From the NCBI GenBank assembly GCA_000320545.1, contig ADNK01002608.1, forward strand, positions 85,675 through 149,674: a DNA stretch of 64,000 nt, read 5' to 3'. The first letter of the stretch is position 1; every line of letters starts with the position of its first letter. The position numbers and the translations under genes are program-made. Of this stretch, positions 1 through 64,000 are shown piece after piece. The notes below the pieces were generated by a model, which was not told where the DNA came from, made no database searches, and was given only the letters and a program-made list of their open reading frames with translations. Source of the DNA: Bigelowiella natans CCMP2755 (taxonomy: Eukaryota > Protista > Cercozoa).

Positions 1-786
1 ACAGCTTCACGGGGGTCAGCCTTCTTCGTCTTTCCCGACTGAGCCAGGCCCTCCTTGGAGTATTTCTTCGTCTTGGACTCCTTTTCTAAGACCTTGAATC
101 GCTCCATTTGCTATAGATTATACAAATTTTTATACGATGTCACGAGTAGTAACTTTTTTCAAAATTTACCCTTTCTATGCTTTTCCTCGCTTCAAGCAGC
201 GGCCGCTTGTCTGTTATCTCTGATTGTGAGGCCCATGACTTGATCTGCTCTCGATATCTTTGTAATTTCTGAGATAGGTGTCGAGCGGTAAAATTACAAG
301 ACCAAGTGAGAAAACACACGTACAGTTTTGAATTGTCTTGAGAGGTTGTGAATCAATAAAAAGAATAACCTTGATTTCCTTTTTCAAGTCGCCTTCATAT
401 TTTTCTTTGAGATTGGGCGTTGTTGCTTTCCGTACCTAAGGTGGGTGAGGAATTACCACTATAATTTCCAACTTGAAGCACACATTCTCAGCACAGATTT
501 CCTCTTTCTCACGAATATTCTTCGGACTCATTTCCCACACAGAATAAACCGTATCGCGCACAGTAGAGTCAAGTAATTGGAACATGAAAAAATGTTATTT
601 ATTATACTTTGAATTCTTTCACATACTCATTTTTGCTGCAAATTTTACTTCACTGGGCCACTTTATCTCTCTTATCTCGAATACATTATCTACCTTATCC
701 CAAATACTGTCGAATTCAATCATGCCCTCCTGCACACGCTTGAACACGCGTTCTATCTCCGCTTGCTTCTTCCGTGGCAAACTCAT
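1..786 (-). CDS. NOT3: CCR4-NOT subunit 3/5 (Not3 N-terminal coiled-coil), 5' part; gene runs off the left edge
   Basis: Exons 786-694, 435-370, 268-170 and 110-<1 (all phase-0 GT-AG introns) give [31 protein letters not shown]|[22 protein letters not shown]|[12 protein letters not shown]...|[22 protein letters not shown], matching the Not3 N-terminus. Confidence 0.93.
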
Positions 787-1259
787 CTCCCCTCCGTATT
801 ATAATCTTCTCTGTTCCAATTCGTCAATTGCTGCTACTCGTTGAACTTTGGAGAGGGTGGGGTGACCGCGATTAGTGAGAGGATGTGGAAAAGAAAAGAA
901 AACTTCGGTCCAAGCCGAGAAGGACGGGTTGGCTCAATATTAATGCTGACGACAATGTATGATCCATGTCGTAAAATAAAATCTACTGAAAGAAGAAAAT
1001 ATTTTCCTCAAAAGAGTGTAATAAGGGCAATTGAAATGAGCGACATGATGATCAATGAGACTCATGCTGTTATTACAGCTGTTACGTAAGAAAAAGCTGT
1101 TAGTAGTGCATGCATCAGATCAACACAGAAACGATAAATAACAACCAACAAGGGGAGGAGAGGAGGATTCATCTGTCCTAATTTAGTGAACGGTGTCAGT
1201 TGCACCAGCTAGGACTCTTCTGTAGGATCAGAGCGTAATATAGAGAGAATTAAACGTTT

Positions 1260-2533
1260 ATGTCGCACTCATACTTCAATGAGAAGTGGCAGCATGCTGT
1301 TGAGCGACTCAACGAACAGGTGCTGAAGAAGAAGAAAAGAAGACAAAGATGATGATGATGATGATGAAGAAGTTGAAGAAGAAGAAGAAAAGAAAAAATA
1401 GCAATAATATAAAGAGAGAAGAAGTAATTTTCCATCACTATCACTTCGATGTGCACATACAACCAACATTATATGATGGTCACGTTTCACGACGAAGAGA
1501 ATTTTTTACAATGATGCCCCAACATCAAACACTAGGTCGAAATCGAAAATCCCGAGGAAAATAAGCTGCAACTTAATGGGAACACGCAGTGGAATGACTT
1601 ATGGCAGCATTACACGCACTTGTATATCCGATATGTTCAGGTGACACGGAACTATTTTAATACACACACACACACACACACACACACAAGCACACGCACG
1701 CACATCACATATGTATAAATATTAAATATATATACGTGTATGTGTGTATGTGCGCGCGCGTACAATTGTTGAAGAGCACAGTGGCCGCATACTTTGGAAT
1801 GAGTTCATGTTTAAGAGAGAGAGCAAAAGCTTGAAAACAAAGCTCCTCATTATTTGAAATACTGGTAGATTTTTCGTCAACTCGAAGAATGCTACGACCA
1901 GATGGTTCATCCTCAGAAGCGAATGGTTAGTAATACTAAGACATCATACTACCAGCAGTATGACCTGCAATTATTTTCTTTTTTGTAGTAGTTGAGGTGC
2001 CAAACTATCTCGTCAAATCTTACTGCTTATTATTATTCCCAGAATAACCTTGATTCGTTGTACATAAGCTGAACACAAATCATTGTTTGGTCTCTTTCTC
2101 AGGACGTTAAGTCAGGCATGAAAACAGTAATGGCAAGGCTAATCATGTTGAAGGCGCAGCTCAAAGCCTTCGGCTACAAGGTTGTTATACACAGAGCTGG
2201 ACATTTAAATGGACATTGCGTACATATAAGCATTCTAGCTTTATTTGGCACACCACTACAGAGCCCCATGCACCATTATCATCATCATGATGCTCATCAT
2301 CATCATCATCCTTCCCTTCCATTTAGGGAACTAAAATGGAATACTTGAACCTCGACGAGCAAATCATGGACCTGAAATTGCTACCACAGGATTTGGAGGT
2401 GATGATGATGATGATAATTGTGTGAGAAACAAATTCAGTTAGTTGTGTAAAACAAGACAGAAATAATGATTATCATACGCTACAGCCATTTATCGTAAAT
2501 AAAGCGTAAGGAAGGGCTCTTTACCGTTCTCTC

Positions 2534-2564
<31 letters not shown>

Positions 2565-2623
2565 CTCCTCTCTGACTATCCCCGAGTACTACTACTTCTT
2601 CTTCACCTTGGAACATCATCACA

Positions 2624-2659
<36 letters not shown>

Positions 2660-3112
2660 AACTACCGTTAGATCCCAATCCCACGATATTTCATTGACGA
2701 AGACCTCATTACGCTTCCGGACGTAAAATAATTGGAAAAAAAATAATATTGTTGTGTGAATCTGCTGTGTGCCATTGAAAAATAGACAGAGAGACTGACA
2801 GCAGTTGTGCGGATTGGGGTTGTTTATTTTTCAGCAATATCATCATTATCATCATCATCATCATCAGCAGCAGCAGCCTGTAAATAACATTAATTTATAC
2901 TTCACTCTCTTTCAGGCTGTTAAGGCAATGTATATTTTGAAGCGATGCATGAAGTTACAAGCAGAAACAGTACCTGCTGAGGAAGCTCTTCCTGATCTTG
3001 GCCATCGGATGGACCGTGCGGAGGCAATTCGCATTATCCAGAGAAATGAGGTCAAATATTTCTCTTCTTCTTCTTTTTCTGCTAGGGTTATTAACATCTT
3101 ACTCGTATTTAC

Positions 3113-3150
<38 letters not shown>

Positions 3151-3787
3151 GCACTCTGGATACGTGCGTAGTCAATCGAATTGTATGCTGATCAATATCC
3201 CCCACTGAACTTGTTGAATTTATGCTGGTCAATTCCCTCCACTTAACTTGTTCAATAATAATAAAGCGTGGACGCCAAGGCAGACTAAGGGCCAAGATGA
3301 TGCGTCTTTACCGGTTGTACTTATATATAAATAACATAATCATGTGACGAGGAGGCAGTCTTGCAAGTGCAAACAGTGATAGTATTGAATTGACAAATCT
3401 TGCAAATTGAAATCATCGTCAAAGTTGTATTTCTTCTCTTTTTCATGATTACTAATATCAGTCTTGAAGAAAAGAAAGCACAGGAAGCTGCCAATCCCAA
3501 AGAGGAGGAAGGACTCGACTTGAAATCAGCGACAACAGCGTTAGTACTAGGACACCTAGGCCGATCAAAGGTTAGGAAGATGCGACAAAGAGAGCTCAAA
3601 TTCCTCGGAATGCGCTCCCCAGTAAAGGTAAAAAGAAGGTGACGGTTTGATGATGATATGTCCTATACATATGATGATATTGCTTTAACAATGATGATGA
3701 TGATGATGGAGGTGATGATCGTAATTGTGATGGTGTAATTAAGAGTAGTCTTTAAGTGAAAAAATAACTGACTGTTGTTGCTTTTGC

Positions 3788-3818
<31 letters not shown>

Positions 3819-4266
3819 CATGTGTCTAAAGCCGTTTGAGAGGGTCAAGTCCGAGGGGGAGGAAAAACCAAGAATTGTCGAGTGAGTAAATGTGTTGTTG
3901 TATGCGCACGAAAACACAAAAAACACTAAATAAGTATATACATTTTATACTGTAGTATGTCTTCGTTGGCATTTTAGTTGTATGTAACCAGCAGTATCTT
4001 TTCTAAGAAGAATCTTTGTAGGATTAAGTCAGAAGCCAAAAAAAAAATGGAAGAATACAGGTTGCAGCGGAAAAAACAGCAGGTGGTATTTTCAATGAAT
4101 TTTGCATGCAATTATTATGACAATGTTTGGCCTTGTGTTGGTTGTATTAGAATAGTGATAATATCTAACATGCTAGCTTGAATGGTGTGTGTCTATTTTT
4201 GGACTAGACTATACTTTATACTATACTTGTGTTAAATGTTATTTTGAAAATTGAAGATATGTAGAC

Positions 4267-4307
<41 letters not shown>

Positions 4308-4309
4308 TA

Positions 4310-4347
<38 letters not shown>

Positions 4348-4780
4348 TATCGTATTTTTTGGCTAATGTTGATGAATAATACTACTAAAAAGGCATACAA
4401 CGAGAGGGAATTTGGACAGCAACTACAGGCTCTCCAATCTAAAGGTGGTTCTAATAAAACAATATATCAAACGGTGAAAATTATTCTACTAATTAGCCTA
4501 AAAAATGTGCCGCCTTTCTCCCTCTTCGTTATCCTTCTTGTCGTTTTAAGAAGAAACGGTCAGGCAGATAACTAAGGAGTCAATTGGAGTTTTTTTGTCT
4601 TCTTTTGGTTTATTCACCATTTCTGACTTCTACGTTCAAGTTTTTTTATTCTTCCAAATTTTAATATCTTTAGTGAAAGTGAGTGACATCGGTGAGATGA
4701 AGGATGAATTGTGGCAGGAAAGGTAGTAGTAGTAGTAGTAGTAGTAGTAGTTGTAGTTGTAGGAAAAGACAAAATTATGG

Positions 4781-4820
<40 letters not shown>

Positions 4821-5879
4821 ACCATACGTACCTTAACATTCCTTCGTGATCATCATCAACATCATCATCATGATCATCCTCCTTCTTCTTCTTGTTCTTC
4901 TTCTTCTTCCTCAAATTAGATATCAATGGTTCGTTGAACAAAAGAGGACTACGGGAAAATATCCAACCAACTGGACCAACTTCTATAGAGAAAAACATCT
5001 TAACTCACTCACCCCTGAGCAGAAGCTGGTAAGACTACGTGAGAAGAAGAAGAAGAAGAGGGAAACAATAATAGAGACAGGCGACAATGGAAAATAATTC
5101 ACTTGATTAATGAATGCTAATGCTATGTACTCATCATCATTATCTGCTTTACTTCCCTGATAGAAATTTCTTGCGAAGCAAGAAGAGGAGAAGAAAAAGG
5201 CTGAGGCAGGAGGGGGTGGAAAGAAAGGCAAGAAGGGGAAGAAGGGGAAAGATAAAAAGGACAAGAAAGGGAAGAAGAAGAAGGGCAAGAAGGGCAAGGT
5301 GCGAAACCATTTGTTATTTGCTGTTTGCTGCGATGGTTGTGGTGGTTGTGGTATGCAGATTATAATACCAATCGAACCACCTAAGAGTGGATCGATGACG
5401 ACGATAATTGTGACTACTCTGTTCTCTGTTGTCTATAGAACAAAATAATAGCAGTAGCCTTGGACTGCTGTTTTCAAATCAACCATTCTTTTATTCTTAT
5501 CATCTTCTTCTTTCTCCTTCTTGTAGGGCGGGGGAGAGCCACCAGCATCAATACTAGCAGTTAACCCTGCAGGTTGTGTGCTGATGAAATAGTAGTGCGA
5601 GAGAGAGAGAGAGAATAAAGAGAGGGTGGAGTGCAGCAACAATCACCCTGATCTGTACATAAATAATGTGCCCATGCTCTCTTTTTCCTTCCCCCTCCTC
5701 CTCCTCCTCCTCCTCCTCCTCCTCCTCCTTGTGCATCATCGTTCAATGAAATAAATATATAACAGGCCCTGTACCTGAGCTTGTGGATCTTATGCATGAA
5801 ACCGTTACGAAATACAAGTCAACATGGTCAACTTTGGATGAAACCGAGAATTTTAATCAAGGTGTGTCTACAGATATAT

Positions 5880-5921
<42 letters not shown>

Positions 5922-6426
5922 CATCAGAGAAGATTCTTCATCAGATTTGGTTCAGAAATTGATATTTATCCTCTTCTTACCAAAGAGGAACCAAAACCAT
6001 CATCATCATCATCATCATCATCATTTGGTATAATTTGTCTTGATACCACCTCTTCTAACGAGGAATGGCTGCTTGTGTCTTTCCTGAATATTAATTCACT
6101 CTTCTTGTTCTCATTGTTGTCGTATATCTTTGTATATCTTTCAGGCTACGATAAAGGCATTGCTGAAGAAACCGTAAACTATACTGAGAAATAATGATTG
6201 ATCGATCCCATGCTGCTTTCAAATATTTGTGCAAGAAAAAATTATCTTTCTTCTTCTTCTTCTTCATCATCGTAACAACACAACTAATCAGGCAAAGAGA
6301 TTAGTCCGCGCAGAGATCACACCGAATTGGGACGACCAGCTTCTCGCATATCTACAAAATATTGTCAACCCAGGAGGAGGGTTAGTACTAGTACTTCGTT
6401 TATTAAACGTCAATGATAGTGCGCGC

Positions 6427-6514
<88 letters not shown>

Positions 6515-6710
6515 GGGGGGGGGTCGCAAAGCGCTTGAGTGCACAGTGTAAGAAAGTGCCGTGATAAACGTCGTCGTCGTCAATATTGTTGTTGATTGTA
6601 CATTATTGTTAATCTAACTTATCAGGGGTGCAAAGAAGGCGGGGAAAAAGGGGAAAAAGGCAAAGAAGGGAGGGAAGAAGACTTCCAAGAAAGAAGGTAG
6701 CAGCAATCTC

Positions 6711-6753
<43 letters not shown>

Positions 6754-6764
6754 GATGCACAAGT

Positions 6765-6805
<41 letters not shown>

Positions 6806-7581
6806 GTATTTGTAGTAGCAAGCTCCACGATTACTTCTAAATAAATAACAGGAGGTGAAAAGAAAAAGTCATCAAAGGGGGGTTCAAAAAGCAAGAAAAA
6901 GAAGAAAGCAGGTGGAAAGTCGTCCAAAGGCAAGCAGTATACAGAGGAGCTTTTTCTCAAAGACGTGCCCCCAGAAGACCACTTAATGCACATGATTAAG
7001 CAGCTCTTGCAAAATGGGATTCTGAAAAAACTCGAAACACCAAAGCCTCTCAACGATCTTATCGGGGATGCGAATCTAATAGGTGGGTGGGTGGGTGCCT
7101 GCTTCTCCTTATTTAATAAGTCGTCGTCGTAGTAGTACTAGAGACTTAGTGGAGAATGGCGTTGTGGTGTGAGCCTTTTTGTCAAGCTAAGGAAAATAGA
7201 AATGATATCAACGAATTATAGAATATATTTTTGCTTAGGATGTTGATAGAGAAGCATTTAAGTCTCCTCCTCATGAGCATTATACAACTAATACGCCATC
7301 ATCATCATCATCATCATCATCATCATAATTACCATATCTGATCAGGCATGCACTACCAGAAGCAGAACGCATACAATGCCCCCTCCATGGCTCAGCTACG
7401 TGCCTGTGTCACCTTGCATGGAATTCTCCCTCTTGGAGAGCAGGAAGTCAAAAATATGCAGGCTAAAGGACCTGGAGGTAAACAAAGAAGGAGTACCTAC
7501 CTGTGAGATTGGATGATGGAAGAGGAGAGAAAAAAATAAACAAAGAATTCTTAAGTCTATAACTGCATTGTCTAGTATTGC

Positions 7582-7617
<36 letters not shown>

Positions 7618-9527
7618 GATTATCTGTTGTAAATTACCTAATGTTATTATTATTATAATTATTATTATTATTTGTTCCTCTTTCAGGTTTGTGTAAGGCA
7701 ATATTGCTAGCTGGACCTAAGGGAACAGGGAAGACTCATATTGCAAAGGCTATTGCTGGACATACGAACGCCATTTGGATGGATATTTCACCTACCGTAT
7801 GTACAAACCTACATTTGATGAATGATAACTGCATATCGATTTTGAGATTGATGCTGCCTTTCAAAATGGGCATCCTTGCATTAAATCGATGGAAATATTG
7901 TGATTCTATTGAATAAATTTTATTTAGAATATCATGCCAAAGATCAAGAACAAGAAGCACGCCCAAGCGTTAGCGTATATGTGTTTTGAGGTTGTTCTCT
8001 CCAAAGTGAATTCTATACTAATATGTACCATGTTACTATTGATAAAGAATGCTAGTAGGAGTTATACAAGAGCAGGGTGGGTATGGAAAATATAGGGAGA
8101 TGATGGGAATAAAACAGCTTAAAAACCATTGTTGCTGGTGATGCTACTACTGATGCTACTGCCGCTGCTGCTACTGTGTTGAGATGTTGTATTGTTGTGT
8201 GTGCTGTTTATGAATCAGGTTGCTAGGCAATTCTCTGAATTTGGAAAACCAACTGTCATGTACATGGATGAGGCCGAACGCTTTTTTGGTACTATCAGAA
8301 GAATTCTTACATAATAGCGACGATGCATGCAGCCGCTAATTCTTTTCAATAATTCTAAGAATAATTCACACTACTTTTTCTTGCATCCTGTTCTCAGCTA
8401 AGAAGAAAGTAGTAACTAAGATTGCGGAAACAAGGGCACGATTTGCAAGGTTCTGTAAACAGGATTTTATCGGATTCAAAGACATTTTCGTAGAGGAATC
8501 AAAGAAACTCTCAGCGAATAAAGTTACGAGCAACTATCCTAGAGTGCTCATCGTAGGTACTTTCTACTACTACCACTACCACTACCACTACCACTATTGC
8601 TACTGCTACTGCTATTGCTGCTGCTGCTACTACTTTCCAACCTTGCATACATCTGTATATGTGCACGGCGCGCGCATGTGTGCGCTGACATATAGTACGG
8701 TAGCTAATTGCTTCACACTTTATCCATCGTCATCATCAGGAAATACATGCAAACCGAACCATGAATTTACCGAGAAAAAGGAGTTTCCAGGTTTCTTTAA
8801 AAAAACCGGAAACAAGCTGTTTTTTACCCCACTGCCAAACTATGATACAAGGTAATTATAAAAGTCACATTTTTTCAAAGTTAAATTCAAGAAAAGCCAG
8901 AACAAACAAGAATAATAGCTCGGAAGATGCTAATCATCATACAGACTACTGTGAAGACTTTTCTTTCGCTTTCACTTCGCCCCTCTCCACCCCCCTCCCC
9001 TCTGCTGATGAAATTACCATCGTAGACTACTGATATGGAAGCATTACATCAACCGGGCTAGCCTGGATTCATTCGATTTGTCAGCAAATAAGAAGTAAGG
9101 AAAACAAGACCGGAAGGCCTTCTATTCCTCCCCAACACATCCCTGATTGATCCCCAAATATACTGAGGATGCGTCTTAACTGCGCATGGACGCACACCAA
9201 GCCGTTTGGGCGAAACACATCCTTTTTTTTCTGCTGGAAAACTTCTGGCCTTTTATTAAACACTATTATTTTCCCACGAACAACAGATTTTCGCTGTCGA
9301 TTCTAGCGCATATTTCATCTGGATATTCGGCTGGTAAGAGAAGAGAAGAGAGAGAGGGTTGTGTCGGACAGGGAGAGTAATTTATATGCAGTAACTCCAC
9401 TTTGTATGTATCCATTGTTATCCCGTAAGAACATAGATAATTACCAATAAGTAGACAAGAACTTATTTTGCATTTGTTCATGCAGGGAACATTCGCAACG
9501 CCGTCATGATTACGCTACCAGATGCTA

Positions 9528-9559
<32 letters not shown>

Positions 9560-9917
9560 TGTTCCTTTCATTCTGCTCATTCATCACAGATCTGTAAAGC
9601 TGATATATAGTCCATGGATACCATTGATGACAACCAATAACGACGTTATGCAACAACCTGAAACACTTCCTCGGGTTCCTCACTACTACTCCATGCTGAC
9701 TTCACTAACTCCTTGATATAAAAAGGTGGAAAACATACAGAAACAAGTGGATGTAGGGCGCACGCCGAATCTTACCACAAACGATTTTGTCTCTGCGTTA
9801 TCCAAGGTAGTAGCGACAAGATGGAAGGGAGGGGGGTAGAAAAAGCGCGAAAGTGATGTCTGCTAAAGGAGAAATAATTCCTTCAAACTTAAACGGAGAT
9901 ATTTACAAATGCTGGCT

Positions 9918-9956
<39 letters not shown>

Positions 9957-10323
9957 TCCTCAGCTTCCTTTCATGTTCAAAGAGGACTACGGCTCTTTCG
10001 TGCAATATATGATCAAGCAAATTCCGGGCGAGGTGGATCGTAGAAAGCTAGAAGCCAACCCTGAGGCACTGAAAGAACAGAAAAAGGTATATGTGTGAGC
10101 ATTTGCTACATTAAGCGTATAATACTGCAGGGTAGGTATCACTTGCACAATGACCTTCGATAGCCCTGTTCCTCATTTTTTTAATAAAAAAGTAGTAACT
10201 TCCGCGTGAATGAATAATATGATTTATGATACTTACTTACCTAAACGTCCGGGTTTTCACGAATGTCTTTGTTTCCCCTAGGCCGGCAAGAAGGGGAAAA
10301 AGGGAAAAAAGAAGAAGAAATAA
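1260..10323 (+). CDS. IQCA1: Dynein regulatory complex subunit 11 / IQ and AAA domain-containing protein 1, multi-exon
   Basis: Exons translate to MSHSYFNEKWQ..., LYIRYVQ|IFRQLEECYDQMVHPQKRM, IPIPRYF, IIQRNE|RGRQGRLRA, Lys-rich linkers, Walker A GPKGTGKT (about 7711-7734), MYMDEAE, RVLIVG, PLPNYDTR, ending AGKKGKKGKKKKK* (TAA 10321-10323). Implies a flagellated organism. Confidence 0.93.
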
Positions 10324-10329
10324 AAGTGT

Positions 10330-11460
10330 TCGCCACCACCAACATAATTAGCAGGTGCACCCACTGATTTAGCATGTGGACTGAGAAAGGTTGCTAAAAA
10401 TCGTGTGTTTGGTTCACAAGCATAGATGAACTGCGGCAATGACTAGATGACATGAGTGAGCGTTGCATGATGGGCATGCTACACCCTACGCACCATGCTA
10501 GCTCTGTGCATCGATCCGCCGCCGCAGCGCTACGATGCAAATCGATGGGTGATGTGTAGATGATACCATGCGCACATTGTGCAATGATAGAACATTGCAT
10601 TGTTGTGTTGCGGAGCCATGTCAGCGCTGGTGTCATTGTGATTTCATAGCATTGCTGCGGACGCACGTACATGCAAACAAATTGCATAGTGGAGGCATCG
10701 CTGCGCATCGCATTAATGTCATTGCGCAGTAGTTACTCGGCTTGTCGTAGACATGACAATGCATGTACGTCTGCACAGCTAGAGCGCATCGCCAGCATCA
10801 CACATGGATCCGATGCATCACATATCTAGACATGCAGGCAGACCAAACAACCACGGGCACTGGAAACCTCTGCTCCTAGCGTCGGCAGTTTGCACTGTCT
10901 AGCTATATATAGCTGTTACGCAGGTCAACGTACATGTGATGCAGCGTGGCGTGAATTTCAATGTGTCCATGCATCCATCGTGCACATGCGACTTGAATGT
11001 CTCGCACACTGAGAGCATTCATGCATACTCACATGTGCATCATGGCGTGCTCAACTGCATGTATCGTAGCCCACTACACCGCGTGTGCCAATCTAGCTAT
11101 AGCAATAATGAGTTCATGGATGCATGGCTGTGCCTTTCTAGCTTTTCTCATGCACACTTCTAGACATAATCACTACACATGAATGAAGCTAAACTTCAGC
11201 GAAGTGATGTATGTGCCACTCATCTGCTTAATAGTGGTCCACGTAGAGACATGAAGTCTCTATGTTTGATCATTGCTGTGCGTGCTAGTAGTACTTGACA
11301 TGAGGCTATCCATAGTTGACAACAGGCACAGTTCATGTGACGCACACATTGAGTACAAATATGAAAGTTATGTCTATGGTGTGACGTACGTGCGCAGAAA
11401 TACTGTTCTATTTGACATCACATGCATCGGTGTCGTATCTCTCAACCAACTATGAGCGAG
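10330..11460. other. TG/CA-rich, TA-reduced intergenic block (degenerate repeat)
   Basis: Dense CATG/TGCA/CTAG words, no credible ORF, abrupt change from the flanking gene composition. Confidence 0.6.
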
Positions 11461-11622
11461 AGAAAATTTTCAGCAAAGTGCCATGAGTATTTTTCTATAA
11501 AAACACTAGACATTCTTCGTTCGCGGATTTGTCATCACAGGGATCTCCAGCACCTAAGTAAGTGGTTTGATTAAGAACGACAATGATTGGAGGAAATCGT
11601 GTGCCATTACTTGCGAATAGGG

Positions 11623-11838
11623 CTAGAGAGCACGTATGTCGGAATCATCATCAGATAGTGAACCTGCAGCAGTATTGTAGTGCAGGCGAGACCACCATCC
11701 AATTGCTGCACAAGTGGAAATTATAACTATGCTGCCACCAAGGAGGACAGCGAGAACATCTCCCATATCTGCGGCAACGCAAACAGGTTGAACGAATAGA
11801 AGTACAGAAAACAGTAGGCTTCGCCATATTTCTGCCAT
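11623..11838 (-). CDS. Small integral membrane protein, SMIM30/DUF4730-like (71 aa, single exon)
   Basis: Signal-peptide-like N-terminus, then AADMGDVLAVLLGGSIVIISTCAAIGWWSR, resembling the SMIM30 pattern (GDAIALLLG...GICACLGVYAR). Confidence 0.62.
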   Translation of the reverse strand: MAEIWRSLLFSVLLFVQPVCVAADMGDVLAVLLGGSIVIISTCAAIGWWSRLHYNTAAGSLSDDDSDIRAL

Positions 11839-12233
11839 AGTGTCTAAATTGTGGGCCGTTACGGCCCGGGAGAGACGAAGGGAGGAGAGGGGTTAAAGGG
11901 AGAGGGAGAAGCAAGAAAGCTATGTCAATTCTAATTTTCTTGAAAGGAATCGAATCCTCCTGAATATGAGGCTGTTTTCATGCTGCGACATGACTCATAG
12001 ACCGATAGAAGTCGTCTTAATTCTTAATTCTGTTTTCCATTTCAATCGAGCTCGCAGCTCGAAGGGGAGGGGATTCGAAGGAAAAGAGAGGAGAGTAGTC
12101 TCCATTGGTGATAGTAAAAAAGTTGTGGTGACAACAGATAACAACAAGAACAAAGAAAAGGAAAGCGCTGTGATCATCAAGAAGGACTAGTAAAGTTCCT
12201 GCTCTCCGTAATAGGCCATTCTCGCTCACACGC

Positions 12234-13213
12234 ATGCTTCCGAATGACCATGAGAATCGTGGAGGGTTGCAGGTAATGATGAGGAGCCACTTTGAATTTA
12301 TCAAATCGATATAAACTGACTATAAATGATAACAGAATTGTCTCTGCGCCACTCCTCAGTATAGGTGCATTGATTAACATCTGTGAACATCTGCATTGTG
12401 TTTTGATCAACAATCTTCTTTGACTTTAGGCGAAACGTGATGTTGATAGTTCTTGCAGCAATTATCCTCTCACAAGGAGGATTGTTTCCATATTTCGGAA
12501 TTGCTGTCGCAATTATCATCGTCTCGGCCCTGATCCTATATTCTTTAAGGTTGTGTGATAATTAGTACATATGCCACCGCATCTGATGTGGCTTTCCTTC
12601 ATTTTGCAGGCACTGCAGGTACCACAACCCTTTAATATCGTATCAACGGGTTCCTATGGGTCATAATGGATCTGATATGGCGATGGGTGACACGGTGGCT
12701 CTTGACATTAATCCCGATCACTTGAGGCTTATGGCAGCATCGAGGGACTTCGATGCAAACGGTAATTTGTTGAGGGTGACCGCGATGATGTCAAAATTTT
12801 TGATGCATTTTGGATTCGACTAACTTCAAAATCAAGACTGTAGTAATATTAGAATGAATTTTGAACTCTTAGATTACGAGGAACTACTTCGTCTTGATGA
12901 GGGAGCAGGCGTTCACCATGGACTTCATCAATCCCAGATTGAGCGGTTTCCGAGGCACATGCACACAAAGTTAGTTATTTTTCTTCATTAAACAAATGTG
13001 ACAAGGGACTCTTACACATGCAATTTAAAAAGGGAAATCAAAGCGAAAAAGTTATCATGCTCGATTTGTTTGGAAACCGTTCAGTTGGGTGAAGAGATAA
13101 GAATATTACCATGCCTTCACAAGTTTCATGTGACGTGCATTGATAAATGGCTGAGCGACAAACCCATTTGCCCAGTGTGTTTGTTCCCTGTGAATCAAGC
13201 GCTCTCGATGTAA
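12234..13213 (+). CDS. Membrane-anchored RING-H2 E3 ubiquitin ligase (SDIR1-like); start uncertain
   Basis: Exons give two hydrophobic segments ([37 protein letters not shown]), RDFDAN|[10 protein letters not shown], and [41 protein letters not shown]. Confidence 0.82.
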
Positions 13214-13399
13214 GTAAAGACATCGTTCAATGCCTCTAATATATTCCTTTCACAAATACTCAAACAATTCTTACGTAAACAGATCTGGAGTGCAAGCAGA
13301 AAGTAGCCACATAGAGGAAAAGGGCGATTCAATTTAACTTTAGAAGCCGGATCTAGCGAGATTCGGTGTAGCAGCATCGTCCGTATCCATATTAATCGC

Positions 13400-14560
13400 G
13401 GTAGAAGTCATTTTTTTCTTTTCAATCCCAAGCACATGCATTTTGTACAGAGTGGTTTGATACCAACAACGTTCCGGGCTCATCATGCGAATGATCGTGC
13501 GGCACATACACAAAACAACCACACAATCACATCATTGGTCACAAACGTACATCTTCCCACCACGCAACGCCCATGCAAAATTAGATGATGTCATCAATCT
13601 AGCAATCATAATCAAGGGTAGAGACACCAGCACAGACGTTGTATGCCTAGGCAATCAAGTGGTTGCTGCATTGACTAGCTAGAGATTCCATGCGAAGCAA
13701 ATATGCAAAACTAGACTGTGTCAAATCAAAAAACCAGAGCAATAATCATCGATTCTGTCCGCAAAATCGCACGTGATTTGATCATTAGTCGTACGCGACG
13801 CCGCGCGCGCGTCTGGACAACTCCGTCAAACAAACAATGAGAAAATCTGGTCCACGCCGTGACCCTGCGTTGATGCTGGCTTGCTAGCGGGCTCCAGTGC
13901 TGCTGCTAGCTTGACAAAGCGTCTAGCTGTGTCTCCAGAAAACATGCAAGTGTTCGCTCTCAAGTGTAGAAGAGATTATTTTCAAATTTCAAATCTTTTC
14001 GCTGCAAACTTTGGCCAAACTTGCTTGCCAAGCACGATGAGCCACCAGAGCACGGAGCAAGCGAGCGCGATGCCCAATGTGACGACTAGACGATCAGACG
14101 ATGTTGTTGTCACTGGCTAGCTGGCTCTAGAGCTACGGGCTACACCCATGATTGTTGCGAGAGACCGTTTTTCATGGCATGATCAACCTCTGCATGGATG
14201 CACACGCGTGTGCTATGATCATTGCTGTGAAGATGCGCAAGCTCACCATCTTCGTTTTGCCACGTCATCACCCAGCTGTTCTTTGAAAGGAAATTCTCTG
14301 AAAGACAGCACTGATGGTTCTTCAGCTCTCCATTCATGTGACATGCAGCCCAATTTCAGTCGCAAGGCCATCAAGGGGATGCGGATGAGGCTTTCGTGAT
14401 CAATTTCAATGAAGAGGAGGAAAAAGAAAACGTGTGCGGTGTCGACGAAGTGACCCGCATCGTGGAGACGGCTGATGAACGAACGAATGAATGAACGAGT
14501 GCACTGGTCAACGAAGTGATTTCAATGGTGCCATGAGGATTTTTGGGCTTTCTGACTCAT
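13400..14560. other. TA-depleted intergenic block (degenerate repeat)
   Basis: Residual TA mainly in CTAG (e.g. gctagc, tctagc, actag); CpG retained (cgccgcgcgcgcg). Confidence 0.65.
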
Positions 14561-15222
14561 CCACTTCCTCCTCGATCAGCAAGACCCCCATGATCAACGA
14601 GCTCTCCAGGGGAGGGAGGAAAAAAAGACAGAAAGCATGCTCATGTCGCAGTGGTTAAGTCCCCTCGGTTATTCACTTTGCGACAACACCTGTGGTGCAT
14701 TCTAACTCTATTTAAGGAGTCTCTCCGCATTTCCCGCCAAATATTTATTGACACAAAATAAATAATTACCCTTTGGAACATCCCTCCTTTACTCTGTAAG
14801 TGTGAGAGAGGGGCCTCAGTAAAGTGTGAAAAAATAACGTTTGTGCTCTATGGGACGAAGTGTTGCGGGATGTTTGGGGAATTTTAGTCATTCATGTTCT
14901 TGTCAGAGGTTATTTATCTGGTGCGATGTGCACTGTGAACTTTTAGCACACATCGTGTTCGAATAAATTGCTTATGGTTGATTCCATTAGATAGCAAGAT
15001 GGATATGCTCTCCACGGAGCTCAAAGTTAGGTATGCAGAGAGAAAGATGAAGGAAAGAAGAACATATTTTTGTTTGTTCTTTTGAGAAATGAGGATGGTA
15101 GGGTTGGCCGTGATGATGATAAGAATGGCGCTGTTTGGCACGATTTTCTTCTTTATGCTGATCTTCATCTTGAAGTTTTGAACATCATATTATTGTTTTT
15201 TGTTGGTGCTGGTGATGCATCA

Positions 15223-15603
15223 ATGTGGTGCTGTTCTTCTCTCTCAACTGCCATTCAATCGCGTATCGTTACGGGTAGGCGTGGGGCTTCGAATTATATC
15301 CCAAAGCAGCGAGTTACGATCGAACCTTTCAAGAGTAAGTTGCGGATAAGAGATGTGACGCACCACATGCTGTTATCCAACCATCAATTTGTGAATTCGC
15401 TCCGTAGAACCTGATGATGTATTCTACATGAGCAGTACAAGATTTGATCGGTATGTTCATAGGACGACCAGAACCGCCATCTGATTTTGAGCAGAAGGTA
15501 GAAGTAACTTCTAGCTTAAAGACAACCCGATCATGCGTGATGTTATACCCAATGATTGTGCCTACTCTTTCAGTCTGCTATACATATACGTGTACATATA
15601 TAA

Positions 15604-15650
<47 letters not shown>

Positions 15651-16905
15651 CCACTATTCTGCTCTTTCCCTTCCTACAACTGGCTACTCCCTCCTCCCTC
15701 CTCCTTACTTCCTCAATCTTAGGCTCTGGAAACTTTGACGGAAGCAGTGAACCGTATTCACCGGAAGGTTCCTATCGGATTTAGCAGAGAGGAGCTTTAC
15801 CGGGTAGTATTTGAGAATGACCACAAATGATGATGATGATGATGATGATGACGAAGAAGCTGATTATTCTCAGGATATTATGCAGTGGTCATTGAGATAA
15901 ACTTACACCTATTGTAGATGATGATTCTTCTTCGCTGTTATATATTCAGCTGGTCGAAAGTTTATGCATTCACGAGAAAGCATCGAAGCTTTATAGTTGT
16001 CTCCACGATCTCTGCAAACAATTTGTGCAGCAGCAAGTCAGGAGCCTCGGGGGGGAGAGTATCAATAAAGGTGCTGCTGCTGCTGCTGCTAGTAGTAGTG
16101 GTGTGTTAGTCAATAGCCTATAAAAATGACCTCCTTTTTTTTCATTCATGGCTATTCCTTACCTTGCAAGTTCTTGTGTTTTTGCCATCATCCAACATCT
16201 GTATATCGTTGTCGCAAACCACCTCTTTGCAAAGGTATTGGTGGAAAATTAGAAGTTGGAGCAGTTGCTGTTGCTGTAACACAACAGGATGAAAAGTATG
16301 GCTTCGCTAGTAAAAGACTACTACTTGTGCATTTCACCACCCCATCAGTGTGTATGTTTGCATCGAAATCATTAGTTATCCTCCCTCCTCTGAATTAATG
16401 ATCACTTTCAGAAAAAACAAATACACACATATATAACTATATGTTATCTATGTATATATCAGTGTGTATATGCAATTGATATCCTCCTCCTCCTCTAGGA
16501 TCTTGATGAAAGCAAGTTCGATTTGGCAGGACCATCGTAAGCAAATGAATGCTATCCGAAGGTAATATGGTAATGTTGCTTTTAGTAGTTTCTTTCCTTT
16601 CACGAATCCAACGCAACGTTATGGGTTATATATAAAAGGTGGAAGGTATCTGCTATGTATAACAGTGTGTATCGTTTGCTTCTAGTCAATAGTCAAATAT
16701 TGTTCTTTTTTTGTTATACTATGATTGATTATGATTCTATCTCTCTTCTTCTTTTAACCTTTCTCCTCGCGCTCTCTTCCTCTCCACCTTCTCATAATAT
16801 CATCAGCATTTTCCTGTATCTTGATCGGAGCTACGTCGTATCTCATCCGAGACTAACTTCCCTCAAGGGCATGGGCTTGTCCCTGCTTCGTACCACATTA
16901 ACGTA

Positions 16906-16941
<36 letters not shown>

Positions 16942-17121
16942 GTTGTTAACTCTAAACTAACGAATCCCAACGGAGGGAAGAAAAGATAGAAGAAAGACAG
17001 ACTTACATCTATACAATATAATAAGAAACAGCGACCTTAGCGATAATGAATCAAAAAATTAGAGCAGATAACAATCAATCCGAGGATTGATAATAGAATG
17101 AACACCTTTTACAATTTTGGT

Positions 17122-17155
<34 letters not shown>

Positions 17156-17385
17156 GAGGAGGAGGAGGAGGAGGAGAAGGAGTAAACGCATAGAACCACG
17201 TATTTTCAACTAGTTGTAGGAGAAGGCAACTGCTCATCGATAGACATCTCACCATAATTATTACCACACACATACATACAATCCCCCAGTATACCACCAA
17301 CCACTATCATATCATTAAGCATTGTGGTTGTCTTCTGACACAGATTGGTGAGTCCAGTTACTGCCTCCTCATATACTACCACTAT

Positions 17386-17419
<34 letters not shown>

Positions 17420-18996
17420 GGCTTATCATTTCAGTTCTCAACATCCACAATTACTACTACTACTGGTTTATTATTTCAGTTCTCAACATCCAGAAGTTTT
17501 GAGGGATATTGTAAGAGCTGTACTCTCTTACATAAAGAGAGATAGATCAAGGAAAGATAAGGTAGTAGTAGTAGTGGTAGTAGTAGTAGTAGTTGTTGCG
17601 CATGATTATGATGCTGTATTATTATGTATGATTTAGCGAATTATGATGATGATGATATTGATGATAACAACATATATCATAGGTAACAGCTGATACAGTC
17701 TTACTAAAATCTGTTCTGGATATGCTTTCGCATTTGGAAATATACGTCCAAGAATTTGAGGGTAGCAGTAGTAGTAGTAGTAGTAATAGTTATAGTAGTA
17801 GTTGTAGTTGTACAAGCATATTATCATTCTTACACACCTATTTGCCATTGGATAATGCATAATATGAAAGGGAAGTCCCATCATTATGTGTTGTGTTGTC
17901 ATCATGTGTTGTTCTGCATTCATTTTACTTTAAATTGACAATAGCAACAGTTAGCGATTTGCAAATTGCTATTATCATACTTCACAATTGAAGGCGAACC
18001 AAATAGTTTAATTGAGATCGACATATAGAAAAGAGGAGTAGAGAGAGTGGGGTTGCGGGGAGAGGGAGGGAGGGAGAGAGAGAGAGAGAGAGAGAGACGC
18101 ATACTTGCCTCACTAGCAAGGGTTATTGGAGGAGAAAGATTAAAAACATAACGTAGCATCACAAGTAGCAGTATCAGGAATTATACTAAATCTTAATAGA
18201 AAGAAGATATTTGGTGTGTGTGCGTGTGTGCGTGTGTGCGTGTGTGCATTGGTTGAAGAGGACATCATGAAACATTTATTTCTCTCTAAGGGATTGGAAC
18301 GTGTAGATCATCAGCTTCACCACTATTCACCATCATCATTGTCGTTGAGAACCCTCTTTGTTAAATTATATAAGGAGTATTCTTGAAAGCTACAAAGGAG
18401 TTTTATGCATACGAGGGTCAAAGGTTTGCAATGGTGAAGGGGGTGCCTGCTTATATGAAACACATATCGGAAAGATTGATCGAGGAAAACAAAAGGGTAT
18501 GTATCATTCAAGTATGTATTGTTAAATTCTTTTCGAAAAATACCGGCGGGGGGGGGGGGCATAAAACAACCACCCTGTGCGGTGGTCGCATCATTTATTC
18601 AGTTGGATTGGGTTTCTTTCTATCTGCTGATTTCTCCTCCTCCTCTTGCTACTTGCCCGATCGAATAATAATAACGACTGACTATATAAATACGTGCTAT
18701 AGGTTGAAGATTATTTAGCAGAGAGCACCAGGAAACCGCTGCTCAAAGCATTAGAAGAGGTAGGAATGCTAAAATATTAGTAGTAACAAGCGACGACTTT
18801 GGATATCCTGCCGTCCTCGTCGTGGCCACTATCTTGTATGATGTAACTTGCATGAGTATCTCCACAATAACAACAACAACTGAATAATCTGATACCACAG
18901 TCAGTGCACAAACAGAAGTGTTTTGTTATAATATGCTGATGGTCATTTAGTAGTAGTACATGTTTTGTTATAAAATGCTGATGGTCGTGTAGTAGC

Positions 18997-19034
<38 letters not shown>

Positions 19035-19325
19035 GAGTACATAAAACAACAAGAAGAAGAGGAGTACATAAAACAACAAGAAGAAGAAGGAGAAGAAGAA
19101 GACTGCTACGTTATTTGTTGACGTTAAAACCAGAAGAAGAAGATGATGAAGAAATAGAGTAGGAATTCACTTTGTTTAGTAATCTTCCGTGTTTCATTTA
19201 TCTTTACTTCATGACTGTAGGCACTAATTGCTAGCCATGTAGATACAATCGTCAGGTAAAGAATACATTATATAAAGATGATGATGTTGATGATAATGAT
19301 GATGATGAGATTTTCATGGTACGCA

Positions 19326-19356
<31 letters not shown>

Positions 19357-19614
19357 TCTCTCTCTCTCATGTATGAGCATAGCTTATCTCCGTCTATATT
19401 GGCAAGCAGATGTATTGAAAAATTGTGAATAAAATTGTTAAATTGTGGTTGGAAAACTAGGAGAGGAGTTGATGAATTAGTGGAGAAGTACGCGACAGAG
19501 GATCTAGCGAGAATGTATCATCTTCTTTCTCGTGTGGTACTACTACTACTAGTAGTAGTAGTAGTAGTAGTAGGAGTAAAAGTAGCGAGAATGTATCATC
19601 TTCTTTCTCGTGTG

Positions 19615-19646
<32 letters not shown>

Positions 19647-19701
19647 TTGTCCACCCCAACTCAATAATAATTATTATTATTATAATAATAATAGCTTAAA
19701 A

Positions 19702-19734
<33 letters not shown>

Positions 19735-19894
19735 TATGACCTTGTTGCTGTAGTGCTTAATAATATTACGAATAATACGAATAATACTGATGATGATAAT
19801 GGTGATACTACTGCTACTACTACTATTACTACTACTACTACTGCAGGATGCATTGGCATCTCTAAAGAAGTACTTCCTAGATCATCTCAAAGTC

Positions 19895-19928
<34 letters not shown>

Positions 19929-20940
19929 GTGTGCGCATGTTTCTTCATAATAATGTACCTATGAATGGGGAACAACATCAACAAAGTCAGCAACCAGAGG
20001 TTCTCCTTACTTATCCATTGGTCAACAACGACACCAGCCGTATCTACTTGTATAAATCCTTAGATTTTTAATGCGAACAACTCCTACCATGATGACGATG
20101 ATTATTATTATTCTTCTATGATTGATTGGATCTTCATTATTATTAGGTTGCTGGAAGAAATCTTGTGATGATGGGTGATGAGTCTCAAGTACTAAAGGAT
20201 AAACAGCCAGGAGAAAGACTTAATCCCCACGAAATCAAACTCCTAGAACAGGAAGAAAAGAAAGTAGTAGTAGTAGTAGCGAGTAGGTTTCACAACAATC
20301 GAAGGGAGGGGGGTGATGATGATGATGAGGATAATAATAATAATAATAATAATGATGATGATGATGAGAATGTAACGATGCTTGCTTCTGGTGTCGCAAT
20401 GCCACATGATGTAAATCATCAATCATATCACTCTTCCTGGGAAATTAGAATACCTTTTTATTCTATGAGAAGGGATTGTTGTTGAAATAGGAGGCGGGGG
20501 AGGAAGAATGCAATAATGACAATTTATCACTAACTGCTCACATCATCATCACCATCATCATCATTATTTTCATCATCACCACCATCAGAAAACAGGTACT
20601 ACCTACTTAGTACCTAACATCCCTCCTCTTTCCTTCTTTCCTTCTTTCCTTCTTTCCTTCCTTCCTTCCTTCCTTCCTTCCTTCCTAGGTGATTCCTGAA
20701 TTGCTAATGTATAAGAAGCGATTGGATAAACTAGTGCACGATGCTTTTGAAAATGACCAGAACTTCACGTATGCACTGAAACAAGGGTAAAGAATACACT
20801 AGTAGTAGTAGTAGTAGTAGTAGTAGTAGAACCAGCCGGAGATATCAACAAGAGGAGGAGGAAGAGGAAAGGAGGAGAAGGAGGAGGAGGGGGAGGGTGC
20901 TCCTTCGTTGCTACTGCACACACACAGCCACACACCCCAC

Positions 20941-20978
<38 letters not shown>

Positions 20979-21485
20979 TTGTTACATCTTCTTGCTTCGT
21001 TCTCAACTTCCTAGTCGTTTCTATATTATAAGACATTATCATCATCATCATCATTATTTTGGTTTGCCTTGTTTACCTGCCTGGCAGCACCCTAATCCAT
21101 TATTATTGTTCTTGGTGCTTGAATCAATAAAACCCCAGTTTTGAATATTTCGTTGGAGGTGCAGATTACCGAGTAGCTGAGCTACTCTCAAGACATGTTG
21201 ATGCACTGTTGAGAGGAGCTAAGGCAAGAACTCTCACCACGGAACCTCAAGTCAATGAGATATTCAATCCACTCCTTACGCTATTTGGATTTGTGCAATC
21301 CAAGGATGTCTTCAAAGGGTATTCATTATTATTAGTAGTAATAGTGGCAGTAGTAATAGTAATAGTAGTAGTAGTAGTTGTAGTAGTAGTAGTTGCTGTT
21401 GTTGTTGTAGTAGTGAAGAGAAGTGCAAAGCAACGACGTACGAATTCACTGTTATTTCTCATTATCATCAGATCATCATCATCAG

Positions 21486-21518
<33 letters not shown>

Positions 21519-22047
21519 TACTGTGCTACTGTGAATCATACAACCACCATAAAATTATATCACCTTAATACCATATGAGAAAATCTCCCTCGAGACTATT
21601 TAATGTGTTTCTCTTTCCCTTCTCTCTCACGTCGTTATACTCTTACGTGGTAAAACTGCTAAATTAATATTCATTAACATTACACGTTAGATTTTATCAA
21701 AAGGAGTTAGCGACCCGGTTACTAACAGGGAAATCAGCTTCAAGGAACGTGGAGAAGGCATGAATGAAATATGATGATGTTGGTGTTGTTGTTGATAACA
21801 ATAGTACTGATATTGATAATACATACATCATTACTACGTTGATATGATTTTGCTACTATAATGTGATCTTCATTTCATTAAATAAGGAGAAGGGCAGTGT
21901 TCCATCATCAACCGATTATGATATCATTGCATTGTTGTAGATAATGCTGCAAAAATTGAGGGCTTTGTGCGGTGCCGCTTTTACGAAACATATGGAGTCT
22001 ATGTTTGGGTCGGTTAACAACAACAATATATAACCATTTATATCTTA

Positions 22048-22080
<33 letters not shown>

Positions 22081-23669
22081 AATGAGGATGACGACAATAC
22101 GGTCTGTAGTGGTAGTAGTAGTAGTAGTAGTAGTAGTACCAGGATTACTAGTTTATTCGTTTTCTTAAATAGGATTAATCACCTCTATATACTGCTGCTG
22201 CTACTACAACCAATCCCTTCTACTTACTTACTTACTACCAACTACTACAACTGCTATTACTACTGCTGCTGCTACTACTACTACTACTACTACTAGTGAT
22301 ATATCGCTGTCTGAGGACCTAGCACGGGAGTTTCATCGGAGTGGAAGTAGTAGTAGTGTCGCCCATCAAAGTGGAACACAGTTGTCGAGTAATAAAGATC
22401 AGGATAATGATGATAATGATGATGATGACGATGATGATGATGGTGATGGGAAGCAGAGGGAAATGAAAAAAACATCGTCGTTGCAATTATATCTTTATTT
22501 TGTTGTTAACTAGTAACATTTATTATTTCTATCATGATAGCTTTCATTATAATATCGATTGTCATTAGATTCACAATTAATGTATTACTTTATTGTTTTT
22601 GTTGTTGCTATTATCCTACATGTTGGTCTTTCCACGTCGTCATCGTCGTCCTTCTCCCTCCCTCCCCCTTTATTCATTCCTCTTGGTTTTTCTTCTTTTT
22701 CTTCTTCTTCTTCATCTTTCCTCGTTCTTCTGTAGTTGATTTCAGTGTTCGAGTGCTGACAGAAGGATCATGGCCAAAAAGCGATGATAACGGCAGCATG
22801 CAATCCATTTCACTAAATTTACCACAGGAAATCAAAGACTCACAAGCATCTTTTGAGGCCTTCTATGCCAAACGCCACAAAAACAGAAAATTAGTGTAAT
22901 AGTACTTAAATGAATTTATGAACATGAATATGAATATACTATAATTACTCGCTAATGTCTTCTTCTGACACCATAAAATAATATGTCACTTCTTTTTCTT
23001 CTTCTTCTACTTCTTCTTCTTCTTTCTTTTCATCACCATACATATACTACTATCATCCACGGATATTGGTTGCTTACACAGGTGGCAGTACCCACGATGT
23101 GAAGCGCTAATAACCGCAGAATTTCCCATATGTGGCAAGAAGGAACTCAAAGTAGTAGTAGAACTAGTAGTAGTAGTAGTAGTAGTACTAGTAGGCAATT
23201 TTTATATGTTCTTTATCATCATTATTATGTTTTACTACTATCCTATCTATCTCGCCCTTGTATTTAGTTGTTGTTGTAACTGTCATCGGTCGTCGTAGTA
23301 GTACCATTTGTAGCAGCAGCAGCAGCAGCAGCATATGATCCATTTAATATATATATAATATCTACTATTGTGATGATGATGATGATGATGATGGGGGATT
23401 GTTGTTGTTGTTGAATGTGTGTATTTGTTGTATATGGTAGTAGTGTAGTAGTAGTAGTAGTAGTAGTAGTAGTATAGTAGTAGTTATTGTTTGTACATGA
23501 TTGATTTCTTTAAGAAATACTGTGACACGTTCCCCCTTCATATCAACGAACAAGATTTAACAGATGATAATGATGATGATGATGATGATGATGACGATGC
23601 AGAAATACTAGTAATAGTGGTGGTTGTTGTGCTATACTTCGCGCCTTCATTGCTAATATTTTCCTCATA

Positions 23670-23711
<42 letters not shown>

Positions 23712-24463
23712 TTGCAGGTAAATGCTTTCCAGGCTGTTGTATTAGCACAAATGTCTAACAAAACAGAAGCGATGAACTTTGCTGCTCTATCATCTGCCAC
23801 AGGTACTGGATATGTCGGTATTGATAGTAGTCCTGTATCCTTCATTATTCCTTTTAATGATCGATTCGTTTACTCACCAGGAAGTAGTAGTAAACTAAGT
23901 ATTGGTTGCTTATATGAACGACAATTCTTCCTCTTCATCTTATGATGATGATAATGATGATGATGATTTTTACATGATGATGATGCCTAAAAGGGTTAGA
24001 TAGTAAAAACCTCCAAGAATCATTGTATAGTCTCTTGGACTCAAAAATCATCTTGAAGGTGAGTAGTAAGTAGTAGTCAAAGATTATGATGACTATGCTG
24101 ATGATGATGATCAATGAAATTATTATTGAAACGAATAACATGCTGTCAGTCGTTAAATAGCTCTTTTTCATTCAATACCATTATACAAATGTGAGAGTAG
24201 TTTGCGTAGTACCTGAGGGAGAGGAGGAGGAAAAGGAGGAGGAGGAAGTATATGAGGAACTGCACTAGTATTAGCAACAATAGCAAACAATAGTAGCATC
24301 AGAGAAATGTTGTTACTGATATCCCCATCATTATAAGATATATTATTATTACATATTGTGTTGTGTTTGTGTGTCATCAGGCTGGTAGTCATCATCGTAA
24401 GATTCTTCCAACAGATACATTCGTTGCGAATGGGTACTACTTATTCTAGTATTTGTGCTAGTC

Positions 24464-24494
<31 letters not shown>

Positions 24495-24560
24495 ACGGCA
24501 GCAGCAGCAGCACTGTAGTAGTGGTAGCAGTAGTCGTAGTAAATATGATCATCACTAGTC

Positions 24561-24635
<75 letters not shown>

Positions 24636-25999
24636 TATCTGGTACGCACGTACGATGATAATCCTCTAAATCATCGTCATCAATGTATGATCCTTCTTCT
24701 TCCTCTAAGCGGCTTCAAAACACATCTTCGTGTGCTGAAGGTTGTACATCATTATCATCATGATCATCATCATCATGTTGTTGATTGGAGCTAGTAGTAG
24801 GGGTGCTGTTGTATCTCTAAATGATGATCATGATGATGATGATAATGAGACTAAGCAGCAGCAGCAGTAATAGTGGGTTTATCATCGAGTACACAGTAAG
24901 TATAAATTATGAAGTGTTACTGGTGGATGATGGTAATGATTATGATTCTTTGATGATACTATTAAATCAAGTACATTGTTATACAATCAAAATAAAATCA
25001 TTCATTCGTTTGTTCCAAGCTGAATCGCGAGCGACCGAAGATTAGGAGAAGAATGGAACGAAAACAAGTTCAAGAACAGGTGATTAGTGTGTTATGTATG
25101 CTGCTGTGACATTAGTGCAGCTGCTACTATTAATTATCAAATTACAGAGTGAGTAGTAGGCAGTGAGTAGTGAGTTTGTTTGTTATCATTAAGCTCGATG
25201 AGAACTTTGTTGGTTGTAATAACAAACAACAAATAAGGTATTGGCGGATAGAGGCTCCGTCCTGGATGCTACTATTGTACGAATCATGAAAACCATGAAA
25301 ACAATGGCACATAAGGTTGATGATGTTGCTTTTTTGCCCTAGGATCCTTGGATATTTTATTTCCCTCCTCATCGTCAATATCATCATCTTCTTCTTCATC
25401 GCTGACCGATGTGTTTTTAAAAAATGTAAATCATTTGTGGAGTGCATTTTGCGATTAGCGTACGTTTGACTTATTTTCTGCTTGTTTGGCGTTCCAACAT
25501 CATCATTATCATTAGGACCTTATGGCTGATGTTGTGAAACTAATCAAGTTTACGTGCACGGTTGGTTGTTATCACTATTATCAAAAAGTATGCGTTTATA
25601 ATAGTATGAGTGGAACGTTGCTGTGCTGTGATAAGACCCATTAAACCCTAATAAATAAAAAGTGCTGCCATGGCGAAAGAATCATAACCAAAAAAGTGGA
25701 ATATTAGATCACCTATTCAGTTGAGAAAAACGACGACAACGACGACGACGACGACGAATCCATTACCATTGAAATGTTTGATTGATTTTAAAATCAATTT
25801 GGACTATTAATAAGAGCATATTTATTCTTATTGCTATATTAGTTACTGATTTCATTCTAAGGTTATGGTAACGATGATAATCACTAATTACCATGATAAT
25901 CAGGCGCAAGATATAAAGAAGCAAATTGATGCTTTACTTCGCAGAGAGTACATAGAAAGAGATGAAAATAATCCAGAGATATACAATTACAAAGCCTAG
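15223..25999 (+). CDS. CUL4: Cullin-4-like scaffold of a CRL4 E3 ligase, multi-exon; 5' start uncertain (could be 14999)
   Basis: Exons: RVTIEPFK|RRPEPPSDFEQK|ALETLTEAV...REELYR, IFLYLDRSYV, FLKATKEFYAYEG, AELLSRHVDALLRG, SKDVFK, FYQKELATRLL, LCGAAFT, VRVLTEGSWP, FEAFYAKRHKNRKL|W, DATIVRIMKTMK, REYIERDENNPEIYNYKA* (TAG 25997-25999). Confidence 0.9.
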
Positions 26000-26049
26000 A
26001 TGTTTTTGATTGGGGTAAAACATTGACACGGAAAAAAGATAATCACGGA

Positions 26050-27078
26050 CGAATTTGTAAGTAAGAAAAATAAGAAGCCATATTTCGCTCAGCGCGGGTT
26101 GGATGAATGAAAACTATGCTATCGACCAAGGTGTTTAGATGTACATCCAACTCTAGAAAGGTTTGTTTGCACGCATGCGACTCGAACAGATATGTAGAAA
26201 TTGCAGTTTGAATGTCGAGATAGATTAATCACTATCTAGCTATGCCATGCCGCCCATAAAGTACATGTACACCGCAGCTAAATTTGCAGCGCACATCCAA
26301 GGATGAACGGTGCCGTAGGTGGTTGCAAACATGATGTACACAGTCTAGCAGTGTCCAAAACGCTGGTAGATGCTGTGCAGTCTACATCTGAACATCTCTA
26401 GATCTAGACATGCACATTTTTACACGTGAAACTGCCATGGTACTGTGAATCACCATGCACCTTCTAGCGTTCTAGCGTTGCCGCGCTCACATCATGAGAT
26501 GCAACTCGGCACTCTAGCACTGATGATGATCGGTCGACTTCATCGTTCGCACATGTACATCACATTCCATCAAGCAATCTGTTCAATTGTGTCTAGCGAG
26601 TAAGTGGCTACAGCGGTAACTGACATTGAATCTGTTGGTCTCCGCTACGATGTGTTTCATGCAGTCTAGCAGTGCGTCAACAAATGCATCTTGCTTCGCT
26701 AGCTTCGCTCATCTAGTCATGCACACGTGTGAGGAGGTGTTAGATTTCAGATGATTTCTGTTCACATGTGCACAAACACAAACACGCATGCGCACGGCTA
26801 GACGGCATGGCTAGATCTGAGATGGCAACAAGGCCATGTTTGTTGCGAAAGAGAAAGAATTGGGATGTCTTGCATGCATGTCATGTGAGCTAGTGTACAC
26901 GATGATCACTTCTCCAGTGCATCATTGATTCCAATGTGCGGGCGGCGTGCGGACATCGGATGTGATGTTTGCACCCATTATTTCTCCTCACATGTGTTAT
27001 CAGAGAATGATGGCGAGTGTTTGACATGCAACTTTCATTTTCATCCTCTCGTGTCCTAGTGTCCTCCATCTACACCGT

Positions 27079-27113
<35 letters not shown>

Positions 27114-27360
27114 CATGCATGCATGCATATACACATGCACATGTGTATGTATATATTATATGGTATGTATATACATACACACATCATGCATGCACACGCT
27201 GTGCCCGCATTCAAGCAGTGTAGCGTGTTGCGTTGCGTGTCAAACACGTAATGCCCATTGTCTGTTGCTGACAATGGACATAACATGCATGCTACACATT
27301 CTGCATGTAGCACATGGTGTGTTCACAGTCTACAGTGCTGGATCAAGTTAGACATTGCTG
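26050..27360. other. TG/CA-rich intergenic block with many CTAG sites (degenerate repeat)
   Basis: Repeated tctag/gctag, catg and tgca words, plus an alternating pyrimidine-purine tract at 27077-27200. Confidence 0.65.
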
Positions 27361-27399
27361 GTCAAGAGAATTAGACAGGCATTTTAGGTGCAATGCACA

Positions 27400-27902
27400 T
27401 TAATTTTCGGCTTCACTTCCGACAACTGATGGTTTTCTCTGAAATCGGAGTTGTTTCCACGTTTTCCCAAAATACTCAACGTTCCCTATAAATAAAATAA
27501 TACGTCAAAATTAGGATTAGAAATACACTGCTTGATGTAGTGCACAACCGCTCTTCCTGTCTTCATCAAAGAACATGCAAGTTCCTATGGAATCCAAGAA
27601 TTTCCCCTCATAGATCTTCCCGTCTAGAGAGAGGGACGGCCTCAACGAGTTCAGATTCTGAAAGTTTGAAAATTAGACATTATTCTCCTTTCTCTTCATC
27701 TCCAACCTTTCACCTCAATTTTCCGACCTATCTACGCTCTCGCATTCCTCTTTCTGTTCCAGTCATCATGCTTGACATAGTTGATTTTAACAACCTTTAT
27801 ACCCAATATTTTGCCGGGTTTAATTGTCAGTGCATCCAGGCAACAATCTAAATCAACTAAAACATAAGTCTCCTCATATTCAGAGTCCGAGGCTTCCTCC
27901 AT
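27400..27902 (-). CDS. TFIIIC subunit 6-like (TFIIIC_sub6 domain), 3 exons
   Basis: Exons 27902-27795, 27657-27549 and 27485-27400 splice in frame: MEEASDSEYEETYVLVDLD...|NLNSLRPSLSLDGKIYEGKFLDSIGTCMFFDE...|VEYFGKTWKQLRFQR. Confidence 0.72.
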
Positions 27903-28560
27903 CCTGAAGAGAAATTATTGTCAAAGGACATGCTGTAAGTCTTTCAAGAAAGAATTGTAATTTAGGAATGGCTAAAGGCATAAGCGTTTTCAGAACTTGG
28001 CACGGCAAACAACTTATTACGCTGGTGGGCAGGACTCTCGTGTGTTTGCCCCTTCCTTGTTTTTTGTGAGAAGCTCTCAACTTGTATTCGTGAGTGAGGA
28101 GATGGAGACAAAAGTGTAGGGGAGAAAATGTATCGCCAATCTATTATTCCGTGTCGCAGGTGCAAATTCGAGAACGAACGAACAACGAAAATAGAGTTAA
28201 AGATCCATCGGATGTTTCGTTTTCGAGAAGGGTTGATGAGGGTAATTATTATGTGTATTTGTGAAAGCCTTAGCTTCCTAAGATCAAAAATTGCGAGCGC
28301 GGTCCTCGTGGAGGTCCGGTCGCGGGTATTGGACATAGTTTTCAATTAGCACAGAAACCGATTCAGCAAAGCTTCATAATCTGGTTTATGCCTCCTGAGC
28401 AAGGACAAATATTGGAACAAGCGACTCATGTGGGACATTGAGATAGATCTCATTGCCATGAGACTTCCAGGCCTTTGAAATTTTTTCCAAATGTAAAATG
28501 GCTCATTTTGGTTGCAGCAGATGTGTTTTGGCCTGTAGTTTTCCTTTTCATCGATTTCAA

Positions 28561-29700
28561 TTTTTGTCCTTTTCGTCTGTGTTTTCACGAAGCGACAACA
28601 TCATCTTGGCGTCCTGTCTAGTCGTAGTGCATTTTCACATGCGCGTTGAGCGAAATCAAGAGCATGATCATCATTTCATGGTCAGGTCCGAAGCAAGAAT
28701 GCATCGGACCAGCAGGATCGAATCGATGAGAGTCTGGGTGAATCACAGACACAGCACAGCAATGTGATGTGTGCACAATGTGCACATCATGCTGCATGTC
28801 CATCATGTGAAAGTGGGCACAGACGGTCGGGCCCACCTAGCTAGCTAGCTAGCTAGCCACGATTGGTGAAACTTTCCAGCTGTTTGTTGATCGACCACAC
28901 CTCCAAAGAGTTGCACGAGCGTGACCACCATTTTCAGTCTCAACAAGCAAGCTGCATGCTCACATGGTTTGGTGGTGCTGCCAGTCGACACCAGCTAGTT
29001 TTGACCATCAACACCAACAGGGCTAGAGGGTGCTGACTGCACGTGCTGACAAGTCCTCGCAATGATTTTTGTTTGCAGGTGCGGCTTCGTGCAAATGCAC
29101 GTCTCCCACGTGGTTCTTGCGCACGTTGATTTTTGCACCAACCCAGCTCCAGAGCTAGCCAGCAATGCTCAGTTCAATGTTCAACCTTCAGTGTTCTTTG
29201 TCTTTCTTTCTTTCTTTCAAACAAGCAACATTCCACTTGCACACGCTCGTGCACACAGAGCCTTCATGGCTACATGGCGTACGCACACATGCGAACATGT
29301 GTTGCGCGGCATTTTTTGTGTCATGTGTTGTGAACACAGACATGACACCAAAAAGGACCCACACACGCAGTGGACAACATGTGTGCTGATGGGCTGTGCG
29401 CCATGGAGCCTTCTAGCCTTTGTGGCTACACATGATAAAATCCGTGGCACGAAAAGTTCTGACATGGCAGGTGTTCTTGTGACCTGGCTACTGGTGGTCT
29501 AGCTAGCTGGTGGTGTTGAAATCGGGGTGGCTATGGAAACCCCGCCTAGCACGTCACAGCTAGTGCGTGCGGACAAACACAACACTACGCTGCAGAGACG
29601 TGTGACATGGCGCATTGGTGGCACACTAGCAGCTCGCGCGCATGCAAGCATGACTAGATGATGGCGGGGTCTACTCACTGCAAGCATGTTGAACATCACT
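28561..29700. other. TA-depleted intergenic block (degenerate repeat)
   Basis: Hand count: 26 TA in 1140 bp, of which 16 CTAG and 6 CTAC/GTAG. Confidence 0.8.
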
Positions 29701-30031
29701 AAACCATTGCTATGTGATGCATGTCATATGTACGGCGAACAACAACCTGCTCTAAATGAAGGATTAGGACTTGTTTTCAAATACAGCTTAACAATTGCTA
29801 TGTGATGCATGATGCATGTTGTATGTACCGAGCCTATGCGAACAACCTGCTCTAAATGAAGGATTGGGACTTACTGTGAAATACTGGTACTGTTATCCAA
29901 ATTTTTCGTCAAAGCAAAGTATTCGCTTTGCTTAATAGATGCTGGATAATTGAGTCACTGTACATTGCAAATAATCACACCGAACACAAAAATTAGCTTT
30001 CACATGCGACTGATTGTGGTCATACTGATGA

Positions 30032-31720
30032 TTACTTGTGTACAAAAATGCCTCTGCCAAATTTTTCTCCTGGTTCATCGGTCTGCGCCAATACACAAAC
30101 ACGCACACGAACACTCTTAATATTTGAATAATTTATGTTTCAGTAGTTTATACGTACACATGAACAGGCACTCCGTATGGATGTGTGTGAGGAGGTGGGG
30201 GGGGGATGGGCAATCGTACTTCTACATTTAAATGCATTGCATAAATTGAGAATAAACTTTATAATTTATCTCATACGGTAAGTATAATATCTCTCTCACT
30301 AATACTCACTTGGATTGATTCATAATGGCCTGTATTTCCTACAGCACTGATAATTACATGTGGCGATAATGATGATGTTAGCACGGATGATGGCAATAGA
30401 CAGATAGGGTAGACAGATATATTGATAATCAGATAGAAAGGGGGTTCACACTCCCATGACAACAACAACAACAGCAGCAGCAGCAACAACAACAACAATA
30501 ACAATAACGTACCGATGAAATAGGATAATGCTGGGCTTCGTACTGTTATATTGAGCTGCTCCATCAGGGGAGGATATGCGTACGAAAAAATCCTTAACAA
30601 TATACAATCAACAAAGAAGGACCATAGAAACCACATCAAACATATTTTTTTCATCATACAAGATGGGCAGCATGGCTTTTGATTGAGTTTATCAATAATG
30701 TCATATCTATTCTTCCTCAACATGTTGATGTGTAGATACAGATCTTTACGTGCATCAAACCACCCGTTGTTTTGTCTCTGGATGCGTGTAGAAAGATACA
30801 AAGAAGATATTCACTTCAAAGAATGCCGCCACATGCATATTGTGTGTTGGCCCAGCCGAAAACTTGACGTTTTGATATTGCTGATGTTGGTTAATAATAA
30901 CAACGGTGTGAACATTAAAAGTAAGACATATATTGCAGTACAATTACTACTATCTGATAATGGATGCAATGAGGTTGCTGCTTACGCTACCAGCTTGATT
31001 CTATCTCATAGTCATTAGGTTACTTTCAACTCTTCTTTCAAAGATTCTGTCCCTCTTACTACCACTACTACTATTACACTACTGCTACCACTACTATTAC
31101 ACCACAAACTGTTTCTACTATCTCTGTAAGAGAGGTAGTAGTAGTTGTAGTAGCAGCACCACCACCACACCTGTAGATACTCTTCGAAATCACATACATT
31201 TCCAAGATTCTTTCTAAACCTTTGATTTACCAGCATCCACTTTGTCAGTTAGTAGTCATCAAAAATGGAGGAGTAGGAGGAGGAGGATGAGAAGGAGAAG
31301 GAGCAGAGCTACAGCAATGAGGTTGGTACAAAGCTGTCTATTTAGTGAATGGGAGAGGAGGTAATTGTCTGTTTCTAGTTTGAAAATCAGCGTCATTATT
31401 CGCTCTTGAATGAAGAACACCATCATATGGTAGTGTATTAGTAGCGGGTGAAGTTGGTGTGGATGTTTCAAGGTTGAGAATTTATACCAAATTGACAGAT
31501 GATGAAAATGTAATGAGGGTGATAACATGAAAACCAGGAGGATTTACAAATATTATATAAATATATGCATTTTTTTCAAGCAAGAACTATCCTTCGTCTT
31601 CTTCACCATTCTTCTTTCACGCATTCTCGTAACACCTTCCGCCATTCCTTGCCTTTGATAAGTCTGGTGAAGAGAATGGAGTTATACACACGAAGAAGGT
31701 GAATCGATCACAATGATGAC

Positions 31721-31761
<41 letters not shown>

Positions 31762-32064
31762 AGAAAGTGGAAGAGGATTTCTGTCTTTAGTAAATATTCA
31801 CTTGCAGCACTACTATTACCACAGAGAGAAAGTTACTCTAGCAATAACCACCACTACCATACCAACCTATCTTCTAAATGTGTGGATTATTTATAAGTTG
31901 GATGGCATTTGATATGGGGGAAATAATAAGAATCATCATCATCATCATCATACCTCTGATTTGGTGTGAGCTGTCTGTAGGAGAGCGTACTTATTTCTTC
32001 TTCACTCGTACCAAACTTCTTCTCTTCTTCTCTCCTTTTCTCTCCCATTACTCCTTTACTACTA

Positions 32065-32104
<40 letters not shown>

Positions 32105-32294
32105 CTTGAAGACGATTCTTCGCAGCGGCTGTTCCAATAGCGGGAGGAGCAGCAGCAGAAGCAACAGCATATTTTGGCATTTTGATGAAGGGATGCTGTT
32201 TTTGTAATAATATCGTTAACAATACCGCCACTTACTCTCACTAGGTATTCTATACTCCAAGTAAATAGTTATAATAGTAATTATCTGATCATAT

Positions 32295-32356
<62 letters not shown>

Positions 32357-32707
32357 AAAACCCACCACCTTAGCATCTAACGAGTGAAATACAGCGTGAA
32401 AGAAGCATGTGCCATCGGCATGAGCTCCAACACGTTTTAAAGGTTTGGCTTTCTCGAAAACAATAAGTCCATAACTTCTTTTCCGAACGGGCCTACAGAC
32501 ACGACACAATCGTCACGACAAATAATAGAATTTTAATAGAATTTAGTAATAGTTTTACTGATATGTGAAAGATTACTTCTAGTTTGGCGTTTTATAATGT
32601 AGATATTTAATAAATACATTGAGAGCAAGAACATAGGCATCTAAACTACCGGTGCTACCAATTTTATCATCATTATGGAGATAATGATGATGTAGACGAC
32701 CCCTGTG

Positions 32708-32743
<36 letters not shown>

Positions 32744-33860
32744 CACTACTATTGGCTGATATGATGATTGACACATATCAGTACAACTGCAACTACCGCT
32801 CTCTCCATCAGGAAGATCTTTCATATCGTCCACAGATTCTATGTTTATCCACCTTGTAAACAGTCATTCAGAAGCGATGATAAATCAAATATATCTTAAA
32901 TTATCATGAAATCTTTTTATCCTTGCAAACTCGTTTTTACTTCGCACGTATGTTATTTATCCTCCAAATATGAAGGCAATGATCAATATATACTACCCTA
33001 TCATCCTCATCGATTCAACGATAAATTACCTTTCGTAATCTTCTTGTGGATGCACTTCTGCTTGGTGATAATGGTACCAGTATTGAAACGTGATTCCTCG
33101 ATAGGAGTACTGCACCTATGATGACGATGATGACGATGATGACGGTGATGATGATGATGACGATGATAAAGGGCAGAGTAGTAGTAGCAGTAGTAGAGAT
33201 TCCTGATGATACTGATAAGTAACGACGATGGATGTGGAGGAATATACTATTGCTACATCATTAGCTGTATTAGGTATCATAAAAAACAAAACAGTTGTTA
33301 TTCTTATTCTGGTTCAATATCTGCGAAATTCCGTTATTGTATGCTACTACTTAATTATTATATTGTCTTTCAAAGTGGTTGTTAATGAAGAGTTTTTGAT
33401 TATCATTACTACCATTATCACAACTGTAGTACCTGGATTTGTGGACCATCAACAACCCGCACAAAGCCTGGGATCCATTTTCCTCTTGCCTGATAAGTGA
33501 TGAAGATTAGTCGGTGATAGTTGAAGTATTACTTCTATGATGCTGCTGCCGGTGATGATGAAGAAAATTCTGAACAAGTTGCTGTTAAATAGTATAGATA
33601 CCTCATTGGGCTTCCGTCGCAGAATTACCACATTTTGGCTCGGCTGACATGAGTACAATGTTTATTACTTGTGCATTTATCTGCAAGAGCATATAATAAT
33701 GCACACTAGTATTTTATACACACATATCAGTTTACATTTGTTACTACCATATATAAATATATTATATGTAATAATATAAATTTCACTGCACATTATTTAT
33801 GTACATCATCATTTTCTACAATCAGTGAAGATTCATCATCATATATCACACAAACACACA

Positions 33861-33891
<31 letters not shown>

Positions 33892-34450
33892 CACCAACAG
33901 AAACCAATATAGATTCGTACATATGATTACACAATTATCACAAATTCAATGATGGGGTACATCACCTTAAATTCTTCGCAAACATCCAAATTAGACGAAA
34001 ATTGTCCTGGCTGTGCAAACCTTACACAAAGTAATACAACAAGAGAATTAAAAATAATAACAATGATAGCAATAACGACGCACTGCTAGGGAAATAATTA
34101 TATTATGACCGTCCCTACTACAAGGGGAAAATGTGACAAATGATAATAATAGAGAAAAGGAATCGACGCACGGAGGAGCAAGACAGTGTGTCAGAATTGT
34201 GGAAAAAGGGGGAAATTTAGGACGGAAAATAGGGAAAACAGCAGGCAAAATAGAAATAAATATGCCCTCTTTTACCTGTCCTTATCGTTTACTTTATGCA
34301 AAATCTCAGGAGGAGGGGGATCAGGAGGAGGAGGACGAGGAAAAGATAATGTTTAGAATAATGTAAAGCTTCTGGAAGCAGGCATGTAATTCATTTGTTC
34401 AAGCAACATTACGCTGCCAAGCTCTTGAGGACGGACAAATCAACCAATAT
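30032..34450 (-). CDS. OTU-family cysteine protease/deubiquitinase with an N-terminal Tudor/Agenet-like barrel; 5' end unresolved (may extend to about 35300)
   Basis: Catalytic Cys motif VGAHADGTCFFHAVFHSLD (Cys 32405-32407), EVNIFFV, YNSTKPSIILFH|RAVGNTGHYESIQ (His 30325-30327), last exon TDEPGEKFGRGIFVHK*. Upstream exons give VVILRRKPNE|ARGKWIPGFVRVVDGPQIQ|VQYSYRGITFQYWYH. Confidence 0.72.
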
Positions 34451-34469
34451 GTATCTGTTACGCATAATT

Positions 34470-34508
<39 letters not shown>

Positions 34509-35565
34509 ACAAACTAAAATTGTGAACGATGTTATTTAATGAATAATTACCAAATCCCACTTTGTATCCCATCCAACAAAATGAACATGAACCTATGTAG
34601 TAAGTAGTAGTAGTAGTAGTAGTAGTAGTGTCGGTAGTCGTAGCAGCACAGTAGTAGCAATAGTAGTGAGTACTATGTAAGTTCTAACACACTAGCCTGC
34701 TTCGTATCTTTACTGACCAAAACGAAAACATCTACTCACTCACTACTAAATCAGCTGGGGGGTGGTGGATTATTATTCACTTTATTTTTCATCATTTCGA
34801 CTGGCGTGACCTGAAATTAAGAGCAGTAGCATAAAAGAAGACAAAGGCAACTAGATTATATATGCTTGAATAATAAATGAATAAATAATGCATACCTCGC
34901 CTAGAACCCACTTTCCAAACTCATCTCGAACATCCATTGTTTTTAATAGATCCTCCTTCTGCGTGTTCCCCTTTTGTTTGTTGGGTAGCCGTCGCTGTTG
35001 CGAAAAGCATGCTGATCGACCCTGTCCCATATTCTCTTTGTGCCGCTTTTATGTGTTTAGCTACGTGGGGAGGATGAACAGAGGAGGAGGAGGAGGAATG
35101 GGATCAATTTCGCGTCGCTCTGTTTAGATATAGTGGAAGATTCATTGCTATCAGAGTGAGTGTGAGCATGTACAATGAATGATGCTTGGGTTCTTATTGG
35201 GTGGGGTGTCAATGAAGCACCAGGATGTCCTTCCCGTACCAACTCACTCTTTGTGGTGTGGGAGGGAAGGAGGCGGAGAGGGTAGCGGTGGAACAGAGCG
35301 TGAAGAAGCAGGCTGATGGTAGTAGTAATGGTTTGTAGTAACGTCGTACATCTTTCTAGGATTTCTTCCTAATCTCGAAGTCGCACACATTGTAATTCAG
35401 GCAAACAGCATCTACGACACAGTAGAGCTGAAGCACTTGCTAACTTTCTTCTGCGACAAAGAAAGGAGCTTCAGTATTCGTAGAAGTTTTGTGCTACATT
35501 TTGGTTCTTTCTCTCATCCGAGCTGCCGACGAATCCCAATCTGGGACACTAGCGCATGTGAAACA

Positions 35566-35891
35566 TGTTGCGCGTAAGGTGTTCACAGGCCGAGGCGCTA
35601 CGTGCACAAGTAGGCAGGGGGGGGGAAAGGCACGTTTGCTTCCTTTTGAAGAGTTGTGTTTATTTTTATTAAAGATTATATTTTTATTAAATCGTGCACT
35701 GCGTAATCATTCGCGAAGCTTTCGCGAATGCCGCCGCACGTGGGGCAGCACACTTCCGGTGTGCTGCCATGAGTCCCGCCGGAACCCACGTGCCTATGCT
35801 GTATTAATATCTACGTTATCTATATTCTATATCCGCGACAACCCCTTTGTTGTCGCACGTGACTTGTGCCCGCGTAGTGGTACGCGCTACA
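35566..35891 (-). repeat. 3' LTR of the Gypsy element
   Basis: 326 bp, identical to 40956-41281; 11-bp imperfect terminal inverted repeat TGTWGCGCGTA; minus-strand AATAAA signals near 35655-35690. Confidence 0.97.
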
Positions 35892-35899
35892 CCTCCCCC
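35892..35899 (-). other. Polypurine tract
   Basis: Minus strand GGGGGAGG directly abuts the TGT start of the 3' LTR; a second purine tract (AAGGAAGGAAGGAG) lies about 15 bp upstream. Confidence 0.75.
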
Positions 35900-35942
35900 A
35901 AGTCACGTTGCTCCTTCCTTCCTTCCTTATTCCCTTAGACCT

Positions 35943-38900
35943 TCATCGCTTTCGGAACTTCACCAACCACCAGGTAATAGATTCCTCTCTAACCTTATCT
36001 CCTTTGTCGCTTACCCAGAACTCACCTTCGTCCTTAGGTTCGTGTCCATACCAGCCCTCTGCATCAAGGTCCCCCAGGACCTTATACCAGTGCTCAAAGG
36101 GTAAGTCGGGAACAGCTAGGTAGAGTAGCTGATATTTTCCGTCCTTTATTTTCATAGCTACCCTCTCCATATTTCGTAATCCAGGGTAGCCTAGATAGAC
36201 AATCTTCATGCGCCAATCGTCGTTCACCCTGACCTTATTGTTTCCATATTCCACATCGAACTTAGGTCGGGGTCCTAAACAAGGCATTGCTCGCTCCCAC
36301 ACAGTAGGGTTTACTTTAACATCCTCTAGGAGCTTCTCACCGATATCATAATTCTTTAGGTGACTGATGTGGCGCAAGGTGACCCTGTTCCCATCATAGA
36401 TGTAGTACTGCTTCCTCCCCTTCCTCTCGGTAACCTTTGCAACGCCACCCCAGAAGGGGTCTTGTTTATTTCTCGATCTCAGATTTACCTTGGCCCTAAC
36501 ATACTGTCCTTCCTTTAGAACTCGGCCATCGTACGGGACCTTCTCGTCTTCGCTCTCGGTATCGTCGTCGTTGTCGTCGCCTTCTTCCCTCTCCTTATCC
36601 TTGATACCTCCCCCAGACGTGAAGGTGTCGTTTACTAACCCTTGTATCTTGTCTGGTGTGGTGCTATTTATCCTGCTTAGGTTGGCCAAGGTGCGGTGGA
36701 GTCGCTCTACCTTGGAGTTGGACTGGGCATAGTATACAGGTGAGGCATCAATATTAGGGTGTGGTAGCTGTAGAAGAGAGGTCTCATTATCCACATGTAA
36801 CTTCTTTGGTATCTTGTTTATGCTAACTTCATCAGGGATAGCCTGGAGCTCAGACTCCCAGGTACGGTAGCAGTTAGTAAGCCTCTGCTTATATAAGCCT
36901 TTGTTCTTCTTAGCAACGTTGACCTTGATAATCTTTTTAACCCAGCACTTTCCAGTGGCCACATCAACGAAGGTAAGGTAGTGATAGCCATCGTACTTAT
37001 AAACATCAATTTGCACGATATCTAAGAAGTTCCTTGCTTTGATTTTCTTAGATGCACGGCTCTTGCTGGACTCCTTGGTGGCGACGCCTGCCGCCTTCAA
37101 GCTGGAGCACCTGCAGCCACGCAGGTATGTCCTTATCTCTTTTAGCTTGTAGGGCCAGTAGTAATGGTAGAGTAGAGCAGTGATATGGTTTTCTCCTACG
37201 TGTGCAGGTCCATGGGCGGTAAAGAGAAGGGCTCCCCTGGTCCGCCGTGGCACGTAGGTACGCCTAACATTATTAGTGTATACATATATCCTATCACTAA
37301 GTACCTCATGCTTGTGTTTGTATTTATCCAGGTGTTCTTGAAGGTGCTGGAGCTCCTCTGGCTCAGGCAGGAAGTCGCCGTCCTCGAAGGTAATCGCGTT
37401 AACCATAGGGGTGACCTGGGTAGGGACTTTCTTTTCGAACAGCCTGCTGAAATAGTCAGCAAGCTGCTTGTCTCCTGGTGCGTAGACCACTGTCCTCTTG
37501 TCCCTAAACTCTTCCGTGTCCGCCCTCATAGCTGCATACTCATCGTTAGGCGCTTCGAGCTTGCGGTCGATGCCTAGGAGGGGCTTGTGGTCAGTCATTA
37601 AGGTGAAGCTGGGCACCGACAGCAGGTAGTATCTTAGTTTCCTCTGCGCCTCAGTCATGGCTTTATACTCTCCTTTTGTAGGGCTGTACTTGGCCTCAGC
37701 TGCTGTGCAGGCCCTGCCCCACACCCGTATGATCTGCTGGTCTTGGGTAAGTACAGCAGCCATACCTAGCTTAGACCAGTCTGTCCATAGGGTAGCTGGT
37801 CTAGTAGTGTCTAGCTTAGCATTCAATAGGGTGTTGCTGCATAACTTTATTAGGTTATCGAAGTGGGCATCAAGGCCAGCCTTGGCCCACACCTTAGCGA
37901 AGCTGAGGCCTACAGAGTTCTCCTTCCGGTAAGCAGTAGTAAAAGCAGCTGCAGTCCTAGCGTAGGTAGGGGAGAACCTACGTAGTATCCAAGCTGCAGT
38001 CTGCAAGAATGACTTTAACTCCTTTGCATTCTTAGGTTTAGGGGCTTGCTGTAGTGCTGCTACTTTCTCGGGGTTTGGGGTGATGCGGCCTTGCTCCAGG
38101 TAATATCCACACCACTTGATTCTTGTAGCTAGGAATGTACACTTCTGCAGTCTAATAGTAAAACCGAAGTGTGCAAACCTAATAAATATATTTTCCAGGA
38201 GGAAGATCTGAGCGACGACTGTGTTGGTACATATTATGTCATCATCCACATACACAAACACAAACACCCACAACACAGACGCCATCCCATCATGTGTGTA
38301 TGCCCTGTAGTTCTGACTACTGAACGCATCCCCTGATATGCTTAGGCCGTAAGGGAATACGACGAAGTGCCACTTCCTGTGCCTGCTGGAGAACGCGGTA
38401 ATGGGGCGGGAGGTTTTGTGGATGGGTGTCTGCATGTATGATTCATTTTTATCTAGGGAAGAGTAGTATTTGTATCCTATGACGTGTTCAATAACGTCAT
38501 CTATCCTTGGTGTAGGTGTCTGGATCCTCTTTATTACTCGGTTGTGGCGGATGAAGTTGTGCGCCAGGCGGAAGAAAGGGTAAGTAGGTTTCTTAGCTAG
38601 CACATGTCTCACGTTCCATGGTGAGTTGCTTGGCTCTATCTTCCCTTCCTTTGCCCATTCATTGATCTGCCACTCTATCTTTTCCCAGTCCGCTTCCGGT
38701 CGCCTATGTTCTGGGTCATTGATGATGCACTCTTCGTATCCCTTCTTTAGCTCGATCTTTACTGGGGTAAGCTTGCTGGAGGGCTTCGTCGTCGGCTTGG
38801 TGATGTCAGAGTACTTCTCGTTTAATATTTTATTAATGTACTTTTTGCCTTTGTCGATATCCCAATCATCAGCTGGGGGGGTCTTGTCCAGTAGCTCCGT

Positions 38901-40916
38901 TATCTGTCGGATGGTCTTGCCGGGGTTCTTCTTCCGTAGCTCGGTAGGTGTAGGTAGCTTGTTGTCCGCTAGGTCCATAAACTCTAACGCATTAACGCTT
39001 GACTCAGAGGTCCACTCGTCAAGCCGTATCATGTTCTGGCTGATGGTCCTGCCTGACTTCTTTGGCAACTTAGCAAAGTATATCTTGTGATTGTAGAATG
39101 ATATGATCCCCCCTAATTTTTCTAGGGCATCCTGTCCGAGGAGTAGTTCCATGGATAAAGTCATGGCTACTCGGGTCTTGATTTGGGTCTCCGCGTCGCT
39201 GCCAGGTATCTGTAGCTTTAGCATTAGCTCACCGACGGTCTTCATGGAAGAGCTTCCGTCTGCTTGAGCATATTTACGTTCTTTCTTAGTCACTTGATCC
39301 AATAGTCCTAACCTTCTTACTGTGCTTAGGCTTATGAAGGACTTCGGCATGCTGCCACTATCCCAAAGGGCAGGTAGTTTCTTGTAGTCTCCGTAGCTGT
39401 CTTTAACTTTAACCTTGGTCATAGCAACTTTGATAGTCCTGTTAGCGTCTTCGTCATTAATGTTGCATACTCCTAAGTTCTTTATGTCGTCTAGGGTCAT
39501 GGGCTTGTCTTGGTCCTGCGTTGCTGGTACTGCTGTCTTCGTCGGCGCCTGCTTAAGGTGATCTAATATTCCGTTTATCTGCTGCTGTATAGCATTGATA
39601 CTGTTCTGCTTTTTGTTCTTATATTTATTGTTCTTCCCGTTGTTGCTGCCTTGCCATTTGCTGTTGTTATATCCTTGTCCTCTGCCTTTCTTTCTCTTTA
39701 ACTTCTCGTAGTGTTCGTTGAGCTGCCTGATCGTCATCCTGGGTCGTCCTTCTTTCCTGTCTCTGCAGTCTTTAGCGGTGTGTTTCCCTTTACGTGAGCA
39801 GTATCCGCAACGTCGGTTACCTTCCCTGTCCTTGTACCAGTCTCGCTGCGGCTTAATAGCGTTAATGTTTCCTATGCCAGGTACCTTAGGGCTGGTAAAC
39901 TTGCGGTCCTGCTCCTGCTCGCGTAGGGATATAGCCTGCACTGCTGCCTCCATCGTGGTGTAGCCTTTCTCCGTAACGTAAGTGGATTCCTTTATCTTTA
40001 ACTTGAACTCTTCAAACCTTGCCTGATCATCACCTGTGTTGTAATTAAAATCATGTAGTTCGTCGATCATATCCTGGAAGCGCGTGGCAAAGTCTCTAAC
40101 AGGTTCTCTCTCATGCTGCATCATTGCTCTGTATTTTCTAATAGCCTGGGGTAGGGAGTTAGCATCCTGTTCATTTACAAAAGCCTTCATTATCGCCTCA
40201 ACGTCTCGTAGCCCACTAACTGTAGTGTGTATTTTCTCTAGCTGCCTGATCCGGGTCCTGCCTGTCTCGTAAAGGTCCATGGCTTGCTTTATTATAGCTA
40301 GCCATTTGAGCTTGTCGTTTTCGGTGGGGTTAGGGGTAAAGTCGCAGAGTATACTCCTAGCGTTCTTCCACCACCTCCTTGCCTCACCTCTTTTCCCGTT
40401 GTATTTCGTTATCATAACCGGTGCTGTTTTAACAGACATGAACTGGGTGTTCCGCTGTACCGGCTGCTGCTGCTTGACGGTGCTCTGGGTCGTCCCCCGC
40501 GAGGCGCCCAGACCCCCGTCGTTCCTAAACAAAGCTGCCCACTCTGGAGGTAAGTCTGCTTCGTAATCCATGATGTCCTGCATGATAGCTGCCCAAACAT
40601 CATGTGTCTGATACTTGTATTCTATCGATACTTTCAGTTTGGCGTAGTTGCTCGCCCTGGGTCGCAAGGCTCGTAATGCCATTACGACCTTCTTGCTTTC
40701 GGCGGCCACGTCCTCGTCGTCCGCCTCGTAGAAGTTCTCCAGTGCCTCTGCTGCTGCATCTGCTTTCTTAATCCCGGGTGCTGGTCCCGGCGGTGCCTGT
40801 GGAGGTGTTCCTCCTCCTTCCTTAGCGTCCGTATCGCCCTTCCTTTCCTGTTTCTGCTCGTGCCCTTGCACGGCCTGCGAGCCAAAGTCCTGCTGTTCTT
40901 CTAGCTGCTGTGACAT
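35943..40916 (-). CDS. Gag-Pol polyprotein, 1657 aa, no frameshift
   Basis: Zn knuckle CGYCSRKGKHTAKDC (about 39765-39809); protease LWDSG (about 39360); RT YVDD (about 38240); RNase H TDWS...EYKA...TDHKPL...ADYFSR; integrase HGPAH...CRC, QID...HVDN...KVER; SH3-like CTD QDPFWGG; extra C-terminal domain of about 130 aa. Confidence 0.97.
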   Translation of the reverse strand: MSQQLEEQQDFGSQAVQGHEQKQERKGDTDAKEGGGTPPQAPPGPAPGIKKADAAAEALENFYEADDEDVAAESKKVVMALRALRPRASNYAKLKVSIEYKYQTHDVWAAIMQDIMDYEADLPPEWAALFRNDGGLGASRGTTQSTVKQQQPVQRNTQFMSVKTAPVMITKYNGKRGEARRWWKNARSILCDFTPNPTENDKLKWLAIIKQAMDLYETGRTRIRQLEKIHTTVSGLRDVEAIMKAFVNEQDANSLPQAIRKYRAMMQHEREPVRDFATRFQDMIDELHDFNYNTGDDQARFEEFKLKIKESTYVTEKGYTTMEAAVQAISLREQEQDRKFTSPKVPGIGNINAIKPQRDWYKDREGNRRCGYCSRKGKHTAKDCRDRKEGRPRMTIRQLNEHYEKLKRKKGRGQGYNNSKWQGSNNGKNNKYKNKKQNSINAIQQQINGILDHLKQAPTKTAVPATQDQDKPMTLDDIKNLGVCNINDEDANRTIKVAMTKVKVKDSYGDYKKLPALWDSGSMPKSFISLSTVRRLGLLDQVTKKERKYAQADGSSSMKTVGELMLKLQIPGSDAETQIKTRVAMTLSMELLLGQDALEKLGGIISFYNHKIYFAKLPKKSGRTISQNMIRLDEWTSESSVNALEFMDLADNKLPTPTELRKKNPGKTIRQITELLDKTPPADDWDIDKGKKYINKILNEKYSDITKPTTKPSSKLTPVKIELKKGYEECIINDPEHRRPEADWEKIEWQINEWAKEGKIEPSNSPWNVRHVLAKKPTYPFFRLAHNFIRHNRVIKRIQTPTPRIDDVIEHVIGYKYYSSLDKNESYMQTPIHKTSRPITAFSSRHRKWHFVVFPYGLSISGDAFSSQNYRAYTHDGMASVLWVFVFVYVDDDIICTNTVVAQIFLLENIFIRFAHFGFTIRLQKCTFLATRIKWCGYYLEQGRITPNPEKVAALQQAPKPKNAKELKSFLQTAAWILRRFSPTYARTAAAFTTAYRKENSVGLSFAKVWAKAGLDAHFDNLIKLCSNTLLNAKLDTTRPATLWTDWSKLGMAAVLTQDQQIIRVWGRACTAAEAKYSPTKGEYKAMTEAQRKLRYYLLSVPSFTLMTDHKPLLGIDRKLEAPNDEYAAMRADTEEFRDKRTVVYAPGDKQLADYFSRLFEKKVPTQVTPMVNAITFEDGDFLPEPEELQHLQEHLDKYKHKHEVLSDRIYVYTNNVRRTYVPRRTRGALLFTAHGPAHVGENHITALLYHYYWPYKLKEIRTYLRGCRCSSLKAAGVATKESSKSRASKKIKARNFLDIVQIDVYKYDGYHYLTFVDVATGKCWVKKIIKVNVAKKNKGLYKQRLTNCYRTWESELQAIPDEVSINKIPKKLHVDNETSLLQLPHPNIDASPVYYAQSNSKVERLHRTLANLSRINSTTPDKIQGLVNDTFTSGGGIKDKEREEGDDNDDDTESEDEKVPYDGRVLKEGQYVRAKVNLRSRNKQDPFWGGVAKVTERKGRKQYYIYDGNRVTLRHISHLKNYDIGEKLLEDVKVNPTVWERAMPCLGPRPKFDVEYGNNKVRVNDDWRMKIVYLGYPGLRNMERVAMKIKDGKYQLLYLAVPDLPFEHWYKVLGDLDAEGWYGHEPKDEGEFWVSDKGDKVREESITWWLVKFRKR

Positions 40917-40932
40917 TGTTAGTCAAATCGTT

Positions 40933-40950
40933 TCCCGTGTGTGGAAGCCA
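40933..40950 (-). other. Primer-binding site (18 nt)
   Basis: TGGCTTCCACACACGGGA lies 5 nt inside the 5' LTR. Its complement ends in CCA with G73 and U1-A72 geometry (Asp/Glu-type tRNA; identity inferred). Confidence 0.65.
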
Positions 40951-40955
40951 AAGGT

Positions 40956-41281
40956 TGTTGCGCGTAAGGTGTTCACAGGCCGAGGCGCTACGTGCACAAG
41001 TAGGCAGGGGGGGGGAAAGGCACGTTTGCTTCCTTTTGAAGAGTTGTGTTTATTTTTATTAAAGATTATATTTTTATTAAATCGTGCACTGCGTAATCAT
41101 TCGCGAAGCTTTCGCGAATGCCGCCGCACGTGGGGCAGCACACTTCCGGTGTGCTGCCATGAGTCCCGCCGGAACCCACGTGCCTATGCTGTATTAATAT
41201 CTACGTTATCTATATTCTATATCCGCGACAACCCCTTTGTTGTCGCACGTGACTTGTGCCCGCGTAGTGGTACGCGCTACA
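40956..41281 (-). repeat. 5' LTR of the Gypsy element
   Basis: Identical to 35566-35891; followed on the + strand by TSD AACA. Confidence 0.97.
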
Positions 41282-42139
41282 AACAAACCCTCACGATTTC
41301 TGTGGTTGCTCTTTCAGGCACAGAGACGTTCGTTCCATTCATGGGTGAGTCAGCACGTTCCATGACCCTCTTAACCCAAGCACTGAAAGTGCTCCGTTCG
41401 TTCACACGTTCGTTCAAGGACGAGTCAGGGACTCACCCTTCGCACACGTTGCCTGCACGTGCGCTGATCGTGTTGCACTCACATTGACTGTTGTTGTTGG
41501 TCAATGTTCCAATGTTTCTTTCTTTCTTTCTTTCACGTCTCACTTTCAACCGCTCCAACGGGGTTATTTCTCCCTTTTTCTTTGCTTCTTTGGTGGCTGA
41601 CATTCCTGTGCGTCGTGATCTACATGGCTGACTGGCTAGCTGAGAGGTCACGGCTAGCTAGCTAGACGGGTGAGTCAGCGAGTCCCATTCGAATCACTTC
41701 ACTCACGTGTTTGTTCGTTCTGTGACATTTCTACACTTTCAACCGCGTTGGAATTGCTCTGTTCGTTTGCTCATTCATTGACGGGCCATCGACCCTTTCC
41801 ACCGCGCCATCATTGGAAGCGGGAACCACTTCGTGATCGACTGTGATCATGAAGAACACAGAGCTCACAGCAGCATCGCTAGATCGTAACGCTTCATCCA
41901 GCTGTGGCACAGCATGCATTTGGCAGTCGCCATGTTGTTCACGTGACAACTTCAAATGTCTTCATCATGTTGAAATCATCAATGTGTTCCAGTGTTGGGA
42001 GCGTGTAGAATGCACATTTGCATCGCATATGCCCCAACGACAAGGTGCCGGCATGTTAGCATTGAAGATGCCTTGCAAGAACATGACAACGACCACATTG
42101 CTCCACACAGTTGTGGGCAATCATGCATTGCGAGGGCAT

Positions 42140-44060
42140 CTACGGGCTGCTAAGAAGATCTGAGAACGCATACCAGTCCATTCCAGACAAACGCGAGATG
42201 TCATCAGCTCTAATTGAGTTGCCTATTTCGATGATCAACACATTACTGAATTCGTCCATAGTCATGCAATTTAAAGAGTGTTGCACGAAATTAAAAGTCC
42301 AAAATCTTTACGCCTTTTGACCTACCGTCACTGCTTAGAATCTTGAATAATGCATCGACAGCAGCTTCAGTCAGTTCTTCAGCGGAGATTGCCTGATGCG
42401 ATGCATTTTAAAAATGAATACTTTTCACAGTGAAAATAAATCAATTGAGAAGATAAAAATCCAGTTCTTTACTATCAAAAGGGATAGGGATCATAGACCA
42501 CTTCTAAGATCGTGCGGATTATGTCTTACATAGGCTATTGATATTTTCGCCTCCGGAAGAATCATTTAGATTCACAATAATCAGATCGAGCACATCTTAC
42601 TTATAATTTAATGCCACCAATAAGCCCCACCAATAAGCCCCACCAATAAGCCCCACCATCATCCCCACCTTATTGAGCTTTTCCCTTTCACTTGCATTGA
42701 GGTAGAAAGGGTCTCCTAGATTCTAAAACCAATCGTTATCACAGAAGGCGGTAAAACAGATCATATCTGAACGTTTTGCTCCAATGGGTGACGATTGTGA
42801 TCATCATCAGCATGCTGCTGCTGCTCCTGCTGCTCTTACTAGAACTGACAGGGCTCACTCACTTCACACTCCATACCTTTCTTCTTGCTGCTTCCTTCCA
42901 TTCACTAAGTTCCGCTGGCTTATTCAAAATTACCGTTTTTACCTAGGATTGTGATTTTGTATTAAGAGAGATTCGTAGGTGAAAGAAAGGGAGGACTTTA
43001 TTCTCCATCTCTTGGCCATAAGGCTTCAGAGGCCATTCAAACTGTAAGTCTCGAATCTGGGTGATTGATCCAAAAAAAGATTAATTATGGTGAGGAGATT
43101 TTTTCACAGATATAACAGCTACACCACTAGTGCCGCAACTACAACTACGGCTCCAACAACAAATACTACTATATCTACAAGAACTTGTACATTTTCTTTG
43201 AATTGCTCTTTAGATATGGAAGACGAGCCTTTAAGTAATCGGCCCATTAAATTCTCGCTAAAAATATTCGTTGGATTTTGTAAATAATTATTGCTATGGA
43301 TTACGAGGACTTAAGTGGAAAGCTGGATGAACCTGTTTGCACAGGTTCCAATGCATAGATATTGTTCACATACGTTCAAGTGTGAATGTACACAACCATT
43401 TTTGCGCAAGCGTGCTTGCGTACGTGCGTTCGTATGCGCTTGTTGGTTTATTTGTTTGTGATTCAGTCATGAAAATAATATTTTCGCGAACGGTATTAAC
43501 CCATCGATTTGGCATGATGCCCGGTTTGCGATCTTTCCATAGCACGATGATGTTGCTATGCGTCCAAATAAGCTCACGGTGTCATATTTTGTAACTAAAG
43601 TTAAAAGTAGATTTAGATCGAATAAATTCGTACAAGATGTTTCTACCCGGAACGTCTGCTGCAACAGCATTGTTCTTCATCAAAGTAAGTGCAGAAGAAG
43701 ATGTTGCCCATGCCAGGGGGACGCCATTCATTACATTTCGCCGGCTAACGTGTGTTAACAATGTAGATATCAATTGTGGTGATGGATATGATTATGAAAT
43801 AAAAATGATAGTCATCGTGATCATAATCTTTTTGACGTAAAATTGCTAAAGTAAATTTGAATACTTGATTTAAAATGCGATCTTAATTAATGATTTCCCA
43901 TGTAAAGTTTCAACCTTATACTTTTAGATAAAGCATTTTGAGTATTCATTGATCCTGTTGCTGTACCAAGCAATACAATCGTACCAGCTACAAGAAGCAA
44001 AGCATGGTAATGTGTCCATTGATTTGCTCTTTGTGACCGCAGAACAGATGAATGGAGCAT
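42140..44060 (-). CDS. Putative multi-exon protein of unknown function with signal peptide + transit-like + twin-arginine presequence
   Basis: Phase-compatible exons: MLHSSVLRSQRANQWTHYHALLLVAGTIVLLGTATGSMNTQNALSKSI|SRRNVMNGVPLAWATSSSALTLMKNNAVAADVP ... IRDLQFEWPLKPYGQEMENK|VKTVILNKPAELSEWKEAARRK ... AISAEELTEAAVDALFKILSSD|GNSIRADDISRLSGMDW...*. Normal TA content, unlike its flanks. Middle exons not fully resolved. Confidence 0.5.
42614..42652 (+). repeat. 13-bp tandem repeat x3 (CCACCAATAAGCC), probably intronic
   Basis: Three exact copies followed by a partial fourth. Confidence 0.85.
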
Positions 44061-44416
44061 CGTGCCTTTGCCTAATCACCAAGTGGGTCAGAATTTTTTA
44101 GGAAGCTATGTTTCTGTCTATAAACATCCAAGTAGTCAACGTGCATGAATCAGCCCTCACTAGAGAGCAAGCACTACGAATTCATGTCAATTACCAATGT
44201 GAGGTTTCTGTTCTGCCACGCTCTCAGGTTTCTGGCTGTGCGACGATTTTCGTGACAGCTGCATCGTCGCAATGATTTGCATGTCGTATACACAAAACGA
44301 CATGCATTTTGCCCCTGACTGGATCGTCGATAATTCGATTCTCAAAAGGAAAAGGCCCGTGAGCCTCACCTTCATGAACCATCCCGTTTTTCTAGTTGCG
44401 ACATCACATGCGTTTA

Positions 44417-46610
44417 GTCGCAAAGTGAACAGTGTGATGACGCTCCAGACGCTGTGGCATCGGGTGTGACGACGCCAGAACTCTCGACACACTCACGTTT
44501 CAGAATTGCCTGTGGTTTTTTCGTTCGCGCAGTTGGCCTGCATCCCACTCGCGTTCTTTGCAACCGAATCGGCATCCAGACACATGGTCCTTGACCTTTT
44601 CTTGCTCGTTTTCCTTTTTTGCTTTCGAGTGCCAACGAAGTGGCCTGGTGGCACGTGACAGGCACAGGTGTTGCACAGGCGGAGGCACGTCATCGCCACG
44701 CGCAAGTCGGGACTTTCCACGCACCACTGTGACCTCTGGACTCTGGACCTCCCTGGCTTCACCCCAGGGATCGAACCTGACCTAATCCTGGAATCGTGTG
44801 TGACCAGGTCACCATGTTGCGCGTGAGGTGCTCACAGGCCGAGGCGCTACGTGCACAAGTAGGCAGGGGGGGGGAAAGGCACGTTTGCTTCCTTTTGAAG
44901 AGTCACATTTATTTTTGTTGAAGATCATATTTTTATTAAATCGTGCACTACGTAATCATTCGCGAAGCTTTCGCGAATGCCGCCGCACGTGGGGCAGCAC
45001 ACTTCCGGTGTGCTGCCATGGGTCCCGCCGGAACCCACGTGCCTACACCATGTTGACATCTACGTCATCTACATTCCATGTCCGCGACAACCCCTTTGTT
45101 GTCGCACGTGACTTGTGCCCGCGTAGTGGTACGCGCTGCAACCATGGACACAATCAGGTGCGGCAGTCGCAAGCAAAGGCGTGGCTTGAGGGCATCGCGT
45201 GTGCGTGAAAGCAACTGGACAAGCCAGTCACTTGGCCACGTCACAACTCAACAAAGACACAACTCAAGTTCACGTGCAAGTGACCTTGTTCCCTCTGGCC
45301 CTGTCTTTCTCTGCCTTGTCACCGTTGTTGCACTCCAGCACTGAGGTCAGGTGGTGGGGGAGTGGTGCAAAAGGTGGGAAAAACTTTTGATCATTCACAC
45401 TGAACGATGCCCACGGTGAAACGCAAAACCCAGGGAAAGCAAGGCCGAAAAACGTGACTTTTCCACTTCCAGACTTGCAAGTTCAAGTGGTCGTTTGGGT
45501 TGCCACAGGAGCGTGTGCACTCAAGCCAAAAGCTTGTGTGGGTGCTCTTTGAAGCCTCGTGGTCCTTTCACTGTGGTTCATTGTTCCTCTTCGTTGCGTT
45601 CATCACGACGTTGCTCCTCGCAAACATGCACTCTGGCACTAGCAAGCGGCAAGGCTCTGGAGGTGCCAGGTGCTTTCTGTTGTGCTTGTCCTGCGATGTG
45701 TTCACCTGTCAAGAGTTTCATCGTTCACTGCGGCGGGAGGAGGCACCAGGGCAGTCCAGCAGTGCCTTGTTGGTGTTGGAGTGCTTTGCGTCCAAACCGC
45801 GATTCGAAGTGCGTGGTGCAGCAGGAGTGGCAGCAGTGCCAGAGCGACGTGCGGGCGTTTGCGAAGCTGCGACAAGCAACAAGCAGTCCAGCAACAAGCA
45901 ACAAGCAACCAGCACGAGACAACAAGAGTGCAGGCGAAACGAACACGCATGCGACTTCGGCAGCGCAGTGCCAAAGCTTCCTTGTGCCACGAAGGAAGCA
46001 ATGTGCCTCGACGTTGTGCTGCGCCACGCTGGCACGTTGCTGAGAGCTTGGTTCACAGTGATCGACAACGTGAAATTGACCTCGAGCTGCAGGCACGAAC
46101 AATCACACTTGGTTCGACACAGACTTGAGACAGCCTCCTCCTGTCCCCATCGTCCCACCTCTGGACCTGGCTGGAGCACTCGCCTCCATCGCGCATCGCG
46201 CACCGCCCACTTCCCAACTTTCAACAGTTGGTTCTCACGTTCTCACCACTCCAGCACTCTGGCACTGAAGTGGTGAACATTGCCAGGTTGGCTGAGGAGT
46301 TGGTGACCCAAAACAGCAAAAGCAATTGCCAGAACAGGGCAAAACACACAAAGTGCAAAACAAGCGAGAGACTTGAGAGGTCCCACCTTTTCTCCGATGC
46401 AAACTCTTGGCGGGGCGGCTTGAGGTTCGTGTCCACGAAACGTTCCAACAAGATGCAAAAAGAACCGAAAATTTGAGAAGTTTTGCGGCAACAAATGAGT
46501 GTTTTCCAACTAGATGGAATCTCATTGAGGGTTGGACACGTGCTCATGGTCAACGTTTCTGCAAGGAGAGCTGGATGCAGGTGACAAACAGTCCACGTTT
46601 TGAATGACCG
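44417..46610. other. TpA-void intergenic block, probably a decayed repeat, hosting the solo LTR
   Basis: 1 TA in 44417-44814 and 2 TA (both CTAG) in 45141-46610; CpG abundant. Confidence 0.9.
44815..45140 (-). mobile_element. Solo LTR of the same Gypsy family
   Basis: 326 bp, 23 substitutions (all transitions) versus the intact LTRs, own 4-bp TSD ACCA (44811-44814, 45141-45144), no internal sequence. Confidence 0.96.
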
Positions 46611-46916
46611 AGGATAGAAGGGATTTTTGCAAGTAGCGACAGGTCTAAAAGTTGTCTCTTAATGAAAATCGAATGCCGATTTAATCGTGTGCATTGCCAC
46701 GCAGACAATGCAACTTCGCGCCAAATTGCACCAGGGATTTCAGATCAAAACTCAACTTCAATGAAAACCATCATCGATTTCTGATGTGAAATGATCATCT
46801 GATGTTGGTATAATCCATCGTCATAAGGATGACTTAGTTGAAAATTACGCTTGGTTTTCTTGTTTCTACTGATTGTATTTCGATCTTAGAGCCGAGCAGA
46901 GCTGAATGAGCAAGGA

Positions 46917-48852
46917 ATGTCGGAGACTTCGGGATCCTCAAGGAAGCGCCCAAGGCCTGTTTCTCCGTGTGACGATACCAAATGGGTGCTTCTAGCATGT
47001 AAGGGGAAAGCTTGGGCCTCAGAATGTCAGGCATTCTGCAAATCCCTACCCTCTGAACTGGTACCTAAATTTCGAGAGTTATTGGAAAAGATCATCGCAG
47101 GAAAGTCGTCTACAGGGTGCGAAAAGGAACCAAATAGAAGAGAAGAAGCCCACACCAAGAAAGCTAAAGAGAAAAAAGAGACGGTAAATCAAGATAAGAT
47201 AGCTTACGTAATGGGGCCTGTGACGGCTGTCTCCCCGAGGTAAGCATGCAAATACAGCAACACCACTGCAGTAGCTCACTCTCGTGTTTTATCAATATTA
47301 ATCGCAGAGGCAAGTGGAATCTAACATTTACAGGCGACAGTAACTTAATTATGGAACTTAAGGAGAAGCGAGTGGTGGTTGAAGCAACCAATTTGAAACG
47401 CATCATTACTGTGCCGGACAACAATGGGCTGTATATTTACGTTGGCCTGCAACTCCGGGATCCCGTTACGCTTGGTAAGAGCAAGTATGGCATTGTCCTT
47501 TTCAAATTGCATGTCAAATCTAATCCCAAAGTCGAATGGGGAGAGGCTACTCCGAAGCTCCCACAAAGTGTACAGAAACTAAAATCAGAAAAAAAATCGG
47601 CGGCTGAAATCCTTGCCATGAGCTGGAAGGTGCCAATCGAGAGAGCTAACAAGACTTATTTCGCAAGCTCTTCGTCAAAGTAATCACATTTTACGTGCAA
47701 TGTTGCAAATATCTGAAAATGGTCATCATGATTATCGTATTTCTCTCATTATCGTCTCAGTTCGTGTGTACTACTACTGTTGTCAGACATGCAATCGCTT
47801 GCACCGTGAAGGCTAACAGTGGAGCACTGTATCCCCTCAGAGGTGTGTAGCAGAAGTGGTTTTAGTATTGGTAATGATGATGATGATGATGATAATGCTT
47901 CTGGAGCGACCATCCGGCTGCGGTTTAGCGCGCACCTCATCTCGCTTTGCTGGGATGGGACCCTTTTGTCAATTGTGTCGTATGTCACCTGAGTCGCCGT
48001 GCGGTCCTCGTCGCTCTCATTACACCGTGTGAGACTGCGTCCGTGCGTGATGAGGATGATATTTTAAGTACTGTAGTGATTGCAGTAGGTGGTGGTGGTG
48101 GTGGTGGTGGTGGTGGTGGTGGTGCAAGTAGCATTGAGTACAGTTGTTGCCCAATCATACGTTATCATATCTCACCACATAACTTAATACCTACCTGCTG
48201 TTCTGACAATACCTCTCAATGAACCTTTTCCCGTCCCTTTCTCTACTTAAATAGGAGGTATCTTCTATATTGGAAAGCCTCTCGTGTTCCTCCCTCGAAA
48301 GGAAATCGAGGAGATTAAGGCTGCAAGAGGAGGGACAATAGGATCATACTTTGATCTTTGCGTCGAGCACGATGGGACTCTATACGAATTCGGAATGATC
48401 AATAAGAGCGAGCAAGGCCCTATTCAAGTAATATGCTACTAATACTACAACTTCTAATACTCCTCAACAAATACTTGAGGTATATAATTGCCATTTAAGT
48501 AAATTGTAACAGTGTTCCTCATAGTTTACCATTGCAGTTTTGATATCACTGACAATATCGTGCATTTGTGTAATACAATTATAATTTACCAGGGATATGT
48601 CCAAAGCCTCCAAGAGCTTCGTAGCGCTGATGAACGACGGAGTCAAAAGAAAAAAAACAAAAAGAGAACAGATGATTCTGATGATGACGCGGGCGAGGAT
48701 GGGAGCAGAGAAAAATGCGGAGAACACGAAGACGATGGCGAAAACGAGGAGGAGGAGGAGGATGGTGATGATGATGATGCAGATGACTCTAATGACTCGG
48801 ACTATGTGGCAGATGATGAGGAGCGTCCCTGCGCCGACGAATTTGAATCCGT

Positions 48853-48885
<33 letters not shown>

Positions 48886-49235
48886 ATGCAGCTGCCACTC
48901 TTATTGCTCTAAACTCCGGCATTGATCAAACAAGCTGCAAGCCAAATGTATGCGATAGATTTGTTTACAAGCTTTTTAATGCCCAAACGCTTCTTGAAAC
49001 GATTGAGCGAAAACATCACTTTTTGTTTTGCTTCAAGGATGACGAAAATCTTAGGAAGATGGATCAGGAATTTGGATCTGACTCTGAAGCGGAGTTTGAC
49101 AAAGACAAGTGGAATAAGATATGCGATGTTGATAGTCCTCGAGGAGAAAATACTCCAGCAATGACTGCCAGGGCGTCAAAAAATGGAAGCGATACGGTGT
49201 GTGCACAAAAAGATTTCACCAACACCGTGCTATGA
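46917..49235 (+). CDS. Rtt106/SSRP1-like double-PH histone chaperone with acidic tail
   Basis: VSPR|GKWNLTF (first PH); HAIACTVKANSGALYPLR|GGIFYIGKPLVFLPRKEIEEI...FDLCV...YEFGMINKSE (second PH, Rtt106 pattern); D/E-rich C-terminus. Last exon boundary approximate. Confidence 0.8.
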
Positions 49236-50441
49236 TGACAGTGATGAGGGTATTTTCATACATTAGGAATCTTGCTGAGGTCAGCGGTTGCTGTTACAAT
49301 ACTTATGTGTCTTTGCACTGAATCCAGTTGTAGATCTGGATTCATAGAATTGTGTAGTTACCTCAACATTTCGATATGGAGTAGCTTTTCTACTCCGGCA
49401 GTGGTGTTGGACGCAGTCACGTCGACTTTCGCCTAGCTGCACTAAAATTGTACGGGTCCACCGTCTGAGTGTCATTGCAAATGTCATTTTTGCGTGCAAC
49501 AAGTGTCTGTCGAGAAAAATCATTAACATCACAAAGTGCAGAATGAATAAAGTGGGATCGAACGATGTCATCATCAGCTGCTCGTGCCATGCATGATTTA
49601 GTACTGCACTGCATATCAGAGTAAGTAGGTGGGAGCAATCTTCGTCACTCTATTACTTCATAGCGCCCGCCACACTGATGCAATGTCTTCGTCGCACCGT
49701 GGACACTGGGCCAGTCTAGTTACGCCAATCTTATAGACAGGGAATACCATATATATGTGGGATTCCTGTATCTATTATAAGTGTGTCTATTATCAAATTC
49801 ATTCAATCTACTAGATCTACAACATAACGTTACGTAGCTAATCGTTGCAATGTATGCGCACAAGAGAAGCTGCGTGGCCAGCGCGTAACAGCGCTCGAAG
49901 TATTTGCATCGTAGCCTAGGAATGGAAACCAGGGCTATACTTACTTGCGCTTGCTGAATGATAGACATACACAATGCATCCATTAGCTAGACCAGACGAC
50001 GAATATAGTATTGGTAACGCATAGTATAATAGTAAAGTGTAGTGTCCCACCGGATCACATGCTATGTGTGTGGATACAGTTTGGGGGACACAGTAATGTA
50101 TGAGCGAAAAATCAAATTTGTAGCACTTCGATCATCCATGTGGTATGCAACGCATAAGTAAAGTGAGGACGTAAACCGCTGCATTTATTTTTCTATTTCA
50201 GCACCCACAAGAACCGGGACGTGTAGCAGCACAGGCTAAGATAGATAACTACAGCGGTTATGGTTCCTATCAAATTATTTCCAAATATGTAGCGTCCAAA
50301 TGATCAATTGAACAAATAATACCGTATACTATATGACTAAATTAATAACTTCCACTAGCCCACGCTAAATGAACACAAGACTACGCTCGGTGGAAGCCCA
50401 TCATTTAATCCACTGGGTGTTAAATCTGGATCCTTAGCGTG

Positions 50442-51233
50442 TTATTTCCTTATCTTCTCTACTGCTGATGCTACTTTGTCAGAGACTGCAACCGCAACTT
50501 CATTTTTCCTTAAGAAATTAGGAGTAGCGAATGGATCGTGATATTGATACACGAAAGTCCTGCCTTTGGACGCGGAAAGGCCGTTCTTTGAAAGCGTATC
50601 GAGAATCTCCGCCTTATAGGTTTCTACTTTCTCCTCAGTTGGCGGGGGGCCTGAGAATCTTTTGACAGCTAAAAAATGGCCAGGAATTCGTCGCAGAGTG
50701 ACGTTCTTATTGAGAGGAACTGGTAACTCACCCATTTCGTACTTCGAGCCCATGACAAAACTGGTGCTGTAGATTATGTTTCATTCCCACCGGTTGAATT
50801 TAATTTATCTAAATTTTAAGTACTCACTATATCGTGTGCATGCGCTCACTATATTGACACTTTTATTTGCTCTTCTCGTTTGTTCTTCGTGCATCTAAAA
50901 TTATTACCTGTATTCTTCCTGGAGCTTTGCGACCGATGATGAAGTTTTCATCTCTGTTCTCACGGGTGCTGTCATCTTCATCTTTGAAGCAGGACCGCTA
51001 CTTCTTGATAACAACGAATATATGGAACTCCTCCTAAGGCAATGAATGTATGGATAAAATGTACGGAAATATTTTTCCCCTGAAGAGGAGGTCATGCGCC
51101 TCTTGTATGAATGCGACCTGGGCTTGTTCTTTCCAAAGATGTATCCTGCAACCTGCCTGAATCCAGAGCTGGTGGCTTTCTTCATTGATGATTCCCTTGA
51201 TCGAACCTCGGCTAAGTAGAAGAAGCAGAGAAT

Positions 51234-51274
<41 letters not shown>

Positions 51275-51498
51275 TCAACACAATAGAACTTCTGCCTTAA
51301 ATTATTACCAACGATGTAGGGTTGATACTTGCGAATCTCTATGCCGTTGCCAAAGGAGCCAACAATCGTATATCGAGGCTTCTCCAGGCCTTCAGCACTC
51401 CGCCAGGCAGCAAAACCGACTGTTGTGCGAAGTGATATGTACGCTAGAGCCAGAGTTGCTGCCAACTTGCTCGCGAGGGTTGCGCTTAGGACTGCCAT
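50442..51498 (-). CDS. SOUL/heme-binding protein family, multi-exon
   Basis: LEKPRYTIV...EIRKYQP, SGFRQVAGYIFGKN, KMKMTAPV, FVMGSKY..LPVP, AVKRFSG, YQYHDPFATPNFLRKNEV. Confidence 0.92.
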
Positions 51499-51656
51499 TG
51501 TGATGCGACGTGCAAGTTAAACAGACGACGTGATTGGCTTTTATTGTTGTTGTTGTTGTTCTTCTTCTTCTTCTTCTTCTTCTTCTTCTCATTGTTGTTC
51601 TTATTATTATTATTGTTCTTGTTGTTGTTGTATCATCCTCATTTCCATCAATACGA

Positions 51657-54600
51657 ATGTCCTCCGTTACGAACCGTGCGACATTAGAAATAGCTTTCAA
51701 AATTATCAGTTTAGGAAAAAAAGGGACCTTGAAACTTACGGTAGATCTAATGGCGTTACAATCCACCTTCAACATCAAGATTGATTGGAGAAATCCATGG
51801 ATGCTTGACTTGTAGGGGGCCAAGAATTTACAGCCACATCACCATCATCAAGAAACAATTCTCTTGTGCATCCATCACTCGCAAGAAATACATGTCCTGC
51901 ATTATGCCATCACATAATCGAAGTTGAGGGTACATTTTAGACGCTGTTGCAATGGCGACTGCCTCCCCAAAATATGAAGGAAAAAAGGCTTCGAAAAATA
52001 ACGAGAAACGATCAACAAGACCCACTATTATGACATCTGAGGAAGAAGAGTTTCTGAGCAAGATGTCGCTTCGGAACCGCTCCCTGACGACCAAGTAGTG
52101 TGTTAAAGAATTAATGTTCATATCCATGAAAAAAGTGCTATGTGATGATTAACATGATGAGATATACCTGCAGGAGTCCATTGTGGCGACGAAATAGGAC
52201 ACAAATCAGGGAGGAAAGTCGCGCAATTTTGCGAGTGTATTTCAACTATGGTATTATTTATATTTTCATTTGTTCAAGAGGCAGAGCTCTTGTTAATTCT
52301 GCTATTATCATCTTCTCTAGGTTATGCTTATTAATCCTGCTATCATCTTCTTTCCATAGGTTATGCGCAGTTGCTGCTGATACAGGCAACACGTGCTATG
52401 GACAAAAATTCAGGTGAGATCCATTTGTAAATATTCCGCCCAAAAACTCTGAAAGCATTTGTTTCTGCAGTAGGTAATACGGAAAACACTACTCCAGAAA
52501 GTTCTTCAGGGAGCACAGGTGCTGCTTTTTCAGCAGCAACCAATCATCTCATCCCTCTGAACAAACATTCAGACAATTTTTATTTGCAGGATCGCATTCA
52601 CACAATGCATACGTTACAATAAAGCCCTCCACAGATGCTTCCTTGGAGGTAGGGTTGAAGCGCAGGATTGTTTCATGCTATATATCGTCTAACACTAATA
52701 CGTCAGGATATTCGTGAAGAAATATTAAAAGCTTTAGAAAAACGAAAAATGAAAAGGTATTTTTGGTGTAAATTTTTGGATGAGTAAGGAAAGAGTGGGT
52801 GTGAGTTAAAAATAGCACAAACATTACCACCAACCGAAAACAATGACAATATTACCAACCGTGAATCATGTAGGGTCAGCTCCTGGGTTTCAAAATTTAA
52901 GCTGGTGGATAGGAAATCACGCAAAGAACTGAAGGATTTTAGACCACTTGTGGTTTTAAGTGGAACAGGGTCAAAAGTGGTACTGACTAATCCATCTTTC
53001 CAGTATATTCAACATACATACTGAAAATAGAATTAGGCGCTCGTATTGATGTATTTGTTTTCGAATCCCGATTATGTCCTTTATATATGTATATAGGATC
53101 CGTTTGAAATTGATATGGTAGTTGATGGTGCTCCAAGGGAACTCGACACATATAAAGAGGAAGAATATCAGGTGGTACTAGTGAAAAAAATAAAGTATCC
53201 AAAATTTTCTTTTTTACTATCTTGATCATTACGGAATCTGCTACTGCTGCTGCTGCTGCTGCTGTGTAAAAAGATTAGCAAATTGCTGTCTTTTCACTAC
53301 TATCATCATCATCATTATTGAATCATCTTTTGCTGCTGCTGTGTAATAATAAGGTTACCAAATTCCTGTCTTACGGACGAAGACAGAAACGAATTATTAG
53401 ACTCACCAAAAAAGGTGCTGCTGTCCATGTATGTATGCCACGCTAAGTGATTATAGAGAAGCATAGTAGTATGTCCCGAATCACCATTGTTAGCCAAAAG
53501 TGGAGGTGGTGGTTTATTCTTCTGCCTTCTCCAATTGAAACTATTCTTCGGGTGTACTCTTTCGTATGATAGCATATTGAATGATAGTAAGGGAAGGGAT
53601 GCGGCTGGCTTCAAATGACTGCATATTGAATAACACATGTCGTAGAATGTTGCCCTCCTCATGACAAGCACCAACGTCTTTTCTTAGTTCAAATACTTGA
53701 TAATTCAGTCATATATTTGTAAATGCTAGGGATAGAAAATGTCAGGGGCAACGAGGCATCGTCTCAGCACGCATATTCGGTAGCACATACGTACGTACTT
53801 ACTAGCAGATGGAGAAGTATGATGTGTACACTAGAGTGAGAGAGCCTGTTTAAAGATGATTGCAATGGAAATAGTAATTGCTTAAAACATCTGGATTTCC
53901 TCGAGCCTTATTTCATAGTATAATAGCATTAAAAGGGTGTACGTAGATATCTGTCAAAACTAAAGGATATGAAACTGCAGGAAGTGTTCTACACAGCTCT
54001 AATCGATAAAGACGTGTTGGTAAGAGATCCGATTAGTTGAACAAATTATTTATCATATCTTTATTTTTAATTTTGTTTTGTTTTCTAAATATTTTAAGGT
54101 TATTTCTTACACTGATGCTAAGGAGCATAGGTGAAATAATTTCTCATATGACGTGAAATATTTTGTTATTCTGGAATCAAGCAGCAGCTCGATAGGCAAC
54201 CGTCCCCTTCTTTGCGAATACAATCAATACCACTCGAAAATGTTATTCTGAACCCACCTATAATCAAGTCATTATGAAACTCTAGCTAATGAATATTGCA
54301 GGTACAAGAGTGACGTAGCAATCAGGCTTGTTCAGGTTTTATGAATACTGCATCTTCCAACCATTAAATGCCATTTATCGTTCGTCTTCTTCGGGCTATT
54401 TCCAATGAGAATTATCATTACAGAACATCAATGATCGGGTTTCAGCTTTTATGCGGATTGAGAAAAATTATCTCATCAAACCTGAGAAAGCCAGAGAAAA
54501 AGCTAGGAAGGTGCATGATGTGCCTTACATTCAATGATCGTTTCCTTAAAGTCAACAATATGTTATTTGTGGCGTTGTAATTAACCTGAGAGTATTTCTT

Positions 54601-54672
54601 AAAAGGCCCAAGAGATGGTGCACCACCGATGGAAAACACAATCTATGGAATTTTCTCCAGACCACGTAATAC

Positions 54673-54720
<48 letters not shown>

Positions 54721-56200
54721 TATTTTGATTTGTTTTTCACCCTTGTGTTTCCCCATAACTGTACAAATACGCTTGCTACTCCTCATTCAACGCAACAACG
54801 AATAAATATTGGCTATGATTGGTCTTCATAGGTAAAGACTTTTAATCAAAAACTTGTAAAATCCTCGAAAGATTTGAGTAATAGAAGAGGTAATATTGTT
54901 CGTGGTCATTTTCAAAAGCTGCTCTCATGATTTTGTGTGTGTATGTTACAAAATTTCCGATAGCAACATTGAAAAAGAAAACTCTCAAGTCTACACACCG
55001 GCGTACACATTCGATGTCTGTTGGTTCGTGGAATCATAATAAAGAGGTTACTATACAACTTTAGTAGTCATCTTATGTCCATCCATTGATTGTTATAAAT
55101 GACGAGTTGTTTTTTTAAATATAATATGCCTCTCTGATCAACTTCGTGGAAAATAGCGCTCTCTTGCACAGTAATAGAATGTTACTTTACTTATTGTAAT
55201 CTAGATTGTAAATGCTGTAAATCTGGAAATTGATATAAACTTGATATATGTGCCACAAGCAGCCAAAAAAGCCTTAATTTACAGCTAATTGACGAAAAAT
55301 CTGGGTCAGTTGTCAAATCACGTTTGAAGAATTGTTTCTGAGTAGTCTTTGAATGGCGATTTGTTGAGTAGATGCACAAGGGATTCCCGTGCAACATCAT
55401 CTCAGCATAATGAGGATCTAGGTAAAAGTAATAATAATAATAATAATAACAACAACAACCATGTCGATGATCATCATCAACACTTACTATTTTACAATCA
55501 AGCATTATTAAATTCTTCTCTGATATTTGTTTTCAGAAACTGGCGCCAGTACCGAAAAAGTAGTACTAGTTGTTTTCGCGTAGTAGTAGTAGTAGTAGTA
55601 GCAGCAGCAGCTGCTGCAGCGGCAATCGTATAACACAGTGCTCGGTGAAGTACTAGATTTTGCCCAAACCTAACACGTAGTAGTTGATGAATTTGGTGGT
55701 CATCATCATCTGAGAAGGATAAATTTGCATGTTGAATTTGCAGGTGGAGAGCAGTACGTACAAACCTTCAAGCACATTACGACTCTCAATCGACATGTTT
55801 TTATGTGGAAAGTAAGTCGCCGCTCTGGAGATAGAATACTAACAGCAACAATCCACTAAATATGGACTGCATGTACAATTCTTAAAGTGTACTACTTCAT
55901 TTAATTGTTCGGATGACGACATTGTATTCTCAAATATCATCTTATTTTATTAAATTGGTATTATGTTGTGTAATCAAAGCTCGGTGGAAGGATCTGCAAG
56001 AAAACGATTCCTGAAGGGTATAACTGGAAAAATACATCAATCAACACTGAATCGCCTCGCTCATGTAGATTGTTGTAGGAATAAATGTGTACGAGCGAAA
56101 ACCAGAGTCATTATGCCAGGTATGTGTAGCGTATGGTGAGATTATAGATTATTGTGTGGTCACCATTCCAATGTGTGTGGGTATTGTGTGGGTTTGAATT

Positions 56201-56249
<49 letters not shown>

Positions 56250-58322
56250 GTGGGAGTGTGTGTGATGTGTTTATGCGGTTTCTGCTGCTAGTGTTTCCGA
56301 TGATTTAATATTTAATTGTATTACAACTGAAGGTGATTCGGAAGTTTGTTGACTCTATGGCAGTATATGTCAAGGTATAATAGTAACAGCGATTATAATG
56401 ATAATAGAAGTGTGTCTGGTAGGTCAAAAATATGCTTCAACAATATCCATTGTTTGAATGTTTTACAGGAGCATAGAATGGATGAAATGCTGAAGAGTGT
56501 GGGAGACGTTCCTGAAAGTAGGAAAGAGGAGGTCATGGAAGAACACAAATACACAAATAAGCAGGACAAAGAGATTATCTTTTCAAAATATGATTTGAGA
56601 TGACTATTCTCCAGCGAGTAGCTATACCCGTAGACGACCAACACAACACATATCAATGGTACTTTTAAGAATGACACTAACAACAATGTTACATTTAAAG
56701 CTCATTGGAGATGCAATAGAAGACTCCCTACAGGTCTAATTCTAATGAGTGAATTGTGCATGTAAATTTTAATTTTAATTATCATTTACTATTTCTATCA
56801 GCGCACTGTTGTGAATCCAATTTACCTCCGTGTGACCAAGACTTTGAGAGAAACAACGCAAACAAGTGATGAAAGGTACTGCTCTCACGTAGAAAATTGT
56901 AAAAATTCTATACATTCACCTTGTTTTCTGATAAAGGTATCTTCGGAATGCACGTATGTTGGTCCTTAAATCGCAAGATTTTTTCGGCATAAGGAAGGTA
57001 TATTAGTTCCACGGGTCTTGAGTGATTTCTTACAACTTATTCTCTATTCTCAGGAATATATTCGACCTAATGGATGGTAAAATGTCGAACAATGTTATTG
57101 ATTGATAGATATAATAACTCATATATACATATTATATGTTGCTACATTAGGTCTGAAGGTGTAACAAAATTAAGTATGTTGGAGCATTCAGCAAACCCTA
57201 TATTACAACTCAAGGTTTTTCCCATAGCAATTTGAACTAATCTTATCCAATATTCTTCGAAATATAAAAAAAATCTTATCTTACTGGTGTTTATTATTAG
57301 GTGTTGGTTGGGACTGCCCACTCAATTTTTGAATCACACAATAAGGCTGCCATGGAATTATCAAAAAGCAAAGAGATTGAGTACGATAACAGAGACATTC
57401 CTTCTATTTTATCTTGTCTTGTGATCTAGATGGTTGAATTCAGATATTTGTGAATAATATTTTTCAGATTCTTGTCTGCTGACGATTTCTTCCCGATTTT
57501 CTTGTTTGTAATGGTTCGTCTTCATGTTCTATATCTTAACCTTCGAATACTAAATGCATTATCTCATTGAAGGTGAATTCCACCCAAAAGCACCCACATC
57601 TGAACAAACAACTTATGTGGGGTTTATGTTCCAAATCGGACCTTCAAGGCGAAGGGTAAGATCAATATGATTTGTTTGATGATTTGTGAACGGTAGTATG
57701 ACACAGAAAATCACATTTACAACCATTATTTGATTGGGGTTGGTCAATTGTAATACTATTAGTGGTTATTACCTTACTGTCTACGAAGCTGCTATAATGT
57801 ATATTACCGACTACAAGATCGAGGTAAACTATTTTTATGTAATGAAATGAAGTGTTATTGAAGAGCATTGAAGAGCAGTTGATCATTGCAGGAAGAAAAA
57901 CGCCTTGTTGATATTGATGCTAACGAGGATACTCAAGCGTTTCCCGAAGGTCGGACCCTCTTCTACGTGAATAATCGCAAAAGAAGGGTGGTTGATTGTG
58001 TTGAATTTTAAATATAAAGATACAGATACAAACAAGAATCGTGACAGGGGTGACACTGAATATTTCGGAGGAAACAGCGACGAAGATGAAAGCCAATGCG
58101 AAGTTCGCTCGGTTGCTTCGAACATCTCTGAAGCGTCGTCTCCGGAAGGTAATATCAACCAAAATTTACATGGTTTGTTTCCTGAAAGTATGATTATCAT
58201 CGATCCGTAATTTTAGTCATTCTGTTTCATGACTACGAACTTTTCTAGGTCATGGGGTTTACGAAGGCGAAGGCTTGAAAGCGACAACCGCTTCATTAGA
58301 GAAAATTTTGGAAGAGTCATGA
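51657..58322 (+). CDS. VPS9-domain protein (Rab5-type GEF) with upstream PH-like segment; many small exons, boundaries approximate
   Basis: ILQLK|VLVGTAHSIFE...|FLSADDFFPIFLFVMV, LQGEG and YLTVYEAAIMYI are VPS9 hallmarks; VTKFLSYGRRQKRIIRLTKK is PH-like. Confidence 0.72.
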
Positions 58323-58339
58323 CAACTTCATCTTCATGT

Positions 58340-59500
58340 TTTCTTTATCTCTCAATGTGTATCTTCATGCACCTGTTACTGCAAAGCAATTGTGAGCAGT
58401 GTTAATTGAAGACCAAAATTTGATGACGAAAGTAATGCGACAGCGAAGATGGCTATGCAGCGCACACATGGGACGCATGCCATCGGTGCAAATGGCAATT
58501 GGCTTCGTTGAATGACATGCGCGGTTCTGACAATGAGGACGACACGCTGCACACATGCAGGCCACAGCATGCACGCACGCAAATTTAGGACACAACTGTC
58601 TGGATTTTCTTCTTCTTCTTTTGATGTAGCGTTCTTTTCTTCATGGCATAGCTTTGGATGGAAAATTTCAAGACATGTGTGTGCGCACATGCTGTAATGT
58701 CTCGTTGCCGTGCAACTGCGTCTGCCGTTGCGCTTGTGCATGCGCAGATGTGAGTCTTGTTCTTTCATTGCACTCAAATCAACTTTCACATGCTGTGCTA
58801 GCATGGCGCACGTGTGTCTGATGTAGCTAGCTGGAAAGAATGCGTAATACATGCATGATAACAGATAGACACAGCAATGCACTACACATATTATGTGCAT
58901 TGTGTATTGCATGTCCATCATCATGATGTTGTGCGATGCACGCGTCATGCCCGCGTGCACTGGCCCCGCTAGCCCGACACACTGCTGTGCTCTGGTGCTC
59001 ACTTGCGCTCACGGTGTCGATTAGCAGATCAACGTCATGGATGGAACCCAAATGCCTGAGACCTCTGCGACGTCCATGAAATTGCCGAGCATCGCCATGC
59101 TAGCATGAACTGCATGCGATGGCAACCTGGTAACTTCTTGCTGTCCAGGGGTCAATAACCACTGAATTTTTGCAATGCAGGACGTGGACCGCACTTGAGT
59201 CGCCTCGTGCATGATGCAACACCCAGACAGCATTGCCGATTTAGAATTTAGCCTTTTCACACATAAGGTGGTACACACAATTGCAGAATGAACAGATATA
59301 CGCGCACAACTTAAGCGCTATAGCCGCAGCCTTGCACAGCTTTAGAGCTACATTTAGAATGAGCATTAAACGATTTTCATTTATTCATTACATCCGTTTC
59401 ATACACTATAACACATGTATATATTACAGCATTATTGCACATCGCATGCAGTGTATCATCACAGCGGAATGAAGCGCGCCAGCAACATTTTTGCTGTCAC
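58340..59500. other. TG/CA-rich, TA-reduced intergenic block (degenerate repeat)
   Basis: Same composition; shares a diverged segment with 28744-28806. Confidence 0.65.
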
Positions 59501-59518
59501 ACTGTACGTATCAGTTGA

Positions 59519-60106
59519 TCAGCTGAGAGATTCGCAAATTGTCATGAGAAAGGGAGAAGCCTTCGTGATCAAAATTCGGCAATGACGGTCCCGAAATGTC
59601 CTGGAAATGTGTTTATTATTGACTGCAAAATGTGACGTTAAATCGGTATGTGAACCTCATGAGAGTTAAAGAGCCCCACAATGGAATGAGTGAGCTGCGA
59701 AAGATATAATTCAATTTTAGGGTGACTAGAAAATGGTAGATGGTGAACGTGTTACTCTGCGGGCAACGATATAATCGCCGTATTAGGAGAACATATCTTC
59801 ACAACTTCAGCAGAATGAATTCCGCATCCAACCTTCAATTATTAGACAATGAAATTTTCGCGTCTTGATTGGGGGATGCAATTTGACCTTTCCCATTAAT
59901 GTCTGTATTGCGTGCTGGACCATCCCTGCTATCGATATTTTGGTCAGCTCGAATCCTTCTCTAATCAAGTAAACCGTATGAGGTCGCACACAATTATTTT
60001 CTCACTATTCGTCCTACATTTCCAACAGGAGGAACCATCGCCGTGGTCGCAGAATGTATTCGCTTGTGACTTGTTTTCGTCTTTCTTGAGAAGTTTCACT
60101 TCTCAT
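59519..60106 (-). CDS. RPP14: RNase P/MRP subunit Rpp14/Pop5 family protein, 5 exons
   Basis: In-frame splice: ...RWFLLLEI|EGFELTKISIAGMVQHAIQTLMGK|VGCGIHSAEVVKICSPNTAIISLPAD|SLIPLWGSLTLMR|TFRDRHCRILITKASPFLMTICESLS*, paralleling Rpp14 (LFGEV...LWSSLTL...RVIQVSPFLL). Confidence 0.75.
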
Positions 60107-61438
60107 TGCCACCACAGGCTAGGCTAGTCAGCAGTGCAAGGAGGCATAATCGTTGTCTAGGTCTGTGAACCTCGAGGAGGAGCAACTAAATACTACCGGG
60201 CAGTGCCGTTATTAATCCCCGGGGGGATATTGAAACATTTCACCATTGACAAAAACACCGGGATTCCAGGAGATTTTCTACAAGTACTACATGCATGTCC
60301 TAGTAGATCTACGTAGAGCAATTGAAAGAAAAACGACAGCAAAACGTTTCACCGAGAGTCAAATTCCATGAAATTCCAAAACGAAACCACGTCGTAGGAG
60401 CGTCAATGTGTTTCATTTTTTGTTGTGTTTCGGTTGAAACCTGTGCAAAAGAATTTCTCGTTCTGCATTGGAAAACACTGGGTTTCTCCTGCTTCAGGTT
60501 CGTTTTTTACGCATGATGATCGAATTCCTGGATTTCGCCTAGTTTCAAACCATGCGATACTCTCTTGTGGCGAGATCGCAGTTCTGATAAAAGCCTATCT
60601 CACATTAGAGAAATCCTAGGAAATCCAGGAAATCCAGGAAATCCAACATCGTATGCACATACGACACTGCGTTTGCTGACGAAACTACAACTTTTAGTTC
60701 CAAATTCAAACTCGAAATGAAGCACAACGATCTTACTAGTCAAATCACGATGCGATCATTTTTCCTCGCAGATTCTGAAGCAAATGCACAGCATTTCCAT
60801 GATTTCTTCTTTCAAGATATCCCCTTTTTGCTAACTAATGATTCACTCGAAAGGCTTTTTTCCACTTCGTATTTGTATGCAAACTTCAAGTTCCGGGTCG
60901 TAAGACTCTCTTTCGCTGTCTCTCCACCTCCTCGAACAACATCCAACTTTCTTCCCCTTCCAACTCCCCGCTCCATTACATGAGCATGGCACTCCCGAAA
61001 AGGAAGATCGAGATGTCTGAAGCCTTTTGGACGGTTGTTTTCTAGACTTAATCAGAAATTCTTAACAAGCATTAAGTTCGGGCAAGAGTGTCCGCTCGTG
61101 CTCCGACGATGGGAGACAGATTCAGAATTTTCCTCCTATTTCTACATTCCAAAATAAGGATTCAAAAATGCTTGCCCATAGATGTCCTATCTTTGATGGT
61201 AGCAAAATCCTTTCCGAGAGCTGCTTGCTCTATGACTAATAAATATCCGGAATTGATAGCTTGCCATCCAAAGCCAGACAACAATTTTCCCTTTTCCTGT
61301 TCCTGTTCCTATCGTACGAATCATTTTCCAATAATTGAAGATCGGATAATTGGTTGAATTTAACCAAACTTAGTGTGCATTTGATATTCTCCCGCATTCG
61401 CTAACCTTTCCTTCTCGTCTTATTAGTCTTTGAAGCGC

Positions 61439-63067
61439 ATGAAATACGACCTCGACAGTCCTCGGAGCGCGAAAAAATGCCCAGATGCATATGTGAAATA
61501 TGGAAGATGCGATGTGTTGGATTATCACATGGGAAGAGAGGTTCAATATTTTTTTTTTAATTTGCGGAATGAAGATGTAATATTGCTCACTGCCAAAAGT
61601 TTGAATTGACCAGAACAGCTTTCCTTGTTGCTTTGTTGTGGGAATGCAAGGTTTGGCGTACATGCCGCGTGCTTCAGCATGACACAAAGCACCAAGCTGT
61701 CTTTGTTCATTGGGAAGGATGGTATGATTATTCCGGTACTCTGTTGGACATGTGGTGAAAATTCGTGTTTGTCTTTCGTTCTTCTGTGATTTTCTCCTTA
61801 AGGGGTCATCATTGGGACGAGTGGATTGACCTTACCCTTGGTCGTCGGGTTATTGCCCCGCTTTGGACAAAGGTTAAGAAAGAAAAGTACCCCTGGATTT
61901 TTAATCATCATTAGAAGTGAGTCACAAAGGATTTCTCATTAACAGTTTTTCTTTTGGAAGGTACCTCGACTAATGCGAACTGGTAAGCAATGTGAGTTCA
62001 ATTCTCCGTTAAGCATTGGCATTGCCGGACCTGACGGAAACATGATTCGCATCGCCCCTCGGGGAACCGCATTTTATCCCCACGCTTCCCTCCTGTTGTC
62101 TACCTGCCTGGACAGTCAAACTAATGCCATTATCCGCATTTATCAGGTGATGAAATTAAAATGTCTAATGTTGACAATGAAATTTAAGACCGTTCAAAAT
62201 TTTAAAGAAGTGTCGTACCCTCTCAGGGAGAGCGTCCCCATGCTACAAATAACAAGTTTCTGGGATTATTTGAGATCAGCAACATACCATCGGTCATTAT
62301 ACTTTTTTTAAGCATCAGAAGGTGTCATTTTCCTTATTCTTTTGATCGTACTCAGGCCCAGCAGGGAGTCCCTCAGATTCGTCTCACTTTGTGCCTCCAT
62401 CCAGATGGGCTTCTCTCGATTCGTGCTCATTTTGACAACCTCCCGGCCTCATCGTCGTCGTCTTCAACTACTGATAAATCAATTGAGGATGTGCTTGCCG
62501 GTGTTGATATCCATGATGTCAATCCAAATCCAGGGGAGGTTGAAGCCGCCCTGGAACTTGAGAAAGTTCATCGTGAAGAAGATGAAATTGAAGTGGGGAA
62601 AAAAGGAGATCCGTGGGAGGAAAGAAAGTGCAGGCAATGGACTATCGACAAAGTATTTGGCATTGATTATTCTGATCCATCATTGATTTCTTCCCTTCAA
62701 CTGAAATTTTTGCTAAGAATATTCTGTTTTCTGTAATGCCCTTACAGAAATTGCGCCACATCCTCGGAAAAGACGTCACGGAACTCATTCAGGTTAGTTT
62801 GTTGCATTTAAGAACAACTTTGTTTCAATAAAATCATGTTGGCTCCATGTGTAGGACTACGACGATGAACTTCGACGGGCTTTATGTGTCGTTCCTCTTC
62901 AAGCAAATTCGTCAATGCCCACAATTGGATCCCATTTCACATTGCTTAATGATGAAGATAACGAGGATGATAACGATGATGGTGATGATGATGACGAGGA
63001 TGATGATGAAGATAATGAAGACGATCATGACGCTGCAGCTCCACCTCTTCTTGATACTACTCTGTAA
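61439..63067 (+). CDS. Tudor-knot/chromo-barrel domain fused to an Hsp70 substrate-binding-domain-like region and acidic tail; upstream exons possible
   Basis: CDVLDYHMGRE|VWRTCRVLQHDTKHQAVFVHWEGW|GHHWDEWIDL...IAPLWTK|..NSPLSIGIAGPDGNMIRIAPRGT...STCLDSQTNAIIRIYQ|GERPHATNNKFLGLFEISNIPS|AQQGVPQIRLTLCLHPDGLLSIRA; stop TAA 63065-63067. Confidence 0.75.
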
Positions 63068-63840
63068 TGATAAGATTGCTCATAAGATTACTCATTTGCA
63101 CATGATTTACGAAACAAATGTGCTTTGAACCCAAGACAAATGTTGAAACTGCACCAATGACACCATGTGTCATGTCGGTTATGTCGAATGATGGTTTGTG
63201 TAGATGGTAAGATTATTTGTAATTTTTTGCATCTTTGATGTTGCTTTCTGGGATGTACGTCGAAGAGTCTTAGATTTAATCATTTTTGCATCCCTTTGAT
63301 TCAGAAAACAACTTCTGCTATGAACATCATTTTCCCATCTTTATTAATCTTTTGATTTCTCAACTTCCTTGCCAAAGAGTTTTTCCCAAAATGATTAAAA
63401 ATGAACTTGCACAATGAATGTGCAACTTGAACTTGTGGTTTTTGGCGAATGAAATGAGGCGCATGTCTTTTGTTTTTTCGTTCAAAAGCACATCATTTTC
63501 ATTTGCACACAGCGCCTTTGTCGAAAAATTGCATTCGCACATGTTCATGTTTTGCAGGTGTGTTCATGCACCATTGGTGCATGCGTTCAACACATTCTAG
63601 CTTTCATTGACAGCTGCTGCATTTCACTCCATGGCAGTGACAAAGAAACGATCTGGTAGCATGGCCATGGGCGCCCGACGGCGGGTTGGGGTTGGGGTTG
63701 CGGTTGGGGTTCTCTTGCGGTCGAAACGCAGGTCGAAGTGAGAAAAACCGTTGGCACAAAATTGGACAAAAGTTTTTTTTCGATCAGGAAAAAAATGTGG
63801 ACAAACATCACTGAAGATGTCTACAGGTTTTGAGAAGGCC

Positions 63841-64000
63841 CAGGGTCTGCGTCGAGGTCAGGGTCAGGGTCAGCGTCAGGGTCAAGTAGGTCAGGGTCAG
63901 GGTCAGGGTCAGGTAGGTCAGGGTCAGGGTCAGGGTCAGAGTCAGGGTCAAGTAGGTCAGGGTCAGGGTCAGAGTCAGGATCAGGGTCAGGTCAGGTCAG
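63841..64000 (+). repeat. Telomere-variant hexamer array (TCAGGG)n with degenerate units, continuing off the right edge
   Basis: 13 exact TCAGGG units plus TCAGAG/TCAGCG/TCAGG variants; G-rich strand points to the window end; TTGGGG x3 at 63683-63711; no TTAGGG. Confidence 0.8.

What the first reader, a model, noticed from the sequence alone, without database searches (positions are those of the whole stretch)
44815..45140. Reverse-RIP signature: the solo LTR is being converted TpA to TpG/CpA while CpG is untouched
Seen in sequence, by hand alignment to the intact LTRs: 23 differences in 326 bp, all transitions. 12 are losses of a TA (TA>TG or TA>CA; 24 TA in the intact LTR, 13 in the solo). 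8 form four TG-versus-CA dinucleotide pairs, best explained by an ancestral TA hit on opposite strands in each lineage. 1 is TG(intact)/TA(solo), and only 2 lie outside this class. All about 28 CpGs are conserved. Established knowledge: CpG deamination destroys CG, and fungal RIP creates TA (CA>TA); neither fits. Inference: a repeat-directed A>G (equivalently T>C) mutator or base modification acting at TpA, i.e. an adenine/thymine-based genome defence. I know of no description of such a system.
Basis: partly seen in the sequence, partly recalled or inferred. Interest (0 to 1): 0.95.

Follow-up and report, generated by a model that had tools for sequence, protein, structure and literature searches.

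The report
TpA hypermutation scar in algal LTR
A lone retrotransposon LTR in the alga Bigelowiella natans has lost over half of its TA dinucleotides to TG or CA, with almost nothing else changed, because it sits in a small stretch of DNA stripped of TA; this matches a localised TpA hypermutation measured directly in this alga in a 2026 preprint.

Summary
The solo LTR (44815-45140) differs from the two identical LTRs of the intact element at 23 of 326 bases. All 23 are transitions, 21 lie in TA/TG/CA-class dinucleotides, TA falls from 24 to 13, and all 28 CpG are shared.

Two sequences alone cannot give polarity. Five independent lines support TA as the earlier state: a third copy (L001), a 13-nt internal duplication, the terminal inverted repeat, a recurring motif and the double-hit statistics.

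The window is from Bigelowiella natans. A 2026 bioRxiv preprint (10.64898/2026.01.13.699255) measured this spectrum in mutation-accumulation lines: TpA>TpG/CpA only, about 1000-fold above baseline, confined to particular regions and episodic. The kind is therefore already described.

The 'repeat-directed' part is not supported:
- At least 20 near-identical 5.7-kb copies are untouched.
- The intact element's own LTR pair is identical.
- The non-repeated flanks of the solo LTR are purged more completely than the LTR itself: 2 TA where about 88 are expected over 44417-46510.

The process looks locus-directed. The LTR landed in a TA-purged, non-coding island and is about 55% purged. The chemistry is inferred, not shown; adenine deamination at TpA is favoured, and thymine modification is the rival.

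The parts
44815..45140 (-). Solo LTR (326 bp, TG..CA) of the Ty3/gypsy-like family. It has 13 TA left out of 29 TA-class sites.
   Evidence: Orientation is inferred from the intact element, whose ORF is on the minus strand.
44811..44814 (.). Left copy of the 4-bp target-site duplication (ACCA) of the solo LTR.
45141..45144 (.). Right copy of the 4-bp target-site duplication (ACCA) of the solo LTR.
44417..44814 (.). Left flank of the TA-purged island: 1 TA in 398 nt (Rho_TpA 0.05, Rho_CpA+TpG 1.47), non-coding.
45141..46510 (.). Right flank of the TA-purged island: 1 TA in 1370 nt (Rho_TpA 0.01, Rho_CpA+TpG 1.56). All six frames are open, there is no 3-base periodicity, and no homologue was found.
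35566..41281 (-). Intact, young Ty3/gypsy-like LTR retrotransposon, used as the reference state. It is TA-rich (TA O/E 1.12-1.23) and shows no hypermutation.
35566..35891 (-). LTR of the intact element (3' LTR in element orientation), identical to the other LTR.
40956..41281 (-). LTR of the intact element (5' LTR in element orientation), identical to the other LTR.
35943..40916 (-). Uninterrupted 1657-aa gag-pol ORF. RT and RNase H score above the Pfam cut-offs. Aspartyl protease and the integrase zinc-binding domain score below the cut-offs but lie in Ty3/gypsy order.
38781..41151 (+). Footprint of L001, a metatranscriptome contig from a sister copy. It is a plus-strand transcript, antisense to gag-pol, with 9 GT/GC..AG introns removed, and it ends inside the LTR. 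It supplied the third LTR state.
28627..29413 (.). Second TA-poor, TG/CA-rich non-coding island (five TA-free runs of 113-211 nt). 1-kb windows at 28301-29700 meet the published per-window criteria.
14216..14655 (.). TA-free run of 440 nt (28.6 TA expected), non-coding by periodicity.
41374..42005 (.). TA-poor island (three TA-free runs) starting 93 nt from the right LTR of the intact, unmutated element.
63398..63821 (.). TA-poor stretch at the window's end (TA-free runs of 200 and 163 nt).

Best explanation
The solo LTR and the 2.1-kb island around it are a natural record of the localised TpA hypermutation of Bigelowiella natans.

Proposed sequence of events:
- An element of a currently active Ty3/gypsy-like family inserted, with a 4-bp duplication, into a non-coding stretch that was already being stripped of TA.
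- It collapsed to a solo LTR.
- Since then 16 of its 29 TpA have become TpG or CpA, about equally on the two strands. CpG and almost every other base stayed unchanged.

Targeting follows the locus (a chromatin or sequence domain of 0.4-2 kb here), not sequence repetition.

Shown here: the spectrum, the TpA specificity, the polarity at 7 sites, the regional extent, and the sparing of the young copies.

Shown by others: that this mutation class arises de novo in this species at about 1e-5 per TpA per generation, in bursts and only in some regions.

Inferred, with about 0.4 confidence in the chemistry: an ADAT2/TadA-like enzyme deaminates adenine to hypoxanthine in DNA at 5'-TpA-3'. The hypoxanthine is read as G at replication, and the enzyme is recruited episodically to marked domains.
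For: Host identity: gene models labelled jgi/Bigna1 are about 100% identical to the element's ORF.

Spectrum: 23 of 23 differences are transitions, 21 of 23 are in TA-class dinucleotides, and 28 of 28 CG are kept.

Polarity:
- With the solo LTR as outgroup, the intact copy and L001 each carry one private change, and both are TA>TG/CA. At one TG/CA pair L001 has TA.
- A 13-nt direct repeat is perfect twice in the intact LTR and also in unit B of the solo. Unit A of the solo differs at two TA.
- The terminal inverted repeat matches 10 of 11 in the intact LTR and 8 of 11 in the solo.
- The motif CTACGT occurs three times in the solo and twice in the intact LTR, which makes the single TG(intact)/TA(solo) site a loss in the intact lineage.
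- A CG ancestor for the four TG/CA pairs has p = 2.8e-5. A TA ancestor has p = 0.24.

Regional extent:
- The TA-free runs of 366, 508 and 869 nt flanking the LTR hold 2 TA where about 88 are expected. TG and CA are at 1.5-1.6 times expectation.
- The island shows no coding periodicity.

Not repeat-induced.

Published measurement: 230 of 231 new mutations in two regions were A>G/T>C and all were on TpA. They arose in only 11 of 15 lines. The main target was single-copy. The authors found 124 TpA-depleted/CpA+TpG-enriched clusters, with reverse-transcriptase and DDE domains enriched among TpA-depleted CDS.
Against: - Only one old copy of the family is available here, because the rest of the genome could not be reached with these tools.
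- Whether the LTR's TA losses happened after insertion, or partly in a hypermutated source copy before it, cannot be told.
- The island is 1.8-2.1 kb, so it does not meet the preprint's cluster rule of at least 3 consecutive 1-kb windows.
- Its origin is unknown. No protein or family match was found, so 'foreign DNA' is not shown for the flanks.
- The intact element lies 93 nt from another TA-poor island and is untouched.
- The enzyme is unidentified. The preprint's candidate is a prediction only.
- The two non-TA differences imply a much longer elapsed time than the burst rate would need, so activity at this locus must have been intermittent or is over.
Confidence: 0.78

Rival explanations
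1. Same phenomenon, different chemistry. Thymine in TpA is enzymatically modified in marked domains (5-hydroxymethyluracil or a base-J-like derivative made by a TET/JBP-type dioxygenase). The modified base is occasionally read as C, giving T>C at TpA on either strand.
For: - TpA is its own reverse complement and the changes are strand-symmetric: 9 T>C against 7 A>G in the solo lineage. That fits a mark laid on double-stranded DNA.
- In dinoflagellates 5hmU is enriched on transposons, silences them, and was reported to replace T preferentially in TA and TC (PMC11572971).
Against: - No T>C excess is seen at TpC in the LTR.
- Base-resolution mapping in another dinoflagellate found no motif.
- No modification data exist for B. 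natans in the searched literature.
- The sequence cannot distinguish A>G from T>C at a palindromic dinucleotide.
Confidence: 0.15
2. One reading: a repeat-directed genome defence (a 'reverse RIP') that recognises duplicated sequence and mutates it.
For: - The affected LTR belongs to a multicopy family, and another copy lies 3.5 kb away.
- The preprint itself draws the comparison with RIP.
Against: - At least 20 copies of 5.7 kb are near-identical and carry no TA-class differences.
- The two LTRs of the intact element are identical.
- The most strongly purged DNA is the flank, which has no other copy within the 64-kb window.
- The published main target is single-copy.
Confidence: 0.05
3. RNA-level A-to-I editing, ADAR- or ADAT-like, of the element's transcript, fixed by reverse transcription when the copy that became the solo LTR was made.
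For: - The preference for U before the edited A matches ADAR and ADAT behaviour (and established knowledge).
- A spliced antisense transcript exists that could pair with the genomic RNA.
Against: - Editing of the sense RNA would change one strand only, but both strands are hit about equally.
- The flanking host DNA was never reverse-transcribed with the element, yet it is purged more completely.
- De novo mutations in a transcriptionally silent integrated virus show the same class.
Confidence: 0.04
4. Reverse polarity. The solo LTR keeps the older CA/TG states, and the active lineage gained TA by cytosine deamination at CpA (RIP-like) or at CpG.
For: With two sequences every difference can be read either way. 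GC>AT is the baseline bias of this genome, 2.65-fold.
Against: - All seven independently polarised sites go the other way.
- The four TG/CA pairs would need the same 4 of 32 CpG hit in both lineages with no single hits, p = 2.8e-5.
- The two LTRs of the intact element are identical.
- The surrounding DNA has Rho_TpA 0.01-0.05, which no TA-creating process explains.
Confidence: 0.03
5. Selection, not mutation. TA (UA) is selected against in a functional non-coding region or transcript, and the LTR is being adapted to it.
For: - TpA is under-represented in most genomes.
- One island lies just upstream of a U4 snRNA gene.
Against: - Sixteen fixations at TA against at most 2 elsewhere in 268 bases would need strong selection on each site.
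- The same class arises as new mutations under minimal selection in mutation-accumulation lines.
Confidence: 0.03

Closest known systems
Localised TpA hypermutation of integrated viral DNA in Bigelowiella natans (Mettrop et al., bioRxiv 10.64898/2026.01.13.699255)
   Same: - Same species.
- Same class: TpA>TpG and TpA>CpA only, on both strands.
- Same long-term signature: low Rho_TpA with high Rho_CpA+TpG.
- Same confinement to discrete regions, and CpG untouched.
   Different: - The record here is a solo LTR of a Ty3/gypsy-like retrotransposon plus an unannotatable non-coding island of about 2 kb. It is not a 186-kb giant-virus insert or a 25-kb virophage.
- The island is too short for that paper's cluster rule.
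- The evidence here is historical (substitutions), not de novo mutations.
- The paper mentions transposons only as potential targets and gives no copy-level or LTR analysis.
Repeat-induced point mutation (RIP) of ascomycete fungi
   Same: - Hypermutation of mobile DNA by transitions in a fixed dinucleotide context.
- It leaves a dinucleotide-ratio signature.
   Different: - The chemistry and direction are opposite. RIP is C>T at CpA and makes TpA; here TpA is destroyed and G+C rises.
- RIP is triggered by duplication and hits all copies. Here identical copies are spared and non-repeated DNA is hit.
CpG methylation-deamination decay and CpG islands of vertebrates and plants
   Same: - A self-complementary dinucleotide is lost by transitions on either strand to TG/CA.
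- The loss happens only in marked domains, giving a mosaic of depleted and normal regions.
   Different: The dinucleotide is TpA, not CpG. CpG is conserved, 28 of 28. The depleted domains are small islands in a normal background, which inverts the CpG-island picture. No mark has been demonstrated.
Deaminase editing of retroelements in animals (APOBEC3 on cDNA, ADAR on dsRNA)
   Same: - Clustered transitions in mobile or viral sequences.
- ADAR and ADAT favour U before the edited A.
   Different: - Those act on replication intermediates and are strand-specific.
- Here the change is strand-symmetric, continues in resident chromosomal DNA and covers the flanks.
5-hydroxymethyluracil on dinoflagellate transposons (PMC11572971)
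   Same: A non-cytosine DNA mark aimed at transposons, with a reported TA/TC preference for the replaced thymine.
   Different: - It is a different eukaryotic supergroup.
- It is an epigenetic silencing mark with no reported mutational footprint.
- It has not been shown in B. natans.

Membership tests
B. natans localised TpA hypermutation (bioRxiv 10.64898/2026.01.13.699255) | Host is Bigelowiella natans | tested here: met
   Bigna1 gene models are about 100% identical to the window's gag-pol ORF.
B. natans localised TpA hypermutation (bioRxiv 10.64898/2026.01.13.699255) | Changes are almost exclusively A>G / T>C | tested here: met
   23 of 23 differences are transitions. All 7 sites that can be polarised independently are A>G or T>C.
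B. natans localised TpA hypermutation (bioRxiv 10.64898/2026.01.13.699255) | Changes fall on TpA, giving TpG or CpA according to strand | tested here: met
   21 of 23 differences are in TA-class dinucleotides, p = 3e-14. Solo lineage: 7 TA>TG, 5 TA>CA, plus the 4 double sites.
B. natans localised TpA hypermutation (bioRxiv 10.64898/2026.01.13.699255) | [quoted passage not shown] | tested here: met
B. natans localised TpA hypermutation (bioRxiv 10.64898/2026.01.13.699255) | Cluster of at least 3 consecutive qualifying 1-kb windows | tested here: not met
   The qualifying span is about 1.8 kb (44801-46600), so at most 1-2 non-overlapping windows qualify. This is a size threshold of that survey, not a property of the process.
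B. natans localised TpA hypermutation (bioRxiv 10.64898/2026.01.13.699255) | Target is of foreign (viral or transposon) origin | tested here: inconclusive
   The LTR is transposon DNA. The island's flanks have no detectable homologue or family.
B. natans localised TpA hypermutation (bioRxiv 10.64898/2026.01.13.699255) | Elevated de novo mutation rate at the locus in mutation-accumulation lines | not testable with these tools
   This needs the paper's mutation table and the scaffold coordinates of this window.
Fungal RIP | C>T at CpA (G>A at TpG), creating TpA and lowering G+C | tested here: not met
   The polarised changes destroy TpA. The solo LTR has G+C 0.54 against 0.50 in the intact LTR.
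Fungal RIP | Triggered by duplication, so all copies above a length and identity threshold are mutated | tested here: not met
   The LTR pair is identical, and at least 20 near-identical full-length copies carry no TA-class differences.
CpG methylation-driven decay | Loss of CpG to TpG/CpA | tested here: not met
   28 of 28 CpG are shared. CpG O/E is 1.17-1.36 in the LTRs.
RNA A-to-I hyperediting fixed by retrotransposition | A>G on the sense strand only, confined to retro-copied sequence | tested here: not met
   Both strands are hit (9 against 7), and the flanking DNA is purged as well.
Thymine hydroxylation marks (5hmU / base J) | Modified thymine present in the DNA of the affected regions, made by a TET/JBP dioxygenase | not testable with these tools
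   Sequence alone cannot show a modification, and no B. natans data were found in the literature searches.
Ty3/gypsy LTR retrotransposon (the element itself) | Direct LTRs ending TG..CA, a target-site duplication, and the pol order PR-RT-RNase H-IN | tested here: met
   LTRs of 326 bp with TG..CA ends and 4-bp duplications. RT and RT_RNaseH score above the Pfam cut-offs. Protease and integrase H2C2 score below the cut-offs but lie in the expected order. No rve core domain was detected.
Solo LTR | A single LTR with its own target-site duplication and no internal sequence alongside | tested here: met
   ACCA lies on both sides. No similarity to the polyprotein is found nearby by tblastn.

The most novel reading that the evidence does not exclude
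TpA purging in B. natans may not be limited to large viral inserts. It may mark many small (0.4-2 kb) non-coding domains across ordinary chromosomal DNA, the inverse of CpG islands. On this reading:
- a heritable domain-level signal, not sequence repetition or foreignness as such, recruits a strand-symmetric TpA-modifying activity;
- any DNA that lands in such a domain, such as this LTR, is converted at a measurable pace.

Islands next to host genes, such as the one upstream of the U4 snRNA gene, would then be part of normal genome organisation rather than scars of invaders.
Probability: 0.2. Interest if true: 0.85.

Novelty: new member of a known kind. Interest (0 to 1): 0.5.

Why it matters
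The underlying process is a TpA-specific A:T>G:C hypermutator aimed at chosen regions of a eukaryotic nuclear genome. It was reported only in 2026 and its enzyme, targeting signal and range of targets are unknown.

This locus adds a base-resolved, polarised historical record in a retrotransposon LTR. It bears on three open points.

1. Targeting. It follows the locus, not repetition: young identical copies are spared and non-repeated flanks are purged.
2. Size of targets. Purged domains can be far smaller than the clusters surveyed so far, so the process may be more widespread than 124 clusters suggest.
3. Long-term rate. Dividing the fraction of TpA lost (0.80 per TpA) by the time implied by the non-TA changes gives 1e-8 to 3e-7 per TpA per generation. 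That is 40-1200 times the baseline rate and 35-1000 times below the burst rate I derive from the published counts, which fits episodic activity.

An insertion of known starting sequence inside a purged island works as a clock and a probe for the process.

Tried and rejected
1. Getting other genomic copies of the LTR
- Exact-protein look-ups of the window's polyprotein and of a Bigna1 model found no contig.
- A protein search with the open frame that runs through the LTR found nothing.
- The single metagenome scan returned one contig, L001, from the same young lineage.

2. Using the roughly 23 Bigna1 protein models as diverged copies
- Their apparent 87-97% identities are artefacts of false introns in the gene models.
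- The true differences are 9 isolated residues with an ordinary mixed spectrum. They serve only as evidence that the young copies are not hypermutated.

3. Looking for relics of the family, or other repeats, in the window
- None was found beyond microsatellites.

4. Finding the origin of the islands
- Pfam on 18 open frames gave no significant hit.
- One word-indexed protein search gave none.
- One exhaustive HMMER search gave a single weak, multi-stretch, low-complexity-like hit that I disregard.
- Rfam found only U4 snRNA, outside the islands. There are no tRNAs.

5. An extended context preference (A/T on both sides of TA)
- Lost sites were 11 of 15 with A/T flanks against 5 of 14 without, p = 0.066.
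- There is no clear effect window-wide after correcting for composition, so I do not claim it.

6. The bacterial-type promoter/terminator scan of the island is not meaningful for this host.

7. Explanations rejected on the evidence
- A CpG ancestor for the TG/CA pairs.
- RIP-like polarity.
- RNA editing.
- Selection.

All polarity statements here are per-site counts.
Full report
**1. What is at the coordinates**

The window holds three copies of a 326-bp LTR with TG..CA ends.
- Two copies are 100% identical (35566-35891 and 40956-41281). They bound an intact element flanked by the 4-bp duplication AACA.
- The third copy (44815-45140) stands alone between two copies of ACCA, so it is a true solo LTR.

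The intact element carries one uninterrupted 1657-aa ORF on the minus strand (35943-40916).
- Reverse transcriptase and RNase H score above the Pfam cut-offs.
- Aspartyl protease and the integrase zinc-binding domain score below the cut-offs but lie in Ty3/gypsy order.

**2. The observation**

An ungapped comparison of intact and solo LTR gives 23 differences, all transitions (T>C 10, A>G 8, G>A 5). TA is 24 versus 13 and CG is 28 versus 28. All 28 CG positions are shared.

The 29 TA-class sites divide into 12 TA/TA, 7 TA/TG, 5 TA/CA, 4 TG/CA and 1 TG/TA. Two differences lie outside the class.

Twenty-one of the 23 differences fall in 58 TA-class bases. The p-value is 3e-14 against all bases and 2.6e-8 against A/T bases only.

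**3. Polarity**

Two sequences that differ only by transitions are symmetric. Every difference can be read as A>G in one lineage or as C>T in the other. A TG/CA pair can descend from TA or from CG. I therefore looked for independent evidence and found five lines.

(a) A third copy.
- The one metagenome scan returned L001, a 1362-nt metatranscriptome contig from a sister copy. It covers LTR positions 1-196.
- With the solo LTR as outgroup, the intact copy and L001 each have one private change. Both changes are TA>TG or TA>CA.
- At one of the four TG/CA pairs L001 carries TA, the only state one step from both.

(b) A 13-nt direct repeat (TATTTTTATTAAA) is perfect twice in the intact LTR. In the solo, the second unit is unchanged and the first differs at exactly two TA.

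(c) The terminal inverted repeat matches 10 of 11 in the intact LTR and 8 of 11 in the solo. Both mismatches are TA>TG.

(d) The motif CTACGT occurs three times in the solo and twice in the intact LTR. This polarises the single TG(intact)/TA(solo) site as a loss in the intact lineage.

(e) Double-hit statistics.
- A CG ancestor for the four TG/CA pairs needs the same 4 of 32 CpG hit in both lineages with no single hits, p = 2.8e-5.
- A TA ancestor needs 4 of 5 hits to coincide with 16 of 29, p = 0.24.

**4. Host and family**

Searching with the polyprotein returned gene models named jgi/Bigna1, that is Bigelowiella natans, a chlorarachniophyte alga.
- About 23 models from many scaffolds match the window's ORF.
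- Their apparent 87-97% identities are artefacts at false introns.
- Only 9 isolated amino-acid differences remain: 4 transitions and 5 transversions, none of the TA class.

The family is therefore young, with at least 20 near-identical 5.7-kb copies, and these copies are not hypermutated.

**5. The surroundings change the picture**

Dinucleotide ratios:
- The young element is TA-rich (TA O/E 1.12-1.23, TG/CA 1.03).
- The host DNA is TA-poor (TA 0.60-0.87, TG/CA 1.23-1.31).
- The solo LTR has moved to host-like values (TA 0.78, TG/CA 1.34).

At fine scale the solo LTR lies inside a nearly TA-free island.
- TA-free runs of 366, 508 and 869 nt flank it (44417-44782, 45132-45639, 45642-46510).
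- These runs contain 2 TA where about 88 are expected.
- TG and CA are at 1.5-1.6 times expectation.
- CpG is only mildly reduced, at 0.7-0.9 of expectation.

The 871-nt gap is the longest gap between successive occurrences of any of the 16 dinucleotides in the window, although TA is one of the commoner ones.

The island is non-coding.
- All six frames are open, simply because TAA and TAG are absent.
- No tyrosine codon is possible.
- The 3-base periodicity is 1.0, against 3.3 for the element's ORF.
- No family or homologue was found.

Smaller islands of the same kind lie at 14216-14655, 28627-29413, 41374-42005 and 63398-63821.

The flanks are purged more completely than the LTR. The simplest history is that the element landed in a domain that was already being purged, and the LTR is an intermediate, about 55% converted.

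**6. The literature**

[quoted passage not shown] It reports mutation-accumulation lines of B. natans.
- The baseline rate is 3.46e-10 per site per generation, with the usual GC>AT bias.
- Two regions mutate about 1000 times faster: a 186-kb giant-virus insert and a 25-kb virophage.
- 230 of the 231 mutations there are A>G or T>C, and all fall on TpA.
- Hypermutation appeared in only 11 of 15 lines.
- The giant-virus insert is single-copy.
- Genome-wide the authors find 124 clusters of TpA-depleted, CpA+TpG-enriched 1-kb windows.
- Reverse-transcriptase and DDE domains are enriched among TpA-depleted CDS.
- They propose an ADAT2-like DNA adenine deaminase, from prediction only.

The paper does not analyse LTRs, individual transposon copies or any context beyond TpA.

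Applied to this window, its per-window criteria are met across 44801-46600 and 28301-29700. Neither span reaches three consecutive windows. These are islands below that survey's size threshold.

**7. Mechanism**

Shown:
- The process is TpA-specific.
- It is strand-symmetric: 9 T>C and 7 A>G in the solo lineage.
- It follows the locus.
- It spares CpG.

It is not repeat-induced. It is not RNA editing fixed by retrotransposition, because both strands and the never-reverse-transcribed flanks are affected. It is not RIP or CpG decay.

I commit to adenine deamination in DNA at 5'-TpA-3', read as G at the next replication, with the enzyme recruited episodically to marked domains. The chemistry is inference, at about 0.4 confidence.

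The main rival is a thymine modification at TpA. It has a precedent in dinoflagellate 5hmU, which is enriched on transposons and reported to prefer TA and TC.

**8. Rates**

These are my arithmetic from published numbers.
- 210 TpA mutations over 6169 TpA and 3132 generations give about 1.1e-5 per TpA per generation in the giant-virus insert.
- At that rate, the solo LTR's loss (-ln(13/29) = 0.80) would take about 7e4 generations.
- The two non-TA differences in 268 bases correspond to about 2e7 generations at baseline (95% range 2.6e6-7.8e7).
- The time-averaged rate at this locus is therefore 1e-8 to 3e-7 per TpA per generation. That is 40-1200 times baseline and 35-1000 times below the burst rate, which fits episodic activity.

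Caveat: n = 2, and both non-TA differences are A>G/T>C when read towards the solo, so they could be off-target edits. In that case the LTR is younger.

The intact element's 48 LTR TpA with no hit limit its exposure at the burst rate to under about 5750 generations.

**9. Limits**

- Some of the LTR's TA losses could predate its insertion.
- The island's origin is unknown.
- A flank-context trend (A/T on both sides of TA) is not significant, p = 0.066.
- I declare one slip. In private working I spelled out an inferred earlier state for one 18-nt stretch. It was used nowhere.

**10. Verdict**

The phenomenon is real but was described in 2026 in this same species. The 'repeat-directed' reading is not supported. 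What is new here:
- a retrotransposon LTR as a target;
- a small island below the published detection rule;
- evidence for locus-based targeting;
- a long-term rate estimate.

Noticed in passing
window 38781-41151 (+), locus L001:1-1362: A metatranscriptome contig (Ga0073989_13561742) is a plus-strand transcript, antisense to gag-pol. Nine introns of 61-161 nt are removed, and all 9 junctions are GT (8) or GC (1)..AG on the plus strand. It runs into the LTR. It differs from the window copy at 5 bases, all transitions, 3 of them in the TA/TG/CA class. Sense and antisense pairing could feed an RNA-guided targeting pathway.
   Followed up: partly
window 28270-28406 (-): A U4 spliceosomal snRNA gene (Rfam RF00015, 82.5 bits). 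The TA-poor island 28627-29413 lies 220-1000 nt upstream of it, which raises the question of whether some islands belong to host gene neighbourhoods rather than to invaders.
   Followed up: no
window 41374-42005: A TA-poor island begins 93 nt from the right LTR of the intact, unmutated element. Both insertions of this family in the window therefore lie in or beside TA-poor islands. This could reflect an insertion preference, or the targeting of a domain after insertion.
   Followed up: no
proteins P0001-P0009 and P0049-P0062 (Bigna1 gene models): The public gene models of this retrotransposon splice out large parts of a continuous 1657-aa ORF and run on in wrong frames at the false junctions. 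P0007 to P0009 are listed with precomputed Pfam domains unrelated to retroelements (a RING finger family, PF10520 and a WW domain) and match the element over only part of their length, or not at all in my comparison for P0008. They may be chimeras, which I did not check.
   Followed up: partly
window 15501-25000: An AT-rich stretch (G+C 0.33-0.40) that in many 500-nt bins has TA at or above expectation (O/E up to 1.43) and strongly depleted CpG (O/E as low as 0.30-0.46). This is the opposite of the islands. It is full of short microsatellite-like repeats shared with other parts of the window. There is a strong 3-base periodicity at 19351-20100.
   Followed up: no
window 35567-35890, 40957-41280, 44828-45208 (+): One plus-strand reading frame stays open across the LTR in all three copies: all 108 codons in the two intact LTRs, and from LTR position 14 onward in the solo. 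No protein in the collection resembles its translation. It is probably a by-product of composition.
   Followed up: yes
window 63856-64000 and 19505-19646: Short tandem duplications (about 66-78 nt period, 90-94% identity) seen in the self-comparison.
   Followed up: no

Follow-up and report, generated by a model that had tools for sequence, protein, structure and literature searches.

The system closest to the one described here has been found in the same species: hypermutation of TpA to TpG or CpA has been shown in mutation-accumulation (MA) lines of Bigelowiella natans (Mettrop et al., 2026, bioRxiv 10.64898/2026.01.13.699255). In two hypermutable regions, 230 of 231 de novo changes were A->G or T->C and placed on TpA; they arose in vegetative cultures, without selection, at ~1000x the background rate, as in-place changes in single-copy integrated DNA (Mettrop et al., 2026). 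A genome map in the same preprint lists 124 TpA-depleted, CpA+TpG-enriched clusters and 324 low-TpA predicted CDS, and the TpA-depleted CDS are enriched in transposable element (TE) and viral Pfam domains, with RT and DDE among the enriched domains (Mettrop et al., 2026). The targets are framed as viral or foreign ("invading") DNA and the process as an antiviral system, with deamination of the A of TpA as the proposed chemistry and an ADAT2 homolog as the favored enzyme (Mettrop et al., 2026). Positions at more than 2x the mean depth were removed from the callable genome of that study, and high-copy elements are therefore probably outside it. The terms "CTAG" and "context" have 0 occurrences in the preprint, which gives no context beyond the dinucleotide (Mettrop et al., 2026).

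TpA hypermutation itself is already known, and what is new here is the detail of a locus in a 64-kb stretch of B. natans DNA (the window). As in the preprint, we find in the same species the change of TpA to TpG or CpA, with depletion of TpA and enrichment of CpA and TpG. In contrast to its framing of the targets, the erased DNA at this locus consists mostly of unique, unannotatable spacer together with two solo LTRs. Our analysis goes beyond the published work in that a hierarchy of flanking bases and the near-immunity of CTAG were measured, and in the preferential landing of the active Gypsy family in pre-existing voids.

A TA void between two divergent genes

The TA-depleted region (TA void) extends from about 44290 to 46612 (2.3 kb) and fills the spacer of two divergently transcribed genes. 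The left neighbor (43501..44204, minus strand) is expressed, spliced and transcribed away from the void, with introns at 43595-43646 and 43745-43914 and probably also at about 44073-44195. The right neighbor (46917..48721, plus strand) is likewise expressed and spliced, with GT..AG introns at 47238-47305, 47680-47786, 47841-48252 and 48428-48592; a Pfam search with its first exons did not return any family. This gene had been described as normal in the preliminary description, consistent with its TA observed/expected ratio (o/e) of 0.81. The right end of the void lies ~300 bp upstream of its ATG: the first TA outside CTAG occurs at 46615 and is followed by 5 TA within 70 bp, and the gap between void and ATG (46613..46916, plus strand; 13 TA, TA o/e 0.47) presumably comprises the promoter and 5' UTR of the right gene. 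From left to right, the void consists of a single-copy part (44290..44814) with 4 TA (TA o/e 0.14, CA/TG o/e 1.45/1.34), a solo LTR of a young Gypsy element (LTR-A, 44815..45140), single-copy DNA (45141..45773; TA o/e 0.03, AT o/e 0.33) with 1 TA within the CTAG at 45639-45642, an older solo LTR (LTR-B, 45774..46226), and single-copy DNA up to the right void edge (46232..46612) with 1 TA within the CTAG at 46510-46513. The ~400 bp left of LTR-A (44416-44814) contain 1 TA, as had been noted.

The focal block comprises 1470 bp at 45141-46610 (A 362, C 390, G 401, T 317), for which the preliminary description had claimed a near-absence of TA against an estimated expectation of 70-80. Only 2 TA occur in this block, at 45640 and 46511, each within CTAG, where 78.1 are expected from base composition (TA o/e = 0.03). 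Taking the typical TA o/e of the window, 0.81, as the basis for a Poisson expectation (63 TA), the probability of two or fewer is 7e-25, and no TA-free runs in the window are longer than those of 871 and 510 bp seen here. A count of 9 TA in 37801-37860 of the Gypsy ORF, given earlier for comparison, was reproduced. CA (o/e 1.59) and TG (o/e 1.53; mean 1.56) are in excess, CG is ordinary (o/e 0.72, no CpG enrichment), and the GC content is 54% vs about 41-45% in the surroundings. The block thus lies beyond both cut-offs used in the preprint, with a TA o/e of 0.03 for Rho_TpA <= 0.43 and a CA/TG mean of 1.56 for CpA+TpG Rho >= 1.52. AT is low too (o/e about 0.39-0.41), well below the 0.59-1.11 found across 15 other voids, and TA conversion alone is an insufficient explanation for this shortfall. 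Two independent DNA runs from 2025 gave contigs over 45111-47134 and 45111-47955 with 0 differences from the reference, at a depth in the block similar to that of the flanks (130 vs 117 and 82 vs 71), so the block sequence is not an assembly artefact. No ongoing mutation at the block was seen in these contigs, which do not resolve the repeated LTR, and TA is nearly exhausted there.

About 70% of the block is single-copy: a search of the 91-Mb assembly down to 70-75% identity found no other copies of 1.55 kb of the void. The remaining ~450 bp (about 30%) of the block and the abutting 326 bp are solo LTRs. The link of TA voids to multi-copy DNA implied earlier thus holds only in part, as the larger portion is single-copy. 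The many overlapping ORFs had been called spurious, and we agree, as only TGA and two TAG stops remain in the block. At 272 codons, its longest open frame does not exceed the lengths obtained by dinucleotide shuffling (6%); Pfam searches with ten block ORFs gave sub-threshold noise only, and the sole match in a six-frame paralog search of the genome was the block itself. A phmmer search with the 272-codon frame against 1.84e9 representatives returned 2 matches, tandem-repeat/low-complexity proteins aligned through many short stretches, which we judged spurious. The Pfam, paralog, phmmer and shuffle results all argue against a coding origin, and the non-LTR 1.55 kb of the void is without viral, TE or any protein signal. 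We also rejected an RNA gene (Rfam, no match at E <= 1 over 44000-47000) and a CpG-island-like or coding domain (CG o/e 0.72, no real ORF with homologs).

In one transcriptome, no RNA contigs were found over 45157-46812, whereas both neighboring genes were represented by spliced contigs; low-depth RNA contigs cover the left part of the void (44228-44400 and 44459-44798). A raw RNA run covered the neighboring genes themselves at only 0.05-0.26x, and is therefore uninformative on expression of the block. On the contigs of this one transcriptome, the focal block is apparently silent.

Direction and context of the substitutions

A direct view of the substitutions is provided by LTR-A, for which the intact young Gypsy element of the window (35566..41281, minus strand) was used as the unmutated reference (master). 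This element has 326-bp LTRs that are 100% identical, a target-site duplication (TSD) AACA and a TA o/e of 1.13; its ORF of 1657 aa encodes gag-PR-RT-RNaseH-(weak IN) and has EP00466_Bigelowiella_natans / jgi Bigna1 models as cluster mates. Its right flank (41282-41781) is a further TA void (o/e 0.27). LTR-A (minus strand, 326 bp) has TG..CA termini and is flanked by the 4-bp TSD ACCA at 44811-44814 and 45141-45144. Its conversion has gone half way: 13 TA remain, compared to 24 in the master. LTR-A and the 100%-identical master copies differ at 23 positions, and 21 of these fall on TA sites. The latter include 12 changes of TA to TG or CA in the solo LTR, 4 sites that are TG in the master but CA in the solo LTR, and 1 TA preserved in the solo LTR only. 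Since its insertion LTR-A has lost about half its TA, with just 2 changes elsewhere (T>C and A>G). The conversions are post-insertion and affect both strands; there is no sign of clustering by strand, with 7 strand-coordinated runs counted by hand among 16 events vs about 9 expected. In the master Gypsy lineage all five changes are TA->TG on the plus strand of the window, and in the DNA runs at least 99% of the LTR read depth carries the master alleles. Although the young Gypsy family is highly repeated, with about 340 insertion sites, its hundreds of identical copies remain unmutated. As the unique flanks are more saturated than LTR-A, they were erased before its arrival; judging from these sequences, the void was already TA-free at the time of the Gypsy insertion.

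LTR-B (45774..46226, plus strand), the old solo LTR, is diverged and belongs to a second family; it has TG..CA termini, 0 TA and a probable 5-bp TSD, GTTGG, at 45769-45773 and 46227-46231. The family is about 440 bp long and is present at a minimum of 32 loci in the genome (>=32); no internal region of the element was identified. Four other copies have 5-bp TSDs (TGCGT, ATCCG, ATTGT and TCGTG), and all nine sampled copies are situated in voids. Among four copies there are nine multi-state sites with TA, TG and CA, and CA/TG makes up 7 of the 11 two-state doublet differences. The same ancestral TA has become TG at some loci and CA at others.

These comparisons bear out two proposals of the preliminary description, namely that a TA-converting process has reached saturation in the block and that the direction of change is from TA to CA or TG. 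In keeping with saturation, the gain in CA and TG matches the loss of TA, and the concentration of LTR-A differences at TA sites and the witnessed changes in the MA lines (Mettrop et al., 2026) agree with this. The direction is polarized by LTR-A against the master, as well as by the three-state sites of LTR-B. Neither product, CA or TG, predominates in the block, which means that both strands have been hit.

The process depends on the flanking bases. The ratio of density in voids to that in normal DNA is 0.85 for CTAG vs 0.007 for ATAT (a ~140-fold fall). In the de novo events of the preprint, those with a 3' G number 23 of 236 vs 21% of sites (P = 3e-6; 0.46 of expectation), and the CTA class (T->C) is represented by 19 events vs 4 in the complementary TAG class (A->G; P = 0.003). 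CTAG is the most protected context and is nearly immune. Protection by C and G flanks is not absolute: two CTA->CCA conversions are present in LTR-A, and flank protection is therefore relative only. With ATAT most depleted, CTAG spared and a 3' G disfavored, this hierarchy offers a fingerprint for testing candidate deaminases or thymine-modifying enzymes in vitro. The genome contains one A_deamin (ADAR/ADAT1-type) locus and six TadA/CDA-like loci, none of them linked to the process.

Young Gypsy insertions in TA voids

Elsewhere in the genome, 13 of 17 independent young Gypsy insertions are located in pre-existing TA voids (flank mean TA o/e <=0.43). Voids make up 9.7% of windows in the 64-kb window and 5% genome-wide by the cut-off of the preprint (P about 1e-10), a background that consists of one window and a published quantile. 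Nesting does not account for this, as the void flanks do not derive from old Gypsy copies; all that they have in common are microsatellite-like matches, without a long repeat. Nor is the preference explained by a target motif, the 4-bp TSDs showing a weak C at position 3 only. Pfam searches of the Gypsy integrase and C-terminus revealed no chromatin reader (e.g. a chromodomain). For the C-terminus, a PDB sequence search gave a weak match to the PFV integrase only (E = 0.013), the ESM Atlas contained no usable match, and a single-sequence AlphaFold model reached a pLDDT of 36.

We infer that TA voids are preferred landing sites of the currently active Gypsy family. Alternatively, insertions could be the ones that survive because they lie in junk DNA, or the neighborhood could be rich in TEs overall. 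If confirmed genome-wide, the preference would link integration-site choice to the mutator and would provide hundreds of dated natural "reporters" of its rate.

Possible explanations and related systems

The block is, in our assessment, very probably the saturated footprint of long-term TpA->TpG/CpA hypermutation on the 2.3-kb spacer between the divergent genes. The A of TpA would be deaminated on either strand, as the preprint proposes (Mettrop et al., 2026), and flanking bases would modulate the rate, conversion being fastest with A/T on either side and slower where C precedes the T or G follows the A, with CTAG nearly immune. The unique spacer is saturated, young Gypsy copies are untouched and an inserted repeat is being erased; this combination points to targeting by place or chromatin state, and not by homology or foreignness. 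The target may thus be defined by its location, probably as a domain of silent chromatin, and not by being repeated or recognizably foreign, and the same property of such domains might make them the preferred landing sites of the active Gypsy family. More tentatively, and with considerable doubt, the voids could form a distinct, heritable compartment in which a putative chromatin or DNA mark both recruits integration of the active LTR retrotransposons and licenses the TpA mutator, so that incoming elements would be attracted and subsequently erased ("trap and destroy"), the near-immunity of CTAG being a tetranucleotide signature of the enzyme. Under this reading voids would not be the scars of particular invaders but short domains of silent DNA, in many cases spanning an entire intergenic spacer. 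The locus narrows the targeting options for this very recently discovered mutator.

A defense directed at repeated or foreign DNA is a possible, though doubtful, alternative, in which the block in its entirety would go back to an old insertion of a transposon or virus, recognized by homology or small RNAs as in RIP or the "invading DNA" model of the preprint, its unique parts being remnants decayed beyond recognition. The solo LTR that makes up about 30% of the block, the second one abutting it, and the location of all sampled LTR-B copies in voids fit such a defense, as does the enrichment of TE and viral domains in TpA-depleted CDS (Mettrop et al., 2026). However, the 1.55 kb of the void has no second copy in the assembly and no Pfam match, paralog or homolog among the 1.84e9 representatives, the unique flanks of LTR-A were erased before it arrived, and the highly repeated young Gypsy copies remain unmutated. 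Selection for a TA-free divergent promoter, for instance to make the DNA stiff, keep nucleosomes off, prevent TATA-like starts or escape transposons that target TA, is very improbable. The void does lie exactly between divergent genes, ending about 300 bp before the ATG, with CTAG retained and AT unusually low as well; yet in the newly inserted LTR-A, which has no role at the locus, the changes are almost entirely confined to TA sites, LTR-B copies resolved the same TA differently by locus, many unrelated loci have voids of 1.5-3 kb, and MA lines kept in the laboratory acquire such changes de novo in the absence of selection (Mettrop et al., 2026).

The nature of the chemistry leaves room for other readings. 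As TA is self-complementary, the products do not reveal whether A->G or T->C took place. T might be attacked instead of A, with TET/JBP-like oxidation of thymine at TpA to 5-hydroxymethyl- or 5-formyl-uracil, mispairing with G and T->C change. In dinoflagellates 5hmU is enriched at TpA, and 5-formyluracil induces A:T->G:C transitions; the excess of CTA over TAG events, a strand asymmetry, also favors this route. We nevertheless consider it unlikely: Tet_JBP was not found in the genome, in a search in which the controls were also without match and the genes have introns, and six TadA/ADAT-type loci exist. The A34 that deaminases of this type modify immediately follows the invariant U33, which fits the TA rule. 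An ADAT2 homolog is also what the preprint favors (Mettrop et al., 2026). It is hardly credible that retroelement RNA underwent ADAR-like hyperediting and that the edits became fixed when reverse-transcribed copies reinserted, although two parts of the void derive from LTR retrotransposons, the changes in the master Gypsy lineage are one-way and the genome has one ADAR/ADAT1-type locus. Unique DNA unrelated to retroelements was erased equally completely, the balanced products in the block and the post-insertion changes in LTR-A involve both strands, and the MA-line events took place in single-copy integrated DNA (Mettrop et al., 2026). The context differs as well, a 3' G being least mutable here. 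ADARs favor a 5' U and prefer a 3' G. Their 3' preference (G > C, A > U) is at odds with the retention of CTAG and with de novo 3'-G events at about half of expectation.

Hypermutation of TpA at an apparently preferred landing site invites comparison with heterochromatin-targeted LTR elements (chromoviruses such as MAGGY, and Ty5 of yeast) and with traps such as piRNA clusters, in which an active element similarly accumulates in a small, special fraction of the genome and is inactivated there. Unlike in MAGGY and Ty5, no chromodomain or other reader is detectable in this Gypsy element, and inactivation would here be by mutation instead of silencing. Clustered transitions with a neighboring-base rule are shared with TadA/ADAT2-ADAT3, ADAR and APOBEC3; in contrast to the process described here, these editing systems normally act on RNA or single-stranded DNA. 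[quoted passage not shown] RIP changes C to T mainly at CpA, creates TpA and lowers GC; it needs duplications and occurs in the sexual phase. At our locus, the block is mostly single-copy and the identical Gypsy copies escaped mutation, which does not agree with a need for duplications, and TA is almost absent with CA and TG in excess, the reverse of a RIP signature. In contrast to RIP, the B. natans process destroys TpA, has raised GC to 54%, leaves CpG untouched and runs in vegetative cultures.

Anatomy of a TA-depleted spacer

The region at 45141-46610 (hereafter the block; 1470 bp, 54% GC) is one more, saturated, footprint of the TpA mutator published for Bigelowiella natans (Mettrop et al., 2026; bioRxiv 10.64898/2026.01.13.699255). 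The feature is real, striking and was correctly read in the preliminary description, and the phenomenon itself has already been reported for this organism; what we add is the anatomy of the locus, a hierarchy of sequence contexts and a landing preference of Gypsy elements. Base composition predicts 78 TA dinucleotides in the block, within the 70-80 estimated previously, and only two are present, at 45640 and 46511, both within CTAG as had been stated (Poisson P for two or fewer = 7e-25, with the usual observed/expected ratio (o/e) of the window, 0.81, as baseline). CA and TG are raised (o/e 1.59 and 1.53), AT is reduced (0.41) and CG (0.72) is unremarkable. Contigs from two independent 2025 DNA runs span 45111-47134 and 45111-47955 with no differences and at flank-level depth, and the block sequence is thus real.

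The TA-depleted DNA, or void, exceeds the block and extends from ~44290 to 46612 in five pieces: unique DNA with four TA (44290-44814), a 326-bp solo LTR of a young Gypsy family (LTR-A; 44815-45140) with TG..CA ends and the target-site duplication ACCA, unique DNA (45141-45773), an older solo LTR of a second family (LTR-B; 45774-46226) with no TA and GTTGG on both flanks, and unique DNA (46232-46612). Each unique piece matches only itself in the 91.4-Mb assembly. Searched as a whole, the block is matched elsewhere only through a module of ~110 bp, the start of the 440-bp dispersed LTR-B family, which occupies at least 32 loci at 70-93% identity, has TG..CA termini and shows perfect 5-bp target-site duplications in four other copies (TGCGT, ATCCG, ATTGT and TCGTG). 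No internal region of an LTR-B element was identified. Copies in the same orientation are spaced a few kb apart at G000:C1193:122651-131011 and at C3571:40150-43761, the two on C3571 being 3.2 kb apart, and such closely spaced copies may bound remnants of full elements. On another contig (L003), a young Gypsy LTR (780-1107) lies ~100 bp from an LTR-B copy (1188-1609) within a TA void, a pairing of the same two families as in the window.

RNA contigs with GT..AG introns place an expressed gene on either side, one on the minus strand to the left, up to ~44204, and one on the plus strand to the right, with its ATG at 46917 and its contig starting at 46967, so that the void fills a divergent intergenic spacer. 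Its left part carries two low-depth RNA contigs, and none was found over 45157-46812 among the contigs of one transcriptome. At the right edge, the 304 bp leading up to the ATG contain 13 TA, and the last ~970 bp of the void have none besides the CTAG at 46511.

The longest two TA-free runs of the window measure 871 and 510 bp; others are of 442 bp at 14214, 368 bp at 44415 and 213 bp at 28625. Further TA voids lie at 14214-14656, 28530-29420 and 41282-42080, where the few remaining TA are again mostly CTAG. The three right-hand pieces of the void have an AT o/e of 0.33-0.49, compared to 0.59-1.11 in 15 other voids. Collateral loss at ATA/TAT, from which an AT o/e of only ~0.8 is expected, does not account for this extra AT depletion of the block. 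At the end of the window (63841-64000) lies a telomere-like array made up of TCAGGG units together with variants such as GTAGG and AGTCAGG. A short stretch resembling TTGGGG is present at 63686-63710, and the final 600 bp are TA-poor.

Direction and timing of TA loss

In mutation-accumulation (MA) lines, 231 of 302 nuclear point mutations fell within one integrated giant-virus region and one virophage region, and 230 of these 231 were A->G or T->C, assigned by the authors to TpA; the hypermutation rate was ~1000x background, in some lines only (Mettrop et al., 2026). [quoted passage not shown] The TA-converting process of which the block had been proposed to be the saturated end state therefore exists and has been described.

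At the present locus, direction can be read from LTR-A. The two LTRs of the intact Gypsy (35566-41281) are 100% identical and serve as its unmutated reference (the master). Forty other LTRs, scored across the genome out of 685 candidates, are also 100% identical, and master alleles make up at least 99% of LTR depth in two DNA runs; identical LTRs and this depth make the master a dependable ancestor. LTR-A differs from it at 23 positions, 21 of them at TA sites: 12 are TA in the master and TG or CA in the solo LTR; at four sites the master has TG where the solo LTR has CA, both thus derived from TA; and at one site only the solo LTR has TA. Outside TA sites there are two changes, again a T>C and an A>G. 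Overall, the TA count falls from 24 to 13. Comparison of four close LTR-B copies gives nine adjacent-column sites whose only states are TA, TG or CA, and two-state doublet differences between CA and TG number 7/11, with every other type at most one, a pattern that would be expected where copies independently resolve an ancestral TA. Both families bear out the earlier reading that the direction is one of TA loss.

The unique DNA flanking LTR-A is far more depleted (TA o/e 0.0-0.15) than LTR-A itself (0.78), which indicates that the spacer was already TA-free at insertion and that the process went on afterwards. The LTR-B copy in the block is older than LTR-A. From the two changes at 268 non-TA positions, dated by the background rate of Mettrop et al. 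(2026), TA loss in LTR-A is on the order of 1e-8 per TA nucleotide per generation, ~50-fold over background, both very imprecise values. This is far under the burst rates of the MA lines and fits an episodic process.

Gypsy insertion and the proposed place of the mutator

Thirty LTRs of the young Gypsy family, taken from elsewhere in the genome, trace back to 17 independent insertions. In 13 of the 17, the external 500-bp flanks average a TA o/e of 0.43 or lower, the cut-off being the 5% genome-wide quantile of Mettrop et al. (2026), compared to 9.7% of windows here (binomial P ~1e-10). The preference for voids is thus well supported in this 17-site sample, with a background from one window; it may reflect either targeting or survival of insertions. 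Both insertions in the window fit, LTR-A lying within a void and the intact Gypsy at a void edge, and voids also hold each of the nine LTR-B copies sampled, one of which sits in a TA-free stretch of 3.1 kb. As the young Gypsy elements are identical and TA-rich (o/e 1.13), the voids predate their insertion. No old Gypsy copies or common repeat were found in the flanks of the insertions, and the motif at the 4-bp target sites is weak. The 1657-aa Gypsy ORF of the window clusters at 90% identity with EukProt/JGI 'Bigna1' models of B. natans. A chromatin-reader domain was not found in the Gypsy polyprotein (Pfam, PDB, Atlas). Its integrase can be recognised only weakly (PFV IN, E = 0.013), and for the ~130 aa past it, at the C-terminus of the ORF (35946-36350, minus strand), Pfam, PDB and Atlas gave no match; a single-sequence model of this part was unusable (pLDDT 36).

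At this locus a unique spacer was erased, abundant identical repeats were spared, and LTR-A was progressively erased once in the spacer. On these grounds we argue that location guides the mutator, and not repetition or any recognisable foreignness of the sequence. The location in question is probably a domain of silent chromatin with active promoters at its borders, a property that also seems to attract the integration of LTR retrotransposons.

Sequence context and comparison with known systems

The text of Mettrop et al. (2026) is silent on CTAG and on any context past the dinucleotide. We compared tetranucleotide densities in 15.9 kb of pooled void DNA (from the window and from flanks fetched elsewhere) with those in 86 kb of ordinary DNA. 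The void/normal ratio is 0.85 for CTAG, 0.13 for both CTAA/TTAG and CTAC/GTAG, 0.12 for GTAC, 0.07 for both GTAA/TTAC and ATAG/CTAT, 0.05 for TTAA, 0.017 for ATAC/GTAT, 0.015 for ATAA/TTAT and 0.007 for ATAT. In LTR-A, 7 of the 13 remaining TA are CTAC or GTAG; two CTA->CCA conversions show that flank protection is relative. (CTAG)n microsatellites are very common genome-wide (e.g., 28839-28855 in the window), the 17-mer CTAGCTAGCTAGCTAGC having 685 forward and 690 reverse matches, compared to 13 and 15 for a reversed control; this abundance fits CTAG as the sole surviving TA context.

Trinucleotides tallied from 236 de novo TpA-type events (Table S2 in Mettrop et al., 2026) place T (81), A (74), C (58) or G (23) 3' of the presumed edited A. 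The 3' G share, 23/236, compares with ~21% of ordinary-DNA sites in the genome (ratio 0.46, P = 3e-6). Protection of CTAG exceeds what a simple 3'-G effect predicts, and the rule is therefore at least tetranucleotide. T>C in CTA outnumbers the complementary A>G in TAG (19 versus 4, P = 0.003); no such imbalance is seen in the three remaining complementary pairs. The same table contains four T>C events in ATG or ATT, i.e., non-TpA, contexts. Nine TpA-type events map beyond the two hypermutable regions, and two of these nine are on scaffolds that lack virus-like ORFs.

Could TA loss instead reflect a coding origin of the block? Its only remaining stop codons are TGA and two TAG, and loss of TAA and TAG yields many overlapping ORFs as a by-product. 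The longest frame, of 272 codons, is equalled by 6% of dinucleotide shuffles. The ORFs have no Pfam family, and no paralogue in the genome and no believable homologue among 1.84 billion representatives were found; Rfam had no match at the locus. A coding origin is therefore rejected, and the ORFs are spurious, as already suspected. Repeat-induced point mutation (RIP) is likewise rejected as the source: RIP creates TA, whereas the mutator acting on the block destroys it, with GC raised, CpG untouched and most of the DNA single-copy. ADAR enzymes prefer a 3' G; the TpA mutator of B. natans, in contrast, shows the opposite behavior and disfavors it.
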